From positions 1-52,179 of IMG/VR virus record IMGVR_UViG_3300037721_000093: a DNA stretch of 52,179 nt; one strand, written 5' to 3'. Origin of the DNA: a virus. Taxonomy: Duplodnaviria > Caudoviricetes. Numbering within the stretch: the first letter of the stretch is position 1; every line of letters starts with the position of its first letter. Both the position numbers and the translations under genes were made by a program. Under the pieces are notes generated by a model, which was given only the letters and a program-made list of their open reading frames with translations, did no database searches and was not told the origin of the DNA. Positions 1-52,179 of the stretch are shown here, in pieces.

Positions 1-127
1 TGTAGGAGAAAAAAAGAGCTTGACACCAGATTTCCCTTGCTTTCCTCAAATCCCCTTTCGGAGGTGCGCCCGTGTAGGCGCGCCGCGCCGCCTACGTGTA
101 GGCGTAGGTCGCCTAAATCTTGAGCTG
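1..127. repeat. Terminal direct repeat, copy 1 (probable assembly circularisation overlap)
   Basis: Bases 1-127 identical to 52053-52179; 127 is a common assembler k-mer size. Confidence 0.9.
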
Positions 128-423
128 CATGGGCTGATTTTCCTTGCACCCCTCCCTCATGTATGCATGCAGGTAGGCACTGTAGGTATGTATAGTCTAC
201 TGTACGGGGGTGTAGGAAAGTGTGCAGAAGTGAAAGGAAATGTAGGATGAAGATCTCGCAAGTGCACCCTTGGTAGAACAGGTGCGCGCGGCGCCCATAC
301 TCGCCTCGCAAGTGCGCAATGTCCTACGCGGTAGCTGCGAGGCATACCTTCAGGTTATGCCGCCCTTCGGCCGGGTTATGTGTGGGCGCTTCGGCGCTGA
401 AGTGAGAGCTCAGCGACCTGAGT

Positions 424-733
424 GGCGAGGATGCGGCGAGGAACGAGCGAGGATCAAATGTAAGTCATCCTCGCCCGCTTTCCCTATAGTAAACGCTGGT
501 GTGCGCAGCTAGGCGAGGATGGCGAGGATCAATTCTCTACCTCTCACACAGGAAGAAAGGAAGTATATATAGAGTGTGTGTACGCACGTATATGTGCGCG
601 CGCACGTATAGAGATTAGGTGGGGTTTGATCCTCGCCATCCTCGCCTCGTCTCCAAGTGTGCGCGGGCTCTCACCTATCCAGCGAGGATGCCCCTATCGC
701 CCATCCTCGCCCCATGCTCGCCGCATCCTCGCC
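424..733. repeat. Iteron-like GGCGAGGAT/ATCCTCGCC array, candidate replication origin
   Basis: About a dozen exact or near copies in both orientations; perfect 22-bp inverted repeat 511-532/626-647 flanking an AT-richer core; directly downstream of the primase gene. Confidence 0.7.
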
Positions 734-746
734 GCCTGTAGGCAAG

Positions 747-779
747 AAAAAGGCCCGTCGTCCGAAGAGCGACGGGCCT
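747..779 (-). terminator. Intrinsic terminator after the primase/ATPase gene
   Basis: 10-bp stem AGGCCCGTCG/CGACGGGCCT with an A-run at 747-751 (U-tract on the minus strand). Confidence 0.7.
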
Positions 780-808
780 ACATGCGGCGCGCATGTGAGA
801 GCGCCGCG

Positions 809-3274
809 TTAGATGTGCTCGACCGACCACAGCCAGACGTTCTCTTTACCGGCCCACCGAGTGACAAGCCGAACGTTGGCCCGGATTTGGTCTCTGTATC
901 GGCCGAGCAGCTTACCGACTTCCCGAGCGTCGGGTTTAGGCCGCCCGTTCAGGCGAATGAGCTCATTGAATGACTCACGCAGCGCCAGACTCTCTGACCC
1001 GTGTGAGTCGTAGGCCGATGCGATTAGCGCCTTCGCCGAGCGAGCTCCGGTTCGCGTCAATCCGTCGATAGCCGAGAACAACTGGCCGACCGCCTGCTCA
1101 TGGGGGTCAGGAGCTTCCGTCATGCGGCACGAGCGCACATCGCCCCCAGACGCCCACTGAAGCGCGTTTGCGACGAGCAGGCTCCAAGACTCAAACCCCC
1201 CGAGCGTCGCGCCCACACGGGGCCGCCCAGCGCACACGAACGCCCGCAGCAGCACGAGCCCCGCGCGCACCAGCCGAGCGCGGTTCGCCCGCGCCCAAAC
1301 GTGTAGGTCGCCTAGCCGAAAATCTGTCCGCTCTTCAGGGCGCTCGACCGGCGCGATCAAGCGCCCGACGACTGAGCGACGCATCATGTCGGTCGAGAGA
1401 CCGAGATTATTTCCAGTGGCGCTGACGAGCGCTTGCCAAGGGAGCTCGGGCGACTCGCTCTTGCCGAGCACCCGCAGGGAGACCCGCCCGCGGCTCGAGA
1501 GCACACGTTCGAGCGGCTCGCCGCCGAGCTGCCGACGAGAACTCACGTTGTCGAACGCGATGAGCCGAGAGCCGTCCAGGGCCTTCGCCGCTAGGACCTT
1601 CTCGAGCTCTTCGTCGTTCGCCGGGAAGTTCAACTTAGCGAGCGAGCGGCCGGTAAGGATCAAACCGACGACGTCGAGCACGAGCGTCTTGCCGGTGCCG
1701 GGCGTCGACGCATCGAGCGCGTGAAGTGGCACGTCGTCGAGCGCCGCTCGAGCGAGTCCGGAGAGCAGCAAGCTGATCGGCACGAGGATGTGAGCGGGCT
1801 CAGTCCACGGGAACTCGGCCCATGGTTCGACCAGCTCAGCAATCGCAGCCCGGGCGTCGAACAGGGTCGGCTCTGCAGGAATCGCGTCAATCTCAACGCT
1901 CGACTGCAGGAGCCAGCCGCTCGCATGGTCGTAACCGTTCGTCGAGCAAATCGAGCCGTCGGGCCGCATGAATGGGCAATCGGCAATGCCGCGCAGCGCT
2001 CGGACGTTCGGCCAATCTTTTCGGTCGAGCAAGCCAGCAGCCAAATCTCCGGGCGGATCGATTTCTAGCCAGTTTTCTTGACCTTTTTCGGAGATTTTCT
2101 TGATCCAGAACTTCACTCTGTCGAGCTCGCCGTCGCCGCCCGGGCGCTCCGCGGCGCTGAGCTCGCTGCGCGCGGTATTGACGCCGAGCGGCACGACGCC
2201 AAGCGGTTCGCCATCGCCTGGAAGGCGGCTGACCGGCTGGACTTTGACCAGTGAGCCCGCGCGCTGAAAAATCATCGGGCGACTCGCCGCGAGCGTCTCG
2301 AGCTCGTCGACCCGCCGATCGAGTGGGATGAGCAGCTCAGGATCGGCGGCGATGAAGTCGCCCGGCCGCGGAGTGCCGAGCGCGGCTTTGAGCTTCGAGC
2401 TCGAATCAATCCCGAGGTACTTACTCAGGAGATTGCAGGCGCGGCCAATAGCCTGCTTCGAGCCGACCATGTGGGATCGGAGCTTGGGCCAGCCGAAGAT
2501 TCCGTCTTTCCCTGCACGAATGCCTTCGACGGAAGCAAGCACCTGCTCGAGGCGCTCGTCGACGCCAGCGGCTTCGAAGATTTGCGAGGCGAAGTCAACG
2601 ATCTGGTCTTCGCTCCAGTCCGAGCGGCCCATGATGCCGCCGAGCGCGAGCGCGGACTCATACCGGCCCGAATCTTTCGGCCAGACTTTGGCGACCGCGC
2701 TCAGAACTTCGGAGCGCAACGGGAGGTCAGCTTCGCCTGCCTTTTGCTGGAGCGCGACGAGCCTCTCGAGCGCGTCAATCGGCAGGTCCGCAATGTCGCT
2801 CACCAGGAAGGGACGATCCCAGTCGCCGCGCTCGAGCGCATAGCCGCCGCGCCATTTGACGTCGAGCGCCCCGCCTTCGCAGACCGCAGTCTTGGCTCGC
2901 TGTTTCAGCTGCTCTCTGGCCGGGACGTCGCGAACCGCATACCAGAGATGGCGCCCGCCTTTCGACGAGAGCGTTTCGGGCAGCTGACCGACGGCTTTGA
3001 TCAACTCGGCTTTACCGAATTGCCCATCGAGATCCAGGCAAAGCAACTCGCGCTCAGGGAACGTAGAGCACGGCCCGCACAAGATGGCGACCTGATCCGA
3101 GTCGCGAAAATCTTCGGCCGGGACCGAGAACGTGGGATTGACCTTGCCGAAGCCGCCGACCCTAGGCTTCTTCGTTTCGGGCAGAATCGGCACGATTCGC
3201 AGGCCCGCACGCTCGTATCGGAGCGCGATGGCGGGACCGGTCTCGGGATTCGCTTTCCAGTCACGCGCGGTCAT
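809..3274 (-). CDS. Bifunctional primase-polymerase (Prim-Pol) N-terminus fused to a P-loop ATPase/helicase
   Basis: IVPILPETKKP, LCLDLD, GGRHLWY, DVKWRGGY Prim-Pol motifs; Walker A PGTGKT, Walker B IAFDNV, ATGNN; start taken at MTARDWK. Confidence 0.8.
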   Translation of the reverse strand: MTARDWKANPETGPAIALRYERAGLRIVPILPETKKPRVGGFGKVNPTFSVPAEDFRDSDQVAILCGPCSTFPERELLCLDLDGQFGKAELIKAVGQLPETLSSKGGRHLWYAVRDVPAREQLKQRAKTAVCEGGALDVKWRGGYALERGDWDRPFLVSDIADLPIDALERLVALQQKAGEADLPLRSEVLSAVAKVWPKDSGRYESALALGGIMGRSDWSEDQIVDFASQIFEAAGVDERLEQVLASVEGIRAGKDGIFGWPKLRSHMVGSKQAIGRACNLLSKYLGIDSSSKLKAALGTPRPGDFIAADPELLIPLDRRVDELETLAASRPMIFQRAGSLVKVQPVSRLPGDGEPLGVVPLGVNTARSELSAAERPGGDGELDRVKFWIKKISEKGQENWLEIDPPGDLAAGLLDRKDWPNVRALRGIADCPFMRPDGSICSTNGYDHASGWLLQSSVEIDAIPAEPTLFDARAAIAELVEPWAEFPWTEPAHILVPISLLLSGLARAALDDVPLHALDASTPGTGKTLVLDVVGLILTGRSLAKLNFPANDEELEKVLAAKALDGSRLIAFDNVSSRRQLGGEPLERVLSSRGRVSLRVLGKSESPELPWQALVSATGNNLGLSTDMMRRSVVGRLIAPVERPEERTDFRLGDLHVWARANRARLVRAGLVLLRAFVCAGRPRVGATLGGFESWSLLVANALQWASGGDVRSCRMTEAPDPHEQAVGQLFSAIDGLTRTGARSAKALIASAYDSHGSESLALRESFNELIRLNGRPKPDAREVGKLLGRYRDQIRANVRLVTRWAGKENVWLWSVEHI

Positions 3275-3348
3275 TGGGCGGCGTCCGCCGCTAGCCTGCA
3301 ATGCATTCGCTGCAAGCTAGCACAGATTTTCACGGGCGCCCGATCGCC

Positions 3349-3567
3349 TCAGCGCGAGCGATATTGAATCTCGCGAGGGAAAGCGATGCAGTCGGTTCCG
3401 TTCGACAGATTCGTACAGAGCAGGACTTCAGGCTCGCGAGCTTCTGCGTCCCGTTCAACCGAGCGCACGACGACGCGCCCCCAGGACTTGTGGACTAGGA
3501 TATCGCCTTCCGCGTAGGGAGCAGCCTTCTCGACACCAGACATCAAACCGAAAGTGAGTTGCGACAT
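3349..3567 (-). CDS. Small hypothetical protein, probably leaderless
   Basis: 72-aa ORF; ATG 6 nt after the CATAAT of the repeated promoter element. Confidence 0.6.
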   Translation of the reverse strand: MSQLTFGLMSGVEKAAPYAEGDILVHKSWGRVVVRSVERDAEAREPEVLLCTNLSNGTDCIAFPREIQYRSR

Positions 3568-3573
3568 AGATTT

Positions 3574-3617
3574 ATTATGGATCAGCCGGAGCCGCGCGCA
3601 TTCACCCCTAGGGGTGA
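3574..3617 (-). promoter_or_regulatory. Operator/promoter element copy 1 (TCACCCCTAGGGGTGA-N22-CATAAT)
   Basis: Perfect 16-bp palindrome at 3602-3617; same layout at 47715, 48844 and 50483. Confidence 0.75.
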
Positions 3618-3701
3618 TATGTTCCTGGGCGCTGATGTAGGCGTGCTAGGGCAAAGATTTTCGCGGCGGCGAGTTGCGCGGGCGGAAAGCGCGGCGCATG
3701 A

Positions 3702-3730
3702 TTGACGCTGCCACTGCATACGGATATTCA
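3702..3730 (+). promoter_or_regulatory. Sigma70-like promoter of the early rightward operon
   Basis: TTGACG-N17-TATTCA upstream of the first rightward gene. Confidence 0.5.
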
Positions 3731-3780
3731 GATCCGCACGGGGTGCAGCGCGGCGGGTCGTCTTTTTGAAAGCAGGGAAA

Positions 3781-4125
3781 ATGACGAAAAAGCAATCAAA
3801 GAAGAACGCCGCCCCGCCGAAGCGCGGGCGCGGCCGGCCGAGCAAAATCCAACAGGCCCAAGAGAAATTGCAGTGCGACCTAGTCGACGCGATCGATTTC
3901 ATCCGCGACAGCAGCAAAACCGATGCGGCCGCCGCAGAATGGCTGAATTTCAAAGGCTACAAGACGTATGCCGAAGTGTACGCCGCCGAAGAAGCCGAGC
4001 GCACCGCGAAGCGTGAGCAGCTTCAGCGCGAGATCGATGAGCGTCTCTGCGAACTGTCGAGCCTGGAATGTGATTCGCTCAACGCAGTTCCGGATTCCGT
4101 TCGCCCCGGGGCCGAAGAGCTATGA
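3781..4125 (+). CDS. Hypothetical protein with an AT-hook-like motif
   Basis: PKRGRGRPSK; ATGA-coupled to the next gene. Confidence 0.6.
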   Translation: MTKKQSKKNAAPPKRGRGRPSKIQQAQEKLQCDLVDAIDFIRDSSKTDAAAAEWLNFKGYKTYAEVYAAEEAERTAKREQLQREIDERLCELSSLECDSLNAVPDSVRPGAEEL

Positions 4126-5852
4126 TCCCCCTCGATTCCTATCCGGCCGAATCGTGGCGCCCGAACCAACGTGACGGCGCCGAGCTGATTTGCGCTGTCG
4201 CTGGCAACCAAGGCGACCCGGTCCGGGTAGGAATCGACGCGCCTTGCGGCTCGGGCAAGTCCCTCATGGCGCTGCGCGCAGCGTTCAGCGGGCACTGTCC
4301 GCCGATGAATTTGCTCAGCACGACGCGCGCACACCTGAAGCAATATGAGCTGACTCTGGTCGAGCATTATCCGCAGTATCAGGATCAGCCCGGGGGCTGG
4401 GCAATCTTGCGCGGCCGCTCATTCTATTCGTGCTGTGGGAGCGCTGAGGCGCGCAAGCGCGCGCGACCTGCGGCCGTGCCAGCGACCTTCGCCGACGATA
4501 GCGATCCCAGCGAAGAGTGGACCGGCTCGCGCCGATGCCAGCGCGGCGACGGCTGTTACTATCGGCAAGCCATCTTGCGTGCTGGCCGCGCCGCGGTCGT
4601 GTTGCAGTGCACGATCGGATTCCTCTATCGGCGCCTGTATTGGAATCAAATCAGCGAACCCGGGCCGGACGCGCCGCAAGGCGCCGCGCAGCTCGATGCA
4701 GCGCGGCGCGCGACCGTCAACCGGGCCATGTGCATCCTAGATGAGGCGCACGAATATTTGCGCGTTCGAAGGGAATTTGAGACGACCCGCCTAGCATTCT
4801 GGCCGGAACTCTGCACGAAAGACTTCCAGGAGCGGGTCAGCAAAGCTCGCACGAAAGGGAACTATCGGTGCAGTTATGTGCTGCTCGAGCCTGATACCGA
4901 GCTGCGTCATCGGTGTGAGGCTGAGATCATTCGGCTGCTGTTGCCGGAGCAGCTCGAGAAGCTCAAACCACATCGCAAGCTGACCGAGAGCGAGTGGAGC
5001 GAGCTCCGGGAGAAATTCGCGCTGAAGTTGCGCGACCGGCTCGCGCTCTTCGCCCCGCCGCCCGCCGACGCGGACTATCCTCCCGCCGCTCTCTCACTCC
5101 AGTTCAACGAGAGCGCGCGCGGTCCGACGTGTGAGCTCGTCGCGGAGCCGCTCTTTGCTCGAGTGAAAGAGCCGCTCGCTGAGCGCGCGGAGGTCTTCAT
5201 GAGCGCGACGTTAGAATGCGTCTCGCGCATGCTGAAGATCGCGCCCGGATGTGTCCGGCGATATCCAGAAATCTTCGATTGGGGCTCTGCGGTGACCGTC
5301 AACCCCCTGAACGACCCGAACCCTGAGTCGCGGTCGAATGCGCCGCTCGGCGCCGAGCAGCTCGAAGCGCTCTTCAAGGTGCCGGGACGGCCGCTGACGC
5401 TCGTGCTTTACATGGCGAAGGCACACGCGAATGCAGCCGTCAAAGGCTGGGGCATGCGCGCAGGGCCGGCGCTGATGATCCAAAGCGAGAAGAGCGAGCT
5501 CGGCGACCTGATCGAAGCGGCGCGCGCATGGGACCCGTTGGAAGAAGGCCCGGCGCCGATGTTGATTTCCTATGGCGGATGGGTCGGCACGGATTTGCCC
5601 GGCGAGAAGTGGCTCGTGCTCGGGAGCGCGCCGAAGTCGCCGATCTCGCCGCACCATGAGGCCCGGCAAATGCGAGGGCGCGGCAATGCCTGGAACGACG
5701 GCGAGAAAATGTCCCTCGATCGAACGCAGCTCGCCCAGGGACTCGGCCGCGCGTTGCGGTCAGAGTCGGATATCGCCACACTCATTTGGATTGACTCGCA
5801 GGCATTTCGTGATCTCGGCCTTGACCGCCATACCGGGCGCATTCAAGATTAA
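4122..5852 (+). CDS. DinG/XPD-like SF2 helicase
   Basis: APCGSGKS, Cys cluster, LDEAH, MSATL, GTDLPG, QGLGRALRSESD. Confidence 0.8.
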   Translation: MIPLDSYPAESWRPNQRDGAELICAVAGNQGDPVRVGIDAPCGSGKSLMALRAAFSGHCPPMNLLSTTRAHLKQYELTLVEHYPQYQDQPGGWAILRGRSFYSCCGSAEARKRARPAAVPATFADDSDPSEEWTGSRRCQRGDGCYYRQAILRAGRAAVVLQCTIGFLYRRLYWNQISEPGPDAPQGAAQLDAARRATVNRAMCILDEAHEYLRVRREFETTRLAFWPELCTKDFQERVSKARTKGNYRCSYVLLEPDTELRHRCEAEIIRLLLPEQLEKLKPHRKLTESEWSELREKFALKLRDRLALFAPPPADADYPPAALSLQFNESARGPTCELVAEPLFARVKEPLAERAEVFMSATLECVSRMLKIAPGCVRRYPEIFDWGSAVTVNPLNDPNPESRSNAPLGAEQLEALFKVPGRPLTLVLYMAKAHANAAVKGWGMRAGPALMIQSEKSELGDLIEAARAWDPLEEGPAPMLISYGGWVGTDLPGEKWLVLGSAPKSPISPHHEARQMRGRGNAWNDGEKMSLDRTQLAQGLGRALRSESDIATLIWIDSQAFRDLGLDRHTGRIQD

Positions 5853-5889
5853 TTGACGTAGCGAAACGCCACGGTGCAGGGAGAAAATC

Positions 5890-6123
5890 ATGTCAGACAA
5901 TCGACCACATGGGAACGCGCGCTCGCCGTATGTGCGCCGCGATTCCGCGCAAATCCGCATCGGCGAAATTGACCGAGATATCGAGCAGATGATCGATATC
6001 AAGAGAAAGCTGATGGCGCGGCTGCGGCAGCTCGACGTGGAGTGCGAGCAGGCTGAAACGCAGCGCAGCGAAGCGCCCGAAGCGGCTCCGAATCGGGAGG
6101 TCAATCATGTCGGAGAAATCTGA
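5890..6123 (+). CDS. Small coiled-coil hypothetical protein
   Basis: GGAG SD; fills the operon gap. Confidence 0.55.
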   Translation: MSDNRPHGNARSPYVRRDSAQIRIGEIDRDIEQMIDIKRKLMARLRQLDVECEQAETQRSEAPEAAPNREVNHVGEI

Positions 6124-6568
6124 TCCGAGGTTCGGCAGGCCCGGCGCATACGTCTCAGTTCTGACCCATCGACCCTATGAAGTGCGGCGCGCCCGCGTCG
6201 GCGATGATTTGACGGTTCACACAATCGAAGTGCGCGCGGCAGGCAAGACGCATATGTTTGGCGGCTTTGATGCCGGCTCAGTACCGCTCGTCGTCCGCAG
6301 CCAGTCTGAAGCCGATCAAGCCTTCGGAAAAGGCGCGATCGCTTTTCCGGCCGCTCTCGCAGACGTCGCCATCCGCCCGCACCCGATCGTCAAGCTGGCC
6401 GCGTCGCTCGTCGGCGACGCGATGACCGAAGCCGAGCTCGATGCGCGGCGAGAGCTCCGATACTTGGCGCGACGCTGGCAAACGAAGCTGCGCCCGCCGC
6501 TGCTCGTCGCGGCCGACCTGCGGACGAAGGGAATACTCTGGCGGATGAAAGGAATCGGAGCATGCTGA
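6107..6568 (+). CDS. Hypothetical protein; N-terminal motifs resemble tail-sheath N-termini
   Basis: GGAGG SD; RPGAYV and PLVVRSQSEADQAFGKG. Confidence 0.55.
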   Translation: MSEKSDPRFGRPGAYVSVLTHRPYEVRRARVGDDLTVHTIEVRAAGKTHMFGGFDAGSVPLVVRSQSEADQAFGKGAIAFPAALADVAIRPHPIVKLAASLVGDAMTEAELDARRELRYLARRWQTKLRPPLLVAADLRTKGILWRMKGIGAC

Positions 6569-6753
6569 ACCGCATTCTCGATCTGCTCGCTCTGGTTATA
6601 GCCGGACTTGTTTTTGCGGCCACGGCTGTCGGGTTTTTCCTGATGACGGTCGAACTTATCGGGCTCAGCGATACGATCTGCGCCTACAGCCTTTTGGCCG
6701 CTCTCGTTTTCTCCGTTTGGCGCGTTACGCGGGAGGGTTTCATGCAATGCTGA
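6562..6753 (+). CDS. Small two-TM membrane protein
   Basis: Two hydrophobic stretches; GGAG SD. Confidence 0.6.
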   Translation: MLNRILDLLALVIAGLVFAATAVGFFLMTVELIGLSDTICAYSLLAALVFSVWRVTREGFMQC

Positions 6754-7352
6754 TCGGAATTGACCTCGAAACGACCGGGCTCGACGAGTGCCAGGACGAC
6801 ATTCTCGAAATCGCCGTCGTCGCGATCGAGACGCCCGCCTTCAAGATCGTCGACTCCTATTCGACGGCCGTTTGCCCGTCCCTGTTCGGCATGAATCGGC
6901 TCCGCGCGAACGATTTCGTGATGAAGATGCACGGCAGCTCTGGCCTGCTCGCGCTGATCGAGGCGAATGTCTTGCGGGAGAAGATTCCCGACGGCGAGAA
7001 GTTGAAGCCGAGAAGCGAGCGCTTGCCGTTCGTCGACGAAGCGATGGCCGAAGCGACCGCGTTCATTTTGAAGCACCTGGGGCCGGAAGGAAAGAGCCCA
7101 ATGTTCGGCTGCAATCCGCGATTCGACAGGGCGTTCCTGAACGTGCATATGAACGCACTCGAGCGGAAGTTCCACTATCGCGATCTGGACGTCAATTCGC
7201 TTTGGCTCTTGCGCGAGTACATGACGGGCGCCGACCCGACGCGGTCGAAGGCCGGCACAGCACACCGCGCACTCGCCGACTGCGAACAGGCGGTCGCGAA
7301 TGTGCATCAGCACTTTGAGTGGGTCTCAGAGTTACTTCGAGCGATGGCATGA
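6747..7352 (+). CDS. Oligoribonuclease-like DEDDh 3'-5' exonuclease
   Basis: IDLETTGLD..DDILEIA, MHGSSGLL, FDRAFL, FHYRDLDVNSL, HRALADC match the Orn family pattern. Confidence 0.85.
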   Translation: MLIGIDLETTGLDECQDDILEIAVVAIETPAFKIVDSYSTAVCPSLFGMNRLRANDFVMKMHGSSGLLALIEANVLREKIPDGEKLKPRSERLPFVDEAMAEATAFILKHLGPEGKSPMFGCNPRFDRAFLNVHMNALERKFHYRDLDVNSLWLLREYMTGADPTRSKAGTAHRALADCEQAVANVHQHFEWVSELLRAMA

Positions 7353-7795
7353 AAGAAATTCAATTGACGCAAGGCTTCGTCGCTCTAGTCGATGACTCTG
7401 ATTATGCCTGGGCTTCTCAGTTTTGCTGGCACGCGGCGGTGCGCGGCACCCAAGTCTATGCAGGCCGCAACGGTGGCTTTTTGATGCATCGAGAGCTGTT
7501 GCCGGGCGCTAAGATCGTTGATCACGTCAACGGTAACACGCTCGACAATCGACGTGAAAACCTTCGCTCCGCAACGCGGAGCCAGAACGCCGCGAATTCC
7601 CGACATTGGCTCGGGAAGCCGACGCGCGGGATTCGAGAATTGCCGTCGGGTCGTTTTGGTGCATACATTACGATACAAGGTCGGCAGAAACATCTCGGCG
7701 TTTTTGATTCAAAAGAGCAGGCCGCAGAGGCGCGCGACGCTGCCGCAAAAGCCGCGTTCGGCGAATTTGCGCGTCTCAACTCGGAGGCGCGATGA
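7349..7795 (+). CDS. HNH endonuclease with AP2 domain
   Basis: IQLTQG..ALVDD, MHR, VDHVNGNTLDNRRENLR, HLGVF..EQAAEARD..FGEFA. Confidence 0.9.
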   Translation: MKEIQLTQGFVALVDDSDYAWASQFCWHAAVRGTQVYAGRNGGFLMHRELLPGAKIVDHVNGNTLDNRRENLRSATRSQNAANSRHWLGKPTRGIRELPSGRFGAYITIQGRQKHLGVFDSKEQAAEARDAAAKAAFGEFARLNSEAR

Positions 7796-8004
7796 CCTGG
7801 CGTCCAGCGCTCCGATTCCTGGTTGAACTCGCCGTCGATCTCGTGCGCGGCAAGCTCGAGCGGCGCGATCCGCCCGCCGCGCCACCTGCCGCGTGGCGAT
7901 ATCTGGACTCTGAGCGCGCAGCCAAGGCGAGTCGATGCGCCGGACATGAAGACGAGCCGCAGTGCTTCCCTGCGAAGCCGCCGAAATCCTCGGACGAAAC
8001 GTGA
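7792..8004 (+). CDS. Hypothetical protein
   Basis: Stop/start overlaps on both sides. Confidence 0.5.
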   Translation: MTWRPALRFLVELAVDLVRGKLERRDPPAAPPAAWRYLDSERAAKASRCAGHEDEPQCFPAKPPKSSDET

Positions 8005-8975
8005 CTTCACTTGAGCAAATCTGGGGCCTCGTTGATCCGCTCTCCGATGACGCGGACGACGAAGACCGCGCCGCCCGAGCTCAGTTAAAAGGCAAGTTCG
8101 CACGCCGCATGAGCGCGAGCCAGATCGAAGAGTTCCTCAGATGCCCGCGTAAGTGGGCGCTTCATCGGCTCGCTGGCGTTCCGCGCATCAAAGGCGAGGC
8201 GCTGCGCTTCGGCATCGCGCTTCACCTTTCCCTCAAGTGGTATCTCGAAGACCGCCTGACCTGGCAAAAGAAGGTCCGACCGAATTCGCGCATCGGACGA
8301 TTGACGGTCGCGATGGCTCGATGCGTCCCGATCAAGCCGGGCGATCAGGTGACGATCGAAGGCGAGTGGCTGTTGAGCGTCGACGAGCTCGAGACCGACA
8401 TTTACATTAAGCCCGACCTCATGATCTCGCGCGGCTCGCTGACCTTCATTGATGACTGGAAGTCGACGAGTGCGCCGAATGCGCGCCATCCTTGGGCATT
8501 GCAGGGGCTCAAGCTTTGGGAAATCAGCGAAGATGAAGCCGACCGCGGCGAGCATGTGAAGAAGCTTCCAGCAGGCGCGCGGACGCTCTGGCATAACGTG
8601 CAGGCCCGGCTATACTCGCATGGCGCCGTGAAGCTCTTCGGCGCACCGAGCACAACCCAACAGTGGGTCTACGGCAACAAGAAATCAGCCGACGGCGCCG
8701 CGAATCCGAAGGTGTGGTCGGTCATCGAAACGTTCGAAGCGAGCTCTACAGCCGCCTGGATCGAGCAGTATGTTTTCCCGGTCGTGCGGCTGATGAATCG
8801 TTTGAGGGCCGCTTGGGAGGCGGGCGATATTGACTCGCCGCTGCTCATCCCACACCGCGGCGAAGGGTGCGAGTTCGTCGGCAAATTTTGCGACGCTCTT
8901 GGGCCTTGTGGGTTGAAGAAGAGCCCGATTGACGCGGAAGATTTTCGGCGATTTTTGCCGATGGTACAGCAATGA
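8001..8975 (+). CDS. Cas4-like PD-(D/E)XK exonuclease
   Basis: SASQI..FLRCPRKW, FGIALH, PDL, DDWKS, Q.RLY and a C-terminal Cys triad; GTG start inferred from GTGA overlap. Confidence 0.8.
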   Translation: MTSLEQIWGLVDPLSDDADDEDRAARAQLKGKFARRMSASQIEEFLRCPRKWALHRLAGVPRIKGEALRFGIALHLSLKWYLEDRLTWQKKVRPNSRIGRLTVAMARCVPIKPGDQVTIEGEWLLSVDELETDIYIKPDLMISRGSLTFIDDWKSTSAPNARHPWALQGLKLWEISEDEADRGEHVKKLPAGARTLWHNVQARLYSHGAVKLFGAPSTTQQWVYGNKKSADGAANPKVWSVIETFEASSTAAWIEQYVFPVVRLMNRLRAAWEAGDIDSPLLIPHRGEGCEFVGKFCDALGPCGLKKSPIDAEDFRRFLPMVQQ

Positions 8976-8993
8976 AGCAGGGAGTTAATCATC

Positions 8994-9548
8994 ATGGATC
9001 TGAACGCACTGATCAGCAATTTCAAAGAGAAGCAGGGAACCATGCCGCAGGTGAATCCGCTGGCGGCGGCGAAGGTGCTCGAGGCGCAAACGAAGCCGGA
9101 AGTAGCGGGCCAGCCCGAGCCCGCAACTGCTGCAAGTGCGGCCGTGCCGGTTGCCTCTGCGACGGCGACGGGTACACCTGCCAGCACTGCAGGCTCTTCT
9201 GCACCGGCTGAGCCTGCCGTCGAAGGTAAAGCGCGCCGGACCGCCGCGGTCGTGCAAGCTGAGCTCGATCAGGCGCAAGCCGAGCTCGCTCAGACGAAGG
9301 CGGCACTGAAAACCGCCGAAAGTCGTGAGCTGGACGCTCAGAATCAGCTCGTTACGGCCCGGCTCGTGATCGACGAGACGAAAGCCGAGCTCGCGAAGGC
9401 GGTCGAGTTTGCTCAGTCGGTCGTTGCCGACAACGCACGGCTCGCTGAAGTCGAGCCGGCCGCAGTCGGTACGCCCGCAACGGTCGAGTCGGCGTCAGAC
9501 TTCCTGAAGACGCGCGGCTTCGGCATCTTCACGCTGGGCGGGTCATGA
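8994..9548 (+). CDS. Ala-rich coiled-coil hypothetical protein
   Basis: GGGAG SD; 184-aa ORF in operon. Confidence 0.6.
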   Translation: MDLNALISNFKEKQGTMPQVNPLAAAKVLEAQTKPEVAGQPEPATAASAAVPVASATATGTPASTAGSSAPAEPAVEGKARRTAAVVQAELDQAQAELAQTKAALKTAESRELDAQNQLVTARLVIDETKAELAKAVEFAQSVVADNARLAEVEPAAVGTPATVESASDFLKTRGFGIFTLGGS

Positions 9549-9973
9549 AAACTCCAGCTAATACGTGGCCAGTCGTTTACGCGGTCGTTGAAGAGCGCAA
9601 GCGCCAGGAAGGCCTGAAAGCGGCCGGTAAGTTCTCCGCGACGTGCGCCGACGCCGAGCTGAGCGACGCGGATTGCTTCTCGGTCTTGGCTGAAGAAGTC
9701 GGCGAAGCTGCCGACGAGCTGCTCGCGCTGCTCTTGACCGTCAAGCTCGGCCGCGTCGGTCACACGGTCAACGAAGCGATCCAGCGCCCGCGCGACCCGC
9801 GGAAGCTCCACACCGAGCTTGTGCAGGTTGCTGCTGTCGCGGTCGCTTGGTGCGAGCGGCTCAGCGCGGAGATCGCGGCGCTGGATGAGCAGGCCGCGCA
9901 GGATATGCGCGACCTAGTTTTGATGGGCGAGCGCCCGCCGGCCGATTACGACTTCGAGCCCGAATCGGTCTGA
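9545..9973 (+). CDS. MazG-like all-alpha NTP pyrophosphohydrolase
   Basis: EERKRQ, LAEEVGEAA, ELVQVAAVAVAW. Confidence 0.7.
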   Translation: MKTPANTWPVVYAVVEERKRQEGLKAAGKFSATCADAELSDADCFSVLAEEVGEAADELLALLLTVKLGRVGHTVNEAIQRPRDPRKLHTELVQVAAVAVAWCERLSAEIAALDEQAAQDMRDLVLMGERPPADYDFEPESV

Positions 9974-9976
9974 ACA

Positions 9977-11698
9977 GTGTCGCGGATCAGCGAGCTTCCC
10001 GAGCGCGATTGGAAGATTGACGTCGAACCCTACGTCGACGCGCTTTCTCTCGCGCTCCGGGAGCCGGACCGACCCGACGGCCGCTTACGCCCGCCCCAGG
10101 CGGCCTTCCTGCTCGAGGGGGCGCCGAGCGCGGAGCACCGCGCCGGCGCCTTCATCCAGGGCCGCGTCGGCATCGGCAAAACGCTGGCGCTCGTTTTGGC
10201 GGCGCTCGTCTGGCGATGTCAGCGCCCGCTGATCGTGGCACCTGGGGGCATCCTGAGAGAAATGATGGGCCACGTCGAGCAGCTGCGCCGCGCGGGCTGG
10301 CGCATCCCAGTCGACCTGATGTTCCTGAGCTACTCGGTGGTTAGCCGATACCCTGCGACCGGCCAGCGGCTCGAAGATCTCTGGGGCGGGCTCGGCCCTG
10401 ACGGGATCTTCCCGGACGAAGTTGACAAGCTCTCGAATCTCGGCGGCCGCGGCGGCTCGAAGATTGGGAGCGCCGTCGCGCGGCTCTTCGCGGACTACCG
10501 AGCAGCGCATCCGTCCTGCATCTGGGGAGCGGCGACTGGCACGAGCGACCGCTACGGCATGCGGGATTACTGGCACGTCATCGACTGGTGCCTGGGCGAC
10601 CGAAGTCCGCTCCCGCGCGACCTGAGCGAGCTCGAGATCTGGGCGCGCGTCATCGACGACGGCTCAGAGTTCGACGCGCCGTGGGTCGGCGAGCAGCTCG
10701 ATCCGGTGCGGAAGCCAAAGACCGTCAAGGCGGTCCGCGCAGCATACAAGGCTCGGCTGCGAGCGACGCCGGGCGTCATAGTGGCAGATGATCAGTACAT
10801 CGCGGTTCCGTTGACCGTGACCGAGACCGCGGTAGCCACGCCTGAGCTCGACGAGCATTTTCTGAAGCTCCGAGAGCTCTGGCAGCGGCCCGACGGGCTC
10901 GACCTGCTTCCGGACCGCGATCCGAATTCTGATCCCGACCGAGTCGAGGGGTCAATTTGGGCCGTCGCGCGGCGGATGGCTCGAGGGCTCTGCTATGTGC
11001 TCGATCCGCTTCCGCCTTTGGAGTGGCGGGCGGCCCGCCGCGGCTACTTCAGCTACGCGCGGTCGCTGCTCGAGCAAGGGCTCTTCTACACCGAGCTGCA
11101 GGTTCGGCAGCACGCGATTTCGACCGACGCGCCCGCTTGGCTGGACTGGGCGGCGATCGAAGACTCATACGATCCGAAAGAGCACCAAAAGACCTTGTGG
11201 CTCAGCCGCCGAGCGCTGGAGTTCGCCGCGAACTGGGGCTCGCGCGATGGCGGCGGCGTCATCATGACCGAGTCGACGGCGTTTGCGGTCGAACTCGCGC
11301 GGATGACGGGCTGGACGTTCTATGGCTCGCTCGGCTACTCGCGCTCAGGTCAGTATATCGAGGACGCGCCGGCGCGGACGCCGATCATCGCTTCGCGGAA
11401 GGCGAACGGGACGGGGCGCAACCTGCAATACCGCTGGAACCGGATGCTCTTTGAGCAGGTTCCCGCTCAGTCCGCTGAGACTGAGCAGAACATGGGCCGC
11501 ATTCATCGCGAGGGGCTTGAGACTTGGAGCAAGACTTGCGACGTCGAGATCATGATCGGATGCCAGGAAGATCTTGCCGCAGTCGCGAAAATCTTCGCTG
11601 GCGCGCACCGCACCGCTGAGTCAATCTATGACGTGAAGGCGCTACATGCCAAATGGCATCGAGCGCAGAACATCCCAAAAACACCAGCATTCCAATAG
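9977..11698 (+). CDS. SF2 (SNF2-like) helicase
   Basis: GRVGIGKT, DEVDKL, ATGT, GTGRNLQ, EQNMGRIHREG. Confidence 0.8.
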   Translation: MSRISELPERDWKIDVEPYVDALSLALREPDRPDGRLRPPQAAFLLEGAPSAEHRAGAFIQGRVGIGKTLALVLAALVWRCQRPLIVAPGGILREMMGHVEQLRRAGWRIPVDLMFLSYSVVSRYPATGQRLEDLWGGLGPDGIFPDEVDKLSNLGGRGGSKIGSAVARLFADYRAAHPSCIWGAATGTSDRYGMRDYWHVIDWCLGDRSPLPRDLSELEIWARVIDDGSEFDAPWVGEQLDPVRKPKTVKAVRAAYKARLRATPGVIVADDQYIAVPLTVTETAVATPELDEHFLKLRELWQRPDGLDLLPDRDPNSDPDRVEGSIWAVARRMARGLCYVLDPLPPLEWRAARRGYFSYARSLLEQGLFYTELQVRQHAISTDAPAWLDWAAIEDSYDPKEHQKTLWLSRRALEFAANWGSRDGGGVIMTESTAFAVELARMTGWTFYGSLGYSRSGQYIEDAPARTPIIASRKANGTGRNLQYRWNRMLFEQVPAQSAETEQNMGRIHREGLETWSKTCDVEIMIGCQEDLAAVAKIFAGAHRTAESIYDVKALHAKWHRAQNIPKTPAFQ

Positions 11699-11708
11699 GA
11701 CCTAGACC

Positions 11709-12350
11709 ATGGCCAAAGAGAAGAAAGAACAGTGCGCTCCCATCATTCCGGACGTCAATCGCGACGAAGTGAAGAACCGTCAGCTCGGGACGCCGTCCCT
11801 CGATTTCTTCGCGTTCGGTCGCTTCCGCTGCGCGTTGAAGCTCTGGGACTTCTTCACGAGCGATCTTGGCGCACACTTTTACAAGGCGGAATTTACCGTC
11901 TTGGAGATTGACGCCGACATGAGCGAGCTCGCCCAGAAATATAACAAGTGCGTCTTGCTCGAGAACGGCGGCATGAAGTTCCTGGCGTCGAAGGACAAGT
12001 CGGAAAAGCGCTTGCAGCTCGGCGATCGAGTTAGCTTGCTCTTCCCGGTCGGTCGCGCCTCGGACCTCAAAGATCCTTCTCGGACGATTCGTGACGACGA
12101 CAAGATCGCAGGCTTCATCGCGACGATCCACAAGACGACGAAAGCTGCGCCCGGCTACGACGGCATCGCTTCGCTGAAGAAGCTGAACGAGCTGAAGAAG
12201 ATCGACAGCGACGCCGTGCAATTCATTTTCGACCGCCGTCCGAACGAAGTCGAAAAAGAGATCATCGATCCTGAGACGAATCAGGTCATGAAGACTTATT
12301 TCAAGTGCTTCAGTCGAGACAGCTTTGAGATCGTGCCGGCCGCGGCGTAA
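11709..12350 (+). CDS. Hypothetical replication-module protein (possible SSB by position)
   Basis: AGGA SD; lies between helicase and polymerase; function is a positional guess only. Confidence 0.55.
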   Translation: MAKEKKEQCAPIIPDVNRDEVKNRQLGTPSLDFFAFGRFRCALKLWDFFTSDLGAHFYKAEFTVLEIDADMSELAQKYNKCVLLENGGMKFLASKDKSEKRLQLGDRVSLLFPVGRASDLKDPSRTIRDDDKIAGFIATIHKTTKAAPGYDGIASLKKLNELKKIDSDAVQFIFDRRPNEVEKEIIDPETNQVMKTYFKCFSRDSFEIVPAAA

Positions 12351-12614
12351 CAGATCCAACAGAGCGGTACGGGGCGATCGGGGTTAGCTGCGGCCCGCTT
12401 GCGGAAAGCTGGCAACTAGCTGCCTGACAGCCGGGAAAGACCGGCAACTCTACTGCTCGGTAGACAACGTCATTCAGGCCGGCACGCCGGCTATGGCGGA
12501 TGACGGAACGAGCATGGCCGTCGCGGCTGAGAGTCTACAGCGACGAGCCCGGCATTCTGAGCCGTAAGCAACAGCGAGATCCAGGCGAGCTGAAAATCAG
12601 AGGCTGGACTTTTT
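12351..12614 (+). ncRNA. Candidate structured intergenic RNA
   Basis: Nested stems 12454-59/12509-14, 12468-75/12498-505, 12477-83/12486-92 and hairpin GCCGG-GAAAGA-CCGGC at 12430-45. Confidence 0.4.
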
Positions 12615-12854
12615 ATGGCGAGACGACGAACCTGCAACCATTGCGGCAAAGCCGCGGGCCCAAAAGGCCAGTGTCAGTCGTGCGCTCGGGCGTTCTACGT
12701 TCCGAAGCACGACGGCATCAGCGACGCGGACGACGTGGCCGGCATCGTGCGCAGCGTGCCGACGGCGGACGGCTATGAGACGTTCGTCCAGACCCGCCGC
12801 AGCCGGAAGCGCATTGTCAACGACGCGCGCGGGGATTTCATCTTGAAGGTGTGA
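12615..12854 (+). CDS. Small Zn-ribbon-like protein
   Basis: CNHC...CQSC. Confidence 0.55.
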   Translation: MARRRTCNHCGKAAGPKGQCQSCARAFYVPKHDGISDADDVAGIVRSVPTADGYETFVQTRRSRKRIVNDARGDFILKV

Positions 12855-13141
12855 GCATGAGCCATCACGGCAGAGAATATGAAGACGACGATCGCGACTG
12901 CAGGGATTGCGCCGCGATCGGTAACAAGTTCGGGACGGCGGTCGAGCTGATCAAAGCGATCGCGAATGGCCTTAGAGTCGGAGATCGCGGGCGCGGATTG
13001 ACGCCTCAGACGGCCTGCGACACCTGGCTCGAGAGCAACGGCTTTGAATGTCAGGCTTCGAAGAAGCGTCAGCGCGAGCGGCGCGCCGAGCAGCTCGATG
13101 CTGAGATCGCGAAGTTGCGAGCCGAGCGCGCCAAGCTATGA
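12851..13141 (+). CDS. Hypothetical protein
   Basis: GTGA overlap; CRDC; C-terminal coiled coil. Confidence 0.55.
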   Translation: MSMSHHGREYEDDDRDCRDCAAIGNKFGTAVELIKAIANGLRVGDRGRGLTPQTACDTWLESNGFECQASKKRQRERRAEQLDAEIAKLRAERAKL

Positions 13142-13178
13142 GCTTTGACCCGCGCCCGGCTCTTGTGGACTCATCGAA

Positions 13179-15158
13179 ATGATGGATCCGCGCGACGAGA
13201 TCAACATTCAAGCCTGCGTCGCAATCGACTCCGAAACGTGTCTCATCCGTGCGGGATTGCCCGCGCCGCCGGTCGTTTGCTTGGCGACCTGGGAAGGCAG
13301 GGAATCCAAACCGGTTCTGTACGGCGCGCATGAGCTCTATCGCCCGCTCGCCGAGCTGCTCGACGATGAGCGCCGCCTGATCGTCGCTCACAACGGCGCG
13401 TATGACTTCGCGTGCTTTCTGGAGTGGTACCCGGATCTCCGGCCAGCGATCTATCGCGCCTATGAAGCGAACCGCATTCTGGACACGATGCTCGCGCAAC
13501 GTATCGTCGAGATCGAGACCGGCGACAAGCGCGGCAAACTCGCGCTCGATCAGCTCTGCGCCCGCTACGGCTTGCACGTCGAGAAAGGCGCGCGCAGCGG
13601 CGGCGACCCGGACGACGAGGACTCGGGCGACGTCATCCGGCTCGGCTTCGGCAAGTTCTGGGGCCGGCCTGCCGCGGAGATCCCTTTAGACTACTCGGAC
13701 TACGCGCTCGGCGACCCGGTCGTCACGTCGAAGCTCTTCGAGCGCATTCTCTCGCGCCAGCTCGTCAAGCGGCGGGACCTGGGCAAGTTCGCGCGCTCTG
13801 ACCTGGCGCTGAAGTTCATCGCCGCGGAAGGTCTCATGTGTGATCCGGAGCGTGTCACGGCGCTCGAGAAGCAAGCCGTCGAGCGTCGCGGCATCCTGAC
13901 GGCCGAGCTCCAAGCGGCGCGGCTCGTGCGCTTCGACCGGAAGTCTCCAGACCCGGTCAAAAACATGGCTCGCATCAAAAAGCGGGTCGCCGAAGCCTTT
14001 GAGCTCCCGCACTCGTTCATCGAAGAACAGCTGACTCGTACTGGCTCGATCAAAAAAGCCGCGCAGTGCGAGTACAATGGTTCCGACGCCTTCTTCGAAG
14101 ACCTGCTGACGCAAGGCGTTCTGACCGAGAAAGGTAACATCTCGACGGGGCGGCTCGTGCTCGAAGAGAGCGGCGATCCACTGCTGGCGGCGTTAGCAGA
14201 GTTCAACGAATGGGGCGCCGTCTGGAATAAAGATCTGCCGATTTTCCGCGCGGCGACCGAAGTCCCTTTTCACACGCGATTCGGCTTCGCGGCAACGACC
14301 CGCACGACTTCATCCGGCCCGAACATTCAGAACTTCCGGAAGAAGGCAGGCATCCGCGAGTGCATCTGGTCGCCCGGGAATGTTCTCGTCGCGACCGATT
14401 ATTCAGGGCTCGAGAACGCAACGCTGGCGCAAGTGATCGCTTGGGTACTCGGACGGAAGGCGCCTGCGGAGAAGTACTCATCAGGCTGGGACGACCACGC
14501 CGACGTCGCGCAGCACATTCTCGGCTGCTCATACGACGAGACGGTCGCGCGCGTTGCCGCTGGCGACAAGGATGCAAAGGAGGCGCGCGGCGCCGCGAAG
14601 CCTCTGAATTTCGGATTGCCCGGCTACATGACACGACCGAGCACGGTGCAGAGCTACGCGCGGATCGGCTATGGCGTGACACGCCCTGTCGAGTTCTGGG
14701 AAGGCATGATCGCGCTCTGGTACCGGACGCAGGTCGACAAGGTCGCCTACCTGAAAGAGTACGTCGACAACTTGAAGGCGGGCTCGACGTACAACGTTCC
14801 GATCCCGTCCACCGGGATCACTCGAAGGGGTGCAACGCGGACGGCAGCCGGAAACACGCCGTTCCAGGGACTCGGCGCCCAGGTCGCGCTAGAGGCGAGC
14901 TATCGAGTCACTCGGGAGCAAATGCTCGGCCGGATGCCGGGCAAGGCATGTGCGTTCGTTCACGACGAGATCATCAGCCGATGTCGGGAAGATCAGGTCG
15001 AAGAGTTGCGCGCGCTGCAAGAGCGAATCATGATTGACGCTGCACAAGACGTCATGCCCGACATTCGCATGCGGGTTGAGAGCGTCGCAATGCGGCACTG
15101 GGCTAAGAATGCGAAGCACAAGGTGATTGACGGAAGGTTGCAGGTCCAAAACGTATGA
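13179..15158 (+). CDS. polA: Family A DNA polymerase with 3'-5' exonuclease domain
   Basis: Exo motifs IDSET, HNGAYD, YALGD; TTRTTSSGPNIQN, motif A DYSGLE, motif B KPLNFG, motif C FVHDEI. Confidence 0.92.
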   Translation: MMDPRDEINIQACVAIDSETCLIRAGLPAPPVVCLATWEGRESKPVLYGAHELYRPLAELLDDERRLIVAHNGAYDFACFLEWYPDLRPAIYRAYEANRILDTMLAQRIVEIETGDKRGKLALDQLCARYGLHVEKGARSGGDPDDEDSGDVIRLGFGKFWGRPAAEIPLDYSDYALGDPVVTSKLFERILSRQLVKRRDLGKFARSDLALKFIAAEGLMCDPERVTALEKQAVERRGILTAELQAARLVRFDRKSPDPVKNMARIKKRVAEAFELPHSFIEEQLTRTGSIKKAAQCEYNGSDAFFEDLLTQGVLTEKGNISTGRLVLEESGDPLLAALAEFNEWGAVWNKDLPIFRAATEVPFHTRFGFAATTRTTSSGPNIQNFRKKAGIRECIWSPGNVLVATDYSGLENATLAQVIAWVLGRKAPAEKYSSGWDDHADVAQHILGCSYDETVARVAAGDKDAKEARGAAKPLNFGLPGYMTRPSTVQSYARIGYGVTRPVEFWEGMIALWYRTQVDKVAYLKEYVDNLKAGSTYNVPIPSTGITRRGATRTAAGNTPFQGLGAQVALEASYRVTREQMLGRMPGKACAFVHDEIISRCREDQVEELRALQERIMIDAAQDVMPDIRMRVESVAMRHWAKNAKHKVIDGRLQVQNV

Positions 15159-15634
15159 GCGAGAAGATTGACCCAACGGTCGAAATACATTACCCAATTG
15201 CGAGCGCGCTAGAAGCGAACGCCCGCCGCGGCGTCAATCCGAAAGATCTGATCGGCTCGACGAAGGTCGATCTCGCGCTCGTGCCGCCTGTCGGAATCGT
15301 TGCCTGCGCTCTCGCGATGACCGATGGCGCGCTGAAGTACGACCCGTATAACTGGCGCGAGCAGGGCAAGCCGGTCCAGGCTAGAACCTACGTCGCTGCG
15401 GCTCTGCGCCATCTCTACAGCTGGCTAGACGGCGAAGACGAGAGTGAGGACGCGGGCGTGAATCATCTCGGCCACGTGATGGCGTGCTGCGCCATCATTC
15501 TCGACGCTCAGTCGTGCGGGCAACTCGTCGACAACCGACCCGTACCAGGCGCGACGCCGAAGAAACTGAAGCAGGGATCAGCGACCGTGAAGAAGTTGAT
15601 CGAAGCTGCCGAAGCAAAAAAGGCGGCGAAGTGA
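15155..15634 (+). CDS. dATP/dGTP diphosphohydrolase domain protein (DUF5664-type)
   Basis: NPKD..G..K, GALKYDPYNWR, YVAAALRHL..W.DGED, NHLGH. Confidence 0.85.
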   Translation: MSEKIDPTVEIHYPIASALEANARRGVNPKDLIGSTKVDLALVPPVGIVACALAMTDGALKYDPYNWREQGKPVQARTYVAAALRHLYSWLDGEDESEDAGVNHLGHVMACCAIILDAQSCGQLVDNRPVPGATPKKLKQGSATVKKLIEAAEAKKAAK

Positions 15635-16110
15635 ATCCGCAGCTCGTCGGGACGCTGAGTCTCGCGCTGCTCGGCGTGCTCAGCGTCTTGTGGATGTTCT
15701 GGGATGGGCCCTACACGCGAGAGATCAAGCGCAAGCGCCCAGGCCGCTACTTGACGCGCTACGCGCTACGCGCCTTCGCGCCGAGCGGAAAAGGCCCGTG
15801 GCGGGTTTACCTGCATCAGTTCCACGGGGCGGATGACGACGGCGTTCACAATCACCCTTGGAAATGGGCCTTCAGCATCGTGCTGCGCGGCAGTTACACC
15901 GAGACGCTCATGTGCCCGTGCTGCGAAACGACAACAACGCGGCGCGTCCGTTGGTTCAACTGGATCACTTCGGACTGCTACCACCGGATCGAAGCGCTGC
16001 ACGGCAACGTCTGGACGTTGTTTTTCGCCGGGCCGCTGAGCGGCAAGGGCTGGGGCTTTTGGCGCGAAGGTCGGCACGTTCCGTTTGAAGAAACGATCGG
16101 GGAAAAATGA
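15631..16110 (+). CDS. Cupin-fold protein with N-terminal TM helix
   Basis: LHQF..DD..HNHPW..SIVLRGSYTE and YHRI...WTLF. Confidence 0.65.
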   Translation: MNPQLVGTLSLALLGVLSVLWMFWDGPYTREIKRKRPGRYLTRYALRAFAPSGKGPWRVYLHQFHGADDDGVHNHPWKWAFSIVLRGSYTETLMCPCCETTTTRRVRWFNWITSDCYHRIEALHGNVWTLFFAGPLSGKGWGFWREGRHVPFEETIGEK

Positions 16111-16580
16111 TCTTCCACATTTGCGACCCTGCGTCGAAGCCAAAAGACCGAGGCTTCGCTTCGAGCGTAGCCAGCCATCTTGTGAAATGGGGCGATAAAC
16201 CTGTCTGCAATATCATCGCCGACTGGGGCGTCGTCGAAGGTCAATGGGCTAATCCGAAGGCGTCGCGCCAGAGTTTGATCACGCTCGCGTCTCGAGCCGG
16301 ATTTTGTTTCACGCTCGTTCCTGCGCGCCGCTACGCGATGATCCCGCCGACAACGGTCCGAGTCGGGAAGCGTAAGTTAAAAGGCTGGAAGGACGTGCTG
16401 ATTCCTGGCTTCGGCAACGCTGCGGGCGACGTCTTTACTCGGAATATCGTCCAGCTGCTCGAGCGCATGAAGCATCCCGCCGCAGGCGAGACGAACCATA
16501 ACGTTTTGGACGCGATCGGCATCGCCCTTGCGATCCAGAAAGCCGGCGAAGAATGGCTCGCCGATTTTGAGATCACATGA
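16107..16580 (+). CDS. RuvC-like Holliday junction resolvase
   Basis: N-terminal ICDP, VVEGQ, WK, C-terminal DAIGIAL. Confidence 0.55.
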   Translation: MIFHICDPASKPKDRGFASSVASHLVKWGDKPVCNIIADWGVVEGQWANPKASRQSLITLASRAGFCFTLVPARRYAMIPPTTVRVGKRKLKGWKDVLIPGFGNAAGDVFTRNIVQLLERMKHPAAGETNHNVLDAIGIALAIQKAGEEWLADFEIT

Positions 16581-18250
16581 AGGCAAAATATACCCGAGCT
16601 CAGCTCGAAGCTGCGGTCGAGAAGCACGGTGGCATCCGCCCGGCAGGGCGCGCACTGAAGCTCAGCGAGGCGACGATTCGAGAACAGCTCGGACGCATGG
16701 GCCGCCGCGTCCGGCTCGTGAACGCGCCACCGCCCGCCGAGACGGGCCGCGTCAGCTACCGCAAGCCGCTCATCATGCCGCTCCCTGCGGAAGGACAGGT
16801 GGCCACTTATATCGTCACTGCGGCGCAGATTTCGACCGAAGTGCACCCGGAGTTCTGGTGGAACCTGCTCGCTTACCGGAAATTCCTAGGTGCGCAGCTG
16901 CTCGCTGCGACGCTGAGCTACGACCAACGGCACTACAGCCGCGCCGATCAGGTCAAGTCGCGCTCTGAAGTTGAGCGCGAGTTGAAAAACCTGACGCCAG
17001 AGCAAAAGCGCAACTGCTCCGCGCTCGGCGTTTGGATCGCCGACGCAGTCAAGCCCTACGTCAGCAACCAGCGAATCAAGCTCGCTCCGACGCTCCAATG
17101 GTGCGGCGAGCTCAATATTCTTCCGACTGCCGTGCGCCCGCTGAACGGGCTCGAAGGCTACACCGGCGCGGACTCGACGATCGTGCCGCATACGAAGCTC
17201 GCGCTGGAAAGCGTCCCGACCGGGCGCTATGAGCCGACGAAGTTCCTCTACTCGACGGGCGCATGTACGTTGCGCAATTACGTCCAGAAGCGCGCGGGCC
17301 AGGTCGCTGAGTTCCACCACGCCTATGCTGCCCTGATCGTCGAAGTGCTCTCTGACGGGCGATGGTTCGTTCGCCAGCTGAACGCGACGAGCGACGGCGC
17401 CTTCCAGGATCTGACCCGGCGCATCTCGGGTGGCCGCGTTACGACGAACGAGCCTGTCGCCGGCATCCAATGGGGCGACATTCACGCCGCGGCGATGGAT
17501 CCGGACGTGCGCGAGCTCTGCTGGTGCCCGCGGCGCCGCGGCGTCGTCAGCGTGATTGACGCGCTTCAGCCGACCTGGCAGTTCTTCAATGACCTGCTTG
17601 ATTTCCACTCGGCGAGCCATCACGAGCGGAAGAGCGCCCGCAAGCGCCATCAGCGTTGGAATCGAAATCAGGCGAACGTTCAGCGCGAAGTCGACGCGAC
17701 GGCCGAGTTCCTGCTCTACTCGAATCGATCCTGGTGTACTGGCATCGTCGTGCCGAGCAACCACGACGAGCACGGCGATCGCTGGCTCGACGAAGGCGAT
17801 CCGCTCGCCGACCCAGCGAACTCGACACTCTGGCACTCCGCGAACGTTGCGGCGCGTCTTGCCGAGGAGCAAGGCGATCACGAGTGGACTTTTGCCCGCT
17901 GGGCCCTGGCTCGAGCTCCCGTGCGGTGGCTGAGGCGCGACGAAGGTTTCGTCTTGCATGAGATCGAGATGGGTTGGCACGGCGACCTAGGGCCCAACGG
18001 AGCTCGCGGCTCGACAGCTTCGCTGATTCGCACTTGCCGACGGCTCTCGAAAGGTCATGATCACGTGGCGACGATTCGCGATGGCGTCTACTCCGCGGGC
18101 GTTTGCGCGCGGACGCTGGACTATGCCCGCGGCCCGAGCAGCTGGAGCATCAGTCACGTGGTGATTTACCCGAACGGGAAGCGCTGTATTTTGACGCAAA
18201 ACGGAAATGCATACTGGGCGCCGCGGGCGCGAAAGCGAGCAGGAAAATGA
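16577..18250 (+). CDS. Calcineurin-like metallophosphoesterase with N-terminal HTH
   Basis: GGIRPAGRALKLSEATIR HTH; GDIH, DLLD, SNHD, HGD, GHDH. Confidence 0.75.
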   Translation: MKAKYTRAQLEAAVEKHGGIRPAGRALKLSEATIREQLGRMGRRVRLVNAPPPAETGRVSYRKPLIMPLPAEGQVATYIVTAAQISTEVHPEFWWNLLAYRKFLGAQLLAATLSYDQRHYSRADQVKSRSEVERELKNLTPEQKRNCSALGVWIADAVKPYVSNQRIKLAPTLQWCGELNILPTAVRPLNGLEGYTGADSTIVPHTKLALESVPTGRYEPTKFLYSTGACTLRNYVQKRAGQVAEFHHAYAALIVEVLSDGRWFVRQLNATSDGAFQDLTRRISGGRVTTNEPVAGIQWGDIHAAAMDPDVRELCWCPRRRGVVSVIDALQPTWQFFNDLLDFHSASHHERKSARKRHQRWNRNQANVQREVDATAEFLLYSNRSWCTGIVVPSNHDEHGDRWLDEGDPLADPANSTLWHSANVAARLAEEQGDHEWTFARWALARAPVRWLRRDEGFVLHEIEMGWHGDLGPNGARGSTASLIRTCRRLSKGHDHVATIRDGVYSAGVCARTLDYARGPSSWSISHVVIYPNGKRCILTQNGNAYWAPRARKRAGK

Positions 18251-18474
18251 ACGAAGAATCGTATAAGAGCGAAATTAGCAATCCGCTTTCCGGCGCTCTC
18301 TCTGTTCGCGCGCGCCAAGCAAAATGTCGAGTGGCCGCGGGTGTTACGCCCGATAAAACCTCGATTCGAGTCGGCGTGCTTTTCAACGGACACGAAACCA
18401 GCGTCGTTTTGACGAAGGAAAACGCGATCACTTTTGCAGGGCACATTTTGAATCTGATCGGAGGTTTGAAATGA
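18247..18474 (+). CDS. Hypothetical protein
   Basis: ATGA-coupled on both sides. Confidence 0.55.
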   Translation: MNEESYKSEISNPLSGALSVRARQAKCRVAAGVTPDKTSIRVGVLFNGHETSVVLTKENAITFAGHILNLIGGLK

Positions 18475-19109
18475 TTTTTTCGCCCTCAGAGTTTGACTCG
18501 CTCCGCGCGCTGGCGTTTCAGCCGGATTACGCTGGATACCGGCCCAACGTCAAAGAAATCCCGAACGGCGACGGCAAGGTCGACGCCGAGAAGCGCTTCT
18601 CGCACGTCGCGTCGAAGTACCTGCGGGGCGATTCGGATTCGCGGCTCTGGCAGGCGCTCTACCGATGCCACGACCGGGCGATGCAGGTCGCCAACCTGCT
18701 TGACTTGCCGTCGGAGTGGCGTCCGAACCTGAACGCCAGCGCGCTCCGGGTGCTCGAGTATCCTCCGGGCGCTGGGAGCGAGCGACACACGGACTTCGAT
18801 CTTTTCACGTTGCTGGCCTACCGCGATCCGCTGGAAGGCCTCGAGATCGAAGGTGATCCGCTCGCCCAGGAACGCCCGGAAGTCGAGCGCACCCTCCAGC
18901 AACTAGCGCCGGGCCTGCACTTCGGCGAGCTCGCGGAGTTCCTGCCCGAGCCAATCGCAGCCAACCCTCACTACGTTGACCCGATGAATCGCTGGCAGTT
19001 CAGCGCGGTATACTTCGCGCTTCCGCATCCGGAAACGAAGCTGCCCGACGGTCGGCTCGTCTCCGGGTGGCTCGCTGAGCGCATCGCGAGAAGCAGGGTT
19101 TACGCATGA
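18471..19109 (+). CDS. 2OG-Fe(II) oxygenase (IPNS-like pattern)
   Basis: LRVLEYPP, HTDFDLFTLL (HxD), GLEI, PHYV (distal His), SAVYFALP; GGAGG SD. Confidence 0.8.
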   Translation: MIFSPSEFDSLRALAFQPDYAGYRPNVKEIPNGDGKVDAEKRFSHVASKYLRGDSDSRLWQALYRCHDRAMQVANLLDLPSEWRPNLNASALRVLEYPPGAGSERHTDFDLFTLLAYRDPLEGLEIEGDPLAQERPEVERTLQQLAPGLHFGELAEFLPEPIAANPHYVDPMNRWQFSAVYFALPHPETKLPDGRLVSGWLAERIARSRVYA

Positions 19110-19231
19110 TCGCAGGTCACAGTCCGATCAAGCTCCGCGGCCTTCCCTGGCTCGTTTGCAAATGCTGCGGGCTGGTCTACTTGCGCAACGAAGCGACGGC
19201 TCGCGCCATCCGGGCAGGGTGTGAAAAATGA
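19106..19231 (+). CDS. 41-aa Cys/His peptide (below ORF track cutoff)
   Basis: Hand-translated MIAGHSPIKLRGLPWLVCKCCGLVYLRNEATARAIRAGCEK; ATGA overlaps at both ends. Confidence 0.6.
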   Translation: MIAGHSPIKLRGLPWLVCKCCGLVYLRNEATARAIRAGCEK

Positions 19232-20271
19232 AGCTCGTGTCCACGACGATCACGAATTCTCGAGCTGACGTCATCGGACCCATGCTCGAAGCGATCGCGC
19301 CGCACGTCGACGCTTGCGTCGTCATCGACACCGGAGCGACGGATGACACGATGAAAATCGCCGCCGAAGTCTGCGGGGCGAAGTTCCGGCCATGGCCTTA
19401 CAAGTGGCCAAATGACTTCGCACAGGCTCGAAACTTTGCGCTCGAGCTCGCGCGCGCCGCCGGCGCGGACTGGGCAATCCAGGCCGACACTGACGAAGTG
19501 TACGACTTCGGCGAAGTCGCCCCGCGCGATTTTCTGCCGTCGCTCGCGCCCGAAAAAGCTGTCGTCGTCATTCCGCATGTCTCGCGCGGCTTCGGCCAGC
19601 CGAGGTGCATCCGAACGTCCGCCGACGTCCGCTGGAACGAGCCGGTGCACGAGTATCTCGGCGGCTACGATCCTGTGAGGCAGTCCGCTCCGGCGCCGAG
19701 CGCCTGGAATTGGGCGACTGTTGACCGGCCCGGCGAAGACCTTGACGCGAAATATCGCGGCTACGTCAAGATCCTGGAAAAGCGAACACGAGAGCGTCCG
19801 GAAATCGCTCGGTCCTGGTACTACCTCGGCGACTCGTACTGCAACGTCCGGATGCACGCGAATGCGCTGGCGGCCTGGGATCGGCGCGTTCGAGTCCAGA
19901 AAGTCGAGCGCCTGCGGGGCTCCTACTGGGAAGCCGGCTGGGCGGCGTGGCGTGCGGCGGTTCTTCGGTATGAGCTCGGCAAGCCACTAGAGGCGCTGGC
20001 GACCTGCAAGCGCGGACTTGAAGTCGTGCCGCACATGATTGAGCTCGCCTGGTTTTCAGGCTGGCTGGAGTATCAAGGCGGCAACTTCGCTCAGGCACTC
20101 TACTGGGCAAATCATGCTCTCGCGCTACCGCTGATCGATCGTCAAGGCGGATTTTCATACGCCCGGGCGCACCGGACTTTGCCGCTGGAGCTGAAACGTT
20201 GGGCCGAGCATCAGATTACAGCTGGCGCGGCGCCGGGGCGAGATGCTACGTCAAACGAGTGTCAGCCCTGA
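19228..20271 (+). CDS. GT2 (GT-A) glycosyltransferase with C-terminal TPR repeats
   Basis: VVIDTGATDDT, W.NDFAQARNFAL, DTDE, W..PVHE; TPR-like RSWYYLGDSY, LYWANHAL. Confidence 0.88.
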   Translation: MKLVSTTITNSRADVIGPMLEAIAPHVDACVVIDTGATDDTMKIAAEVCGAKFRPWPYKWPNDFAQARNFALELARAAGADWAIQADTDEVYDFGEVAPRDFLPSLAPEKAVVVIPHVSRGFGQPRCIRTSADVRWNEPVHEYLGGYDPVRQSAPAPSAWNWATVDRPGEDLDAKYRGYVKILEKRTRERPEIARSWYYLGDSYCNVRMHANALAAWDRRVRVQKVERLRGSYWEAGWAAWRAAVLRYELGKPLEALATCKRGLEVVPHMIELAWFSGWLEYQGGNFAQALYWANHALALPLIDRQGGFSYARAHRTLPLELKRWAEHQITAGAAPGRDATSNECQP

Positions 20272-20546
20272 TATTTTATACCGCCGTTGTGATGTTTTTT
20301 ACGGCGTTCATTCGCGCGTGCCTGGGATGGCGACGCGCTCACACCCGCGCCATTGAAGCTGATGCTCGGCGCGCTGTTGCCGAGGCTGCGCATGGCGACC
20401 TTTGCCGCGCAGTCTTTGCCGGACAGCCAAACGTAACTGATTCGCGCGTCAGGCTTGTGCAGTTGAGCCCGCAATCGATCGTTGACGCCTATCGATCAGG
20501 CACACTTCCGCGGCTCAAATTGCTCGACGAGCGCGGGCGCGGCTAA
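20259..20546 (+). CDS. Membrane-anchored hypothetical protein
   Basis: N-terminal TM segment; last gene of the rightward operon. Confidence 0.5.
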   Translation: MSALIFYTAVVMFFTAFIRACLGWRRAHTRAIEADARRAVAEAAHGDLCRAVFAGQPNVTDSRVRLVQLSPQSIVDAYRSGTLPRLKLLDERGRG

Positions 20547-20909
20547 TTGCCAGCCGAGCGCGCGGCGCAGTTCAGCGGTCGGATAGTGAATCTTCACCGC
20601 AGTGTCGCCGCGCTTGCCTCGGTCAAACAGCCAGACAATCTCTCGTCGGTAGGCCAGCTTTTTCAGCTGGTAGTGCGCGAGTTGCCGCGAGAGCCCGGTC
20701 GCATCGACGACATCGCGCACCGAGAGCGGGCCGTCGGCGACCCGCAAAAGAGCGAGTATCAATCTCTGATGGCGCTCGGAAGCGCCGCGATTCGGGCTGG
20801 CGTAGTTTGGTTTTCGCTTTTTGCTGGTCGGATTTTTCGCGCGTAGCTCGCGAATTTCGGACGATCGGATGGCTCGAGCCTGGGGCGGAAATTGAATCGG
20901 GTCGTTCAT
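20496..20909 (-). CDS. Winged-HTH DNA-binding protein
   Basis: ILALLR..GPLSVRDVVDATGLSRQLAHYQLKKL; own TTGACC..TGCTATCT promoter at 20917-20946. Confidence 0.7.
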   Translation of the reverse strand: MNDPIQFPPQARAIRSSEIRELRAKNPTSKKRKPNYASPNRGASERHQRLILALLRVADGPLSVRDVVDATGLSRQLAHYQLKKLAYRREIVWLFDRGKRGDTAVKIHYPTAELRRALGWQLAAPALVEQFEPRKCA

Positions 20910-21020
20910 GCGCGTGTAGATAGCAAGCGCCGCGCCGAACGGTCAAGTCCTGGAAATGTGGATCCGCGCGCCCGAAATTGGGACGCTTTGCCGCGGCCTT
21001 CTCGCCGCAGCCGCGGCGAA

Positions 21021-21326
21021 TCAGCGCAGTCGAGTTGACGCGATGCCGATCGGCCCGGTCGAGCCCGCCGCAACAGCGCGAGCGACAAGCTGTCGCGCTA
21101 GCGCCGTGGCGGCGTCAAAGTCACCGCCGTTGACATCGATTTTCACTTCAGCTTCGCCGCCGTCCGCATGAACGCGCCTAATAATCACTTGCGAAGGCGT
21201 CGGCGCGGGCGTCGCGATCGACTGAGCGACGGCTTCCGCCGCGAGCACGTCTAGCGCTTGCGCCGCCGTCAACTGTCGCGAGCCGACGGCTGCTTTCAGG
21301 TCTTCGAGAATTCTGCTCAGATCCAT
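21021..21326 (-). CDS. Hypothetical protein
   Basis: AAGGGGG SD; end of the late operon. Confidence 0.55.
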   Translation of the reverse strand: MDLSRILEDLKAAVGSRQLTAAQALDVLAAEAVAQSIATPAPTPSQVIIRRVHADGGEAEVKIDVNGGDFDAATALARQLVARAVAAGSTGPIGIASTRLR

Positions 21327-21341
21327 TTTCTTGCCCCCTTC

Positions 21342-22703
21342 TTACGGGTATGCTTCGATCACAATTTCCCCGCGGCCGCCCGCTCCGCCCGTTCCGCCCG
21401 TCGCCGTGCCGCCTGATCCGGAGCGCTGCGCGCCGCCGCCTCCGCCGCCGCCGCCACCTGGGATTCCGCCCGCGCCGCCTTCGCCGCCCGTGCCGCCGAA
21501 GTTCGCACCGCCGCCGCTCCCGCCGCCGCCGCCACCCCCGCCGCCGGAGTGATCACTTGTGTCAATTGAGTTCGCGCCATCAGTGCCGTCGCCGCCGGCC
21601 AACGTCGTTGAGCTCGAGCCGCCAGCACTGCCGCCGCCTGTCGTGAGGGGCAACTTCCCACTCGCTCCGCCGGCGCCGGCGCTCGTCGCGGTGCCAGTAT
21701 TTTGCCCGGATGCCCCGCCGCCGCCGCCGAACCTAGAGCTCCCGCCAGTAAAAGCGGTGGATGAGCCGCTGCCTCGGCCTGCTCCAGATGCTCCGCCGTA
21801 CCAGGCCTCTTGGCCGTTGGTATTTTCCGTTCCGGATTTTCCAGCGCCGCCAAAGCCGACGTTGTCTTGCGCCGTCGCGATGCAAGGTGCGCCGCCGACA
21901 ATCGAGTTTGCTCCTGCTCCGATGCCGTTCCCGCCGCGGCCGCCGCCGCTTCCGCCGTCATGCTCTGAAGACGAGTTCGCTCGACCGCCGCCGCCTGCGC
22001 CCGCGAAAAGAAACACGATGCCATTCGCGCCGATCATCGTTGTCGCGCTCGCGGGCATCCCGCCGATCGTGCCGGCGACGAGAGTGTCAGCGGCGTTGGT
22101 GCGCGATGCGCCCGCGCCGCCCGCGCCGCCCGCAGGGATCGTGAAAGTGATCGGAAGTCCTGCGATGATTTGAGCTCGAGAAATCAAGCGTTCGTCAAAA
22201 GCACCGCCGCCGGCGCCAGCGCCGCCAATTCCTGCGTTGACGCCGCCGCCAGCACTTCCGCCGCCGCCGCCGCCGCCCGGGCCGATGGCGACACCGCGAA
22301 ATAGATCGCCGTCGGGAACATCGTTTTCGTCCGTCCAGACTGTATCGGCCGTTATGACGGTGCGCGAATTGTAGCCATCATCCGTTCCGGTCGCCACCGC
22401 GAATATGCCAGTCGGGCCGGTCGGTCCCGTGCCGCCGGTCGGGCCGGTCGGTCCCGTGCTACCCGTGCCGCCGGTCGGGCCGGCTGCTCCAGCAGCGCCC
22501 GCCGGACCTTCCGGGCCCGTAGCTCCATCGATGCCCGCCGGGCCCGTAGCACCCGCAACTCCGGCGCCCGTCGCGCCGTCGGCGCCGCTCGGTCCGCGCG
22601 GACCCATGGGACCCGTCGAGCCGCGCTCGACGCGAATCCGCCGAGCCTCGATCACAGTCTCGACTTCGATCTCGCCGTTGATCGGGCGCCGTCGGAGAGT
22701 CAT
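21342..22703 (-). CDS. Collagen-like, glycine-rich tail fibre
   Basis: 23 Gly-X-Y triplets (12 with Thr at Y, one interruption), then a poly-Gly domain ending [14 protein letters not shown]. Confidence 0.8.
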
Positions 22704-22704
22704 T

Positions 22705-23307
22705 TCAGCGCGTCCCTTCCAGCGTACCGCTTTTTACGACCAGAACTTTGGCCGACCGGATGACGCCCGGCGGCGGGCTATCGCCGACCGGGAACGGAGT
22801 GCGCGCGAAGTTGAGGCCCGCCTTCAAGCGTCGGACGCAGCGGAAGCCGTTCTGGACGTTCGCTCCAAAGGTCATCACTTCGTCATCGTCGACGCCCGCG
22901 ACGAGCTCGATGTGACCGAAGCCGCCGCCCGTCGGGAACCACGCCAAGTCCCCGGGCTGGGGCGATTCCGTCGCGGGAAAGCGCCGTCCGAGTAGCACCG
23001 CGGACGCGATACGGACGCGCGGGACGGCAATCCAGCACGACGCCGCCGCCGCGCAGTAGGCGGCTGGGTAATTGATGCCGCATTCGGCCAGGTAATCTCG
23101 AATGATGCCGTCCGGGTCAACGTTCGCGCCCGTCTCGAGTACGCCAAGGTGCCGCTGAGCTCTGCGCACGGCCATCTGACGCTCGACCGGCTGGAGCGCC
23201 ATCGCCATCGCCCATTGGGTCTCGGGTCCGGCATGGCCGTCAATCGTCAGCGGGACGCCGAGATGATTGACGAGAGCGCGCTGGACGGCTCTGATCTCGG
23301 CGCTCAT
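22705..23307 (-). CDS. Endolysin: peptidoglycan-binding domain plus CHAP/NlpC-like peptidase
   Basis: [14 protein letters not shown]; AAYCAA (Cys), PQPGDL, GHIELV (His), GAN. Confidence 0.75.
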
Positions 23308-23606
23308 ACGAAGATTGAGAGCAGCGCATCAATCAACTTACCGGCCTGTCCGGCATGCTGGGGGGCCAGCGCAGCGAGCGCGCCCGCGGCGACGGCGCCG
23401 AGCGTCCGAGCGGTCGCGAGCTTCTTCGAGCTCGTTACCGTTTGGCTCAGCACAGCTCGCACGTCCTTCGTCAGCAAGTCGACCTTACCTTCGAGCTGCC
23501 CGACGCGGCGCGCGAGCGACTGGGGCTCAGAGTCGACCACTTCGACGCGCTGCGAAGGCAGAGTCGACTCTTCAGGGACTTCATCATATCGTTGCATCGC
23601 AATCAC
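23304..23606 (-). CDS. Coiled-coil plus C-terminal hydrophobic protein (holin-like candidate)
   Basis: Directly upstream of the endolysin; GTGA/ATGA overlaps. Confidence 0.45.
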   Translation of the reverse strand: MIAMQRYDEVPEESTLPSQRVEVVDSEPQSLARRVGQLEGKVDLLTKDVRAVLSQTVTSSKKLATARTLGAVAAGALAALAPQHAGQAGKLIDALLSIFV

Positions 23607-24529
23607 ACTTCCAAAAAGGTATCGTTGTCGAGCACGTTCGCCAGCGTGTTTGAAACGAATAGAAATTGCCCTAGGCGATTCGTCACGGCTGACGCCGCGA
23701 GAGTTTCCAAACGAAAGCCGCAATTCAGCGCGACGGTCGGAATGCCCGTCGAGATCGTGGCAATGAGAGTGTTGTCGACGCGGAACTCATAAGTCCCTGC
23801 CGACGGCGAGTAGATCGTTAGTAGGTTGCCAACGGTGTCAGCCGGGACCGCAACAGCGCTCACTACGGGCGATCCGACGCTCGCGATGCGCGCGATGGCT
23901 TGATAATTCGGAGATACGGCCGAGTCATAGTAAATCCCGAGATTGTTCACCGCGGCGCTCGGCTCTTCGCTGAAGTCCGCTTGCAAGCCGAAGAAGAAGC
24001 GTTTCGTCGCTACCGACGAATTGAAATTCACCGCGGCTTGCAGCACTCCGACGTCGCCAGCGACCATGACGCCGCGCGCCTCGGTATCGCCCAGCACGAG
24101 TGAGCTTCTATGGCCGCTCGTGTTCGTCGTAACGAGACTGAATCGACTCGTGCTCGAGAGTCCAAATCCCGCGCGAGCAATGGCAGGTGTGCCAGTTCCG
24201 AGCAAGTTCCAGCCGAGAGCTCCGATGCCGACGGTCGCGCCAGCGCCGGGCCCGGTGCAGAATGCATCCTGCATCAGGACCTTGCGCGGGCGCGGCCGGA
24301 CTTGCAGCTGGTTGCTGGCGTTGACCGTCAATCCCAGGCCGCGGAGCATCGGCGCGAGCGCCGCCGCGTGCCCGGCTGACGGCGCGCCGAGCGTCACGAC
24401 AGTCCGAGTTCCGTCATCGGCGGCCGTGAATCCCGAGCCAAATTGGAGTTGCTTCCGGCGTGTCAGCGCCGTTCCTGCAGAGTTTAGGATCTCGCGGATC
24501 CCCTGAATTCCAGAAATCCAAGCCGGCAT
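23603..24529 (-). CDS. Tail fibre/receptor-binding protein, beta-rich
   Basis: Position after the baseplate genes; lectin-like composition resembling the next gene. Confidence 0.6.
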   Translation of the reverse strand: MPAWISGIQGIREILNSAGTALTRRKQLQFGSGFTAADDGTRTVVTLGAPSAGHAAALAPMLRGLGLTVNASNQLQVRPRPRKVLMQDAFCTGPGAGATVGIGALGWNLLGTGTPAIARAGFGLSSTSRFSLVTTNTSGHRSSLVLGDTEARGVMVAGDVGVLQAAVNFNSSVATKRFFFGLQADFSEEPSAAVNNLGIYYDSAVSPNYQAIARIASVGSPVVSAVAVPADTVGNLLTIYSPSAGTYEFRVDNTLIATISTGIPTVALNCGFRLETLAASAVTNRLGQFLFVSNTLANVLDNDTFLEV

Positions 24530-25377
24530 TAGAGCACCCGTCCCGTCAATTCAAAACGGCCGTGAACGAAGTCGACGAGCCAAGTGCGCGACGCGCCGGC
24601 CGCTGGAAAACCGAAGCGCATGACGAAAGCACAATCGGTCGTCATGGCGGGCAAGTCGCCCGCGTCGGCGACGACCGCCGCAGCGCCGTTGATCGAGAGC
24701 GAGACGACGCTCAAGCCGTCCGAAACCAAATCGAGCTGATACCAAGTATCCGCGACGACTGGCACGCCGGTATCGGTGAAAACTGCCGAAGCCCCGTCGT
24801 GCGCTCGCAAGCGCCAATTGGCGCTAACCGACGGCTGGAAGACTGCAGTAATCGCCGCACTCGACCCGCCGACGGCATGGGCTGAATCGTTGTCGAGCCC
24901 GATCTCGAAATTCATTCCCGACGCGATATTGCCGGTTCGGACGCGAACGGTCGAGCGACGGAAGCTAGCCATTTCGCCGAGCGTGTTTCCGACGCCGCTG
25001 ATGACGCCTTTACTGAGCAGATTTGAGCTGACGGTGCCGGCGGCGTGGTTGACTTCCAGAATTCCGAAAGTCGTTCCGTCGAGCAGCGTCGAGTTGCCAG
25101 AATTTGAGAACGTCGCAGCATTCGTACCGAAGAGCTGCCAAAGGGTGTCGGCTAGGAAGGTGCTGCTGCCCGCGGTCCCGCCTGAAACGAAGTCATCGAA
25201 GAACTCCGACCGCGCCCACGGCGCGTCATCAAAGCGCTGCTTCATGTACTCGACGCGGTCCGCGATCGGCTTGACCATTGCTTGCAGCGCGTCGCTGTTC
25301 GCATATTCGCCGTCGAGCGGGACTGGGATGACTGCGGTATATTCGGCGGTTACGCCGCTGGCGATATCAACTGGCAT
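24529..25377 (-). CDS. Tail fibre protein with lectin-like C-terminal domain
   Basis: N-terminal IADRVEYMK anchor-like motif; FFDDF, DTGVPVVADTWYQL. Confidence 0.65.
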   Translation of the reverse strand: MPVDIASGVTAEYTAVIPVPLDGEYANSDALQAMVKPIADRVEYMKQRFDDAPWARSEFFDDFVSGGTAGSSTFLADTLWQLFGTNAATFSNSGNSTLLDGTTFGILEVNHAAGTVSSNLLSKGVISGVGNTLGEMASFRRSTVRVRTGNIASGMNFEIGLDNDSAHAVGGSSAAITAVFQPSVSANWRLRAHDGASAVFTDTGVPVVADTWYQLDLVSDGLSVVSLSINGAAAVVADAGDLPAMTTDCAFVMRFGFPAAGASRTWLVDFVHGRFELTGRVL

Positions 25378-25383
25378 AGTTTC

Positions 25384-26679
25384 TCAGCTAAAATAGACCG
25401 GGTCGGGGTAGGTGCGGATCGAGCCGCGGATGCGAACCGTCCCGCTCGCGTCAGCAAGCGGAAAGTGATACTCCCAAGGAATCCACTGGATCGGCTTGTT
25501 GCGAGCGACGATCGATCGGAGCGTTCCGAAGTATTGCTCGCTCCCGCCGAAAGGTCCGAGCACGTCAAGCCCGACGCGATGCGCGCCCCAGGATAGTCCG
25601 GGTCCGATCAGGGGCGAGTTTTCAATTTGCACCTTGAAGCGAGACCAATATTGCAAAGGAACAAGCGTTAGCGAGCACGCCGCCCAGCGCGCCGCGTTCG
25701 CGAGCGTTGCCGTCCACGTCCCGCCGCTACCTGCCGCGGCTCTCGCTCCAGTCGTGACGCTCAGTCCGCCGCCGTTGCCCGTCGCCGAATTGTTGTCGCC
25801 GCGTTCGCTAATGCCCGCGAGCTCGGCGTTCGCTTGGCCTGAAATGTTCGCGCCCGACACATCTGCGCCGTTCGCGACGATCAGGATCATGAGGCTCTGG
25901 GGCAGCTCGGCGTTTGAAGCATCGCAACTAACAGCAGTGACGTCCGCGTCAGCCGACGTTGCGATCGAGGCGTCAATCGACGAGAGCTCCGCGCCGTTTA
26001 CAACGATGACTCGGCCCATCGTGTGATCGCCCGCGTCTTCGAGAGTGACGGTCGTCAATCCAAGCGACATTTCGCGCCAGAAAATCTGCAAGCGAGTGCC
26101 GTCGCCGCCCGGGGCGCCAACGCCAACCGAAACGATTTCGTCCCAACCCTCAGGCGCTGTGATCGGCTCGTTCGCCGTTTCGACCGCGAGCAAGAGAAGA
26201 TCGCCCGGGAGCGCTGCCGAAGTGATCGAGATGGCTTGCGACCCGGTCGCCGCGCCCATCGTGCCGGCCGTGACGACGACGGGCGTCAAGTCTTCGTCGC
26301 CCGGGACGATGACTGTCGCATCATAGCCCGCGCGCACGAGCTCGCTCTCAAGTGCCGCCTTCGCGCCGCCCGAGTAGTGGTCCCATTTTCGGCGGAGCTG
26401 CGTCACCAGCGACGCATGCGTCTCGCCCGGGTAGAGGGGCAAGTGCGCCTCTTGACCGAGCAGCTGGATTGCGGCGAGGGGTTGCTCGTCACCTTCGTCA
26501 GGTGTCCGGGGATTGACGTCGTAGAGCATGCGCGCGCGCACGAGCGTCGCGGTCGCCTCGACAATCATGTCGTTGATCGCGCCGAAGACGCATCCGATAA
26601 AGGCCTGGCCGTTCGGCCCGCTGAGGCGCGGGATTCCAAAACTTTCAATCAGTTCCAGCTGATTGGCCGGGTATGCCAC
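25384..26679 (-). CDS. Baseplate wedge/tail protein (Mu gp48-like slot) with inserted domain
   Basis: LLGQE..L..YPGET..L..LRRKW..GG; follows baseplate J. Confidence 0.6.
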   Translation of the reverse strand: MAYPANQLELIESFGIPRLSGPNGQAFIGCVFGAINDMIVEATATLVRARMLYDVNPRTPDEGDEQPLAAIQLLGQEAHLPLYPGETHASLVTQLRRKWDHYSGGAKAALESELVRAGYDATVIVPGDEDLTPVVVTAGTMGAATGSQAISITSAALPGDLLLLAVETANEPITAPEGWDEIVSVGVGAPGGDGTRLQIFWREMSLGLTTVTLEDAGDHTMGRVIVVNGAELSSIDASIATSADADVTAVSCDASNAELPQSLMILIVANGADVSGANISGQANAELAGISERGDNNSATGNGGGLSVTTGARAAAGSGGTWTATLANAARWAACSLTLVPLQYWSRFKVQIENSPLIGPGLSWGAHRVGLDVLGPFGGSEQYFGTLRSIVARNKPIQWIPWEYHFPLADASGTVRIRGSIRTYPDPVYFS

Positions 26680-26843
26680 CGGCTAACCGTAGCACAATCG
26701 GCCGGCTGCGGCTACCTTACTCGGCCAGCCCGGCGGCGAATCGGGCGACGTCGTTCGAGGCGCTGCTGGCCTGGGCGAAGAGCCTCTCGGCCCATTGGAT
26801 GCCCTCCCAGCGAGCCTTGCTCAGCGGTCGCCAGGTGGTGTGC

Positions 26844-27665
26844 TCAGTTAGGAGCGCTTCGGGCTGGATCGATTCGCTCTGGATTTCCGTCGTTCTCGTC
26901 GTCGCGTTCATACTCAGAGTGATCGGAAGTTTTGATGAAGTCGAGAGCGTCAATGCAGGTCTCGACGAGATTTTCGTAGGACGCAACAATACATGTATGC
27001 CGCCAAGCCGCTGCTTCGCCGTAGACATCCGACTCGGTCACCACGAGCGCGCCGCGTGCGATGGCCGGCGCGACGCGGAACGTCTCGAAGACGCCCGGCT
27101 CATAGTAATGCAGATTGAGCACGAGCTTTGATCTGGACTGCAGCGCTGCGAGCTCTGCACCGAAGACCGGTGCCGCGGGGCCGACGACACAGACTGACGC
27201 GCCGCGCTCTTTGAGCGCGTGAAGGACGCGGGCGCGGCGCGAGTTGATCGAGCCTGCGAAGAGCACATCGATCGGCGCCTCTGCGTCGCATGAGTCGTCT
27301 TTCGGCGGCTCGCAGCGCGGCGGAAGGGGAATGTCTCCGAAGCGCCGCGCGTTTGCGCGCGAGTAGTTCAACCATGGCCGACGAAGCGCTGCCCGAGCCC
27401 GCTCGCTCGGTTCGCGGTGCGGACCGTCGGCGAGAACGTTCTCCGTTTCGTACGGCATGACGTGCGGCGCGCGCGCCATCTTGCCCCAAGTCTCGGGACA
27501 CCGCGCGACGCCGAAGATGATCTCAGTGCGACCAGTCGCGGGCGCCCAGTCTGCTGGGGTAACGGTCCGGATAATGTCGCCCGGCTCGCTCAGGTAGGGA
27601 AGAGCATCGAGATAACACTCGTGCCAAGGGTGCGCGAGCACCGTCCAGACTCGAGCGCCGGTCAT
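26844..27665 (-). CDS. GT-B glycosyltransferase embedded in the baseplate module
   Basis: IDVLFAGSINSRRARVL, SKLVLNLHYY...FETFRV...GALVVTE. Confidence 0.8.
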   Translation of the reverse strand: MTGARVWTVLAHPWHECYLDALPYLSEPGDIIRTVTPADWAPATGRTEIIFGVARCPETWGKMARAPHVMPYETENVLADGPHREPSERARAALRRPWLNYSRANARRFGDIPLPPRCEPPKDDSCDAEAPIDVLFAGSINSRRARVLHALKERGASVCVVGPAAPVFGAELAALQSRSKLVLNLHYYEPGVFETFRVAPAIARGALVVTESDVYGEAAAWRHTCIVASYENLVETCIDALDFIKTSDHSEYERDDENDGNPERIDPARSAPN

Positions 27666-27829
27666 TCTTCGCCCCAAGCTGGATCGGGTAGGCTCGGCGG
27701 GGGGTCCTCATCAATGAAGTAGGTTGGGCCTTCGCCTGCGACCGGGATGGGCGAACCTTTCTCGTCAAAAAACAGCGCGTGCATTAAATTGTCAACGTTA
27801 CCGCGGTAAATTACAACCCGAAGCTTCAC
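27662..27829 (-). CDS. Small hypothetical protein
   Basis: GTGA and ATGA overlaps with neighbours. Confidence 0.5.
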   Translation of the reverse strand: MKLRVVIYRGNVDNLMHALFFDEKGSPIPVAGEGPTYFIDEDPPPSLPDPAWGEE

Positions 27830-28965
27830 GCGCCCACCTGCACGATCGTCCAAGCAATCGTCCCTTCCAAAACCTTAGTGTTTAGTGGCACGCTGATTGC
27901 GGTCGCGGGCGTCGAGAGCGTCAAACTGACGCGCTCGTCGAATGCCAGCGCCGCGTCAATCTGGCTCAACTCAATCGTATTGATCGGGCCCGGAGAAAGG
28001 TCGAAGCCGCCGATCGGGATCGTCGTCAGGAACGCACGCCAGAGATCGTCGAGCCGGGTGATTGCTTCTTCTTCGGTAATGCCGCTGACGTAGGCCGTCG
28101 CCGCGATGTCTTGTGTCGTCGTCGGCGCAGCGATCGCTTTCACCAGTTTTTCGTCTGCGTCCACGCTGTTGCCGAACATTTGGTCGTCGAGCACTACTTG
28201 CGCGGCCGTCACGTCGTCGACGCCAGCGGTCGCGTTCTCGCCTGCCAAGTAAATATCTGCCGTTCCCGGGCCGCGCGGGTTCTCATCGTCGAAGCCGACG
28301 CGGAAGATACCAGGAACGGCGGTCCGAATCCGATTCGTGATCCCGGCGCGAATCGACTCGGCGCGCAGCGTGCCCCATTTCGCCGTTGCGCGCTCGGCAT
28401 ACTGTGGATCAGCTTCAGGGTCGGCGCCGACCGTCGTGAAAGTCCCATCGAACTCGGCCACAACGCCCGCTAACGGCGTCGTCAACTCGAGCGTCTGGGC
28501 AACGACGTTGCCCGCTGAGCCCGGAGCGCTGGCCTGAAATTGGACCGTCGTTGTTGCTGCCGTCGAGACCGTCGCGCCGAGAACGTTAGCGAACGTCTCG
28601 CCGTTGGACGCTCGCAGGATGATCTCTTGCGCGGCTTTCACGTGCGTCACGGTACCGGAGTTGACGAGATCGACGTCGAAGACTGCGGCGACCGCGGGAT
28701 TTCGAGTCTCCTGGTAGTTGCTCTGCAACAGCGCGTCGAGAAACGCATCGACCGACGTCGCGACGAAGAGCATCTTCGCCAGCGTGGCAACCGGCTCGGA
28801 CTGCGCCACGCCCAAAGCCGCGCCGACTTCGACGATCATGCGCGCTCCAGCTTCATCCTGCCAGGCTTCGACCGGGAAGCCTGCATCGGTCAAGAGCTCC
28901 AAGATGAGCTCGCGAACGGAGTCCCGAGTCAGCGGCGTTTGAATTTCGGCTAGCGATAGCGGCAT
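27826..28965 (-). CDS. Baseplate J-like protein
   Basis: FLDAL, A.APGSAGN, GADPE.D..Y.ER, RGPGTADIY. Confidence 0.88.
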   Translation of the reverse strand: MPLSLAEIQTPLTRDSVRELILELLTDAGFPVEAWQDEAGARMIVEVGAALGVAQSEPVATLAKMLFVATSVDAFLDALLQSNYQETRNPAVAAVFDVDLVNSGTVTHVKAAQEIILRASNGETFANVLGATVSTAATTTVQFQASAPGSAGNVVAQTLELTTPLAGVVAEFDGTFTTVGADPEADPQYAERATAKWGTLRAESIRAGITNRIRTAVPGIFRVGFDDENPRGPGTADIYLAGENATAGVDDVTAAQVVLDDQMFGNSVDADEKLVKAIAAPTTTQDIAATAYVSGITEEEAITRLDDLWRAFLTTIPIGGFDLSPGPINTIELSQIDAALAFDERVSLTLSTPATAISVPLNTKVLEGTIAWTIVQVGA

Positions 28966-28967
28966 TA

Positions 28968-29360
28968 TTACTCCACAACTTCGACACTGGCCGCGAGAAC
29001 ACCTGCGACCGCGTCAACCTGCAACGTCAGCGTGACCTTAGCCGGATCGTTCGTCAAGGTCGGGTCAATCTGGATCGTTACTTCGCTGCCTAGCTTCGTC
29101 ACGGTCACGACCGCGCTTTCGACGCGCTCTTCCTTCGCGACTTCAGCTTCGATGGCGATCCGAATTTCCTCTTCCGAGGCGTCGCGGTGCAAGTAGGCGC
29201 GGATGTCCGTGCCGCGGTGGGGCGCCCACCAGAGCACACCCGGCCCATGCAGCAACGAGCACATGATCGCCTCGCCAGCGGCCTGACCGGGCGACGTTGC
29301 ATAGGAGATGAAGGCGTCAAAGTCTTCGACGCCGCCGATGTCAGTGCCGAGTGCTGCCAT
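28968..29360 (-). CDS. Baseplate gp25/gpW/gp46-like wedge protein
   Basis: PG.LWW.P..GTDIR.YL, IEAEV.KEERVESA. Confidence 0.75.
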   Translation of the reverse strand: MAALGTDIGGVEDFDAFISYATSPGQAAGEAIMCSLLHGPGVLWWAPHRGTDIRAYLHRDASEEEIRIAIEAEVAKEERVESAVVTVTKLGSEVTIQIDPTLTNDPAKVTLTLQVDAVAGVLAASVEVVE

Positions 29361-29389
29361 GAAAATCAATCACCTTCTGCGAAAATCAT

Positions 29390-30502
29390 TCACGCGGTGT
29401 GCAGAATCTCAGCCGCGACTGGCTCCAGCGGGCCGATGGGCGATGCCGGCGGCGCGGTCGGAGCGGGGGCGCCCGGACCGGGCGAGTGTAGGTGAGTGTG
29501 TGCGTCAAACGCCGCCTGAATCGCGTCCAGCCGAGCGCTGACGAGCGCCGCCAGCGCGACCGCCTCGCTCCCGCCGATGTTGACTCGGATCACCTGCCCA
29601 GGATGCCATAGAGCAGCGTACGGCGCCCGTGAGTCGCCGCCGTCGAAGGCTAGCAGCACGCGCTCGCCCGCAGCGACTTCGACGGTGCAGCCGGGCAAGC
29701 CGTGGCGGATCGGAACGGACTGGAGCCCGTCCGCGCGGAGTCGCGCGTCGTCTGGCATTAGGTCCAATGTTCCGTCGGCCGCCTGACTGACGACGGCGGC
29801 CGTGTAGGTTCCGAGATAGAGCGCGTCCCGAGTCATCCAGCGGATCAGTCGCTCGAGAGCTCCGCGGAGCCGCGCGCGCTGCTCGGTGTAATATCGGCAG
29901 CGTAGTGGCTGTTCGGCCGAGTATTCGTAAAGGACGTCGCCGACCTGATCGTCGCCGACGAGCGTCCCGGGCAGCACGACGGCGAACTCCGGAGCGATCT
30001 CGACGATGCCGCGCGCCGCGTCGCGCGAGACTTCGACGGCATCCGGCTCGACCGCCGTCGGCGCTTCAGCGCGGATGCGCAGCGAGCCATCAGGATTGAC
30101 CCGCCAATTAACGCCGAGCATCGTCGCGAGCGATTGCGTCGCTTCGCCGGCGGTCGTTCCTTTGCGCGTCCAGAAAGGGAGCGCGGTCGTCGCGCTGGCA
30201 TCGGGCGCGAGCTCAAGATCGGCGAGCACCGTCCCGACGGTCGTCGTCTTGTAATGCTTCAGCGCAACGGGCGCGCTCCAGTCGAGTTCGCCGCCTGTCA
30301 ATCGGACGCGCAGCCGCTCGGCGAAGATTGACGCGCGCACAACCCGCCCCGTCAGCTCAAGCTCCAGTAGCTTCAGCGAAACGACCTGATCAACTTCGAG
30401 CTCGACGTCCGAGCCAACCTGCACTTCAGCGCTCCAAGCGCCGTTCAGCGGCAAGTGAAGCGAGAGCTCCAGCACAGGTTCGGAGTTGAGTGACGCGCTC
30501 AT
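29390..30502 (-). CDS. Fused baseplate hub and central spike
   Basis: Hub-like NWRV.PDG.L; OB-fold VP...G..V.LAF..GD; HTH metal-binding tip motif. Confidence 0.7.
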   Translation of the reverse strand: MSASLNSEPVLELSLHLPLNGAWSAEVQVGSDVELEVDQVVSLKLLELELTGRVVRASIFAERLRVRLTGGELDWSAPVALKHYKTTTVGTVLADLELAPDASATTALPFWTRKGTTAGEATQSLATMLGVNWRVNPDGSLRIRAEAPTAVEPDAVEVSRDAARGIVEIAPEFAVVLPGTLVGDDQVGDVLYEYSAEQPLRCRYYTEQRARLRGALERLIRWMTRDALYLGTYTAAVVSQAADGTLDLMPDDARLRADGLQSVPIRHGLPGCTVEVAAGERVLLAFDGGDSRAPYAALWHPGQVIRVNIGGSEAVALAALVSARLDAIQAAFDAHTHLHSPGPGAPAPTAPPASPIGPLEPVAAEILHTA

Positions 30503-30657
30503 CTAACAGGCCCGTCGCAGAGATTGTTGGCCGTTTGGCCCGAGCGGCTGCGCCGGAAGCGATACTTGACGCACCCTGAACATTCGCAATGAAGCGTCCA
30601 CGGCAACCAGCCGAACGTTCCGCTTTTCGGGTCGGGAAATTCGCGGGTGCAGATCAT
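30499..30657 (-). CDS. 52-aa Cys-rich peptide (below ORF track cutoff)
   Basis: Hand-translated MICTREFPDPKSGTFGWLPWTLHCECSGCVKYRF...; ATGA overlaps at both ends. Confidence 0.55.
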   Translation of the reverse strand: MICTREFPDPKSGTFGWLPWTLHCECSGCVKYRFRRSRSGQTANNLCDGPVR

Positions 30658-31166
30658 TGATTCGTGAAAACGTTGACCGGTTCAATCCCGGGCGGCAGGG
30701 TGTTTTGCTGCTTCGCCTTCGTCTTCGCAGGGTCGACCGTCCCGGGAGTCCACTCTTGGAGCTTAATCGAGACGTGCCGGCCTTCGCGCGCGTCCGGCTT
30801 GCCGATCTTGGAGCGCTTCAGAATGACCGTATTGATCCCGAGCCGATTCGCCTGGTGGTTCAGAATGTCGAGCGGCGGCGAGTTTCCGTTCTTCGCCTTC
30901 GCGCGCAGAATCGGAACGACGTCCCGGAAGAAGGCTTCTTCTTCGTCCGGCATGACGATAAATTCGACGTCGATCTCCGCCGGTTTGATTCCTAGGAACT
31001 TCGGCCGGGCTGCGTTGTGACCCTTCCGTCGCTGAGTGTCGAACTCGTTTTCGAGCTCGATCTCAACGTCCGCAACTTCGCTGACGAGCACGAGCCCTTT
31101 CGGCCCGCCCAGAATGAGAACAGTTTCCTTATAGGGATCAGCGTAGAAAGGGATCGTTGCGACCAT
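30654..31166 (-). CDS. Tail tube initiator-like protein
   Basis: Position after tape measure; PLDI...N.LGI..V. Confidence 0.6.
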   Translation of the reverse strand: MVATIPFYADPYKETVLILGGPKGLVLVSEVADVEIELENEFDTQRRKGHNAARPKFLGIKPAEIDVEFIVMPDEEEAFFRDVVPILRAKAKNGNSPPLDILNHQANRLGINTVILKRSKIGKPDAREGRHVSIKLQEWTPGTVDPAKTKAKQQNTLPPGIEPVNVFTNQ

Positions 31167-31168
31167 GA

Positions 31169-32944
31169 TCAGGCTCCTACGCCTTCGAGATGTCGCTCGA
31201 GCAGCGCGACGAAGTCGGTCTCGAAGTAGCTCCGAATTGCCGGGACGGCCTGCTCTCCGCCGCCTTGCAGCTGGATGACGACCGAGATGTCGCCGATGGT
31301 CGCGCGCCCGCCAGATGACGCAGCGGCGCTCGCCGCGCCCGCGAGCTCGCCCGCGCGCGCCAGCGATGCCGTCGGCGGCGGCACGAGCGCTTTTTCTGCG
31401 GCCATGACGCTGCCGTCGGCGAGCTCAGTCGCGGCGCTGAAGGCGAGTTGCTGGTCGGCTTCGATGCCGCGCGCGACGCCCGCGTCGAGCATCTGGCCTT
31501 GCTCATGCATGAGCGTCGACGGCGAACGGATACCCGCGGCCGCGGCGGAAGCGTCGACCGTGCCGGCGGCCATGGCTGCGGCGGCGGCGGCCGGACCGTT
31601 CGCGGCGTTCGCAATGCCGTTCGCCAAGCCGGCCGCAAACTGAGACCCTTGCTCTTCGCCGCTCGAGAAGAGATTGTCCCAAATTATGCCACCGAGCTGA
31701 ACCAAGCCGCGAGTGTCGCCGGTGATTGACATTGCCGAGTCGCGCGTTGACTTCGACGTCGTGCTCATGATGTCAGCGGCGCCGCCCGCCGCGTCGCCGG
31801 TGACGAGCTTGAAGAGCCCAGACAAGAGATTGAACTTATCGGCAACAGCGCCGAGCACCGTCGCGATCTTGTTGATCGAGTCGATGAAGCCGGGCAGTTT
31901 CGGCCCGATTTGCTCGAGCATCGACCCAACAGACTTGATCGCGTTCGTCAGCGCGTCGGTCAGCGTCGTGGCTTGCGCGCCGCCGACGCCTTTCAGGATC
32001 GCGTTTAGGCCTCGCACGAGATCGGGCTCCGCGCGCTCGACGGAGGTGCGGAATGCTTCTTCCAGCGTCGCGCCGATCTTGCCTGCGACGCCGCCCGCGG
32101 TCGAAGCGGCGGCTTTCTCACCAGCTTCGCCCAGCTTCGAAGAGCCTGCGGTCATCAGAATTGACTCCGCCACGGCGTTCAAAGCATCGCCGGACTTCAG
32201 CTGTCCGGCCTTTTGCATTTTGATAATCTGTTCGCGCGTCTTACCGAGCCGGCGGCCCAGATTGTCGTAAACCTTCGCGATGTTGATCCCGTTCTCAGCG
32301 AGCACGATCAACTCTTCGCCTTGCAGCTTCCCTTTCGTTTGGATCTGCCCGATTTGAAGCATCGAGCGCTCAACCTGCTCCGCGCTCATGCCGATCGCGC
32401 GCATGTCGCCCATCATTTTGAGCAACGCGACGCGCTGGCCCGCGCTGAAATCGAACGCGGCGAACTGGCGCAGCTGGTCGAGCGTCGTCGCAATCGAGAG
32501 CCCGTAGTCTTTGGCGAACTTCGTCCCGGTTTTGATCTCGGCGTCGGCGAGCTCGGCCGAGCCGAGCATGCCTTTAAAAGCCATCTTCATCCGGCCGACG
32601 TGATCGGCGGTAGTGAAGACGCTCTGACCGAGCCCGATCATGCCGCGGATGCCCATCTCGATCCCGCGCGCAGCGAGATTGCCGAGCGTCACACCCATGA
32701 TGCCGAGCTGTGACGACGCTTTGCGAGCGCCGCCCGCGAGCGCGTGCTGGGCGCGCGCAGCCCGCAGCGCGCTGGACGCGAGCCTCTCGGCGCCGCGCGC
32801 GGCCTTGATCTGAGCGGCGTCGCCTGAGCGGAGCGCCTTGTCTCCGACGATTGCTGCGCGCGCGACGTTCCGGAGCGCAGCTTCAACGCGCTTGGCGGGC
32901 GTCGTCGCGCGGTCGATGACTTCGATCGTGTAGATATCAGCCAC
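31169..32944 (-). CDS. Tape measure protein
   Basis: QIGQI..KGKLQGEEL..LAE.GI; GIRSPS; Ala/Gly-rich. Confidence 0.9.
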   Translation of the reverse strand: MADIYTIEVIDRATTPAKRVEAALRNVARAAIVGDKALRSGDAAQIKAARGAERLASSALRAARAQHALAGGARKASSQLGIMGVTLGNLAARGIEMGIRGMIGLGQSVFTTADHVGRMKMAFKGMLGSAELADAEIKTGTKFAKDYGLSIATTLDQLRQFAAFDFSAGQRVALLKMMGDMRAIGMSAEQVERSMLQIGQIQTKGKLQGEELIVLAENGINIAKVYDNLGRRLGKTREQIIKMQKAGQLKSGDALNAVAESILMTAGSSKLGEAGEKAAASTAGGVAGKIGATLEEAFRTSVERAEPDLVRGLNAILKGVGGAQATTLTDALTNAIKSVGSMLEQIGPKLPGFIDSINKIATVLGAVADKFNLLSGLFKLVTGDAAGGAADIMSTTSKSTRDSAMSITGDTRGLVQLGGIIWDNLFSSGEEQGSQFAAGLANGIANAANGPAAAAAAMAAGTVDASAAAAGIRSPSTLMHEQGQMLDAGVARGIEADQQLAFSAATELADGSVMAAEKALVPPPTASLARAGELAGAASAAASSGGRATIGDISVVIQLQGGGEQAVPAIRSYFETDFVALLERHLEGVGA

Positions 32945-33401
32945 GGCGTCGGAGTCCTTTCATGAGGCCTTCAAGCAATCGGAAAGTCCCGCGCGTAACG
33001 TTGAACCATTCAGCGACGGTCAGAGCGCCAGCAAACTGGGCGGGTGTCGGCGCGCCGCCGGCGTAGGCCTTGAAGGCGAGCAGGTTCTCGGCCATGCGCC
33101 CCAGGTTCGTCTCGGCCGCGCGCCATTTGCGGATCGCTAGGCGAACGTCTTCTTTCGCGGCGTCGTTCGCCTTCCGGAAGAGCGCCGGCACGATCTTGTC
33201 AACCGCCAGCGGGAACTCTTCCGAAAGCGCCGCCCAGTCACCTTCGACGCAGCACGCCAAGCAGAGCGCGTCCGAGTGCGCGAGTTTCTCTTCAGAGGCG
33301 TCGCGAATCGCGGCGAGATAATTCTCGCTCTCGGAGCTCGTCGGCAGGCGGAACGCGAGCGAACGATCGCCGACTTTGACCGTCAGTCGACCGCTCACCA
33401 C
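32937..33401 (-). CDS. Tail assembly chaperone 2
   Basis: Between tube genes and tape measure; similar to the upstream gene. Confidence 0.6.
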   Translation of the reverse strand: MVSGRLTVKVGDRSLAFRLPTSSESENYLAAIRDASEEKLAHSDALCLACCVEGDWAALSEEFPLAVDKIVPALFRKANDAAKEDVRLAIRKWRAAETNLGRMAENLLAFKAYAGGAPTPAQFAGALTVAEWFNVTRGTFRLLEGLMKGLRRRG

Positions 33402-33404
33402 AGC

Positions 33405-33728
33405 TCAGCACTCTTCGATCTGGACGTTCCCGTGCGCCATCCGAACGAGCACGTCGAAGACGCCTAACGCCTCGTCGCCGCCGCCGGCGAACGCGAGCGG
33501 ATAGTCCGCGGACAGCTGATCGAAGTCTTCGCGGCCGAAGACGCAAACGAACTTGCAAGCGTTGATCAACAGGTCGACAGCGAGCTCAGGCGACTTCGTC
33601 GTCGAGCGCTTCACGTCTTGGATCTTCGCCTTGTCAAGAGGCTTGAATGCGAGCGTCTTGCCGTCGAGTTCAATCTTGACGAAACGCTTGTATTTGGCTT
33701 TCAGCTCGGCTGCTTGTTCTGGGGTCAT
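33405..33728 (-). CDS. Tail assembly chaperone 1
   Basis: ELKAKY..., LAFKP, YPLA; position. Confidence 0.65.
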   Translation of the reverse strand: MTPEQAAELKAKYKRFVKIELDGKTLAFKPLDKAKIQDVKRSTTKSPELAVDLLINACKFVCVFGREDFDQLSADYPLAFAGGGDEALGVFDVLVRMAHGNVQIEEC

Positions 33729-33763
33729 TGCTTCCCTGCTTTCGTGTCAATCTCCGCCGTCAA

Positions 33764-34198
33764 TCAGCGGACGAAATCTCGCCCGTTGATCTTCATATGC
33801 ATGAAGTTGAACGGGAGCTCGAGTCCGAGCGCGTCGGAGCCGCTCTCGAAGTTCGCGGCGAAGCCGCTGAGCGTGCAACTCTGGAGCTCAAAAGAGTCGG
33901 TATCGCCGTTCGCGTTCGCCAGCGTCACGTCAACCGTGAAGAGAGCTGCGCTAGGCTCGTCGCCGAGCGCTGAGTAGAACTGCATTGCTTCCTTCAGGTC
34001 GCTGAACGTGATCGTTCCTTCGCCGAGCTGAACCTGGCCGCGCGCGCGCTTCAGCGGCTTGGCGAGCGTGCCGTAGACAACGCCGCGTTCGATGTCCTGA
34101 GAGAACGAGATATTGCTGATGCCAGTGAATTGCGTATCTTCCAGCTTGATAATCGCGTGCTGGAACGAATAGGCATAGTTCTCGAGATCGACGGCCAT
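33764..34198 (-). CDS. Tail tube protein, paralogue 2
   Basis: AYSF..A.I, FTGI..ISF.Q, VYGT..P..R.RG, GSDAL..LPF. Confidence 0.8.
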   Translation of the reverse strand: MAVDLENYAYSFQHAIIKLEDTQFTGISNISFSQDIERGVVYGTLAKPLKRARGQVQLGEGTITFSDLKEAMQFYSALGDEPSAALFTVDVTLANANGDTDSFELQSCTLSGFAANFESGSDALGLELPFNFMHMKINGRDFVR

Positions 34199-34210
34199 TT
34201 TACGGACCTT

Positions 34211-34705
34211 TCAAAGCAGATTGACGAGATTCTGAGCGATGCTCAGGCCCGCTTGGAGAATTGATTTCGGCGAGAGAACGAAGTCGACGCCGTCGACCTT
34301 CATTTGCAAGAACGTGAACGGATACGTCATGCCGAGCGCATCGCCGCCTGCCTGATGCTCGATGTTGAAAGTCTGCAACCGGCACGACTTGCACTCGATC
34401 GAGCGGAAGCTTCCGTCAGGCTTCGCGAGCGCATAGTCGAGCGCCCAGATCTTCATGAAAGGCTCATCGCCAAGCGCCCGGAAGAAGTCGATCGCTTCGC
34501 CCATATCGGCGAAAGTCAGCTGGCCGCGGCCGGCCTGCAACTGACCGACGCTACGCTTCATCGGGCGCGCGTCGGTCCCATACACGTAGCCTTCGGTCAG
34601 CTCTTGACTGATGCTGACACCCGAGACGTCCGTGAATTGCCGCTCGTCGATCTGCACGATAGCGTGCGAGAACGAATAGGCGAACTGCTGCAGGTCAACG
34701 GCCAT
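34211..34705 (-). CDS. Tail tube protein, paralogue 1
   Basis: Follows the sheath; co-linear similarity to 33764-34198. Confidence 0.8.
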   Translation of the reverse strand: MAVDLQQFAYSFSHAIVQIDERQFTDVSGVSISQELTEGYVYGTDARPMKRSVGQLQAGRGQLTFADMGEAIDFFRALGDEPFMKIWALDYALAKPDGSFRSIECKSCRLQTFNIEHQAGGDALGMTYPFTFLQMKVDGVDFVLSPKSILQAGLSIAQNLVNLL

Positions 34706-34707
34706 AT

Positions 34708-36207
34708 TTACGTCGAGAGCTTGAAACTGAGCGTGGCGGTCAGAGTCTTGAGGTAACCTCTTGGGACGATGGCGACCGTCGCGATCAGCGTCTTGGTGCT
34801 GAGCACGTTGTTCGTCCGATCGACCTGGTATCGAATATCGCTGACGTGCCCGATCGTCCCGTCAATCGCCGTCGGGCCGATGCCGCGGATCGCTGAGCCG
34901 ATGACGTTGTCGAGTGCGCGCTGAACCTTCTTCTCGATCGCCTGGGCGGAGAACTCGGTCAAACTGCCGGTGCCGTCGCTCTTCGCGATGACCGAGCTCG
35001 AGATCAGCAGACTGTGCTGTTGACTGACAACCTTGCAAGCCTGATCCATGATGCGGCCGTGTTGCCAGAACTCGAAATCCGAACCGGCGCCGCTGGCCAG
35101 ATTGCAGTTCGTCAGGAAGAAGCCGATCAGATTCGGGTAGGTCCTGAGCGTGCCGTGCTTCGCGTCATTCAGGCCGGCGTTCTCAGTGAACTCGTCGTGA
35201 GAGATCGCGACGCAGCCGGGAATCGCGCCGACGCTCGCCGCGCCGCTCGTTTGGGCAAGGTCGGTCGAGATGACGTTCCCGGCCGCGCGCATCGCCGCGA
35301 AGTGTGCTGCGGGCATGAGCGGCAGGGCGCGCCCCGGCATCGAGAACACCGGCGCAGCTCTGAAGCCGCCGAAGACGTGCGCGATGCGAGAGTCGACGTA
35401 GCCGGCCCATTCAGCGAGCGCGTCGGCGGCTGAGTCGTCGCCGTCGGACATGATCAGGCGGTAGGGCCGATCGTAGGTCGAGAAGAGCGCGGCGAGCCGG
35501 GTCGTCAAAGTTGACGCGAGCGTGTTTTGCTCGTTCGCAGTTCCGCCGTGTCCGGCCATGACCAGGAAATCAAACGGGAGCAGCGAGCCAGGATTCGCTT
35601 CGAGCGCGTCAAACGCTGTCCCGAGATTGGCTGCGCTCGGGCGCGCGCACTTCGCGACGCTCGCATAGGTTGCGCCCGCGACGTAGGGAGCGGTCGTGCC
35701 GGTCTCGAAATGGGCGATGACTCCTGAGTCGCCGATGGCGACCGTGGCGCCGGCTGCCGTAATTGGGCTCGCAGAATTGCCGCCGTCAAGCGAGTAGGTG
35801 AACTTCGTCTGACCGACTGTGCCGCCGGTCGTAATCGTGAAAAGCAGTTCGTAATCGTTCTTCGGCGCGCCGTCCGCAATCGCGAGATTGATCTCGTTGT
35901 CGACGCCGGCGCCGGAGCTTGAAGCGAGCTCGCTCGTTGATGCGTCGTCGTAAGTCGCCGCCGTGTCCGAGCTGGTTCGAACGACGACGACCGGGCCGCC
36001 CGCATGGTCGAGAATGTAGCCTACCGCGTCAATCAACGGGCCGTGCAGGCCGAAAGTGTCTTTCAGCTGGCGCTGATTGCTGATCAGCGTCGGCGTATTG
36101 AGCGGGCCGCTCGACGCGACGCCGAAGACGCAGGCGCGCGAGCTCGCGGGCGTCGTGACACCGAGACCGCCATCGAGAACCGAATTTGAAACGCCGGGTA
36201 GGGCCAT
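34708..36207 (-). CDS. Contractile tail sheath protein (DUF2586-like)
   Basis: LDGGLG, FG..GPL, TLRTY....GFF..., GSDF....RIMD.AC, VPRGY; AGGAG SD. Confidence 0.85.
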   Translation of the reverse strand: MALPGVSNSVLDGGLGVTTPASSRACVFGVASSGPLNTPTLISNQRQLKDTFGLHGPLIDAVGYILDHAGGPVVVVRTSSDTAATYDDASTSELASSSGAGVDNEINLAIADGAPKNDYELLFTITTGGTVGQTKFTYSLDGGNSASPITAAGATVAIGDSGVIAHFETGTTAPYVAGATYASVAKCARPSAANLGTAFDALEANPGSLLPFDFLVMAGHGGTANEQNTLASTLTTRLAALFSTYDRPYRLIMSDGDDSAADALAEWAGYVDSRIAHVFGGFRAAPVFSMPGRALPLMPAAHFAAMRAAGNVISTDLAQTSGAASVGAIPGCVAISHDEFTENAGLNDAKHGTLRTYPNLIGFFLTNCNLASGAGSDFEFWQHGRIMDQACKVVSQQHSLLISSSVIAKSDGTGSLTEFSAQAIEKKVQRALDNVIGSAIRGIGPTAIDGTIGHVSDIRYQVDRTNNVLSTKTLIATVAIVPRGYLKTLTATLSFKLST

Positions 36208-36263
36208 GTATGCTCCTGTAGTCCTATAGCACGAAATGTGAGCGGCGCCATGCGGCCCGCCGG

Positions 36264-36791
36264 TTAGGGTTGATCGAGCGAGACGGTAACGCCCGCAAGA
36301 TTGACGTCCGCTTCCGTCGCCGCGACCGCGACCGAATGGGTGCGCGCGGTCGGGAGGCTCCGAAGGTCGAGCCTCAGATTCAGCTTAATGGCCGGTTGCC
36401 TGACGCGATGCGCGCCGCCTTCGCTCGAGTCGCCGCCGGCCCATTCGTAGGTCAGCGGCAGACCGTTCGGCCCGATGACTTGGAAGAGCGCGTCAAGAAA
36501 AGCGTCGAAGAGCGTGTCCAGCGCGGTCTCATCGACGGCGCGGAGCGTCACCTCGATCTGCTCTTTGCGCGTCCAGACCTGCACGGCGCGCGTCGCAACG
36601 CCGCTGACGGGCGTCCCGAGCCGGACGCGCCCGGGCGACGCCGCCGCGACAACTTCGCCGCTCGTGCGGACGAAAATGATCCGGCGCAAGCCGGCTTGCT
36701 TCCGGAGCTCGAGCTTCCCTGCTTCAATCGCGACACTCTCGTCGTCGAGCGCATCGTCGATCAGCGTCGCGAAGTCTTCGAGTCGACTCAT
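36264..36791 (-). CDS. Tail terminator/completion protein
   Basis: Synteny between neck genes and sheath. Confidence 0.55.
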   Translation of the reverse strand: MSRLEDFATLIDDALDDESVAIEAGKLELRKQAGLRRIIFVRTSGEVVAAASPGRVRLGTPVSGVATRAVQVWTRKEQIEVTLRAVDETALDTLFDAFLDALFQVIGPNGLPLTYEWAGGDSSEGGAHRVRQPAIKLNLRLDLRSLPTARTHSVAVAATEADVNLAGVTVSLDQP

Positions 36792-37216
36792 CTCAAGTGC
36801 TCCAACGCAAGCTTGACAACCTTGTTGATCTCATTGCGCCAGCGCGTCGAGAGCGTCCGGTCGGGAACCATCTTGCGCGATTGCATTTTCCGCGTCCCTT
36901 TTTGGTGGAAAAGAGGGTACGGGCGACCTTGCTCGCTGGTCGTCGCATTCGCGATCGTGACGCGCGGCCCAACGACGCTGACGACGAAAGCCTTCGCCAT
37001 CTTGCCCGTCAGCCGAAGCAGCGGCCATGCGCCGGTCGGAGGCTTCCGCGGCGCCCAGGCCTGACCGCCTGGCGCCTGCTCATCGCGGAAGCCTTCCGCA
37101 ATGAGCGATTCAAATCTCCCTTTGATCGCCATGCGCGCGACGCGGCCGCCTTCGCCAGAGCCAAGCGACTTCAGCTTGTGATCGATCGCTAGTGCCTGGG
37201 GCGTCGAGCGGAACAT
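36788..37216 (-). CDS. Phage virion morphogenesis protein (Mu gpG-like)
   Basis: F..EQAP.G..WAP, L..TG.M, Y..FHQKGTRKM..R. Confidence 0.85.
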   Translation of the reverse strand: MFRSTPQALAIDHKLKSLGSGEGGRVARMAIKGRFESLIAEGFRDEQAPGGQAWAPRKPPTGAWPLLRLTGKMAKAFVVSVVGPRVTIANATTSEQGRPYPLFHQKGTRKMQSRKMVPDRTLSTRWRNEINKVVKLALEHLR

Positions 37217-37247
37217 GACTCCGGATCTCCTGGCCACGGTCCGCCTC

Positions 37248-37685
37248 TCAGCAGTCGTCGTCAATGTCGCGGAAGCGATCCGTCGACGTCCGCGCGCGCG
37301 AGCGCACGACAGGCCGCCCGTCGTGAACGGTCGGCGTCGCGTCGGCAGCAACGTCCAGACTCACTTTTCCGGCCGCAATCTCACGGAGCCACATGATCGC
37401 GTCATCATATTGCATCCGGAATGTGACGTCGGCCGGCTCGTTCGCGTCGAAGCCGCGCGCACAGATGATCGTGTACGCCGCAAGTTGTAGCGTTACCATT
37501 TTGATCTCGTCCGGATACGGCGCCGAAAGCGGCAGTCGGTATCGCCCCCGAAGATAGGTGTCAACCTTGCCCGATGCCTGGATGAGATGATCTTCCGGAT
37601 CGATTCCCATGGCCGTTACGCCCGCAAGCGCCGCCGTCGGAATTTGCAGGCTGATCAGCTCAGCTTCGGTGGCGTATTGAGCCAC
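37248..37685 (-). CDS. Head-tail adaptor (Mu gp36/DUF1320-like)
   Basis: YAT..L, AS..VD.YL.GRY.LPL, Y.DAI.WL..IA.GK.SL. Confidence 0.88.
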   Translation of the reverse strand: MAQYATEAELISLQIPTAALAGVTAMGIDPEDHLIQASGKVDTYLRGRYRLPLSAPYPDEIKMVTLQLAAYTIICARGFDANEPADVTFRMQYDDAIMWLREIAAGKVSLDVAADATPTVHDGRPVVRSRARTSTDRFRDIDDDC

Positions 37686-38009
37686 TTAGCTGCTCGCGAG
37701 CTCGCGCTTCAGCTCCTGCGCCGGGGCGAGCTTTGGCGGAACGCACTGGCCAAACTGCTCGCCGATCTTCTGGATCTCTTCCAGCGTGACGCCGAGCTCG
37801 AGCAGCGCCGCGACGGGATCGATCTTCCGCCCGATAGTATCTTGCACGAAACTCTTCGCGGCGGCGACGTCATCGAAGTACGGCTCGACGACGGCAACCT
37901 TGCAGGCGAACGCGCGCGCAGCGCGCTCCGCGGATTCGAGCTTCTTCTCGGCGCCGGCGCAACCGACGGCCAGAACGGCGGAAAAGATGATCAGGGATAG
38001 CTTTTTCAC
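37686..38009 (-). CDS. Lipoprotein
   Basis: MKKLSLIIFSAVLAVGC lipobox; GGAGG SD. Confidence 0.7.
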   Translation of the reverse strand: MKKLSLIIFSAVLAVGCAGAEKKLESAERAARAFACKVAVVEPYFDDVAAAKSFVQDTIGRKIDPVAALLELGVTLEEIQKIGEQFGQCVPPKLAPAQELKRELASS

Positions 38010-38017
38010 GGTCCTCC

Positions 38018-38064
38018 AAAAAAGTTGGGCGCGAACTGACGTGCAGGGGTGTCAGTCCGCGCCC
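38018..38064 (-). terminator. Terminator-like hairpin after the major capsid gene
   Basis: 14-bp stem 38027-40/38051-64 with one G-U pair, followed by AAC and six U. Confidence 0.6.
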
Positions 38065-38111
38065 GGCGGCCCGCCATCAGCGGGCCGCGCGCGCCGAAGC
38101 GCGGTCTAAGA

Positions 38112-39098
38112 TCAGGCGCCGACTTCTTCGGTCAGCAGCGTCTCGCGGCCGTCCGGAGTCGTTCCGGTGGCGTGGTAAGCAAGGAAGAACGGGCCATAGC
38201 CGCAAGCGCCCCGGGCGTCAGCGCCCCAGACGAACTCGTCGAGCCAAAACACGTTGTCGTCCGTGACCGCCGTCTTGCTGACGAGATCAGGCTGTTTGCG
38301 TTGCTGCATGATCAGCGCCTTGACGCCCGCGGACACGTCGAAGGCATACCAACCTGCCGTCGAAGGCAGCTCGGGAATGCAGATCCAGTTCGCTTCGCCC
38401 TTCAAGATGTTGTCTTCGCCGCCCGCGACAAGCGAGCGCCCAAACATCATCTTCAACGCGCGCTCGTAACCGCCAGCCGCGGGCGCGACAATCAAGGTCG
38501 GATTGACGCCGAGATGACGGCCGTCTTCGCCCTTGTAATTCCGCATCCGCTCTTTGACGGTGTTCCAGCCCGCGGGCGTCAGCTCTTCAGAGCCCTTGTT
38601 CGCGATGACGCCGCCGCCGAGATTGTGATTCGTCGCGTGAAAGAAGTCGATCCCGTCAAAGGCCAGGCCTTGCGCCGGAGCACTGGAGTCAACCAACGCA
38701 GCGGCGGCCGAGAGCGTCGCCGAGTCTCCGGCGAGCAGCGCTTGCAGGAAGAGCTGGTTCCACAGATACCCGGCGGCTCGCCCGAGCTCTTCCGAGCGCA
38801 GGTTGAAGATTCCGAGCTGATCGTCTTCGATGTCGTCGCGCGCAACGGCTAACGAAACTTCGAACTTGCGATTCGCGAGCGAGGCGGACTTGGTGCTCAT
38901 GTTTTGCAGGACGCGCGGGCCGAACCACTCACGCATCTTGTTGAGGCGCGTCATCCACCCATAGGTGTTGATCGCGGTCGAGCTCGGCACGGTCGAGCAA
39001 ACCTGGTTCCAATACTGGGGAGTATCGCGCCAAGCCTTGCGGTAGATCGTGCTGAAGCCGACCTGAAGATTCTGGATCAGAGGGACAGTGATTTGCAT
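38112..39098 (-). CDS. Major capsid protein (Mu gpT-like)
   Basis: VPSST..NTYGW.....MREW.GPR, N.KFE....V.RDDIEDD.LG, DG..FF...H, FVWG.DAR...GYG. Confidence 0.92.
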   Translation of the reverse strand: MQITVPLIQNLQVGFSTIYRKAWRDTPQYWNQVCSTVPSSTAINTYGWMTRLNKMREWFGPRVLQNMSTKSASLANRKFEVSLAVARDDIEDDQLGIFNLRSEELGRAAGYLWNQLFLQALLAGDSATLSAAAALVDSSAPAQGLAFDGIDFFHATNHNLGGGVIANKGSEELTPAGWNTVKERMRNYKGEDGRHLGVNPTLIVAPAAGGYERALKMMFGRSLVAGGEDNILKGEANWICIPELPSTAGWYAFDVSAGVKALIMQQRKQPDLVSKTAVTDDNVFWLDEFVWGADARGACGYGPFFLAYHATGTTPDGRETLLTEEVGA

Positions 39099-39125
39099 GA
39101 TAGCTTCTCGAATTTCCTAGACCGC

Positions 39126-39620
39126 TTACGCGCCGGTCGGGCCAGTGGGTCCGGTCGGACCGGTTGCGCCGGTCGGGCCGAGCGCGCCGGAGGGCAGGGG
39201 CCACATCGTGAAAACGTGGACGCCGTATGAGTCGACGTCTTCGATGCGCCCGGCGACTGTATTCGCGCCGGTTGCGCCGCTGATGCCGACCGTCTGGTCG
39301 TCGACGACATAGGCGTTTTGGCCGCGGTGCGCGACCGTGATAGCCTCGTACGTGCCGCCGCTCACCCAGATGAAGGCGCCCGACTTGACTTTGACGCGCC
39401 GAGTGTTGCTCGTGCCGGTCAGAACATTCTCTTCGCAGCGCCCGACGACCTGGATCGTCAAGTCGCCGGCGGTCGCGCCCATCAGCTTGCCGTCGTCAAG
39501 ATCGACGCCGACCAACTGTCCCTTGTAGAACTGCGTCGAGTCCTTCGCCAGGATGTGATGATACTGCGCGGCCGGGTGCGCGCGCTCTTTAGTGTCCCGG
39601 TTGTCGCTGAGGAATGCCAT
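39126..39620 (-). CDS. Capsid decoration/cement protein with C-terminal collagen-like tail
   Basis: FYKG.LV, G...Y.VDDQTV, AGRI.DVD..GV.V; ends [17 protein letters not shown]. Confidence 0.8.
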   Translation of the reverse strand: MAFLSDNRDTKERAHPAAQYHHILAKDSTQFYKGQLVGVDLDDGKLMGATAGDLTIQVVGRCEENVLTGTSNTRRVKVKSGAFIWVSGGTYEAITVAHRGQNAYVVDDQTVGISGATGANTVAGRIEDVDSYGVHVFTMWPLPSGALGPTGATGPTGPTGPTGA

Positions 39621-40831
39621 TATTCGTCGCTCCCGGCGCGCGCGTTGCGGCGGCGCTCTGCTGCGCGCTTCTGCTCTTCGGCGCGCTCTTTCTTGAATTC
39701 TTCGGCCGTGATGCCGAGTTGCTCGCAAACTTTGAGCTCTTCGGCGGTCAGCTCAGCCGCGGGCGCCGCTGCGGGCGCGATCACGGGAGCCGAAACAGCG
39801 GCGGATACGGCCGGCGCATCCGCCGCGTAGGCCTCCAGAACTTCTTTGCTCTGCTTCAGGGCCCAACTGCGGAGCGAAGGCGGGAGCTTGCCCGCTCGCT
39901 GGAGTTCGTCGACGCGCGCGGCGTGCGTCTCGGCATTGCGCGCGCTCGTGAGCACCGCGACCTGCGCACTGACGGCGGCGAGCTGCGTTGCGGTTTCCTT
40001 TGACGCTTCGAGTGCGCGATCGCGCTCGCTCGTCAGCGCCGCGACCTGATCGCGGAGCGCCTGTGCTTCAGTTTCGTTCATCTTTGATGCTCCGTTCGAC
40101 CGAATATGGTCGACCATTCCGTGTGCTTTGGCGGTCTCGGCGAGAAAAGACTTCCCGCCGCCGTAGTTCTTCCGGACTTTTTCGGACGTCACACCGCGGC
40201 CCGTCGCGATCGCAGCCACGAAGAGATCGCTCGTCTCGTCGAGATACTCTCGGACCGTCGCTTTGCCCTCTTCGGTGCGGACGTCCGGGCGCTTGTGCGG
40301 CGCATCGGTGGACGTGATGTCGACGACGCGATCCGACAGATAAAAACTTGCTGCGACGCCGATGCTTCCGAACGCGCTCGAGACGCCGCGGGCCTCAATG
40401 CGTCCCGTCGCCGCAGCAATTGCATAGGCCGCGCTCTGGGCGGCTTCACACACGGCGAGCATTTTCTTGCCCGACGCGCGCGCCGCCTTGATCGAATCAA
40501 GGCAGCCGAACAGCCCAGCGACAGACCCGCCGCCAGAATTCACGTGCAGCTCGATCGTCTGAACGCGCGGATCTTTGACGGCGGCGGCCAGCGCGGCTTC
40601 GATGTCCGAGTAGGTCGTGTTGCCGTCGCCAAACAGCTCGGCGAAGAAGTCCGGCTTTTCTGTCAGGACGCCTTCAACGTCAATCCGAGCCGTCGAGCCA
40701 GCAACAGAAAGCGGGCTCGGCCGCCCGCGGCCGGCGTAGCTCGCCGCCTTCAAGAGAATCTCGGGCGCAGCATTCCGACGTGCGTCAATCAAGCGCGACG
40801 CGATCTCTTCGCTGCAAAGCCATCCGCTCAT
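39620..40831 (-). CDS. S49-family prohead protease fused to a Mu-type scaffold domain
   Basis: NSGGGSV.G, SAAYAIA, GSIGV, F..AIA.GRG; C-terminal GKLPP..RSWA, LTAEEL.VC.QLGIT.EEF. Confidence 0.88.
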   Translation of the reverse strand: MSGWLCSEEIASRLIDARRNAAPEILLKAASYAGRGRPSPLSVAGSTARIDVEGVLTEKPDFFAELFGDGNTTYSDIEAALAAAVKDPRVQTIELHVNSGGGSVAGLFGCLDSIKAARASGKKMLAVCEAAQSAAYAIAAATGRIEARGVSSAFGSIGVAASFYLSDRVVDITSTDAPHKRPDVRTEEGKATVREYLDETSDLFVAAIATGRGVTSEKVRKNYGGGKSFLAETAKAHGMVDHIRSNGASKMNETEAQALRDQVAALTSERDRALEASKETATQLAAVSAQVAVLTSARNAETHAARVDELQRAGKLPPSLRSWALKQSKEVLEAYAADAPAVSAAVSAPVIAPAAAPAAELTAEELKVCEQLGITAEEFKKERAEEQKRAAERRRNARAGSDE

Positions 40832-41016
40832 CGCGCGCTGCCTCGAGGGCGGCCGGGACCGCGCCGAACCTGAACGCCGAGCACCGCTTCAAGCGGGCTC
40901 GGTTCGTTCGCGGCGGGCTCGGGCGCGCGCGCGGTCGGCTCTTCCGTCGCCGACGTCTTCTCGACCGGACGCGCGCCCGATGCTCGCTGCGCCGACAGGC
41001 ACAACGGATAGGTCAT
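40828..41016 (-). CDS. Small protein with AT-hook-like RRGPGRPR tail
   Basis: ATGA overlap with the protease gene; start uncertain. Confidence 0.45.
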   Translation of the reverse strand: MTYPLCLSAQRASGARPVEKTSATEEPTARAPEPAANEPSPLEAVLGVQVRRGPGRPRGSAR

Positions 41017-41080
41017 TCTACCGACGAACGGCATACTCAGCGCACATTAGCATACACGGGCCGACATGCAAGCCGGTCAA

Positions 41081-41617
41081 TCATTCTGACCCAGCGGCCG
41101 AGAAGTTAGAGTTGACGAGTCTGTACGTTCGGGCGCGGGCGTACTGAACGAGCTCGACGTCGGAGATCTCGAGGCCCCATTTCTTGCCCTGACGCTTGAT
41201 CCGAGTTGTCGCCAGCTTGACGACCGACCCGTCGAAGACCGCCTTCGACGGCAAATCGCGCACGAGCGCGCCGAGTTCGCCGGACGCGACGTCCTGGATG
41301 TTATTCCCGGGCTCAAAGACATTCAGGAAGTAGCGGCGCGCGTCGCTGACGCAATAGCTGATTTTCAGCTGCAGCAAAACAGTCTCGCCGCCCGCCGTCG
41401 TCAGCGATTGCGGATCGCATATACACGCGCTCGAGCGCCCGTCGACAATCTCGGCGACCTGGATCCCGAAGGGCCAATGAAACGTCAGCCCTGTTTTCAT
41501 ATCTTTTGAGGGCTTGCCGAGCGTCCGAATGAAACCGAGCTCTTCGGCGTTCAAAACCGCCCAGAATTTGAAAAACTTGGCGAAATCAACGAAGAGTCCA
41601 ATAAGGCGGTCGATCAT
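41081..41617 (-). CDS. SPFH/Band 7 domain protein
   Basis: E.G....LGK....GL.F.WPFGI, QSLTT, WGLEI.DV. Confidence 0.8.
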   Translation of the reverse strand: MIDRLIGLFVDFAKFFKFWAVLNAEELGFIRTLGKPSKDMKTGLTFHWPFGIQVAEIVDGRSSACICDPQSLTTAGGETVLLQLKISYCVSDARRYFLNVFEPGNNIQDVASGELGALVRDLPSKAVFDGSVVKLATTRIKRQGKKWGLEISDVELVQYARARTYRLVNSNFSAAGSE

Positions 41618-41814
41618 CGTTCCGCCTTTTGATCATCGAACGTAACGCATGCGCTCGCGCCGAGCCGCCGGCTGCGTCGGTAGTCTTCATCGAGCGCGCG
41701 GTCGCGCGAATACTCGGCGCAGAGCTGCACGCTCGACGGCGCGAAGGCCGGGACATGTGCGGCGCAGCCTGTCAGCAAAAACCAGAGACCGAAAACAATC
41801 GCGCAAAAAATCAC
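41614..41814 (-). CDS. Small putative lipoprotein/membrane protein
   Basis: Hydrophobic stretch ending LLTGC; start codon uncertain. Confidence 0.45.
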   Translation of the reverse strand: MIFCAIVFGLWFLLTGCAAHVPAFAPSSVQLCAEYSRDRALDEDYRRSRRLGASACVTFDDQKAER

Positions 41815-41872
41815 TTGGAAGAGAACAGATTTCCAAGTGACTGCGTCGCCCGCGGCAAACGCCGCAACATGA

Positions 41873-43237
41873 TCACTTCTTCGCCGGCCCGGGCTTTTTT
41901 TTCGTCTTTCCTGCTGCATTCCCTGCTCCTGCTGTTGCACCCGCTGCCTTCGCTTCAGCGCCGATCTTCGCTTGCTGCACGGCGAGCGGCTCGCCTTCTT
42001 CAAGTTCGAGTCCGAGGTCGCTCGCGACCGATTCCAGGTTTTTGACCTTGAATCCCGCTTCGCCGAGCGTCTTCAGCATGTTCGCGAATTGGAGTCTCGA
42101 GTTCTCCCAGACGCGGATCTCTTCTTCCGGAGCGACGTCCCAATAAGGGATCGGAACCGGGACTTCGCCGTAATTCAGGCCGAAGTACGGCGCGAGCAGC
42201 TGCGTCCGCAGGCAATGCGCGAGCTTGCGCGCGTCAGCTCGGGCCTTCTTCGGCAGCGCGCTGCCCTGCGTCTCGGCGGTCGCTCGGTTGCCGGCGCTGC
42301 CGACGGCTTCCGTCTGAGCGTTGCCGCCGAGGCACAAGATCTGGATCTTGCGGTCGGAGCGCTCGAGCTTCGCCTTGAAGGTTTCCCATGAAACCGTCTT
42401 GGGCTCGATCAGCTCCAACCCGTAACCGAAACCGTTTTCGTCCTGCGGCAGGCCAATCACGCCTTCGCTCTGGAGCTCGACGAGGTCTTCGATGAAGTTC
42501 GATTTCTCCTGCTCGTCGCGGTAGATCGGCATCTTCGCGCCCAGGATCGGGAGCCCGTGCTTCTGACAATACCTCTCCCAGTCGCCGAGTGTCAGCGCCT
42601 TCCCGAGCCAGAGCAGCGACAGCGGGCGCACGAGCCCTTTGAGCCAGCCGCGCTCGCCGCGCGTCAAAAGAACCCATTTCCCATCGCCCGGGGTAACGGT
42701 CAGCTGTCCCTCCTGAGCCTGGTACGTCCAGCGCTTGCCGCGCTCGGCGTGCGGATCGTATCGGAGATACTCGATCGGCAGCGCGCGGAGCCGCGGCTTC
42801 CAGCGGGCCGGATCGGACGTGTCCCAGTCGATCGTTCCGACGGCAACACCTTGGATCAGAAAATCAGCGAGCAGGTCGGCGAGCTCATCATCTGGCGCGA
42901 TGTCCGGCCAGCATTCTTCGAGCTCGCGCTCTCTGGGCTTCAGCTTCTCCCGGTCGTCGGGCGGCTTGATCGCGAACTCGCTGGCAAGCGTCGCGTCGAC
43001 TCTCGTGTCAATCGCGCCCGGGATCTCGTCATCTTCGAGCAGGGATTCAAACAACTGGCCGACGGGCGCGAACTCGCCGAGCCGATGTTGGAGCAGCGCC
43101 GAGCGAATTGACCTAATAGTCCAGGTCGGGCGAGGCGTCGTAGGCCACGGATTCACTATCCGCCGCAGGGCCGATACCGGGACTAGGCGCCCCGTCGTCG
43201 CGGGATACGTCGCCAGAGCCGTCGGCATTTCGCGCAC
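41873..43237 (-). CDS. Portal protein (Mu gp29/DUF935-like)
   Basis: GL.RPL...WL.K.....W..YC.K.GLP, I....LG...T, G.RA.AE. Confidence 0.88.
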   Translation of the reverse strand: MREMPTALATYPATTGRLVPVSALRRIVNPWPTTPRPTWTIRSIRSALLQHRLGEFAPVGQLFESLLEDDEIPGAIDTRVDATLASEFAIKPPDDREKLKPRERELEECWPDIAPDDELADLLADFLIQGVAVGTIDWDTSDPARWKPRLRALPIEYLRYDPHAERGKRWTYQAQEGQLTVTPGDGKWVLLTRGERGWLKGLVRPLSLLWLGKALTLGDWERYCQKHGLPILGAKMPIYRDEQEKSNFIEDLVELQSEGVIGLPQDENGFGYGLELIEPKTVSWETFKAKLERSDRKIQILCLGGNAQTEAVGSAGNRATAETQGSALPKKARADARKLAHCLRTQLLAPYFGLNYGEVPVPIPYWDVAPEEEIRVWENSRLQFANMLKTLGEAGFKVKNLESVASDLGLELEEGEPLAVQQAKIGAEAKAAGATAGAGNAAGKTKKKPGPAKK

Positions 43238-43451
43238 CCGGCAAGCTTAGCGCACCTTCGTCCACCTGGCCAGCAGATCGGGCCAGGCTGAGCACGTCTA
43301 CCCACATTTGGCCACATGGGCGGCACGCCCACTGCTGCGGGCGCTCCGGATCGTCCGGATAAAAAACGACTTCTGAGCCGCAATGATATCGCTTGCGGCA
43401 GATCGGACACTTGAAACGCTCAGCCGACCGGTAAATGCCTCTCAGTCGCAC
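43113..43451 (-). CDS. Zn-finger hypothetical protein
   Basis: CPIC...CRPC; overlaps the portal start, so boundaries are uncertain. Confidence 0.45.
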   Translation of the reverse strand: MRLRGIYRSAERFKCPICRKRYHCGSEVVFYPDDPERPQQWACRPCGQMWVDVLSLARSAGQVDEGALSLPGARNADGSGDVSRDDGAPSPGIGPAADSESVAYDASPDLDY

Positions 43452-44146
43452 GTTACCTCAAAAAGCCGCTCAGTACGGGTGGCGCGTCGCGCGCGCGTCA
43501 AAGCGACATCGCAATTCTGCGCCGCGGACCAAATCTCAGTCCCGATGGGACATGTATACTCGGAGATTAAGACGCGCGAGCCTGCTTCGCTCCACTCCTT
43601 AGCGCGCTGATAGAAAGCCGCCGAGTCAAAACGAGGGATGGCGAGGTAAGGCGTTGTTCCCGCGTAGGGCGGATCAAGGTAGAGCAAAAATCCGCTTTGA
43701 GGCGCGACGTCAAAAAAAGAGCCTTCGCCGAAAATGTGCCCGGCCGCCAGCACGCGCGGCACGTCCCTAAGAAGAGCTCGACGTGCAGCGGCCGCGTAGT
43801 AACTGCAGTGATGCGGTGCATCGCGCGCATAACCAGCAAACCATTTCCCACCGAAGCTCACGCCGAATCCGCAGAAGGCTTTCATTGGATCCGAATCAGG
43901 CAAAACTTTCGCTCCGCGCCAAGTCTCTTCCGAGACGTCGCTCGGCGGATCCCAGCCGTCGCCGACGGCGCGATAGAGGGACATCAGCGGCGAGCAGAGA
44001 TCAGAAAGAACGCCCGGGCCGGGAACGCGCACTGAAACTGCTAGCGAGCCGCAGAACGGTTCCCAGTAGAGTAAATCTCCGCGCCGCGCCGCGATTGACG
44101 CGGCGACCTTCTTACTGAGCTTCGATTTCCCGCCGAGATACTGCAT
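43442..44146 (-). CDS. D12-class DNA adenine methyltransferase
   Basis: YLGGKSK, EPFCGS, YLDPPY, ISEY, ERLF. Confidence 0.9.
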   Translation of the reverse strand: MQYLGGKSKLSKKVAASIAARRGDLLYWEPFCGSLAVSVRVPGPGVLSDLCSPLMSLYRAVGDGWDPPSDVSEETWRGAKVLPDSDPMKAFCGFGVSFGGKWFAGYARDAPHHCSYYAAAARRALLRDVPRVLAAGHIFGEGSFFDVAPQSGFLLYLDPPYAGTTPYLAIPRFDSAAFYQRAKEWSEAGSRVLISEYTCPIGTEIWSAAQNCDVALTRARRATRTERLFEVTCD

Positions 44147-44148
44147 CG

Positions 44149-45621
44149 TCAATCTTCTCCGCGGCCGCGGATCGTGGCCCCGTATCGTCGCGCCATCGCG
44201 AGCAGGCGATCCCGGTCGTCGCCCATCTTGGCGCCTTTGATGAAATTGTGAGCAAGGGCCGCGAGCGCGTCAACGATATCGTCGTGCGCGTCGCCTTCAC
44301 CGGTGAAGGCTGCCGTCTCTTTCAGGAATGGCTCCAGCCAGCGCGGCGGCTCGATCGTCCCGTCCGGGCGCTTCCCGCTCGGCACGAGACATCGAAAGTT
44401 CGGGGCGTTCCAAAGCTGCTCGGCGACCGGCACGGCGCGCGCATACTTGTTCCCGAGCGCCTGTGCGGCGACGAACCTGAAGCTCGGAAGGTGCTCGCGC
44501 ACGAGCGACGCGGTTCCTTCTTCCGCCGGCGCGCCCATGAAGATCACAGGCCCGGGCTCGAGTAAGACTTGCGTCCGCATGAGCGAATTGAACTTCGGCG
44601 CCTGCCATTGATGGCGCCACATTTTCGTAATGTACAGAGCTTGGGACTCGAAGTACCAGCGGCCTTGGAGCAACACCGACCAGTCGGCGCGGTTCGTGTC
44701 CTTGTAAGCCAAGTCGCAGCCGTAGCCGACGCGGAACGGTCCGGTCGGGAGCTCGTCATAGAACGTCGGCGGCTCGAAGAGCGCGTCGCCTTCAGCTCGC
44801 GGGTTGCCCTGCCAGAGCGATTCGAAGGCGTTGATCCCGTAGAGCTCGCGCTTTCGGAGCAGCACGGCCGCGGGATGCAGGAACGGCGCGAGCGCCTCGC
44901 CGCGCTGCCGTCCGATCGGATCGTCGTCGGAATCACAGATCGCTGCGAGCCGAATGTAGGGCCAGCCGAGGATATTCACGGCGCGCGCCGTCAAGTCGTC
45001 CTGGTGCCAGCGCGCCATCATCAGGACCGAGCTCGAGCCCGGATGCCGGCGCGACTCCGCTACCTTGATGAGCCAGTTCCAGCGGCGCTCGCGAATGACC
45101 GGCGACGCAGCTTCGACTTCGTCTTTGATCGGGTCGTCGATGATGTGGAGGGAACCTTTAACGAGCGGATAGCCCGTCAACTGGCCCGTGCCGGCGCCGC
45201 TCGCGCGGATCGTCGTGCCGCCTTCGAGCCTCAGGAATCCCTCGTGCGATCTCGGATTGAGGCCGGCGAGTGTCGCGAGCTCTTTGATCTCCGAGACGAT
45301 CTCTTCCGCGCGCGTCGCGCTGAACGCCGAGTAAGCGTGCTTCTTCCCGGGCCGCACGAGCGCGGCGAAGATGAAGGCGTGCTTCGCGACTTCGGTCTTC
45401 GAATGCTGAGGCGGGCCGTGAAAGCACAGGTCAACGCCGCCCTCTAGGATGGCACGCTCGAGCGCGCGGATATACGGGTCGAGCCAGACCGGCGGCTTCA
45501 GGTGCGGGCTCAGCCAGGCGATAACGTCGTAGATCGACTTCGGCGGCTCGCGCTTGACCTGCTCTTCCGTCGCTTCGGCGTGATGCCGATCGAGAACTTT
45601 GCCGAGATTAGAGCGCGTCAA
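44149..45621 (-). CDS. terL: Terminase large subunit
   Basis: PPQHSKT, LTG, IIDDPIK, RWHQDDL, WQGNP, HDD.VDAL. Confidence 0.92.
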   Translation of the reverse strand: MTRSNLGKVLDRHHAEATEEQVKREPPKSIYDVIAWLSPHLKPPVWLDPYIRALERAILEGGVDLCFHGPPQHSKTEVAKHAFIFAALVRPGKKHAYSAFSATRAEEIVSEIKELATLAGLNPRSHEGFLRLEGGTTIRASGAGTGQLTGYPLVKGSLHIIDDPIKDEVEAASPVIRERRWNWLIKVAESRRHPGSSSVLMMARWHQDDLTARAVNILGWPYIRLAAICDSDDDPIGRQRGEALAPFLHPAAVLLRKRELYGINAFESLWQGNPRAEGDALFEPPTFYDELPTGPFRVGYGCDLAYKDTNRADWSVLLQGRWYFESQALYITKMWRHQWQAPKFNSLMRTQVLLEPGPVIFMGAPAEEGTASLVREHLPSFRFVAAQALGNKYARAVPVAEQLWNAPNFRCLVPSGKRPDGTIEPPRWLEPFLKETAAFTGEGDAHDDIVDALAALAHNFIKGAKMGDDRDRLLAMARRYGATIRGRGED

Positions 45622-45622
45622 G

Positions 45623-45850
45623 CTATTCGGTCGCCTTCAACGCGCGCGCGGCGCGCTCCCTGAGCTTGGCGATCGCCGCCTCTGGTGTCGGGCCTGCCGC
45701 CGAAATGCCCGGAGCGATCGCGAGCCAGGCTTTCGGCCCTCCCATCGCGCCATCGAACGGCGCCTGAATACAACGCGCGCCGTTTCGGGTAAAATGTCGC
45801 TCGCGCCCGCGGCCGACGGGCGTCCAGCCAGCTAGGATCGGGACGCTCAT
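45623..45850 (-). CDS. Hypothetical protein
   Basis: ATGA overlap; GPTPEAAI motif. Confidence 0.5.
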   Translation of the reverse strand: MSVPILAGWTPVGRGRERHFTRNGARCIQAPFDGAMGGPKAWLAIAPGISAAGPTPEAAIAKLRERAARALKATE

Positions 45851-46014
45851 TCGCCCGCCCCTTGCCGAGACTTGCGCTCGTGCGCGCGAGCCAACCTTTT
45901 CAAATGCTTCTCGGTCTCTGAATCTGACTCTTCATCGGGGATAGCATCCAAGTATCTATCGATCAAAAGCGACGCGATGCGATGAGCCTCGCGGCATTTT
46001 GCGCTGCGCTTCAT
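45847..46014 (-). CDS. Small hypothetical protein
   Basis: MKRSAKC...; ATGA overlaps on both sides. Confidence 0.5.
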   Translation of the reverse strand: MKRSAKCREAHRIASLLIDRYLDAIPDEESDSETEKHLKRLARAHERKSRQGAGE

Positions 46015-46508
46015 GAGTGCCGCCGGAAGACGTCGAAGACGATCGCCATCGCCTGCTCGCCCGTCATTGGGCCTTTCAGGCGCTTCCGAAGCTCGGTCAA
46101 TGCATCGCTGAACTGCGCTGCGAGATTGACGTTCGACCGCTTGCGCCAGCCCTCCCTTGTGCTCTGCAGGATCGCGAGCGCCGCCTTCGCGACGTCGAGC
46201 CCCTTGCCGCCCGTCCGCACGGATTGAATCAGCTTCCGCTCGGCTTGCGCGAGTGCCTGATTGACGAGCACCCGGGTCGTCGGGTCGCGCAACATTTCGC
46301 CGGCCAGGTCTTCCGGATCGACGGCCGCGAGCCAGCACGCGGTCTCGGCCGGCACGTCATCGCGCTTGATCGCCTTCAAGATCGTGCCGAGCTTCATCTT
46401 CCGGGCGTGTTCGCCCAGGTACGTCAAATCTCGCGGGCGGTCGATTTGCGGGACGATCTCGACGTCTTCAATGACGCCGAGCGCGACCGCGGGTTTTTCG
46501 TCGGACAT
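46011..46508 (-). CDS. Probable terminase small subunit
   Basis: First gene of the late operon; helical; A.A.AE, AA..IL.....GW. Confidence 0.55.
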   Translation of the reverse strand: MSDEKPAVALGVIEDVEIVPQIDRPRDLTYLGEHARKMKLGTILKAIKRDDVPAETACWLAAVDPEDLAGEMLRDPTTRVLVNQALAQAERKLIQSVRTGGKGLDVAKAALAILQSTREGWRKRSNVNLAAQFSDALTELRKRLKGPMTGEQAMAIVFDVFRRHS

Positions 46509-46516
46509 GTTTGGGA

Positions 46517-46548
46517 AGCTTGACGCGCGCGATGGGTAGAGTCAAGCT
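46517..46548. promoter_or_regulatory. Symmetric bidirectional promoter
   Basis: AGCTTGAC-N16-GTCAAGCT; gives TTGACN-N17-CAAGCT on both strands. Confidence 0.55.
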
Positions 46549-46554
46549 AGCGAC

Positions 46555-46743
46555 ATGCAGGAAAAAAAGCCGTCGAAAGACAAGGTTCGCTGGCATCTTC
46601 ACGAAATCCAGCAAGATGTTGACTGCGCGGGTGATTCTTTACGTCAGCTCCCGAAAACGCCCGGCCGCGATCGCGTCGAGCGCGGATTGCAAGAGGTCCG
46701 GGAAGGTCTCGGCGAGATCAAGCGCGAAGCGGACCTGAAGTAA
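46555..46743 (+). CDS. Small hypothetical protein
   Basis: ATG 6 nt after the rightward -10 candidate. Confidence 0.55.
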   Translation: MQEKKPSKDKVRWHLHEIQQDVDCAGDSLRQLPKTPGRDRVERGLQEVREGLGEIKREADLK

Positions 46744-46744
46744 A

Positions 46745-47557
46745 ATGGCGCAGCATATCATCCTAGCCGGCGACTGCCGGGCGCTTGAGCCGCGCGAAGT
46801 GCCCGAAAACGCGGTCATGATCACGGACCCGCCCTATTCGGATCACGTTCACGACAGCATGACGTCTTGCGCGCAGCACGGCGCCCGGAAAGGCGTGCGC
46901 CAGCGCGACGCTGGATTCGGCTCGCTGAGTCCGGAGCTCCGCGCGCACGTCGCCGCGCTCGGCGCGCGCTGTCGATGGTCGGTCGTCTTCAGCGACTGGG
47001 AGGGGCTCTCCGCCTGGCGCGAAGCTTTCAACGCGCAGCCAAATTACCGCTACGTCCGCGTCGTGCCGTGGATCCGCTGGAGCATGCCGCAAATGTCGAA
47101 AGATCGGCCGCCCCAGGGCAGCGAGGCGATCATTATCGCCGGCCACACCAAACCAATGCGCTGGAGCGGGCCCGGCAATCTGACCCATTTTGATGAAGCG
47201 TGCGAACGCGGCGACGAGAAACACCCGACCGCGAAGCCGCTCGACCTGATGTGTCGGCTCGTGCAGTATTTCAGCGAGCCCGGCGAGCTGATTCTGGATC
47301 CGTGTTGCGGGCGCGGAACGACGATTCTGGCCGCGAAGCTGCTCGGACGCGATGGTCTCGGGATTGACGACGAGCAACTTCCGGGCGAAGCGGGCCGCGC
47401 GCGCGCTCGGGTTGACGCGGGCAAAGACCTGAATGACCGAGATTTGACGCGCTGGCAACGCTATCTTGACGGCGTCGCGGCGGAAGAAAAAGACGGCGAG
47501 CGGCGAGCCGCGACGAACGCGGCCGTCATTGCTCGACGCAAGGCGAAAGTAACATGA
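46745..47557 (+). CDS. N4/N6 DNA methyltransferase (beta class)
   Basis: GDC, ITDPPY, HPTAKP, ILDPCCGRGTT. Confidence 0.9.
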   Translation: MAQHIILAGDCRALEPREVPENAVMITDPPYSDHVHDSMTSCAQHGARKGVRQRDAGFGSLSPELRAHVAALGARCRWSVVFSDWEGLSAWREAFNAQPNYRYVRVVPWIRWSMPQMSKDRPPQGSEAIIIAGHTKPMRWSGPGNLTHFDEACERGDEKHPTAKPLDLMCRLVQYFSEPGELILDPCCGRGTTILAAKLLGRDGLGIDDEQLPGEAGRARARVDAGKDLNDRDLTRWQRYLDGVAAEEKDGERRAATNAAVIARRKAKVT

Positions 47558-47730
47558 CGTGCGGATTCGGAATAAATGGCGGCGAGTGCTATGCGTGCGA
47601 GCTCGCCCGAAAAGCGGCCGTTGCGGCTCCGACCAAACCGATCGCGGAAAATCATGAAGCGCTGCACCCGGTCGAGAGACCGAGCACATGGCTTCAGCGC
47701 GAGCGTGAACGAGATCACCCCGAGGGGTGA
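47554..47730 (+). CDS. 58-aa hypothetical protein (below ORF track cutoff)
   Basis: Hand-translated MTCGFGINGGECYACELAR...; ATGA overlap. Confidence 0.4.
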   Translation: MTCGFGINGGECYACELARKAAVAAPTKPIAENHEALHPVERPSTWLQRERERDHPEG

Positions 47731-47759
47731 ATGCGCGTCGGCGCGCGCCGTGGCGTAAT
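47715..47759 (+). promoter_or_regulatory. Operator/promoter element copy 2
   Basis: TCACCCCGAGGGGTGA-N23-CGTAAT; ATG 6 nt downstream. Confidence 0.7.
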
Positions 47760-47765
47760 TCAGAC

Positions 47766-48086
47766 ATGACGATCCCAATTCATCTACAGTTCCGATCCGA
47801 ATCCGAGGCCTACCGCGCCGCGAGCGACTCGCTCTCCGCAGCGTACGAAGGTCTCGCGACGCGTTCGTTCAGCGAATCGATCGAGCGTGAGACGGCGATT
47901 CAGGTCGCACGCCTGACGCATTTTCGCTGCTCGCAAGAGTACCTATGCGAGTTCCGGGATGAAGACCCTCACGACCCGACGCAAGTTTCAGCGAGCGACG
48001 GCCCCCTCGCGCCGCAGAAGGTCCGAATCGCGGCGCTCGGCCGCCGCCTGGGCCTGATGGGCGAGCCGCCTCCGGAGGCAACATGA
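47766..48086 (+). CDS. Hypothetical protein, probably leaderless
   Basis: Start directly after element copy 2. Confidence 0.55.
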   Translation: MTIPIHLQFRSESEAYRAASDSLSAAYEGLATRSFSESIERETAIQVARLTHFRCSQEYLCEFRDEDPHDPTQVSASDGPLAPQKVRIAALGRRLGLMGEPPPEAT

Positions 48087-48301
48087 GCAACGCCAAAGTC
48101 AGAGCTCGCCGCCGACGGCGCAACGCCCGCGCCGCGCGGAACGAGCGAGCGCGTTTCATCGCGAGCGTCGATTGGCCTGACGCGATCCGGCGCTTCTACG
48201 CCGGCCGTCCGCTTCCGCTACGCACCCGAGCGTGGGTCAAAATGCTGACATTCGGCGAGCGAATGTTTTTCGGCGGTCTCACAAGAAAGGTCCCTCAATA
48301 A
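48083..48301 (+). CDS. Small Arg-rich protein
   Basis: GGAGG SD; overlaps with neighbours. Confidence 0.55.
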   Translation: MSNAKVRARRRRRNARAARNERARFIASVDWPDAIRRFYAGRPLPLRTRAWVKMLTFGERMFFGGLTRKVPQ

Positions 48302-48828
48302 TGCACGCTAGTGTTCTGTCCTTCATCGAACGGTTCGCGCCCGACGTGCGCGGCAGGTCAATTCTCGAAGTCGGCTCGAAGAATATCAACGGCTCGGTCC
48401 GGTCCGTTCTCGAGCCGCGCGAGCCGTCGAGCTACGTCGGGATCGATGTCGAGCCGGGTGAAGGTGTCGACCGAGTGACGAGCGTCGAGCAGATGGCTTT
48501 TCAAACAGAAGTTTGCGGTCGGCCTTTTGACATCGTCGTCTCAGCCGAGATGCTAGAGCACGCGCAAGATTGGCATGCGGCTTTTCGCGCGATGGCCGAG
48601 CTGCTCGTGCCCGGCGGCTGGCTGCTCCTGACGACGCGCAGCGAGGGTTTTCCGTACCACAACCCCCCCGACTACTGGCGCTTCGATGCCGCGACGCTGG
48701 AGCAGGCGGCGCGCGCGTGCGGGCTGCTCGTCGTCAACCTGGATCCGGACCCGCAGGTGCCCGGGATTTTCCTCAAAGCGATGAAGCTGAAAATGCCCGC
48801 GGCGCTCGCGATGCCGCAGCCTACCTAA
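48301..48828 (+). CDS. Class I SAM-dependent methyltransferase (not a DNA MTase type)
   Basis: ILEVGS..INGS.R, YVGID..PG.GVD, FD.VVS.E.LEH, L.PGG.L, FPYH..P.DYWRF. Confidence 0.85.
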   Translation: MHASVLSFIERFAPDVRGRSILEVGSKNINGSVRSVLEPREPSSYVGIDVEPGEGVDRVTSVEQMAFQTEVCGRPFDIVVSAEMLEHAQDWHAAFRAMAELLVPGGWLLLTTRSEGFPYHNPPDYWRFDAATLEQAARACGLLVVNLDPDPQVPGIFLKAMKLKMPAALAMPQPT

Positions 48829-48843
48829 CCCTACATTTCCGTA

Positions 48844-48888
48844 TCACCTCTAGGGGTGAATGCGCGTCAATCTCGCTCGATCCATAAT
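48844..48888 (+). promoter_or_regulatory. Operator/promoter element copy 3
   Basis: TCACCTCTAGGGGTGA-N23-CATAAT; also shares GATCCATAATAA with copy 1. Confidence 0.75.
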
Positions 48889-48930
48889 AATTGTGTGGCC
48901 GTCGCAGTGACGGCCCGGAAGGAGCGAGAG

Positions 48931-49143
48931 ATGACGACCGAACGAGAGCGACAAGCAGCGGCGAACGACGGCCCGTATGGGGGATGTGACTGGATCGTTT
49001 ATCCGGCACGAGCGTTCGCAGGGACCGTGCTCCCGGTGGAATGCAGAGCAGGAACGGAGCGCGGCGCATTGCGCGTGGCAGAGGCGGAGCACCCTGGGGT
49101 GGTGTTCCTGAGCGCCGTTCCCGGGCGTTTGCGCAAACGCTGA
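48931..49143 (+). CDS. Small hypothetical protein
   Basis: AAGGAG SD. Confidence 0.55.
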   Translation: MTTERERQAAANDGPYGGCDWIVYPARAFAGTVLPVECRAGTERGALRVAEAEHPGVVFLSAVPGRLRKR

Positions 49144-49178
49144 CCCGCCCGCCAGCAACCCAAAGCAGGAGAAAGAAA

Positions 49179-49571
49179 ATGTCCGAAAAGTTTGATTACA
49201 AGTACGAAATCTCAAAGCTTGAAGAAGGGATCCGCCTCGGGACGATCACGGCTGGCGAAGCATTCTCGCTGCTGGCCATGAAAATGCATGAGCACTTTTC
49301 GCGCGTCATGTGCGATTCCGCCGCCGCGTCGGCAGCGAAGCCGTGCGAGCCGGTCCGAGTCAGCTTCCGAAAGAACGTCGAAGTCGCGCCTTACAAGCAC
49401 GAGCACGTCGAAGTGACGGTCGAGCTCAACGGCTCGTCGTTCGCCGAAGCGATGCAAAAGGCAAAAGACCTGGCCGATGATGCGCTCGGCCTGAACGCCG
49501 TCGACGAAGACGATATCGCCTACGCGAAGGAAATCCTTCGCAAGGCGGCTCGCTCAGGAAAGGCGGGCTGA
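49179..49571 (+). CDS. Hypothetical protein
   Basis: AGGAG SD; VSFRK...APYKHE.VEV. Confidence 0.6.
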   Translation: MSEKFDYKYEISKLEEGIRLGTITAGEAFSLLAMKMHEHFSRVMCDSAAASAAKPCEPVRVSFRKNVEVAPYKHEHVEVTVELNGSSFAEAMQKAKDLADDALGLNAVDEDDIAYAKEILRKAARSGKAG

Positions 49572-49574
49572 TCT

Positions 49575-50417
49575 GTGAAAAACCTTGCCGCTCTCTTCGC
49601 CTTGGCTCTCGGCGGATGCGCCGCCGGCCACGACTTCACCCGCGTCGAAGTTGAATTCGATGCCCCGCTCGTCGCGCACGTCGAGCTGATTGATCCGCCG
49701 GTCTCCGAAGAGACTTTCGAGCAGTTTGAGATCGATCCGCCCGCGGAGCAATTCCACGGCGGCGTCGCGATCAAAGGCTACGGCAACGAAGCGGGCGGCA
49801 AGATTTACCTGCAAGATGGCGGCGAGACGACCTGGGCGTTTGCCGTCGACGTCCCGCCGACCGCCGAGCAGCTCGCTTCCGCCCGGCGGACTTTCGCTCG
49901 CCTGAGCGAGCTGCTTCCAAATTGGACCTTCGTCGAGCTGCCCGCGCACAACGGCCAGACCGATATCGTCCTGCAGCTCTCCGACCCGGAGAAGCGCGGC
50001 AGCGAAGGCTGCTACGACGCGCTCGCGTCGGGCGCATGCTGGTTTGCCAGCGCCCGTTGCGCGAAGGTCATCAGCGTCCCGACGGGCGACCCTGACGTGA
50101 AGGTGTGCGAGCAGTCTTCGATCAGCATCGGCCAGCACGGCGTCGACGGCTTCGCCGAATCCGCCGAGCTCGACCGCGCCGTCGTCTGGGACGCGATGTT
50201 CCTGCACGAGATCGGCCACACTCTCGGACTTGATCACGCGCCGCGCTCGACGGGATCGATCATGAAGGCGAAGCTGCCGATCGAAGGCTGGCTCGGCCGC
50301 GCCGAGCAAGCGACTTTCAGCGCATGCGAGCTCGCTCAGCTGCGCGGCTACTATCCGATGCCCGGCGCCGAGGCGCCATTAGCGTGGCATGACGCGCCGG
50401 AATGTGAGGAATTATGA
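49575..50417 (+). CDS. Lipoprotein metzincin (matrixin-like) zinc protease
   Basis: MKNLAALFALALGGC lipobox; HEIGHTLGLDH and Met-turn SIM. Confidence 0.85.
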   Translation: MKNLAALFALALGGCAAGHDFTRVEVEFDAPLVAHVELIDPPVSEETFEQFEIDPPAEQFHGGVAIKGYGNEAGGKIYLQDGGETTWAFAVDVPPTAEQLASARRTFARLSELLPNWTFVELPAHNGQTDIVLQLSDPEKRGSEGCYDALASGACWFASARCAKVISVPTGDPDVKVCEQSSISIGQHGVDGFAESAELDRAVVWDAMFLHEIGHTLGLDHAPRSTGSIMKAKLPIEGWLGRAEQATFSACELAQLRGYYPMPGAEAPLAWHDAPECEEL

Positions 50418-50482
50418 AAAAGCTGTTTCGCGATAACGTGGGAAGGCTGGCCGCAGCGATTGAGTACCTGAAGCGGCGTGCA

Positions 50483-50525
50483 GTACCTCAGGGGTGAATG
50501 CCCGTGCCCGCGAGCGAGCTATTCT
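50483..50525 (+). promoter_or_regulatory. Operator/promoter element copy 4 (degenerate left half)
   Basis: ACCTCAGGGGTGA-N22-TATTCT. Confidence 0.6.
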
Positions 50526-50574
50526 GTACAGGGTGAGGCCGTCGCCGTGGCGGCCCCGGAACGAGGAGAGCGAG

Positions 50575-50814
50575 ATGCAGACCGAAACGACTTGGACGAT
50601 TCGGGAATTGAACCCGGTGATCGAGCACCATGAGGCGCACATACGATCGGCGCTCGGCCATCAGCAAGCCGTGGCGCTAGAGCAGGCGGCTACGCTCGAG
50701 CGTTTTCGCGAGTGCCGAGCCGAGGCCGTCGCGTATCGTGTCATTAACGCGCAACGCCTCTATTGGCTCCACGCGCAGTGCTTGTGTGAGATTCTGCGTG
50801 GCGATTACTGCTGA
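50575..50814 (+). CDS. Hypothetical protein
   Basis: GAGGAG SD. Confidence 0.55.
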   Translation: MQTETTWTIRELNPVIEHHEAHIRSALGHQQAVALEQAATLERFRECRAEAVAYRVINAQRLYWLHAQCLCEILRGDYC

Positions 50815-50897
50815 CCCGCCCGGCTGCGGCAGGGGCCTTCCCCCGGAGCCGCGGCAGGGTGCGCCATCTGCGGCCACCAACCACACGGGAGGATACA

Positions 50898-51692
50898 ATG
50901 CGAAAAATCGTAATGACGGCCGCGTTCGCGGCCATGGCATGCGGCGCTCAGGCAGAAACGCTGGAGCTCGAGACCACGCAAGAGGCGCTGATCGCCGATA
51001 ACAACTTCGGCGTGACTGCGCAGGGGTTGCGTCAGTGCAACGCTGGCGTCACCGGCCAGTGCTACTATCCGCCGGGGTTTGGCGACGCGAACGCGCCGAA
51101 CCCTTACCGCTGGGACGTGTGCCCTGTAACCACCGGCATGGATCAGGGGCAGATGCAGCGCGCGAACGCCGCTCAACAGACCGTCATGAACGCCTTACGC
51201 GACGGCGGCGCGGACGTCGGGTTCGGTTGTCCGGCATCCGGCGCGACGCCCGAGATCCAGATCTTGAAGGGGGGTAACTCACTGGCAACGTGCCAGCCCG
51301 GCACGAACTGCACGTCGTTGAACAAGTGGTATTTTATGGCATTCTGCACCGTGAAACAACCCCTCGGCGAGTCCCCGTCGATCCCGGGCAGCGAACATGC
51401 GTACTGCTATAAGTGGAATGTCGAGGTGAACTACAACCACATCGACGCGACGTTCCCGGCCGGCTTGGGGCGCGATCAGGTCTATGAGAACGTAATCGGC
51501 GCGGCCCTGAGCGCGGCGATCGTGGGCTCAGGTCAGCACAGCGTTCAGTCGTTGAATAACTACTGGAGCTTCGATGCGGTCAGCCCCACGGCGAAGCACG
51601 GCTTGCACCCGGCGGACTTCTGCCGAGCAGCCGCTGATTACGAAGGCGTGGACTTTTTCAGTATCCGCAAACAGGACAACAGCTGCGACTGA
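50898..51692 (+). CDS. Cys-rich exported protein/lipoprotein
   Basis: GGAGG SD; MRKIVMTAAFAAMAC signal; many Cys. Confidence 0.7.
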   Translation: MRKIVMTAAFAAMACGAQAETLELETTQEALIADNNFGVTAQGLRQCNAGVTGQCYYPPGFGDANAPNPYRWDVCPVTTGMDQGQMQRANAAQQTVMNALRDGGADVGFGCPASGATPEIQILKGGNSLATCQPGTNCTSLNKWYFMAFCTVKQPLGESPSIPGSEHAYCYKWNVEVNYNHIDATFPAGLGRDQVYENVIGAALSAAIVGSGQHSVQSLNNYWSFDAVSPTAKHGLHPADFCRAAADYEGVDFFSIRKQDNSCD

Positions 51693-51888
51693 GCCGCACG
51701 GCGCAATGGATCGCTGGAATTAGGTCTCTGGGCCGGGGTAGATCTGAAATCGGTGTGTGTGTTCCGGGGGGGCAGATCTCCCACCACGTGCCACCCCGGC
51801 CCCTAAAGTAGGGTCCCCCCGCAGACATCCCCACTCGAGCTCACATGAGCTCACCTTCGTCTCCTCATTCCTCACCTCATCCCACACT

Positions 51889-51930
51889 AGCCCCCAATGT
51901 GCGCACATCGCCCACATTGGGGGCTTTTCT
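51889..51930 (+). terminator. Terminator-like hairpin
   Basis: 13-bp stem AGCCCCCAATGTG/CACATTGGGGGCT followed by TTTCT. Confidence 0.55.
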
Positions 51931-51957
51931 GCGTCTTGCGCCCACGTGTAGGCAGAA

Positions 51958-52154
51958 GTAGGAGAAAAAAAGAGCTTGACACCAGATTTCCCTTGCTTTC
52001 CTCAAATCCCCTTTCGGAGGTGCGCCCGTGTAGGCGCGCCGCGCCGCCTACGTGTAGGAGAAAAAAAGAGCTTGACACCAGATTTCCCTTGCTTTCCTCA
52101 AATCCCCTTTCGGAGGTGCGCCCGTGTAGGCGCGCCGCGCCGCCTACGTGTAGG
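51958..52154. repeat. Tandem direct repeat, 96-bp period, two copies
   Basis: 51958-52053 repeated exactly at 52054-52149. Confidence 0.9.
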
Positions 52155-52179
52155 CGTAGGTCGCCTAAATCTTGAGCTG
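52053..52179. repeat. Terminal direct repeat, copy 2
   Basis: Identical to 1-127. Confidence 0.9.

Follow-up and report, generated by a model that had tools for sequence, protein, structure and literature searches.

A phage GT2-TPR glycosyltransferase and a collagen-like protein as a probable counterpart of the SgtA/BclA3 system

The evidence slightly favours reading a GT-A glycosyltransferase with a TPR domain and a nearby collagen-like protein, both encoded in a tailed phage genome, as a probable phage counterpart of the SgtA/BclA3 system of Clostridioides difficile, with the enzyme predicted from sequence to glycosylate the Gly-X-Thr triplets of the fibre and of a tail on a head protein. 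The window, meaning the whole stretch of DNA analysed, is the entire 52,179 bp virus record. A domain scan of its proteins found a Mu-like head module (portal, protease, gpT and Gp36), a contractile tail, and PolA and a primase-polymerase for replication rather than a transposase.

Results

The transferase and its structural relatives

The 347 aa protein encoded at 19228..20271 (plus strand) was assigned by profiles, alignment, structural model and fold matches as a GT-A (GT2) glycosyltransferase with a C-terminal TPR domain, similar to SgtA and SunS, and is a putative initiating protein O-glycosyltransferase. As a single sequence it matched Pfam weakly, with GT2 at 20.8 bits (cut-off 23.3) and TPR_1 at 18.7, and the NCBIfam SunS model gave 16 bits where its cut-off is 350. 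The PHROG family phrog_13126, 'beta-1,4-glycosyltransferase', matched at 1.7e-19. An alignment of 27 family members, down to 30% identity, showed D87-T-D89-E90, which includes the DXD motif D87-T-D89, and H141-E142 to be invariant. The AlphaFold model (pLDDT 92.8) displayed a GT-A half and at least seven TPR-like helices, and no membrane segment was noticed in it.

When the family profile was compared with solved structures, GmaR (1.4e-19), SunS (3.9e-16 and 6.6e-16) and a ThuS chain (1.3e-6) were the sole glycosyltransferase matches above the generic TPR matches. In Foldseek, the model matched SunS and ThuS with values from 5.6e-16 to 1.4e-13, and TarS followed as the next transferase at 8.8e-7. 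In VIA-align, SunS scored Z 24.8 (rmsd 2.5, 271 aligned) and 24.0 and ThuS 23.9, followed by the next match at 16.7. The whole-chain match, TPR half included, thus goes to SunS and ThuS (PDB 7msn, 7msp, 7msk), 8 Z units above the TarS-type matches, at 12-18% identity. Both of these enzymes have as targets Cys or Ser residues in small antimicrobial peptides, and no glycocin-type peptide gene was identified in the phage window. The catalytic half had its best sequence match in the catalytic part of Listeria GmaR (PDB 22ao). In the passage on it in PMC9638930, GmaR likewise has a transferase followed by a TPR domain and modifies a filament protein, but it is 637 aa long, carries an antirepressor domain and glycosylates flagellin with GlcNAc.

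All of the closest relatives with solved structures act on proteins or peptides, and the phage protein groups with these glycosyltransferases and not with DNA- or LPS-modifying ones. Judged from the model, it is probably a soluble, metal-dependent GT-A glycosyltransferase in which the TPR domain docks a protein substrate.

The candidate substrates

Two small minus-strand genes (20496..21326), a winged-helix protein (20496-20909) and a 101 aa ORF (21021-21326), separate the transferase from the proposed substrate, a Gly-rich (33% Gly) collagen-like protein of 453 aa at 21342..22703 (minus strand). No large gene follows it in the late operon, and it starts 1 nt past the stop of the gene for the CHAP endolysin. 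Transferase and fibre genes converge where the early operon meets the late one, with 1,071 nt from stop to stop. The collagen-like segment (aa 28-101; 22401..22622, minus strand) comprises a run of 7 Gly-X-Y triplets at aa 28-48 and another of 17 at aa 51-101 that closes with GIF; 12 of the triplets are Gly-X-Thr, and the segment is without Lys. The distance of about 1 kb and the 12 Gly-X-Thr triplets noted earlier were recovered, while the triplet total is 24 and not 23. The PHROG matches of this protein are confined to the collagen segment, and its label as a tail fibre and virion part, drawn only from these matches and from Atlas leads, is putative.

The second proposed substrate is an 18-residue C-terminal tail (39135..39188, minus strand), found by a Gly-X-Y scan, on a 164 aa head protein (phrog_1731; 39126..39620, minus strand) whose gene lies between the protease/scaffold gene and that for the major capsid protein. 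The last 20 residues of this protein hold five Gly-X-Thr triplets, as had been anticipated for a head structural protein. Of 150 family representatives, 4 had similar tails, and three near relatives keep remnants of one or two triplets. A six-frame scan for runs of at least five Gly-X-Y triplets found collagen-type repeats in just these two window proteins. Two further matches were discounted, a five-triplet chance run in an A1-like gene and, in the Gly-rich C-terminal part of the fibre, a run of Gly alone. Counted per protein, Gly-X-Thr motifs numbered 15 in the fibre, 8 in the head protein and at most 5 in any of the remaining 35 proteins.

Linkage of the transferase family to collagen-like genes

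Relatives of the transferase were found in 240 loci (197 non-redundant); the loci read for neighbourhood exclude 26 close homologues (40-60% identity). A flanking ORF counted as a collagen-like neighbour if it had 100 aa or more and at least six Gly-X-Y triplets, and such an ORF was present in 43 of the 197 loci and absent from the flank in 154. In 24 of the 43 it lay within 1 kb of the transferase, against 8.1 expected from uniform placement (binomial p 7e-8), and 22 of these 24 shared the strand of the transferase (p 4e-5). Gly-X-Thr accounted for 740 of the 1,706 triplets in the collagen-like neighbours. In phages and bacteria, the family adjoins co-oriented, Gly-X-Thr-rich collagen-like genes far above uniform placement, which supports the co-occurrence that had been proposed.

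Only 12 of 64 full-length relatives had a collagen-like ORF within 1 kb. The comparison with 34 control loci is weak: the flank-wide counts were 21/61 viral transferase loci and 6/34 controls (p 0.10), those within 1 kb by the same regex 10/61 and 1/34 (p 0.09), and the controls dropped to 0/34 (p 0.013) only when a GNE low-complexity match was set aside. The eight closest relatives with readable context (35-37% identity) are in bacterial chromosomes, with no collagen genes nearby, and in one locus (L081) a lipoprotein-like ORF with a Ser/Gly-rich segment lies directly downstream. On whether relatives keep the transferase in the absence of collagen repeats, the picture is accordingly mixed.

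An hhalign comparison of the phage transferase clade with ten collagen-adjacent transferases (357-396 aa) covered residues 8-333 at 99.9% probability (E 8e-32). In the transferase tree, the sister group of the window clade includes two loci, L086 and L089, with collagen genes 102 and 398 nt downstream, respectively, and collagen linkage is present on both sides of the deepest split.

The oxygenase and the bridging ORF

A DSBH Fe(II) oxygenase of 212 aa is encoded at 18471..19109 (plus strand), and the 118 nt gap to the transferase is occupied by a Cys-rich ORF of 41 codons (19106..19231, plus strand). The ATG of this ORF overlaps the oxygenase stop and its own stop overlaps the transferase ATG, each as ATGA. 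The translational link reported between the two enzymes is therefore real but indirect, by way of the 41-codon ORF, and tight ATGA overlaps are the norm across this operon.

Searches of Pfam, PHROG and NCBIfam gave no match for the oxygenase. Its model (pLDDT 94.6) has the fold of IPNS-type 2OG oxygenases, and H106, D108 and H167 were invariant in 43 sequences. The nearest folds are nucleotide/nucleobase and small-molecule oxygenases: among the top neighbours, at Z 13-14.5, are thymine-7-hydroxylase and the nucleotide halogenases 7w5s and AdaV, level with ethylene-forming enzyme, and no prolyl or lysyl hydroxylase was among the 50 best fold matches. An oxygenase homologue was found in none of the 240 transferase loci and the transferase in none of 15 oxygenase loci. 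The neighbours of the oxygenase family elsewhere are nucleotide and DNA enzymes, with PolA, dUTPase/dCTP-deaminase-like, ThyX, dNMP kinase, NT5C and MazZ-like genes. The oxygenase most likely acts on a nucleotide or another small molecule, probably as part of a nucleotide/DNA module, and the place first given to it in a collagen system is not supported.

Virus-encoded glycosylation of virus-encoded structural proteins is exemplified by the collagen glycosylation of mimivirus L230, in which a transferase is joined to a hydroxylase, and by chlorovirus A064R, in which it is joined to a methyltransferase. L230 hydroxylates Lys and glucosylates the hydroxylysine; the collagen segment described here has no Lys, and by its 50 best fold matches the oxygenase is not of the prolyl/lysyl hydroxylase kind.

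A second transferase and a methyltransferase

The protein at 26844..27677 (minus strand), which adjoins Baseplate_J, is a Glyco_trans_1_2-like (GT-B-type) candidate for an extending transferase. It matched PF13524 at 25.7 bits (cut-off 25) and no solved structure by sequence. Its homologues, at about 245 aa, are short for a full GT-B. Two relatives are fused to TPR (P0171 and P0178) and one adjoins a GT2-TPR homologue (L259), and contigs of identical length, 43,361 and 51,098 bp, suggest that both transferases co-occur in relatives.

The predicted SAM methyltransferase was also present, as a class I enzyme (Methyltransf_23/11) at 48232..48828 (plus strand), 28 kb from the GT2-TPR gene, and is a possible sugar methylase. 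About 100 residues from the C-terminal part of P0182, a relative of the GT-B-like protein, align to it. P0182 is named a methyltransferase by its source, and Pfam found no domain in it. Of 26 collagen-adjacent loci, 7 had a class I methyltransferase domain fused to or beside a GT2 or GT2-TPR gene of the cassette, and 9 had further transferases. In Paeniclostridium hominis, the operon faced by a (GPT)64 gene encodes GT2+GT-B fusions, a GT-B and, last, a 354 aa GT2-TPR. The resemblance of the window methyltransferase to the fused domains was only generic, with 28% over 109 aa (E 6e-5) in one comparison and no significance in two others, and its link to sugar methylation is weak. By analogy with these fusions and operons, the GT-B-like protein may extend the sugar and the methyltransferase may cap it.

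Discussion

The closest described parallel is SgtA of C. difficile. As given in the parts of PMC7157674 that describe it, SgtA has 358 aa (GT-A at aa 1-260, TPR at aa 262-358), is encoded immediately upstream of bclA3, and transfers beta-O-GlcNAc from UDP-GlcNAc with Mn2+ onto Thr of the GPT repeats of BclA3. BclA3 itself is a spore exosporium glycoprotein of the collagen-like spore hairs. By published size and domain order the two enzymes are alike, and both lie near a collagen-like gene with Gly-X-Thr, Gly-Pro-Thr-rich in BclA3. Here, however, the pair belongs to a phage genome instead of a spore locus, with convergent genes 1 kb apart in place of co-transcribed ones, and the head-protein tail is a second candidate substrate. 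This tail has a parallel in mycobacteriophages, whose own transferases glycosylate the C-termini of capsid and tail-tube subunits (Freeman et al. 2023, as described in PMC12619734); that passage mentions no collagen-like acceptor.

Among other readings, it is rather unlikely that the transferase serves another protein, either of the phage or of the host (such as flagellin, pilin or a surface lipoprotein), and is close to the fibre by coincidence. GmaR-type enzymes and SunS/ThuS have such targets, most family loci and the closest readable relatives are without collagen genes, one has a lipoprotein-like ORF downstream, and the proximity in this phage could be an accident of genome layout, since the two genes are convergent and 22 of 24 elsewhere co-oriented. 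The family-wide adjacency and co-orientation, the end-to-end homology to collagen-adjacent enzymes and the restriction of Gly-X-Thr repeats to exactly two structural-module proteins speak against it. Modification of LPS, capsule or teichoic acid as glycans of the host envelope, for superinfection block or receptor change, as by seroconverting phage transferases, is improbable: TarS and TarP (GT2) are among the fold matches of the catalytic half and conversion modules usually place phage transferases near tail-fibre genes, but the modelled enzyme is soluble, its whole chain follows SunS/ThuS, and no flippase or GtrA-like partner was found among the 51 window proteins scanned.

We give still less credence to DNA or nucleotide hypermodification, in which the oxygenase would hydroxylate a base and the transferase glycosylate it, as for base J. 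The chaining of three ORFs, the nucleotide genes around the oxygenase family and its structural neighbours fit this, and contigs matched by length, one of 3,463 bp, suggest that both genes are together in the three closest relatives. The two families nevertheless never met in the loci surveyed, ATGA coupling is common in the operon, and the transferase is related to protein/peptide enzymes that have a TPR domain for protein binding. That the protein has lost catalysis and helps to assemble the fibre as a TPR chaperone or scaffold is very improbable; TPR proteins are often assembly factors and the single sequence falls below the Pfam GT2 cut-off, but the DXD motif and other catalytic-half residues are invariant and the model of the GT-A half is of high confidence.

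The case for glycosylation of the collagen-like repeats stands on the transferase class, the SgtA-like size and architecture and the family linkage, and has lost its oxygenase part. Late in infection, the transferase would take a host nucleotide sugar (UDP-GlcNAc for SgtA) and O-link it to Thr at the Y position of the 12 Gly-X-Thr triplets of the fibre and the five of the head-protein GPT tail, so that fibre and head alike would carry glycans. The GT-B-like protein of the baseplate/fibre gene block may lengthen this sugar and the methyltransferase may methylate it, the co-translated oxygenase most likely acting outside the collagen chemistry. A sugar-coated fibre, if true, would bear on how such phages get recognised.

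The GT2-TPR glycosyltransferase

The open reading frame at 19228-20271 (+) encodes a protein of 347 aa, the structural model of which (pLDDT 92.8) comprises a GT-A domain at aa 1-165 and helices at aa 172-332. The model predicts a Rossmann-like GT-A fold, and a DXD metal/nucleotide-sugar motif is present; residues D87-T-D89-E90 and H141-E142 were invariant in a 27-sequence alignment. Homologues were found at 40-60% identity in 26 cases (P0002-P0027), many of them from contigs of approximately 50 kb, and at 30% identity in one further case. The Pfam GT2 family PF00535 scored 20.8 bits on the transferase, under the cut-off of 23.3, and was present in the precomputed annotation of 9 of the 26 close homologues.

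The catalytic half of the model aligned to SunS, WrtF, TarS and SpsA in Foldseek and VIA-align, and the best solved glycosyltransferase matches of the family profile were GmaR, SunS and ThuS, which are all protein or peptide glycosyltransferases. For SunS and ThuS the GT-A and helical-repeat halves superposed with those of the phage transferase as one chain, with Z 24.8 on 7msp (SunS; rmsd 2.5, 271 aligned, model residues 1-282), Z 24.0 on 7msn (SunS; 281 aligned, model residues 1-335) and Z 23.9 on 7msk (ThuS). The structural match ranked after these had Z 16.7 and was confined to the catalytic half. The NCBIfam equivalog TIGR04195 (SunS), with a cut-off of 350 bits, scored 16.2, which rules out a SunS equivalog and leaves a distant relative. 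GmaR acts on flagellin and its TPR is proposed to dock the substrate, according to PMC9638930. With the modelled GT-A fold, the DXD motif and TPR-like C-terminal helices, the GT2-TPR glycosyltransferase of the original prediction is real.

The reference system for this enzyme is SgtA, the C. difficile glycosyltransferase encoded beside bclA3. As described in PMC7157674, SgtA has 358 aa with the GT at 1-260 and the TPR at 262-358, its gene is located just upstream of bclA3, and it puts beta-O-GlcNAc on Thr of GPT repeats. Compared with SgtA by description only, the phage transferase is alike in size and domain order. The phage gene lies 1,071 nt from the collagen-like fibre gene, convergent to it and with two small genes between. 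An hhalign comparison of the window-clade alignment with ten collagen-adjacent transferases (357-396 aa) gave 99.9% and E 8e-32 over 302 columns, covering residues 8-333. A complex predicted from the transferase alignment and fibre aa 1-110 scored 0.00, the mark being 0.32, and the partner chain folded poorly; this counts neither way.

Linkage of the transferase family to collagen-like genes

Loci were scanned for the best 80 of 395 viral, 80 of 562 metagenome and 80 of 584 genome confirmed relatives of the transferase. Clustering of the transferase ORFs at 90% identity kept 197 of the 240 loci listed, 43 near-duplicates being dropped. A collagen-like ORF, defined as one of at least 100 aa with at least six Gly-X-Y triplets in the locus, was present in 43 of these 197 (viral 21/61, metagenome 12/61, genome 10/75). 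Among these 43 listed loci, 13 had the nearest such ORF no more than 200 nt away; the count rose to 24 at 1 kb and to 27 at 1.5 kb, and only 8.1 would be expected within 1 kb under uniform placement (binomial p = 7e-8). The collagen-like ORFs within 1 kb were on the same strand as the transferase in 22 of 24 cases (p = 4e-5), and Gly-X-Thr made up 43% of the triplets in the transferase-adjacent collagen-like ORFs, again for the loci listed.

The external controls are a small set, comprising 34 non-redundant loci for which the oxygenase, GT-B-like or A1-like protein of the window served as anchor. By the same regular expression, 6 of them contained a collagen-like ORF, and 1 had it within 1 kb. 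On inspection, two of the six matches look spurious, and one is a low-complexity GNE run within the ORF used as anchor. Against these controls, Fisher tests returned p = 0.10 for the presence of a collagen-like ORF and p = 0.09 for its adjacency, and this second value became 0.013 only with the GNE match set aside. Since the external controls are few, the solid signals are position and orientation within the loci and not the contrast between the sets. The predicted co-occurrence of GT2-TPR with collagen repeats is thus borne out in position and orientation where a collagen gene is present, but most of the listed loci (154/197) are without one.

A FastTree phylogeny was made from 62 of 64 full-length relatives together with the 27-sequence alignment, two relatives with matches exceeding 1.3 kb being omitted; its supports are local and several rows are long-branched. 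With support 100, the sister of the window clade is a group that includes the loci L086 and L089, where a collagen gene follows at 102 and 398 nt downstream respectively, two jumbo-phage loci in which such genes lie 1.8-6.4 kb off, and a bacterial clade without a collagen gene. Both branches of the tree's deepest split include collagen-linked relatives. The eight closest relatives with legible context among the loci listed (35-37% identity) are on bacterial contigs beside housekeeping genes, several of these contigs measuring just 2-6 kb. At L081, in the bacterial clade closest to that of the phage, GT2-TPR is followed just downstream by an ORF (L081:1285-1869) that is lipoprotein-like, has a stretch rich in Ser and Gly, and is possibly the substrate of the transferase; small ORFs also lie just downstream of GT2-TPR in L082 and L162.

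Genome organisation

The window spans an entire virus record of 52,179 bp. The plus-strand block of the genome (approximately 4.1-20.3 kb), upstream of which lies a primase-polymerase gene (809-3301, -), encodes an exonuclease, HNH and PD-(D/E)XK nucleases, a family A polymerase, a MazZ-like diphosphohydrolase, a cupin and a T5 A1-like protein, and has the oxygenase followed by GT2-TPR at its 3′ end. The minus-strand block contains, in order, terminase, Mu-type portal, protease and gpT capsid genes, then sheath, tape measure and baseplate J, and in its distal part the GT-B-like gene, three genes for unassigned proteins of 282-431 aa, a CHAP endolysin and, last, the collagen-like protein. The two blocks meet convergently at 20.3-21.3 kb, so that the transferase and fibre genes face each other at the operon junction, in contrast to the co-oriented pairs usual elsewhere.

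No promoter-like site came out of a scan of 18000-23500, which returned 3 terminator-like sites where 5.6 were expected, and PADLOC found no meaningful match for seven proteins of the region. No match to window positions 18000-23400 was found by blastn in 50,697 phage records; tblastn of the transferase matched 9 records, all at no more than 37% identity.

Several other genes were noted. The A1-like protein (16577-18250, +; 557 aa) belongs to phrog_1745, 'DNA transfer protein' (1.2e-143), and its gene is common to three viral contigs (36-38% identity) which share no other gene with the window. The coding region of a MazZ-like dATP/dGTP diphosphohydrolase domain (PF18909; 15155-15634, +) overlaps by 4 nt the 3′ end of the gene for the family A polymerase (13179-15158, +). 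The Pfam scan of the window proteins contained no PurZ-like gene, and a 2-aminoadenine genome is therefore not indicated. An SPFH/Band 7 protein (41081-41617, -) is encoded within the head gene block, and a protein with a zincin-type (matrixin/reprolysin-like) peptidase motif (49575-50417, +) near the right end.

Collagen-like fibre and head-protein tail

Phage fibres commonly contain collagen-like segments, and these are generally taken for simple trimerisation rods. The fibre of the window (21342-22703, -; 453 aa) has Gly-X-Y runs of 7 and 17 triplets at aa 28-101, separated by a two-residue break, and 12 of the triplets are Gly-X-Thr. This collagen segment contains no Lys, and Pro in the X position only. 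The remaining approximately 350 aa are 33% Gly; this non-collagen part (aa 102-453; 21342-22400, -) has up to nine consecutive Gly, and its Atlas matches were phage 'Gly_rich_2' proteins, frequently with collagen repeats too (score 0.82; a lead only). PHROG fibre families matched aa 19-120. Pfam returned no family for the fibre even at E 10, hence no PF01391 match, probably because of composition filters.

In a six-frame scan of the window, collagen-type runs were confined to the fibre and the head protein (39126-39620, -; 164 aa, phrog_1731), the further matches being a chance run of five triplets in the A1-like gene and a run of Gly alone in the Gly-rich part of the fibre. The Gly-X-Thr features of both proteins stand as predicted: 15 such motifs were counted in the fibre and 8 in the head protein, the other 35 proteins having no more than 5 each. 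The head protein finishes in a C-terminal tail with five of these triplets. In the head-protein family, 80 of 150 representatives have at most 170 aa, and C-terminal Gly-X-Thr tails of 4-13 triplets were found in four of the 150, including the closest (56% identity); three near relatives finish with one or two Gly-X-Thr triplets. The relatives are all on short contigs (1.2-18.8 kb), none of which was matched to a transferase-bearing contig. The tail appears too short for a stable triple helix and would fit a tag-like role.

Second transferase and methyltransferase

The GT-B-like protein (26844-27677, -) matched PF13524 at 25.7 bits against a cut-off of 25, over aa 148-216 only, and has homologues of approximately 245 aa but no solved relative by sequence. 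Its structural neighbours in the Atlas include PF13524 clusters (TM 0.74), and further neighbour clusters carry Methyltransf_11/23 or GT2, as leads only. Relatives are fused to TPR (P0171, P0178) or GT25 (P0214); the former two, Glyco_trans_1_2-like with C-terminal TPR, represent a second transferase family with acquired TPRs. At one locus, L259, a GT-B-like relative adjoins a GT2-TPR homologue. Another relative, P0182, is named methyltransferase in its source, and Pfam finds no domain in it; its C-terminal part is 24% identical to the window methyltransferase (48232-48828, +) over 101 aa (pairwise E 2e-4). The window methyltransferase was rejected as an orthologue of the domains fused to glycosyltransferases, the similarity being otherwise generic only.

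Accessory annotation covered 26 collagen-adjacent loci, L080 being left out as a near-copy of L077. A class I methyltransferase domain accompanied the GT2 or GT2-TPR gene in 7 of the 26, fused to it in L013, L024, L022, L044 and L077 and adjacent in L111 and L124, and additional transferases were present in 9. In L022 a GT-B gene sits between the capsid and adaptor genes. Single phage proteins of 537-545 aa combining class I methyltransferase, GT2 and TPR are encoded directly after collagen-like genes in L013 (9419-11056) and L024 (9446-11059), and in L044 the gene of a 2,166-aa collagen-like protein is followed by three consecutive GT2-type genes. In Paeniclostridium hominis (L195:1-7317) a gene for a collagen-like (GPT)64 protein faces an operon comprising a GT2+GT-B fusion, a GT-B, another GT2+GT-B fusion and a 354-aa GT2-TPR. 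The set appears complete for building the glycan of a BclA-like protein and provides a natural model of 'initiator plus extenders'. From the fusions and the analogous loci elsewhere, a three-enzyme scheme of initiator, extender and cap is plausible, and the roles of the GT-B-like protein as extender and the methyltransferase as cap are hypotheses by the same analogy.

The oxygenase

The oxygenase (18471-19109, +; 212 aa) was modelled with a confident DSBH fold (pLDDT 94.6) and had no Pfam match. VIA-align gave Z 12.4-14.5 to 50 entries of the IPNS-type class, the top matches being tied: nucleotide halogenase 7w5s (Z 14.5), ethylene-forming enzyme (approximately 14), thymine-7-hydroxylase (13.8) and AdaV (approximately 13). 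H106-x-D108 and H167 of the HxD...H iron triad were invariant. In this oxygenase class the C5 carboxylate of 2OG is bound by an Arg-x-Ser about 10 residues C-terminal to the distal His. The invariant Q176-x-S178 presumably occupies this position, with invariant R204 and R209 further C-terminal, and 2OG use is unproven because Gln replaces the expected Arg.

The oxygenase had been counted as part of the collagen system, which is not upheld. No prolyl or lysyl hydroxylase was among the 50 best VIA rows or in the Foldseek list; the collagen hydroxylase reading was set aside on this absence, which does not in itself exclude kinship. Oxygenase homologues occurred in none of the 240 transferase loci listed, and the transferase in none of the 15 oxygenase loci (L241-L255). 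The 78 ORFs annotated around the family in 14 viral loci include PolA, primase-polymerase, PD-(D/E)XK, exonucleases, dNMP kinase, ThyX, three dUTPase/dCTP-deaminase-like genes, NT5C, QueC, a MazZ-like gene and a ligase. From these neighbours and the mutual absence across loci, the oxygenase is read as part of a nucleotide/DNA module. The family, with at least 396 homologues of approximately 210 aa and HxD instead of the halogenase motif, may be a nucleotide or base hydroxylase. Contigs of equal length hint that the oxygenase and transferase genes are kept together in the three nearest relatives, as would fit synteny by descent.

The two genes are separated by 118 nt. This gap is spanned by a 41-codon Cys-rich ORF (19106-19231, +), MIAGHSPIKLRGLPWLVCKCCGLVYLRNEATARAIRAGCEK, with four Cys and ATGA overlaps at both ends. 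The proposed translational linkage of oxygenase and transferase consequently holds, but indirectly, through this bridging ORF, and ATGA-type coupling is the norm in this operon.

Discussion

The transferase is best read as an SgtA-like phage enzyme that would target Gly-X-Thr repeats. This core of the original prediction is, on balance, probably correct, given the kinship with protein and peptide glycosyltransferases, the homology to collagen-adjacent transferases and the linkage within the family. On this reading, SgtA/BclA3 chemistry would be present in a virus, and apparently in many viruses. A literature search found no paper on such a phage system; most subscription journals were outside its reach, and absence is not proven.

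A wider model is possible though rather doubtful, namely that many tailed phages make glyco-collagen fibres. A methylated O-glycan would be built on the Thr of Gly-X-Thr by a phage SgtA-like initiator, a Glyco_trans_1_2-like extender and a capping methyltransferase, enzymes that are separate in this phage and joined by fusion elsewhere; the short C-terminal Gly-Pro-Thr tail would be a portable tag bringing head proteins into the coat; and Thr glycosylation would replace hydroxyproline in stabilising the triple helix and shield the virion.

If a phage enzyme glycosylates collagen-like segments, a set of soluble enzymes and short Gly-Pro-Thr acceptor tags would become available for protein glycoengineering, and the stability, receptor contacts and antigenicity of these segments would hang on a modification invisible to sequence annotation, which is relevant to the prediction of phage host range and to immune recognition of therapeutic phages, and SgtA/BclA3 chemistry would reach from spores to viruses.
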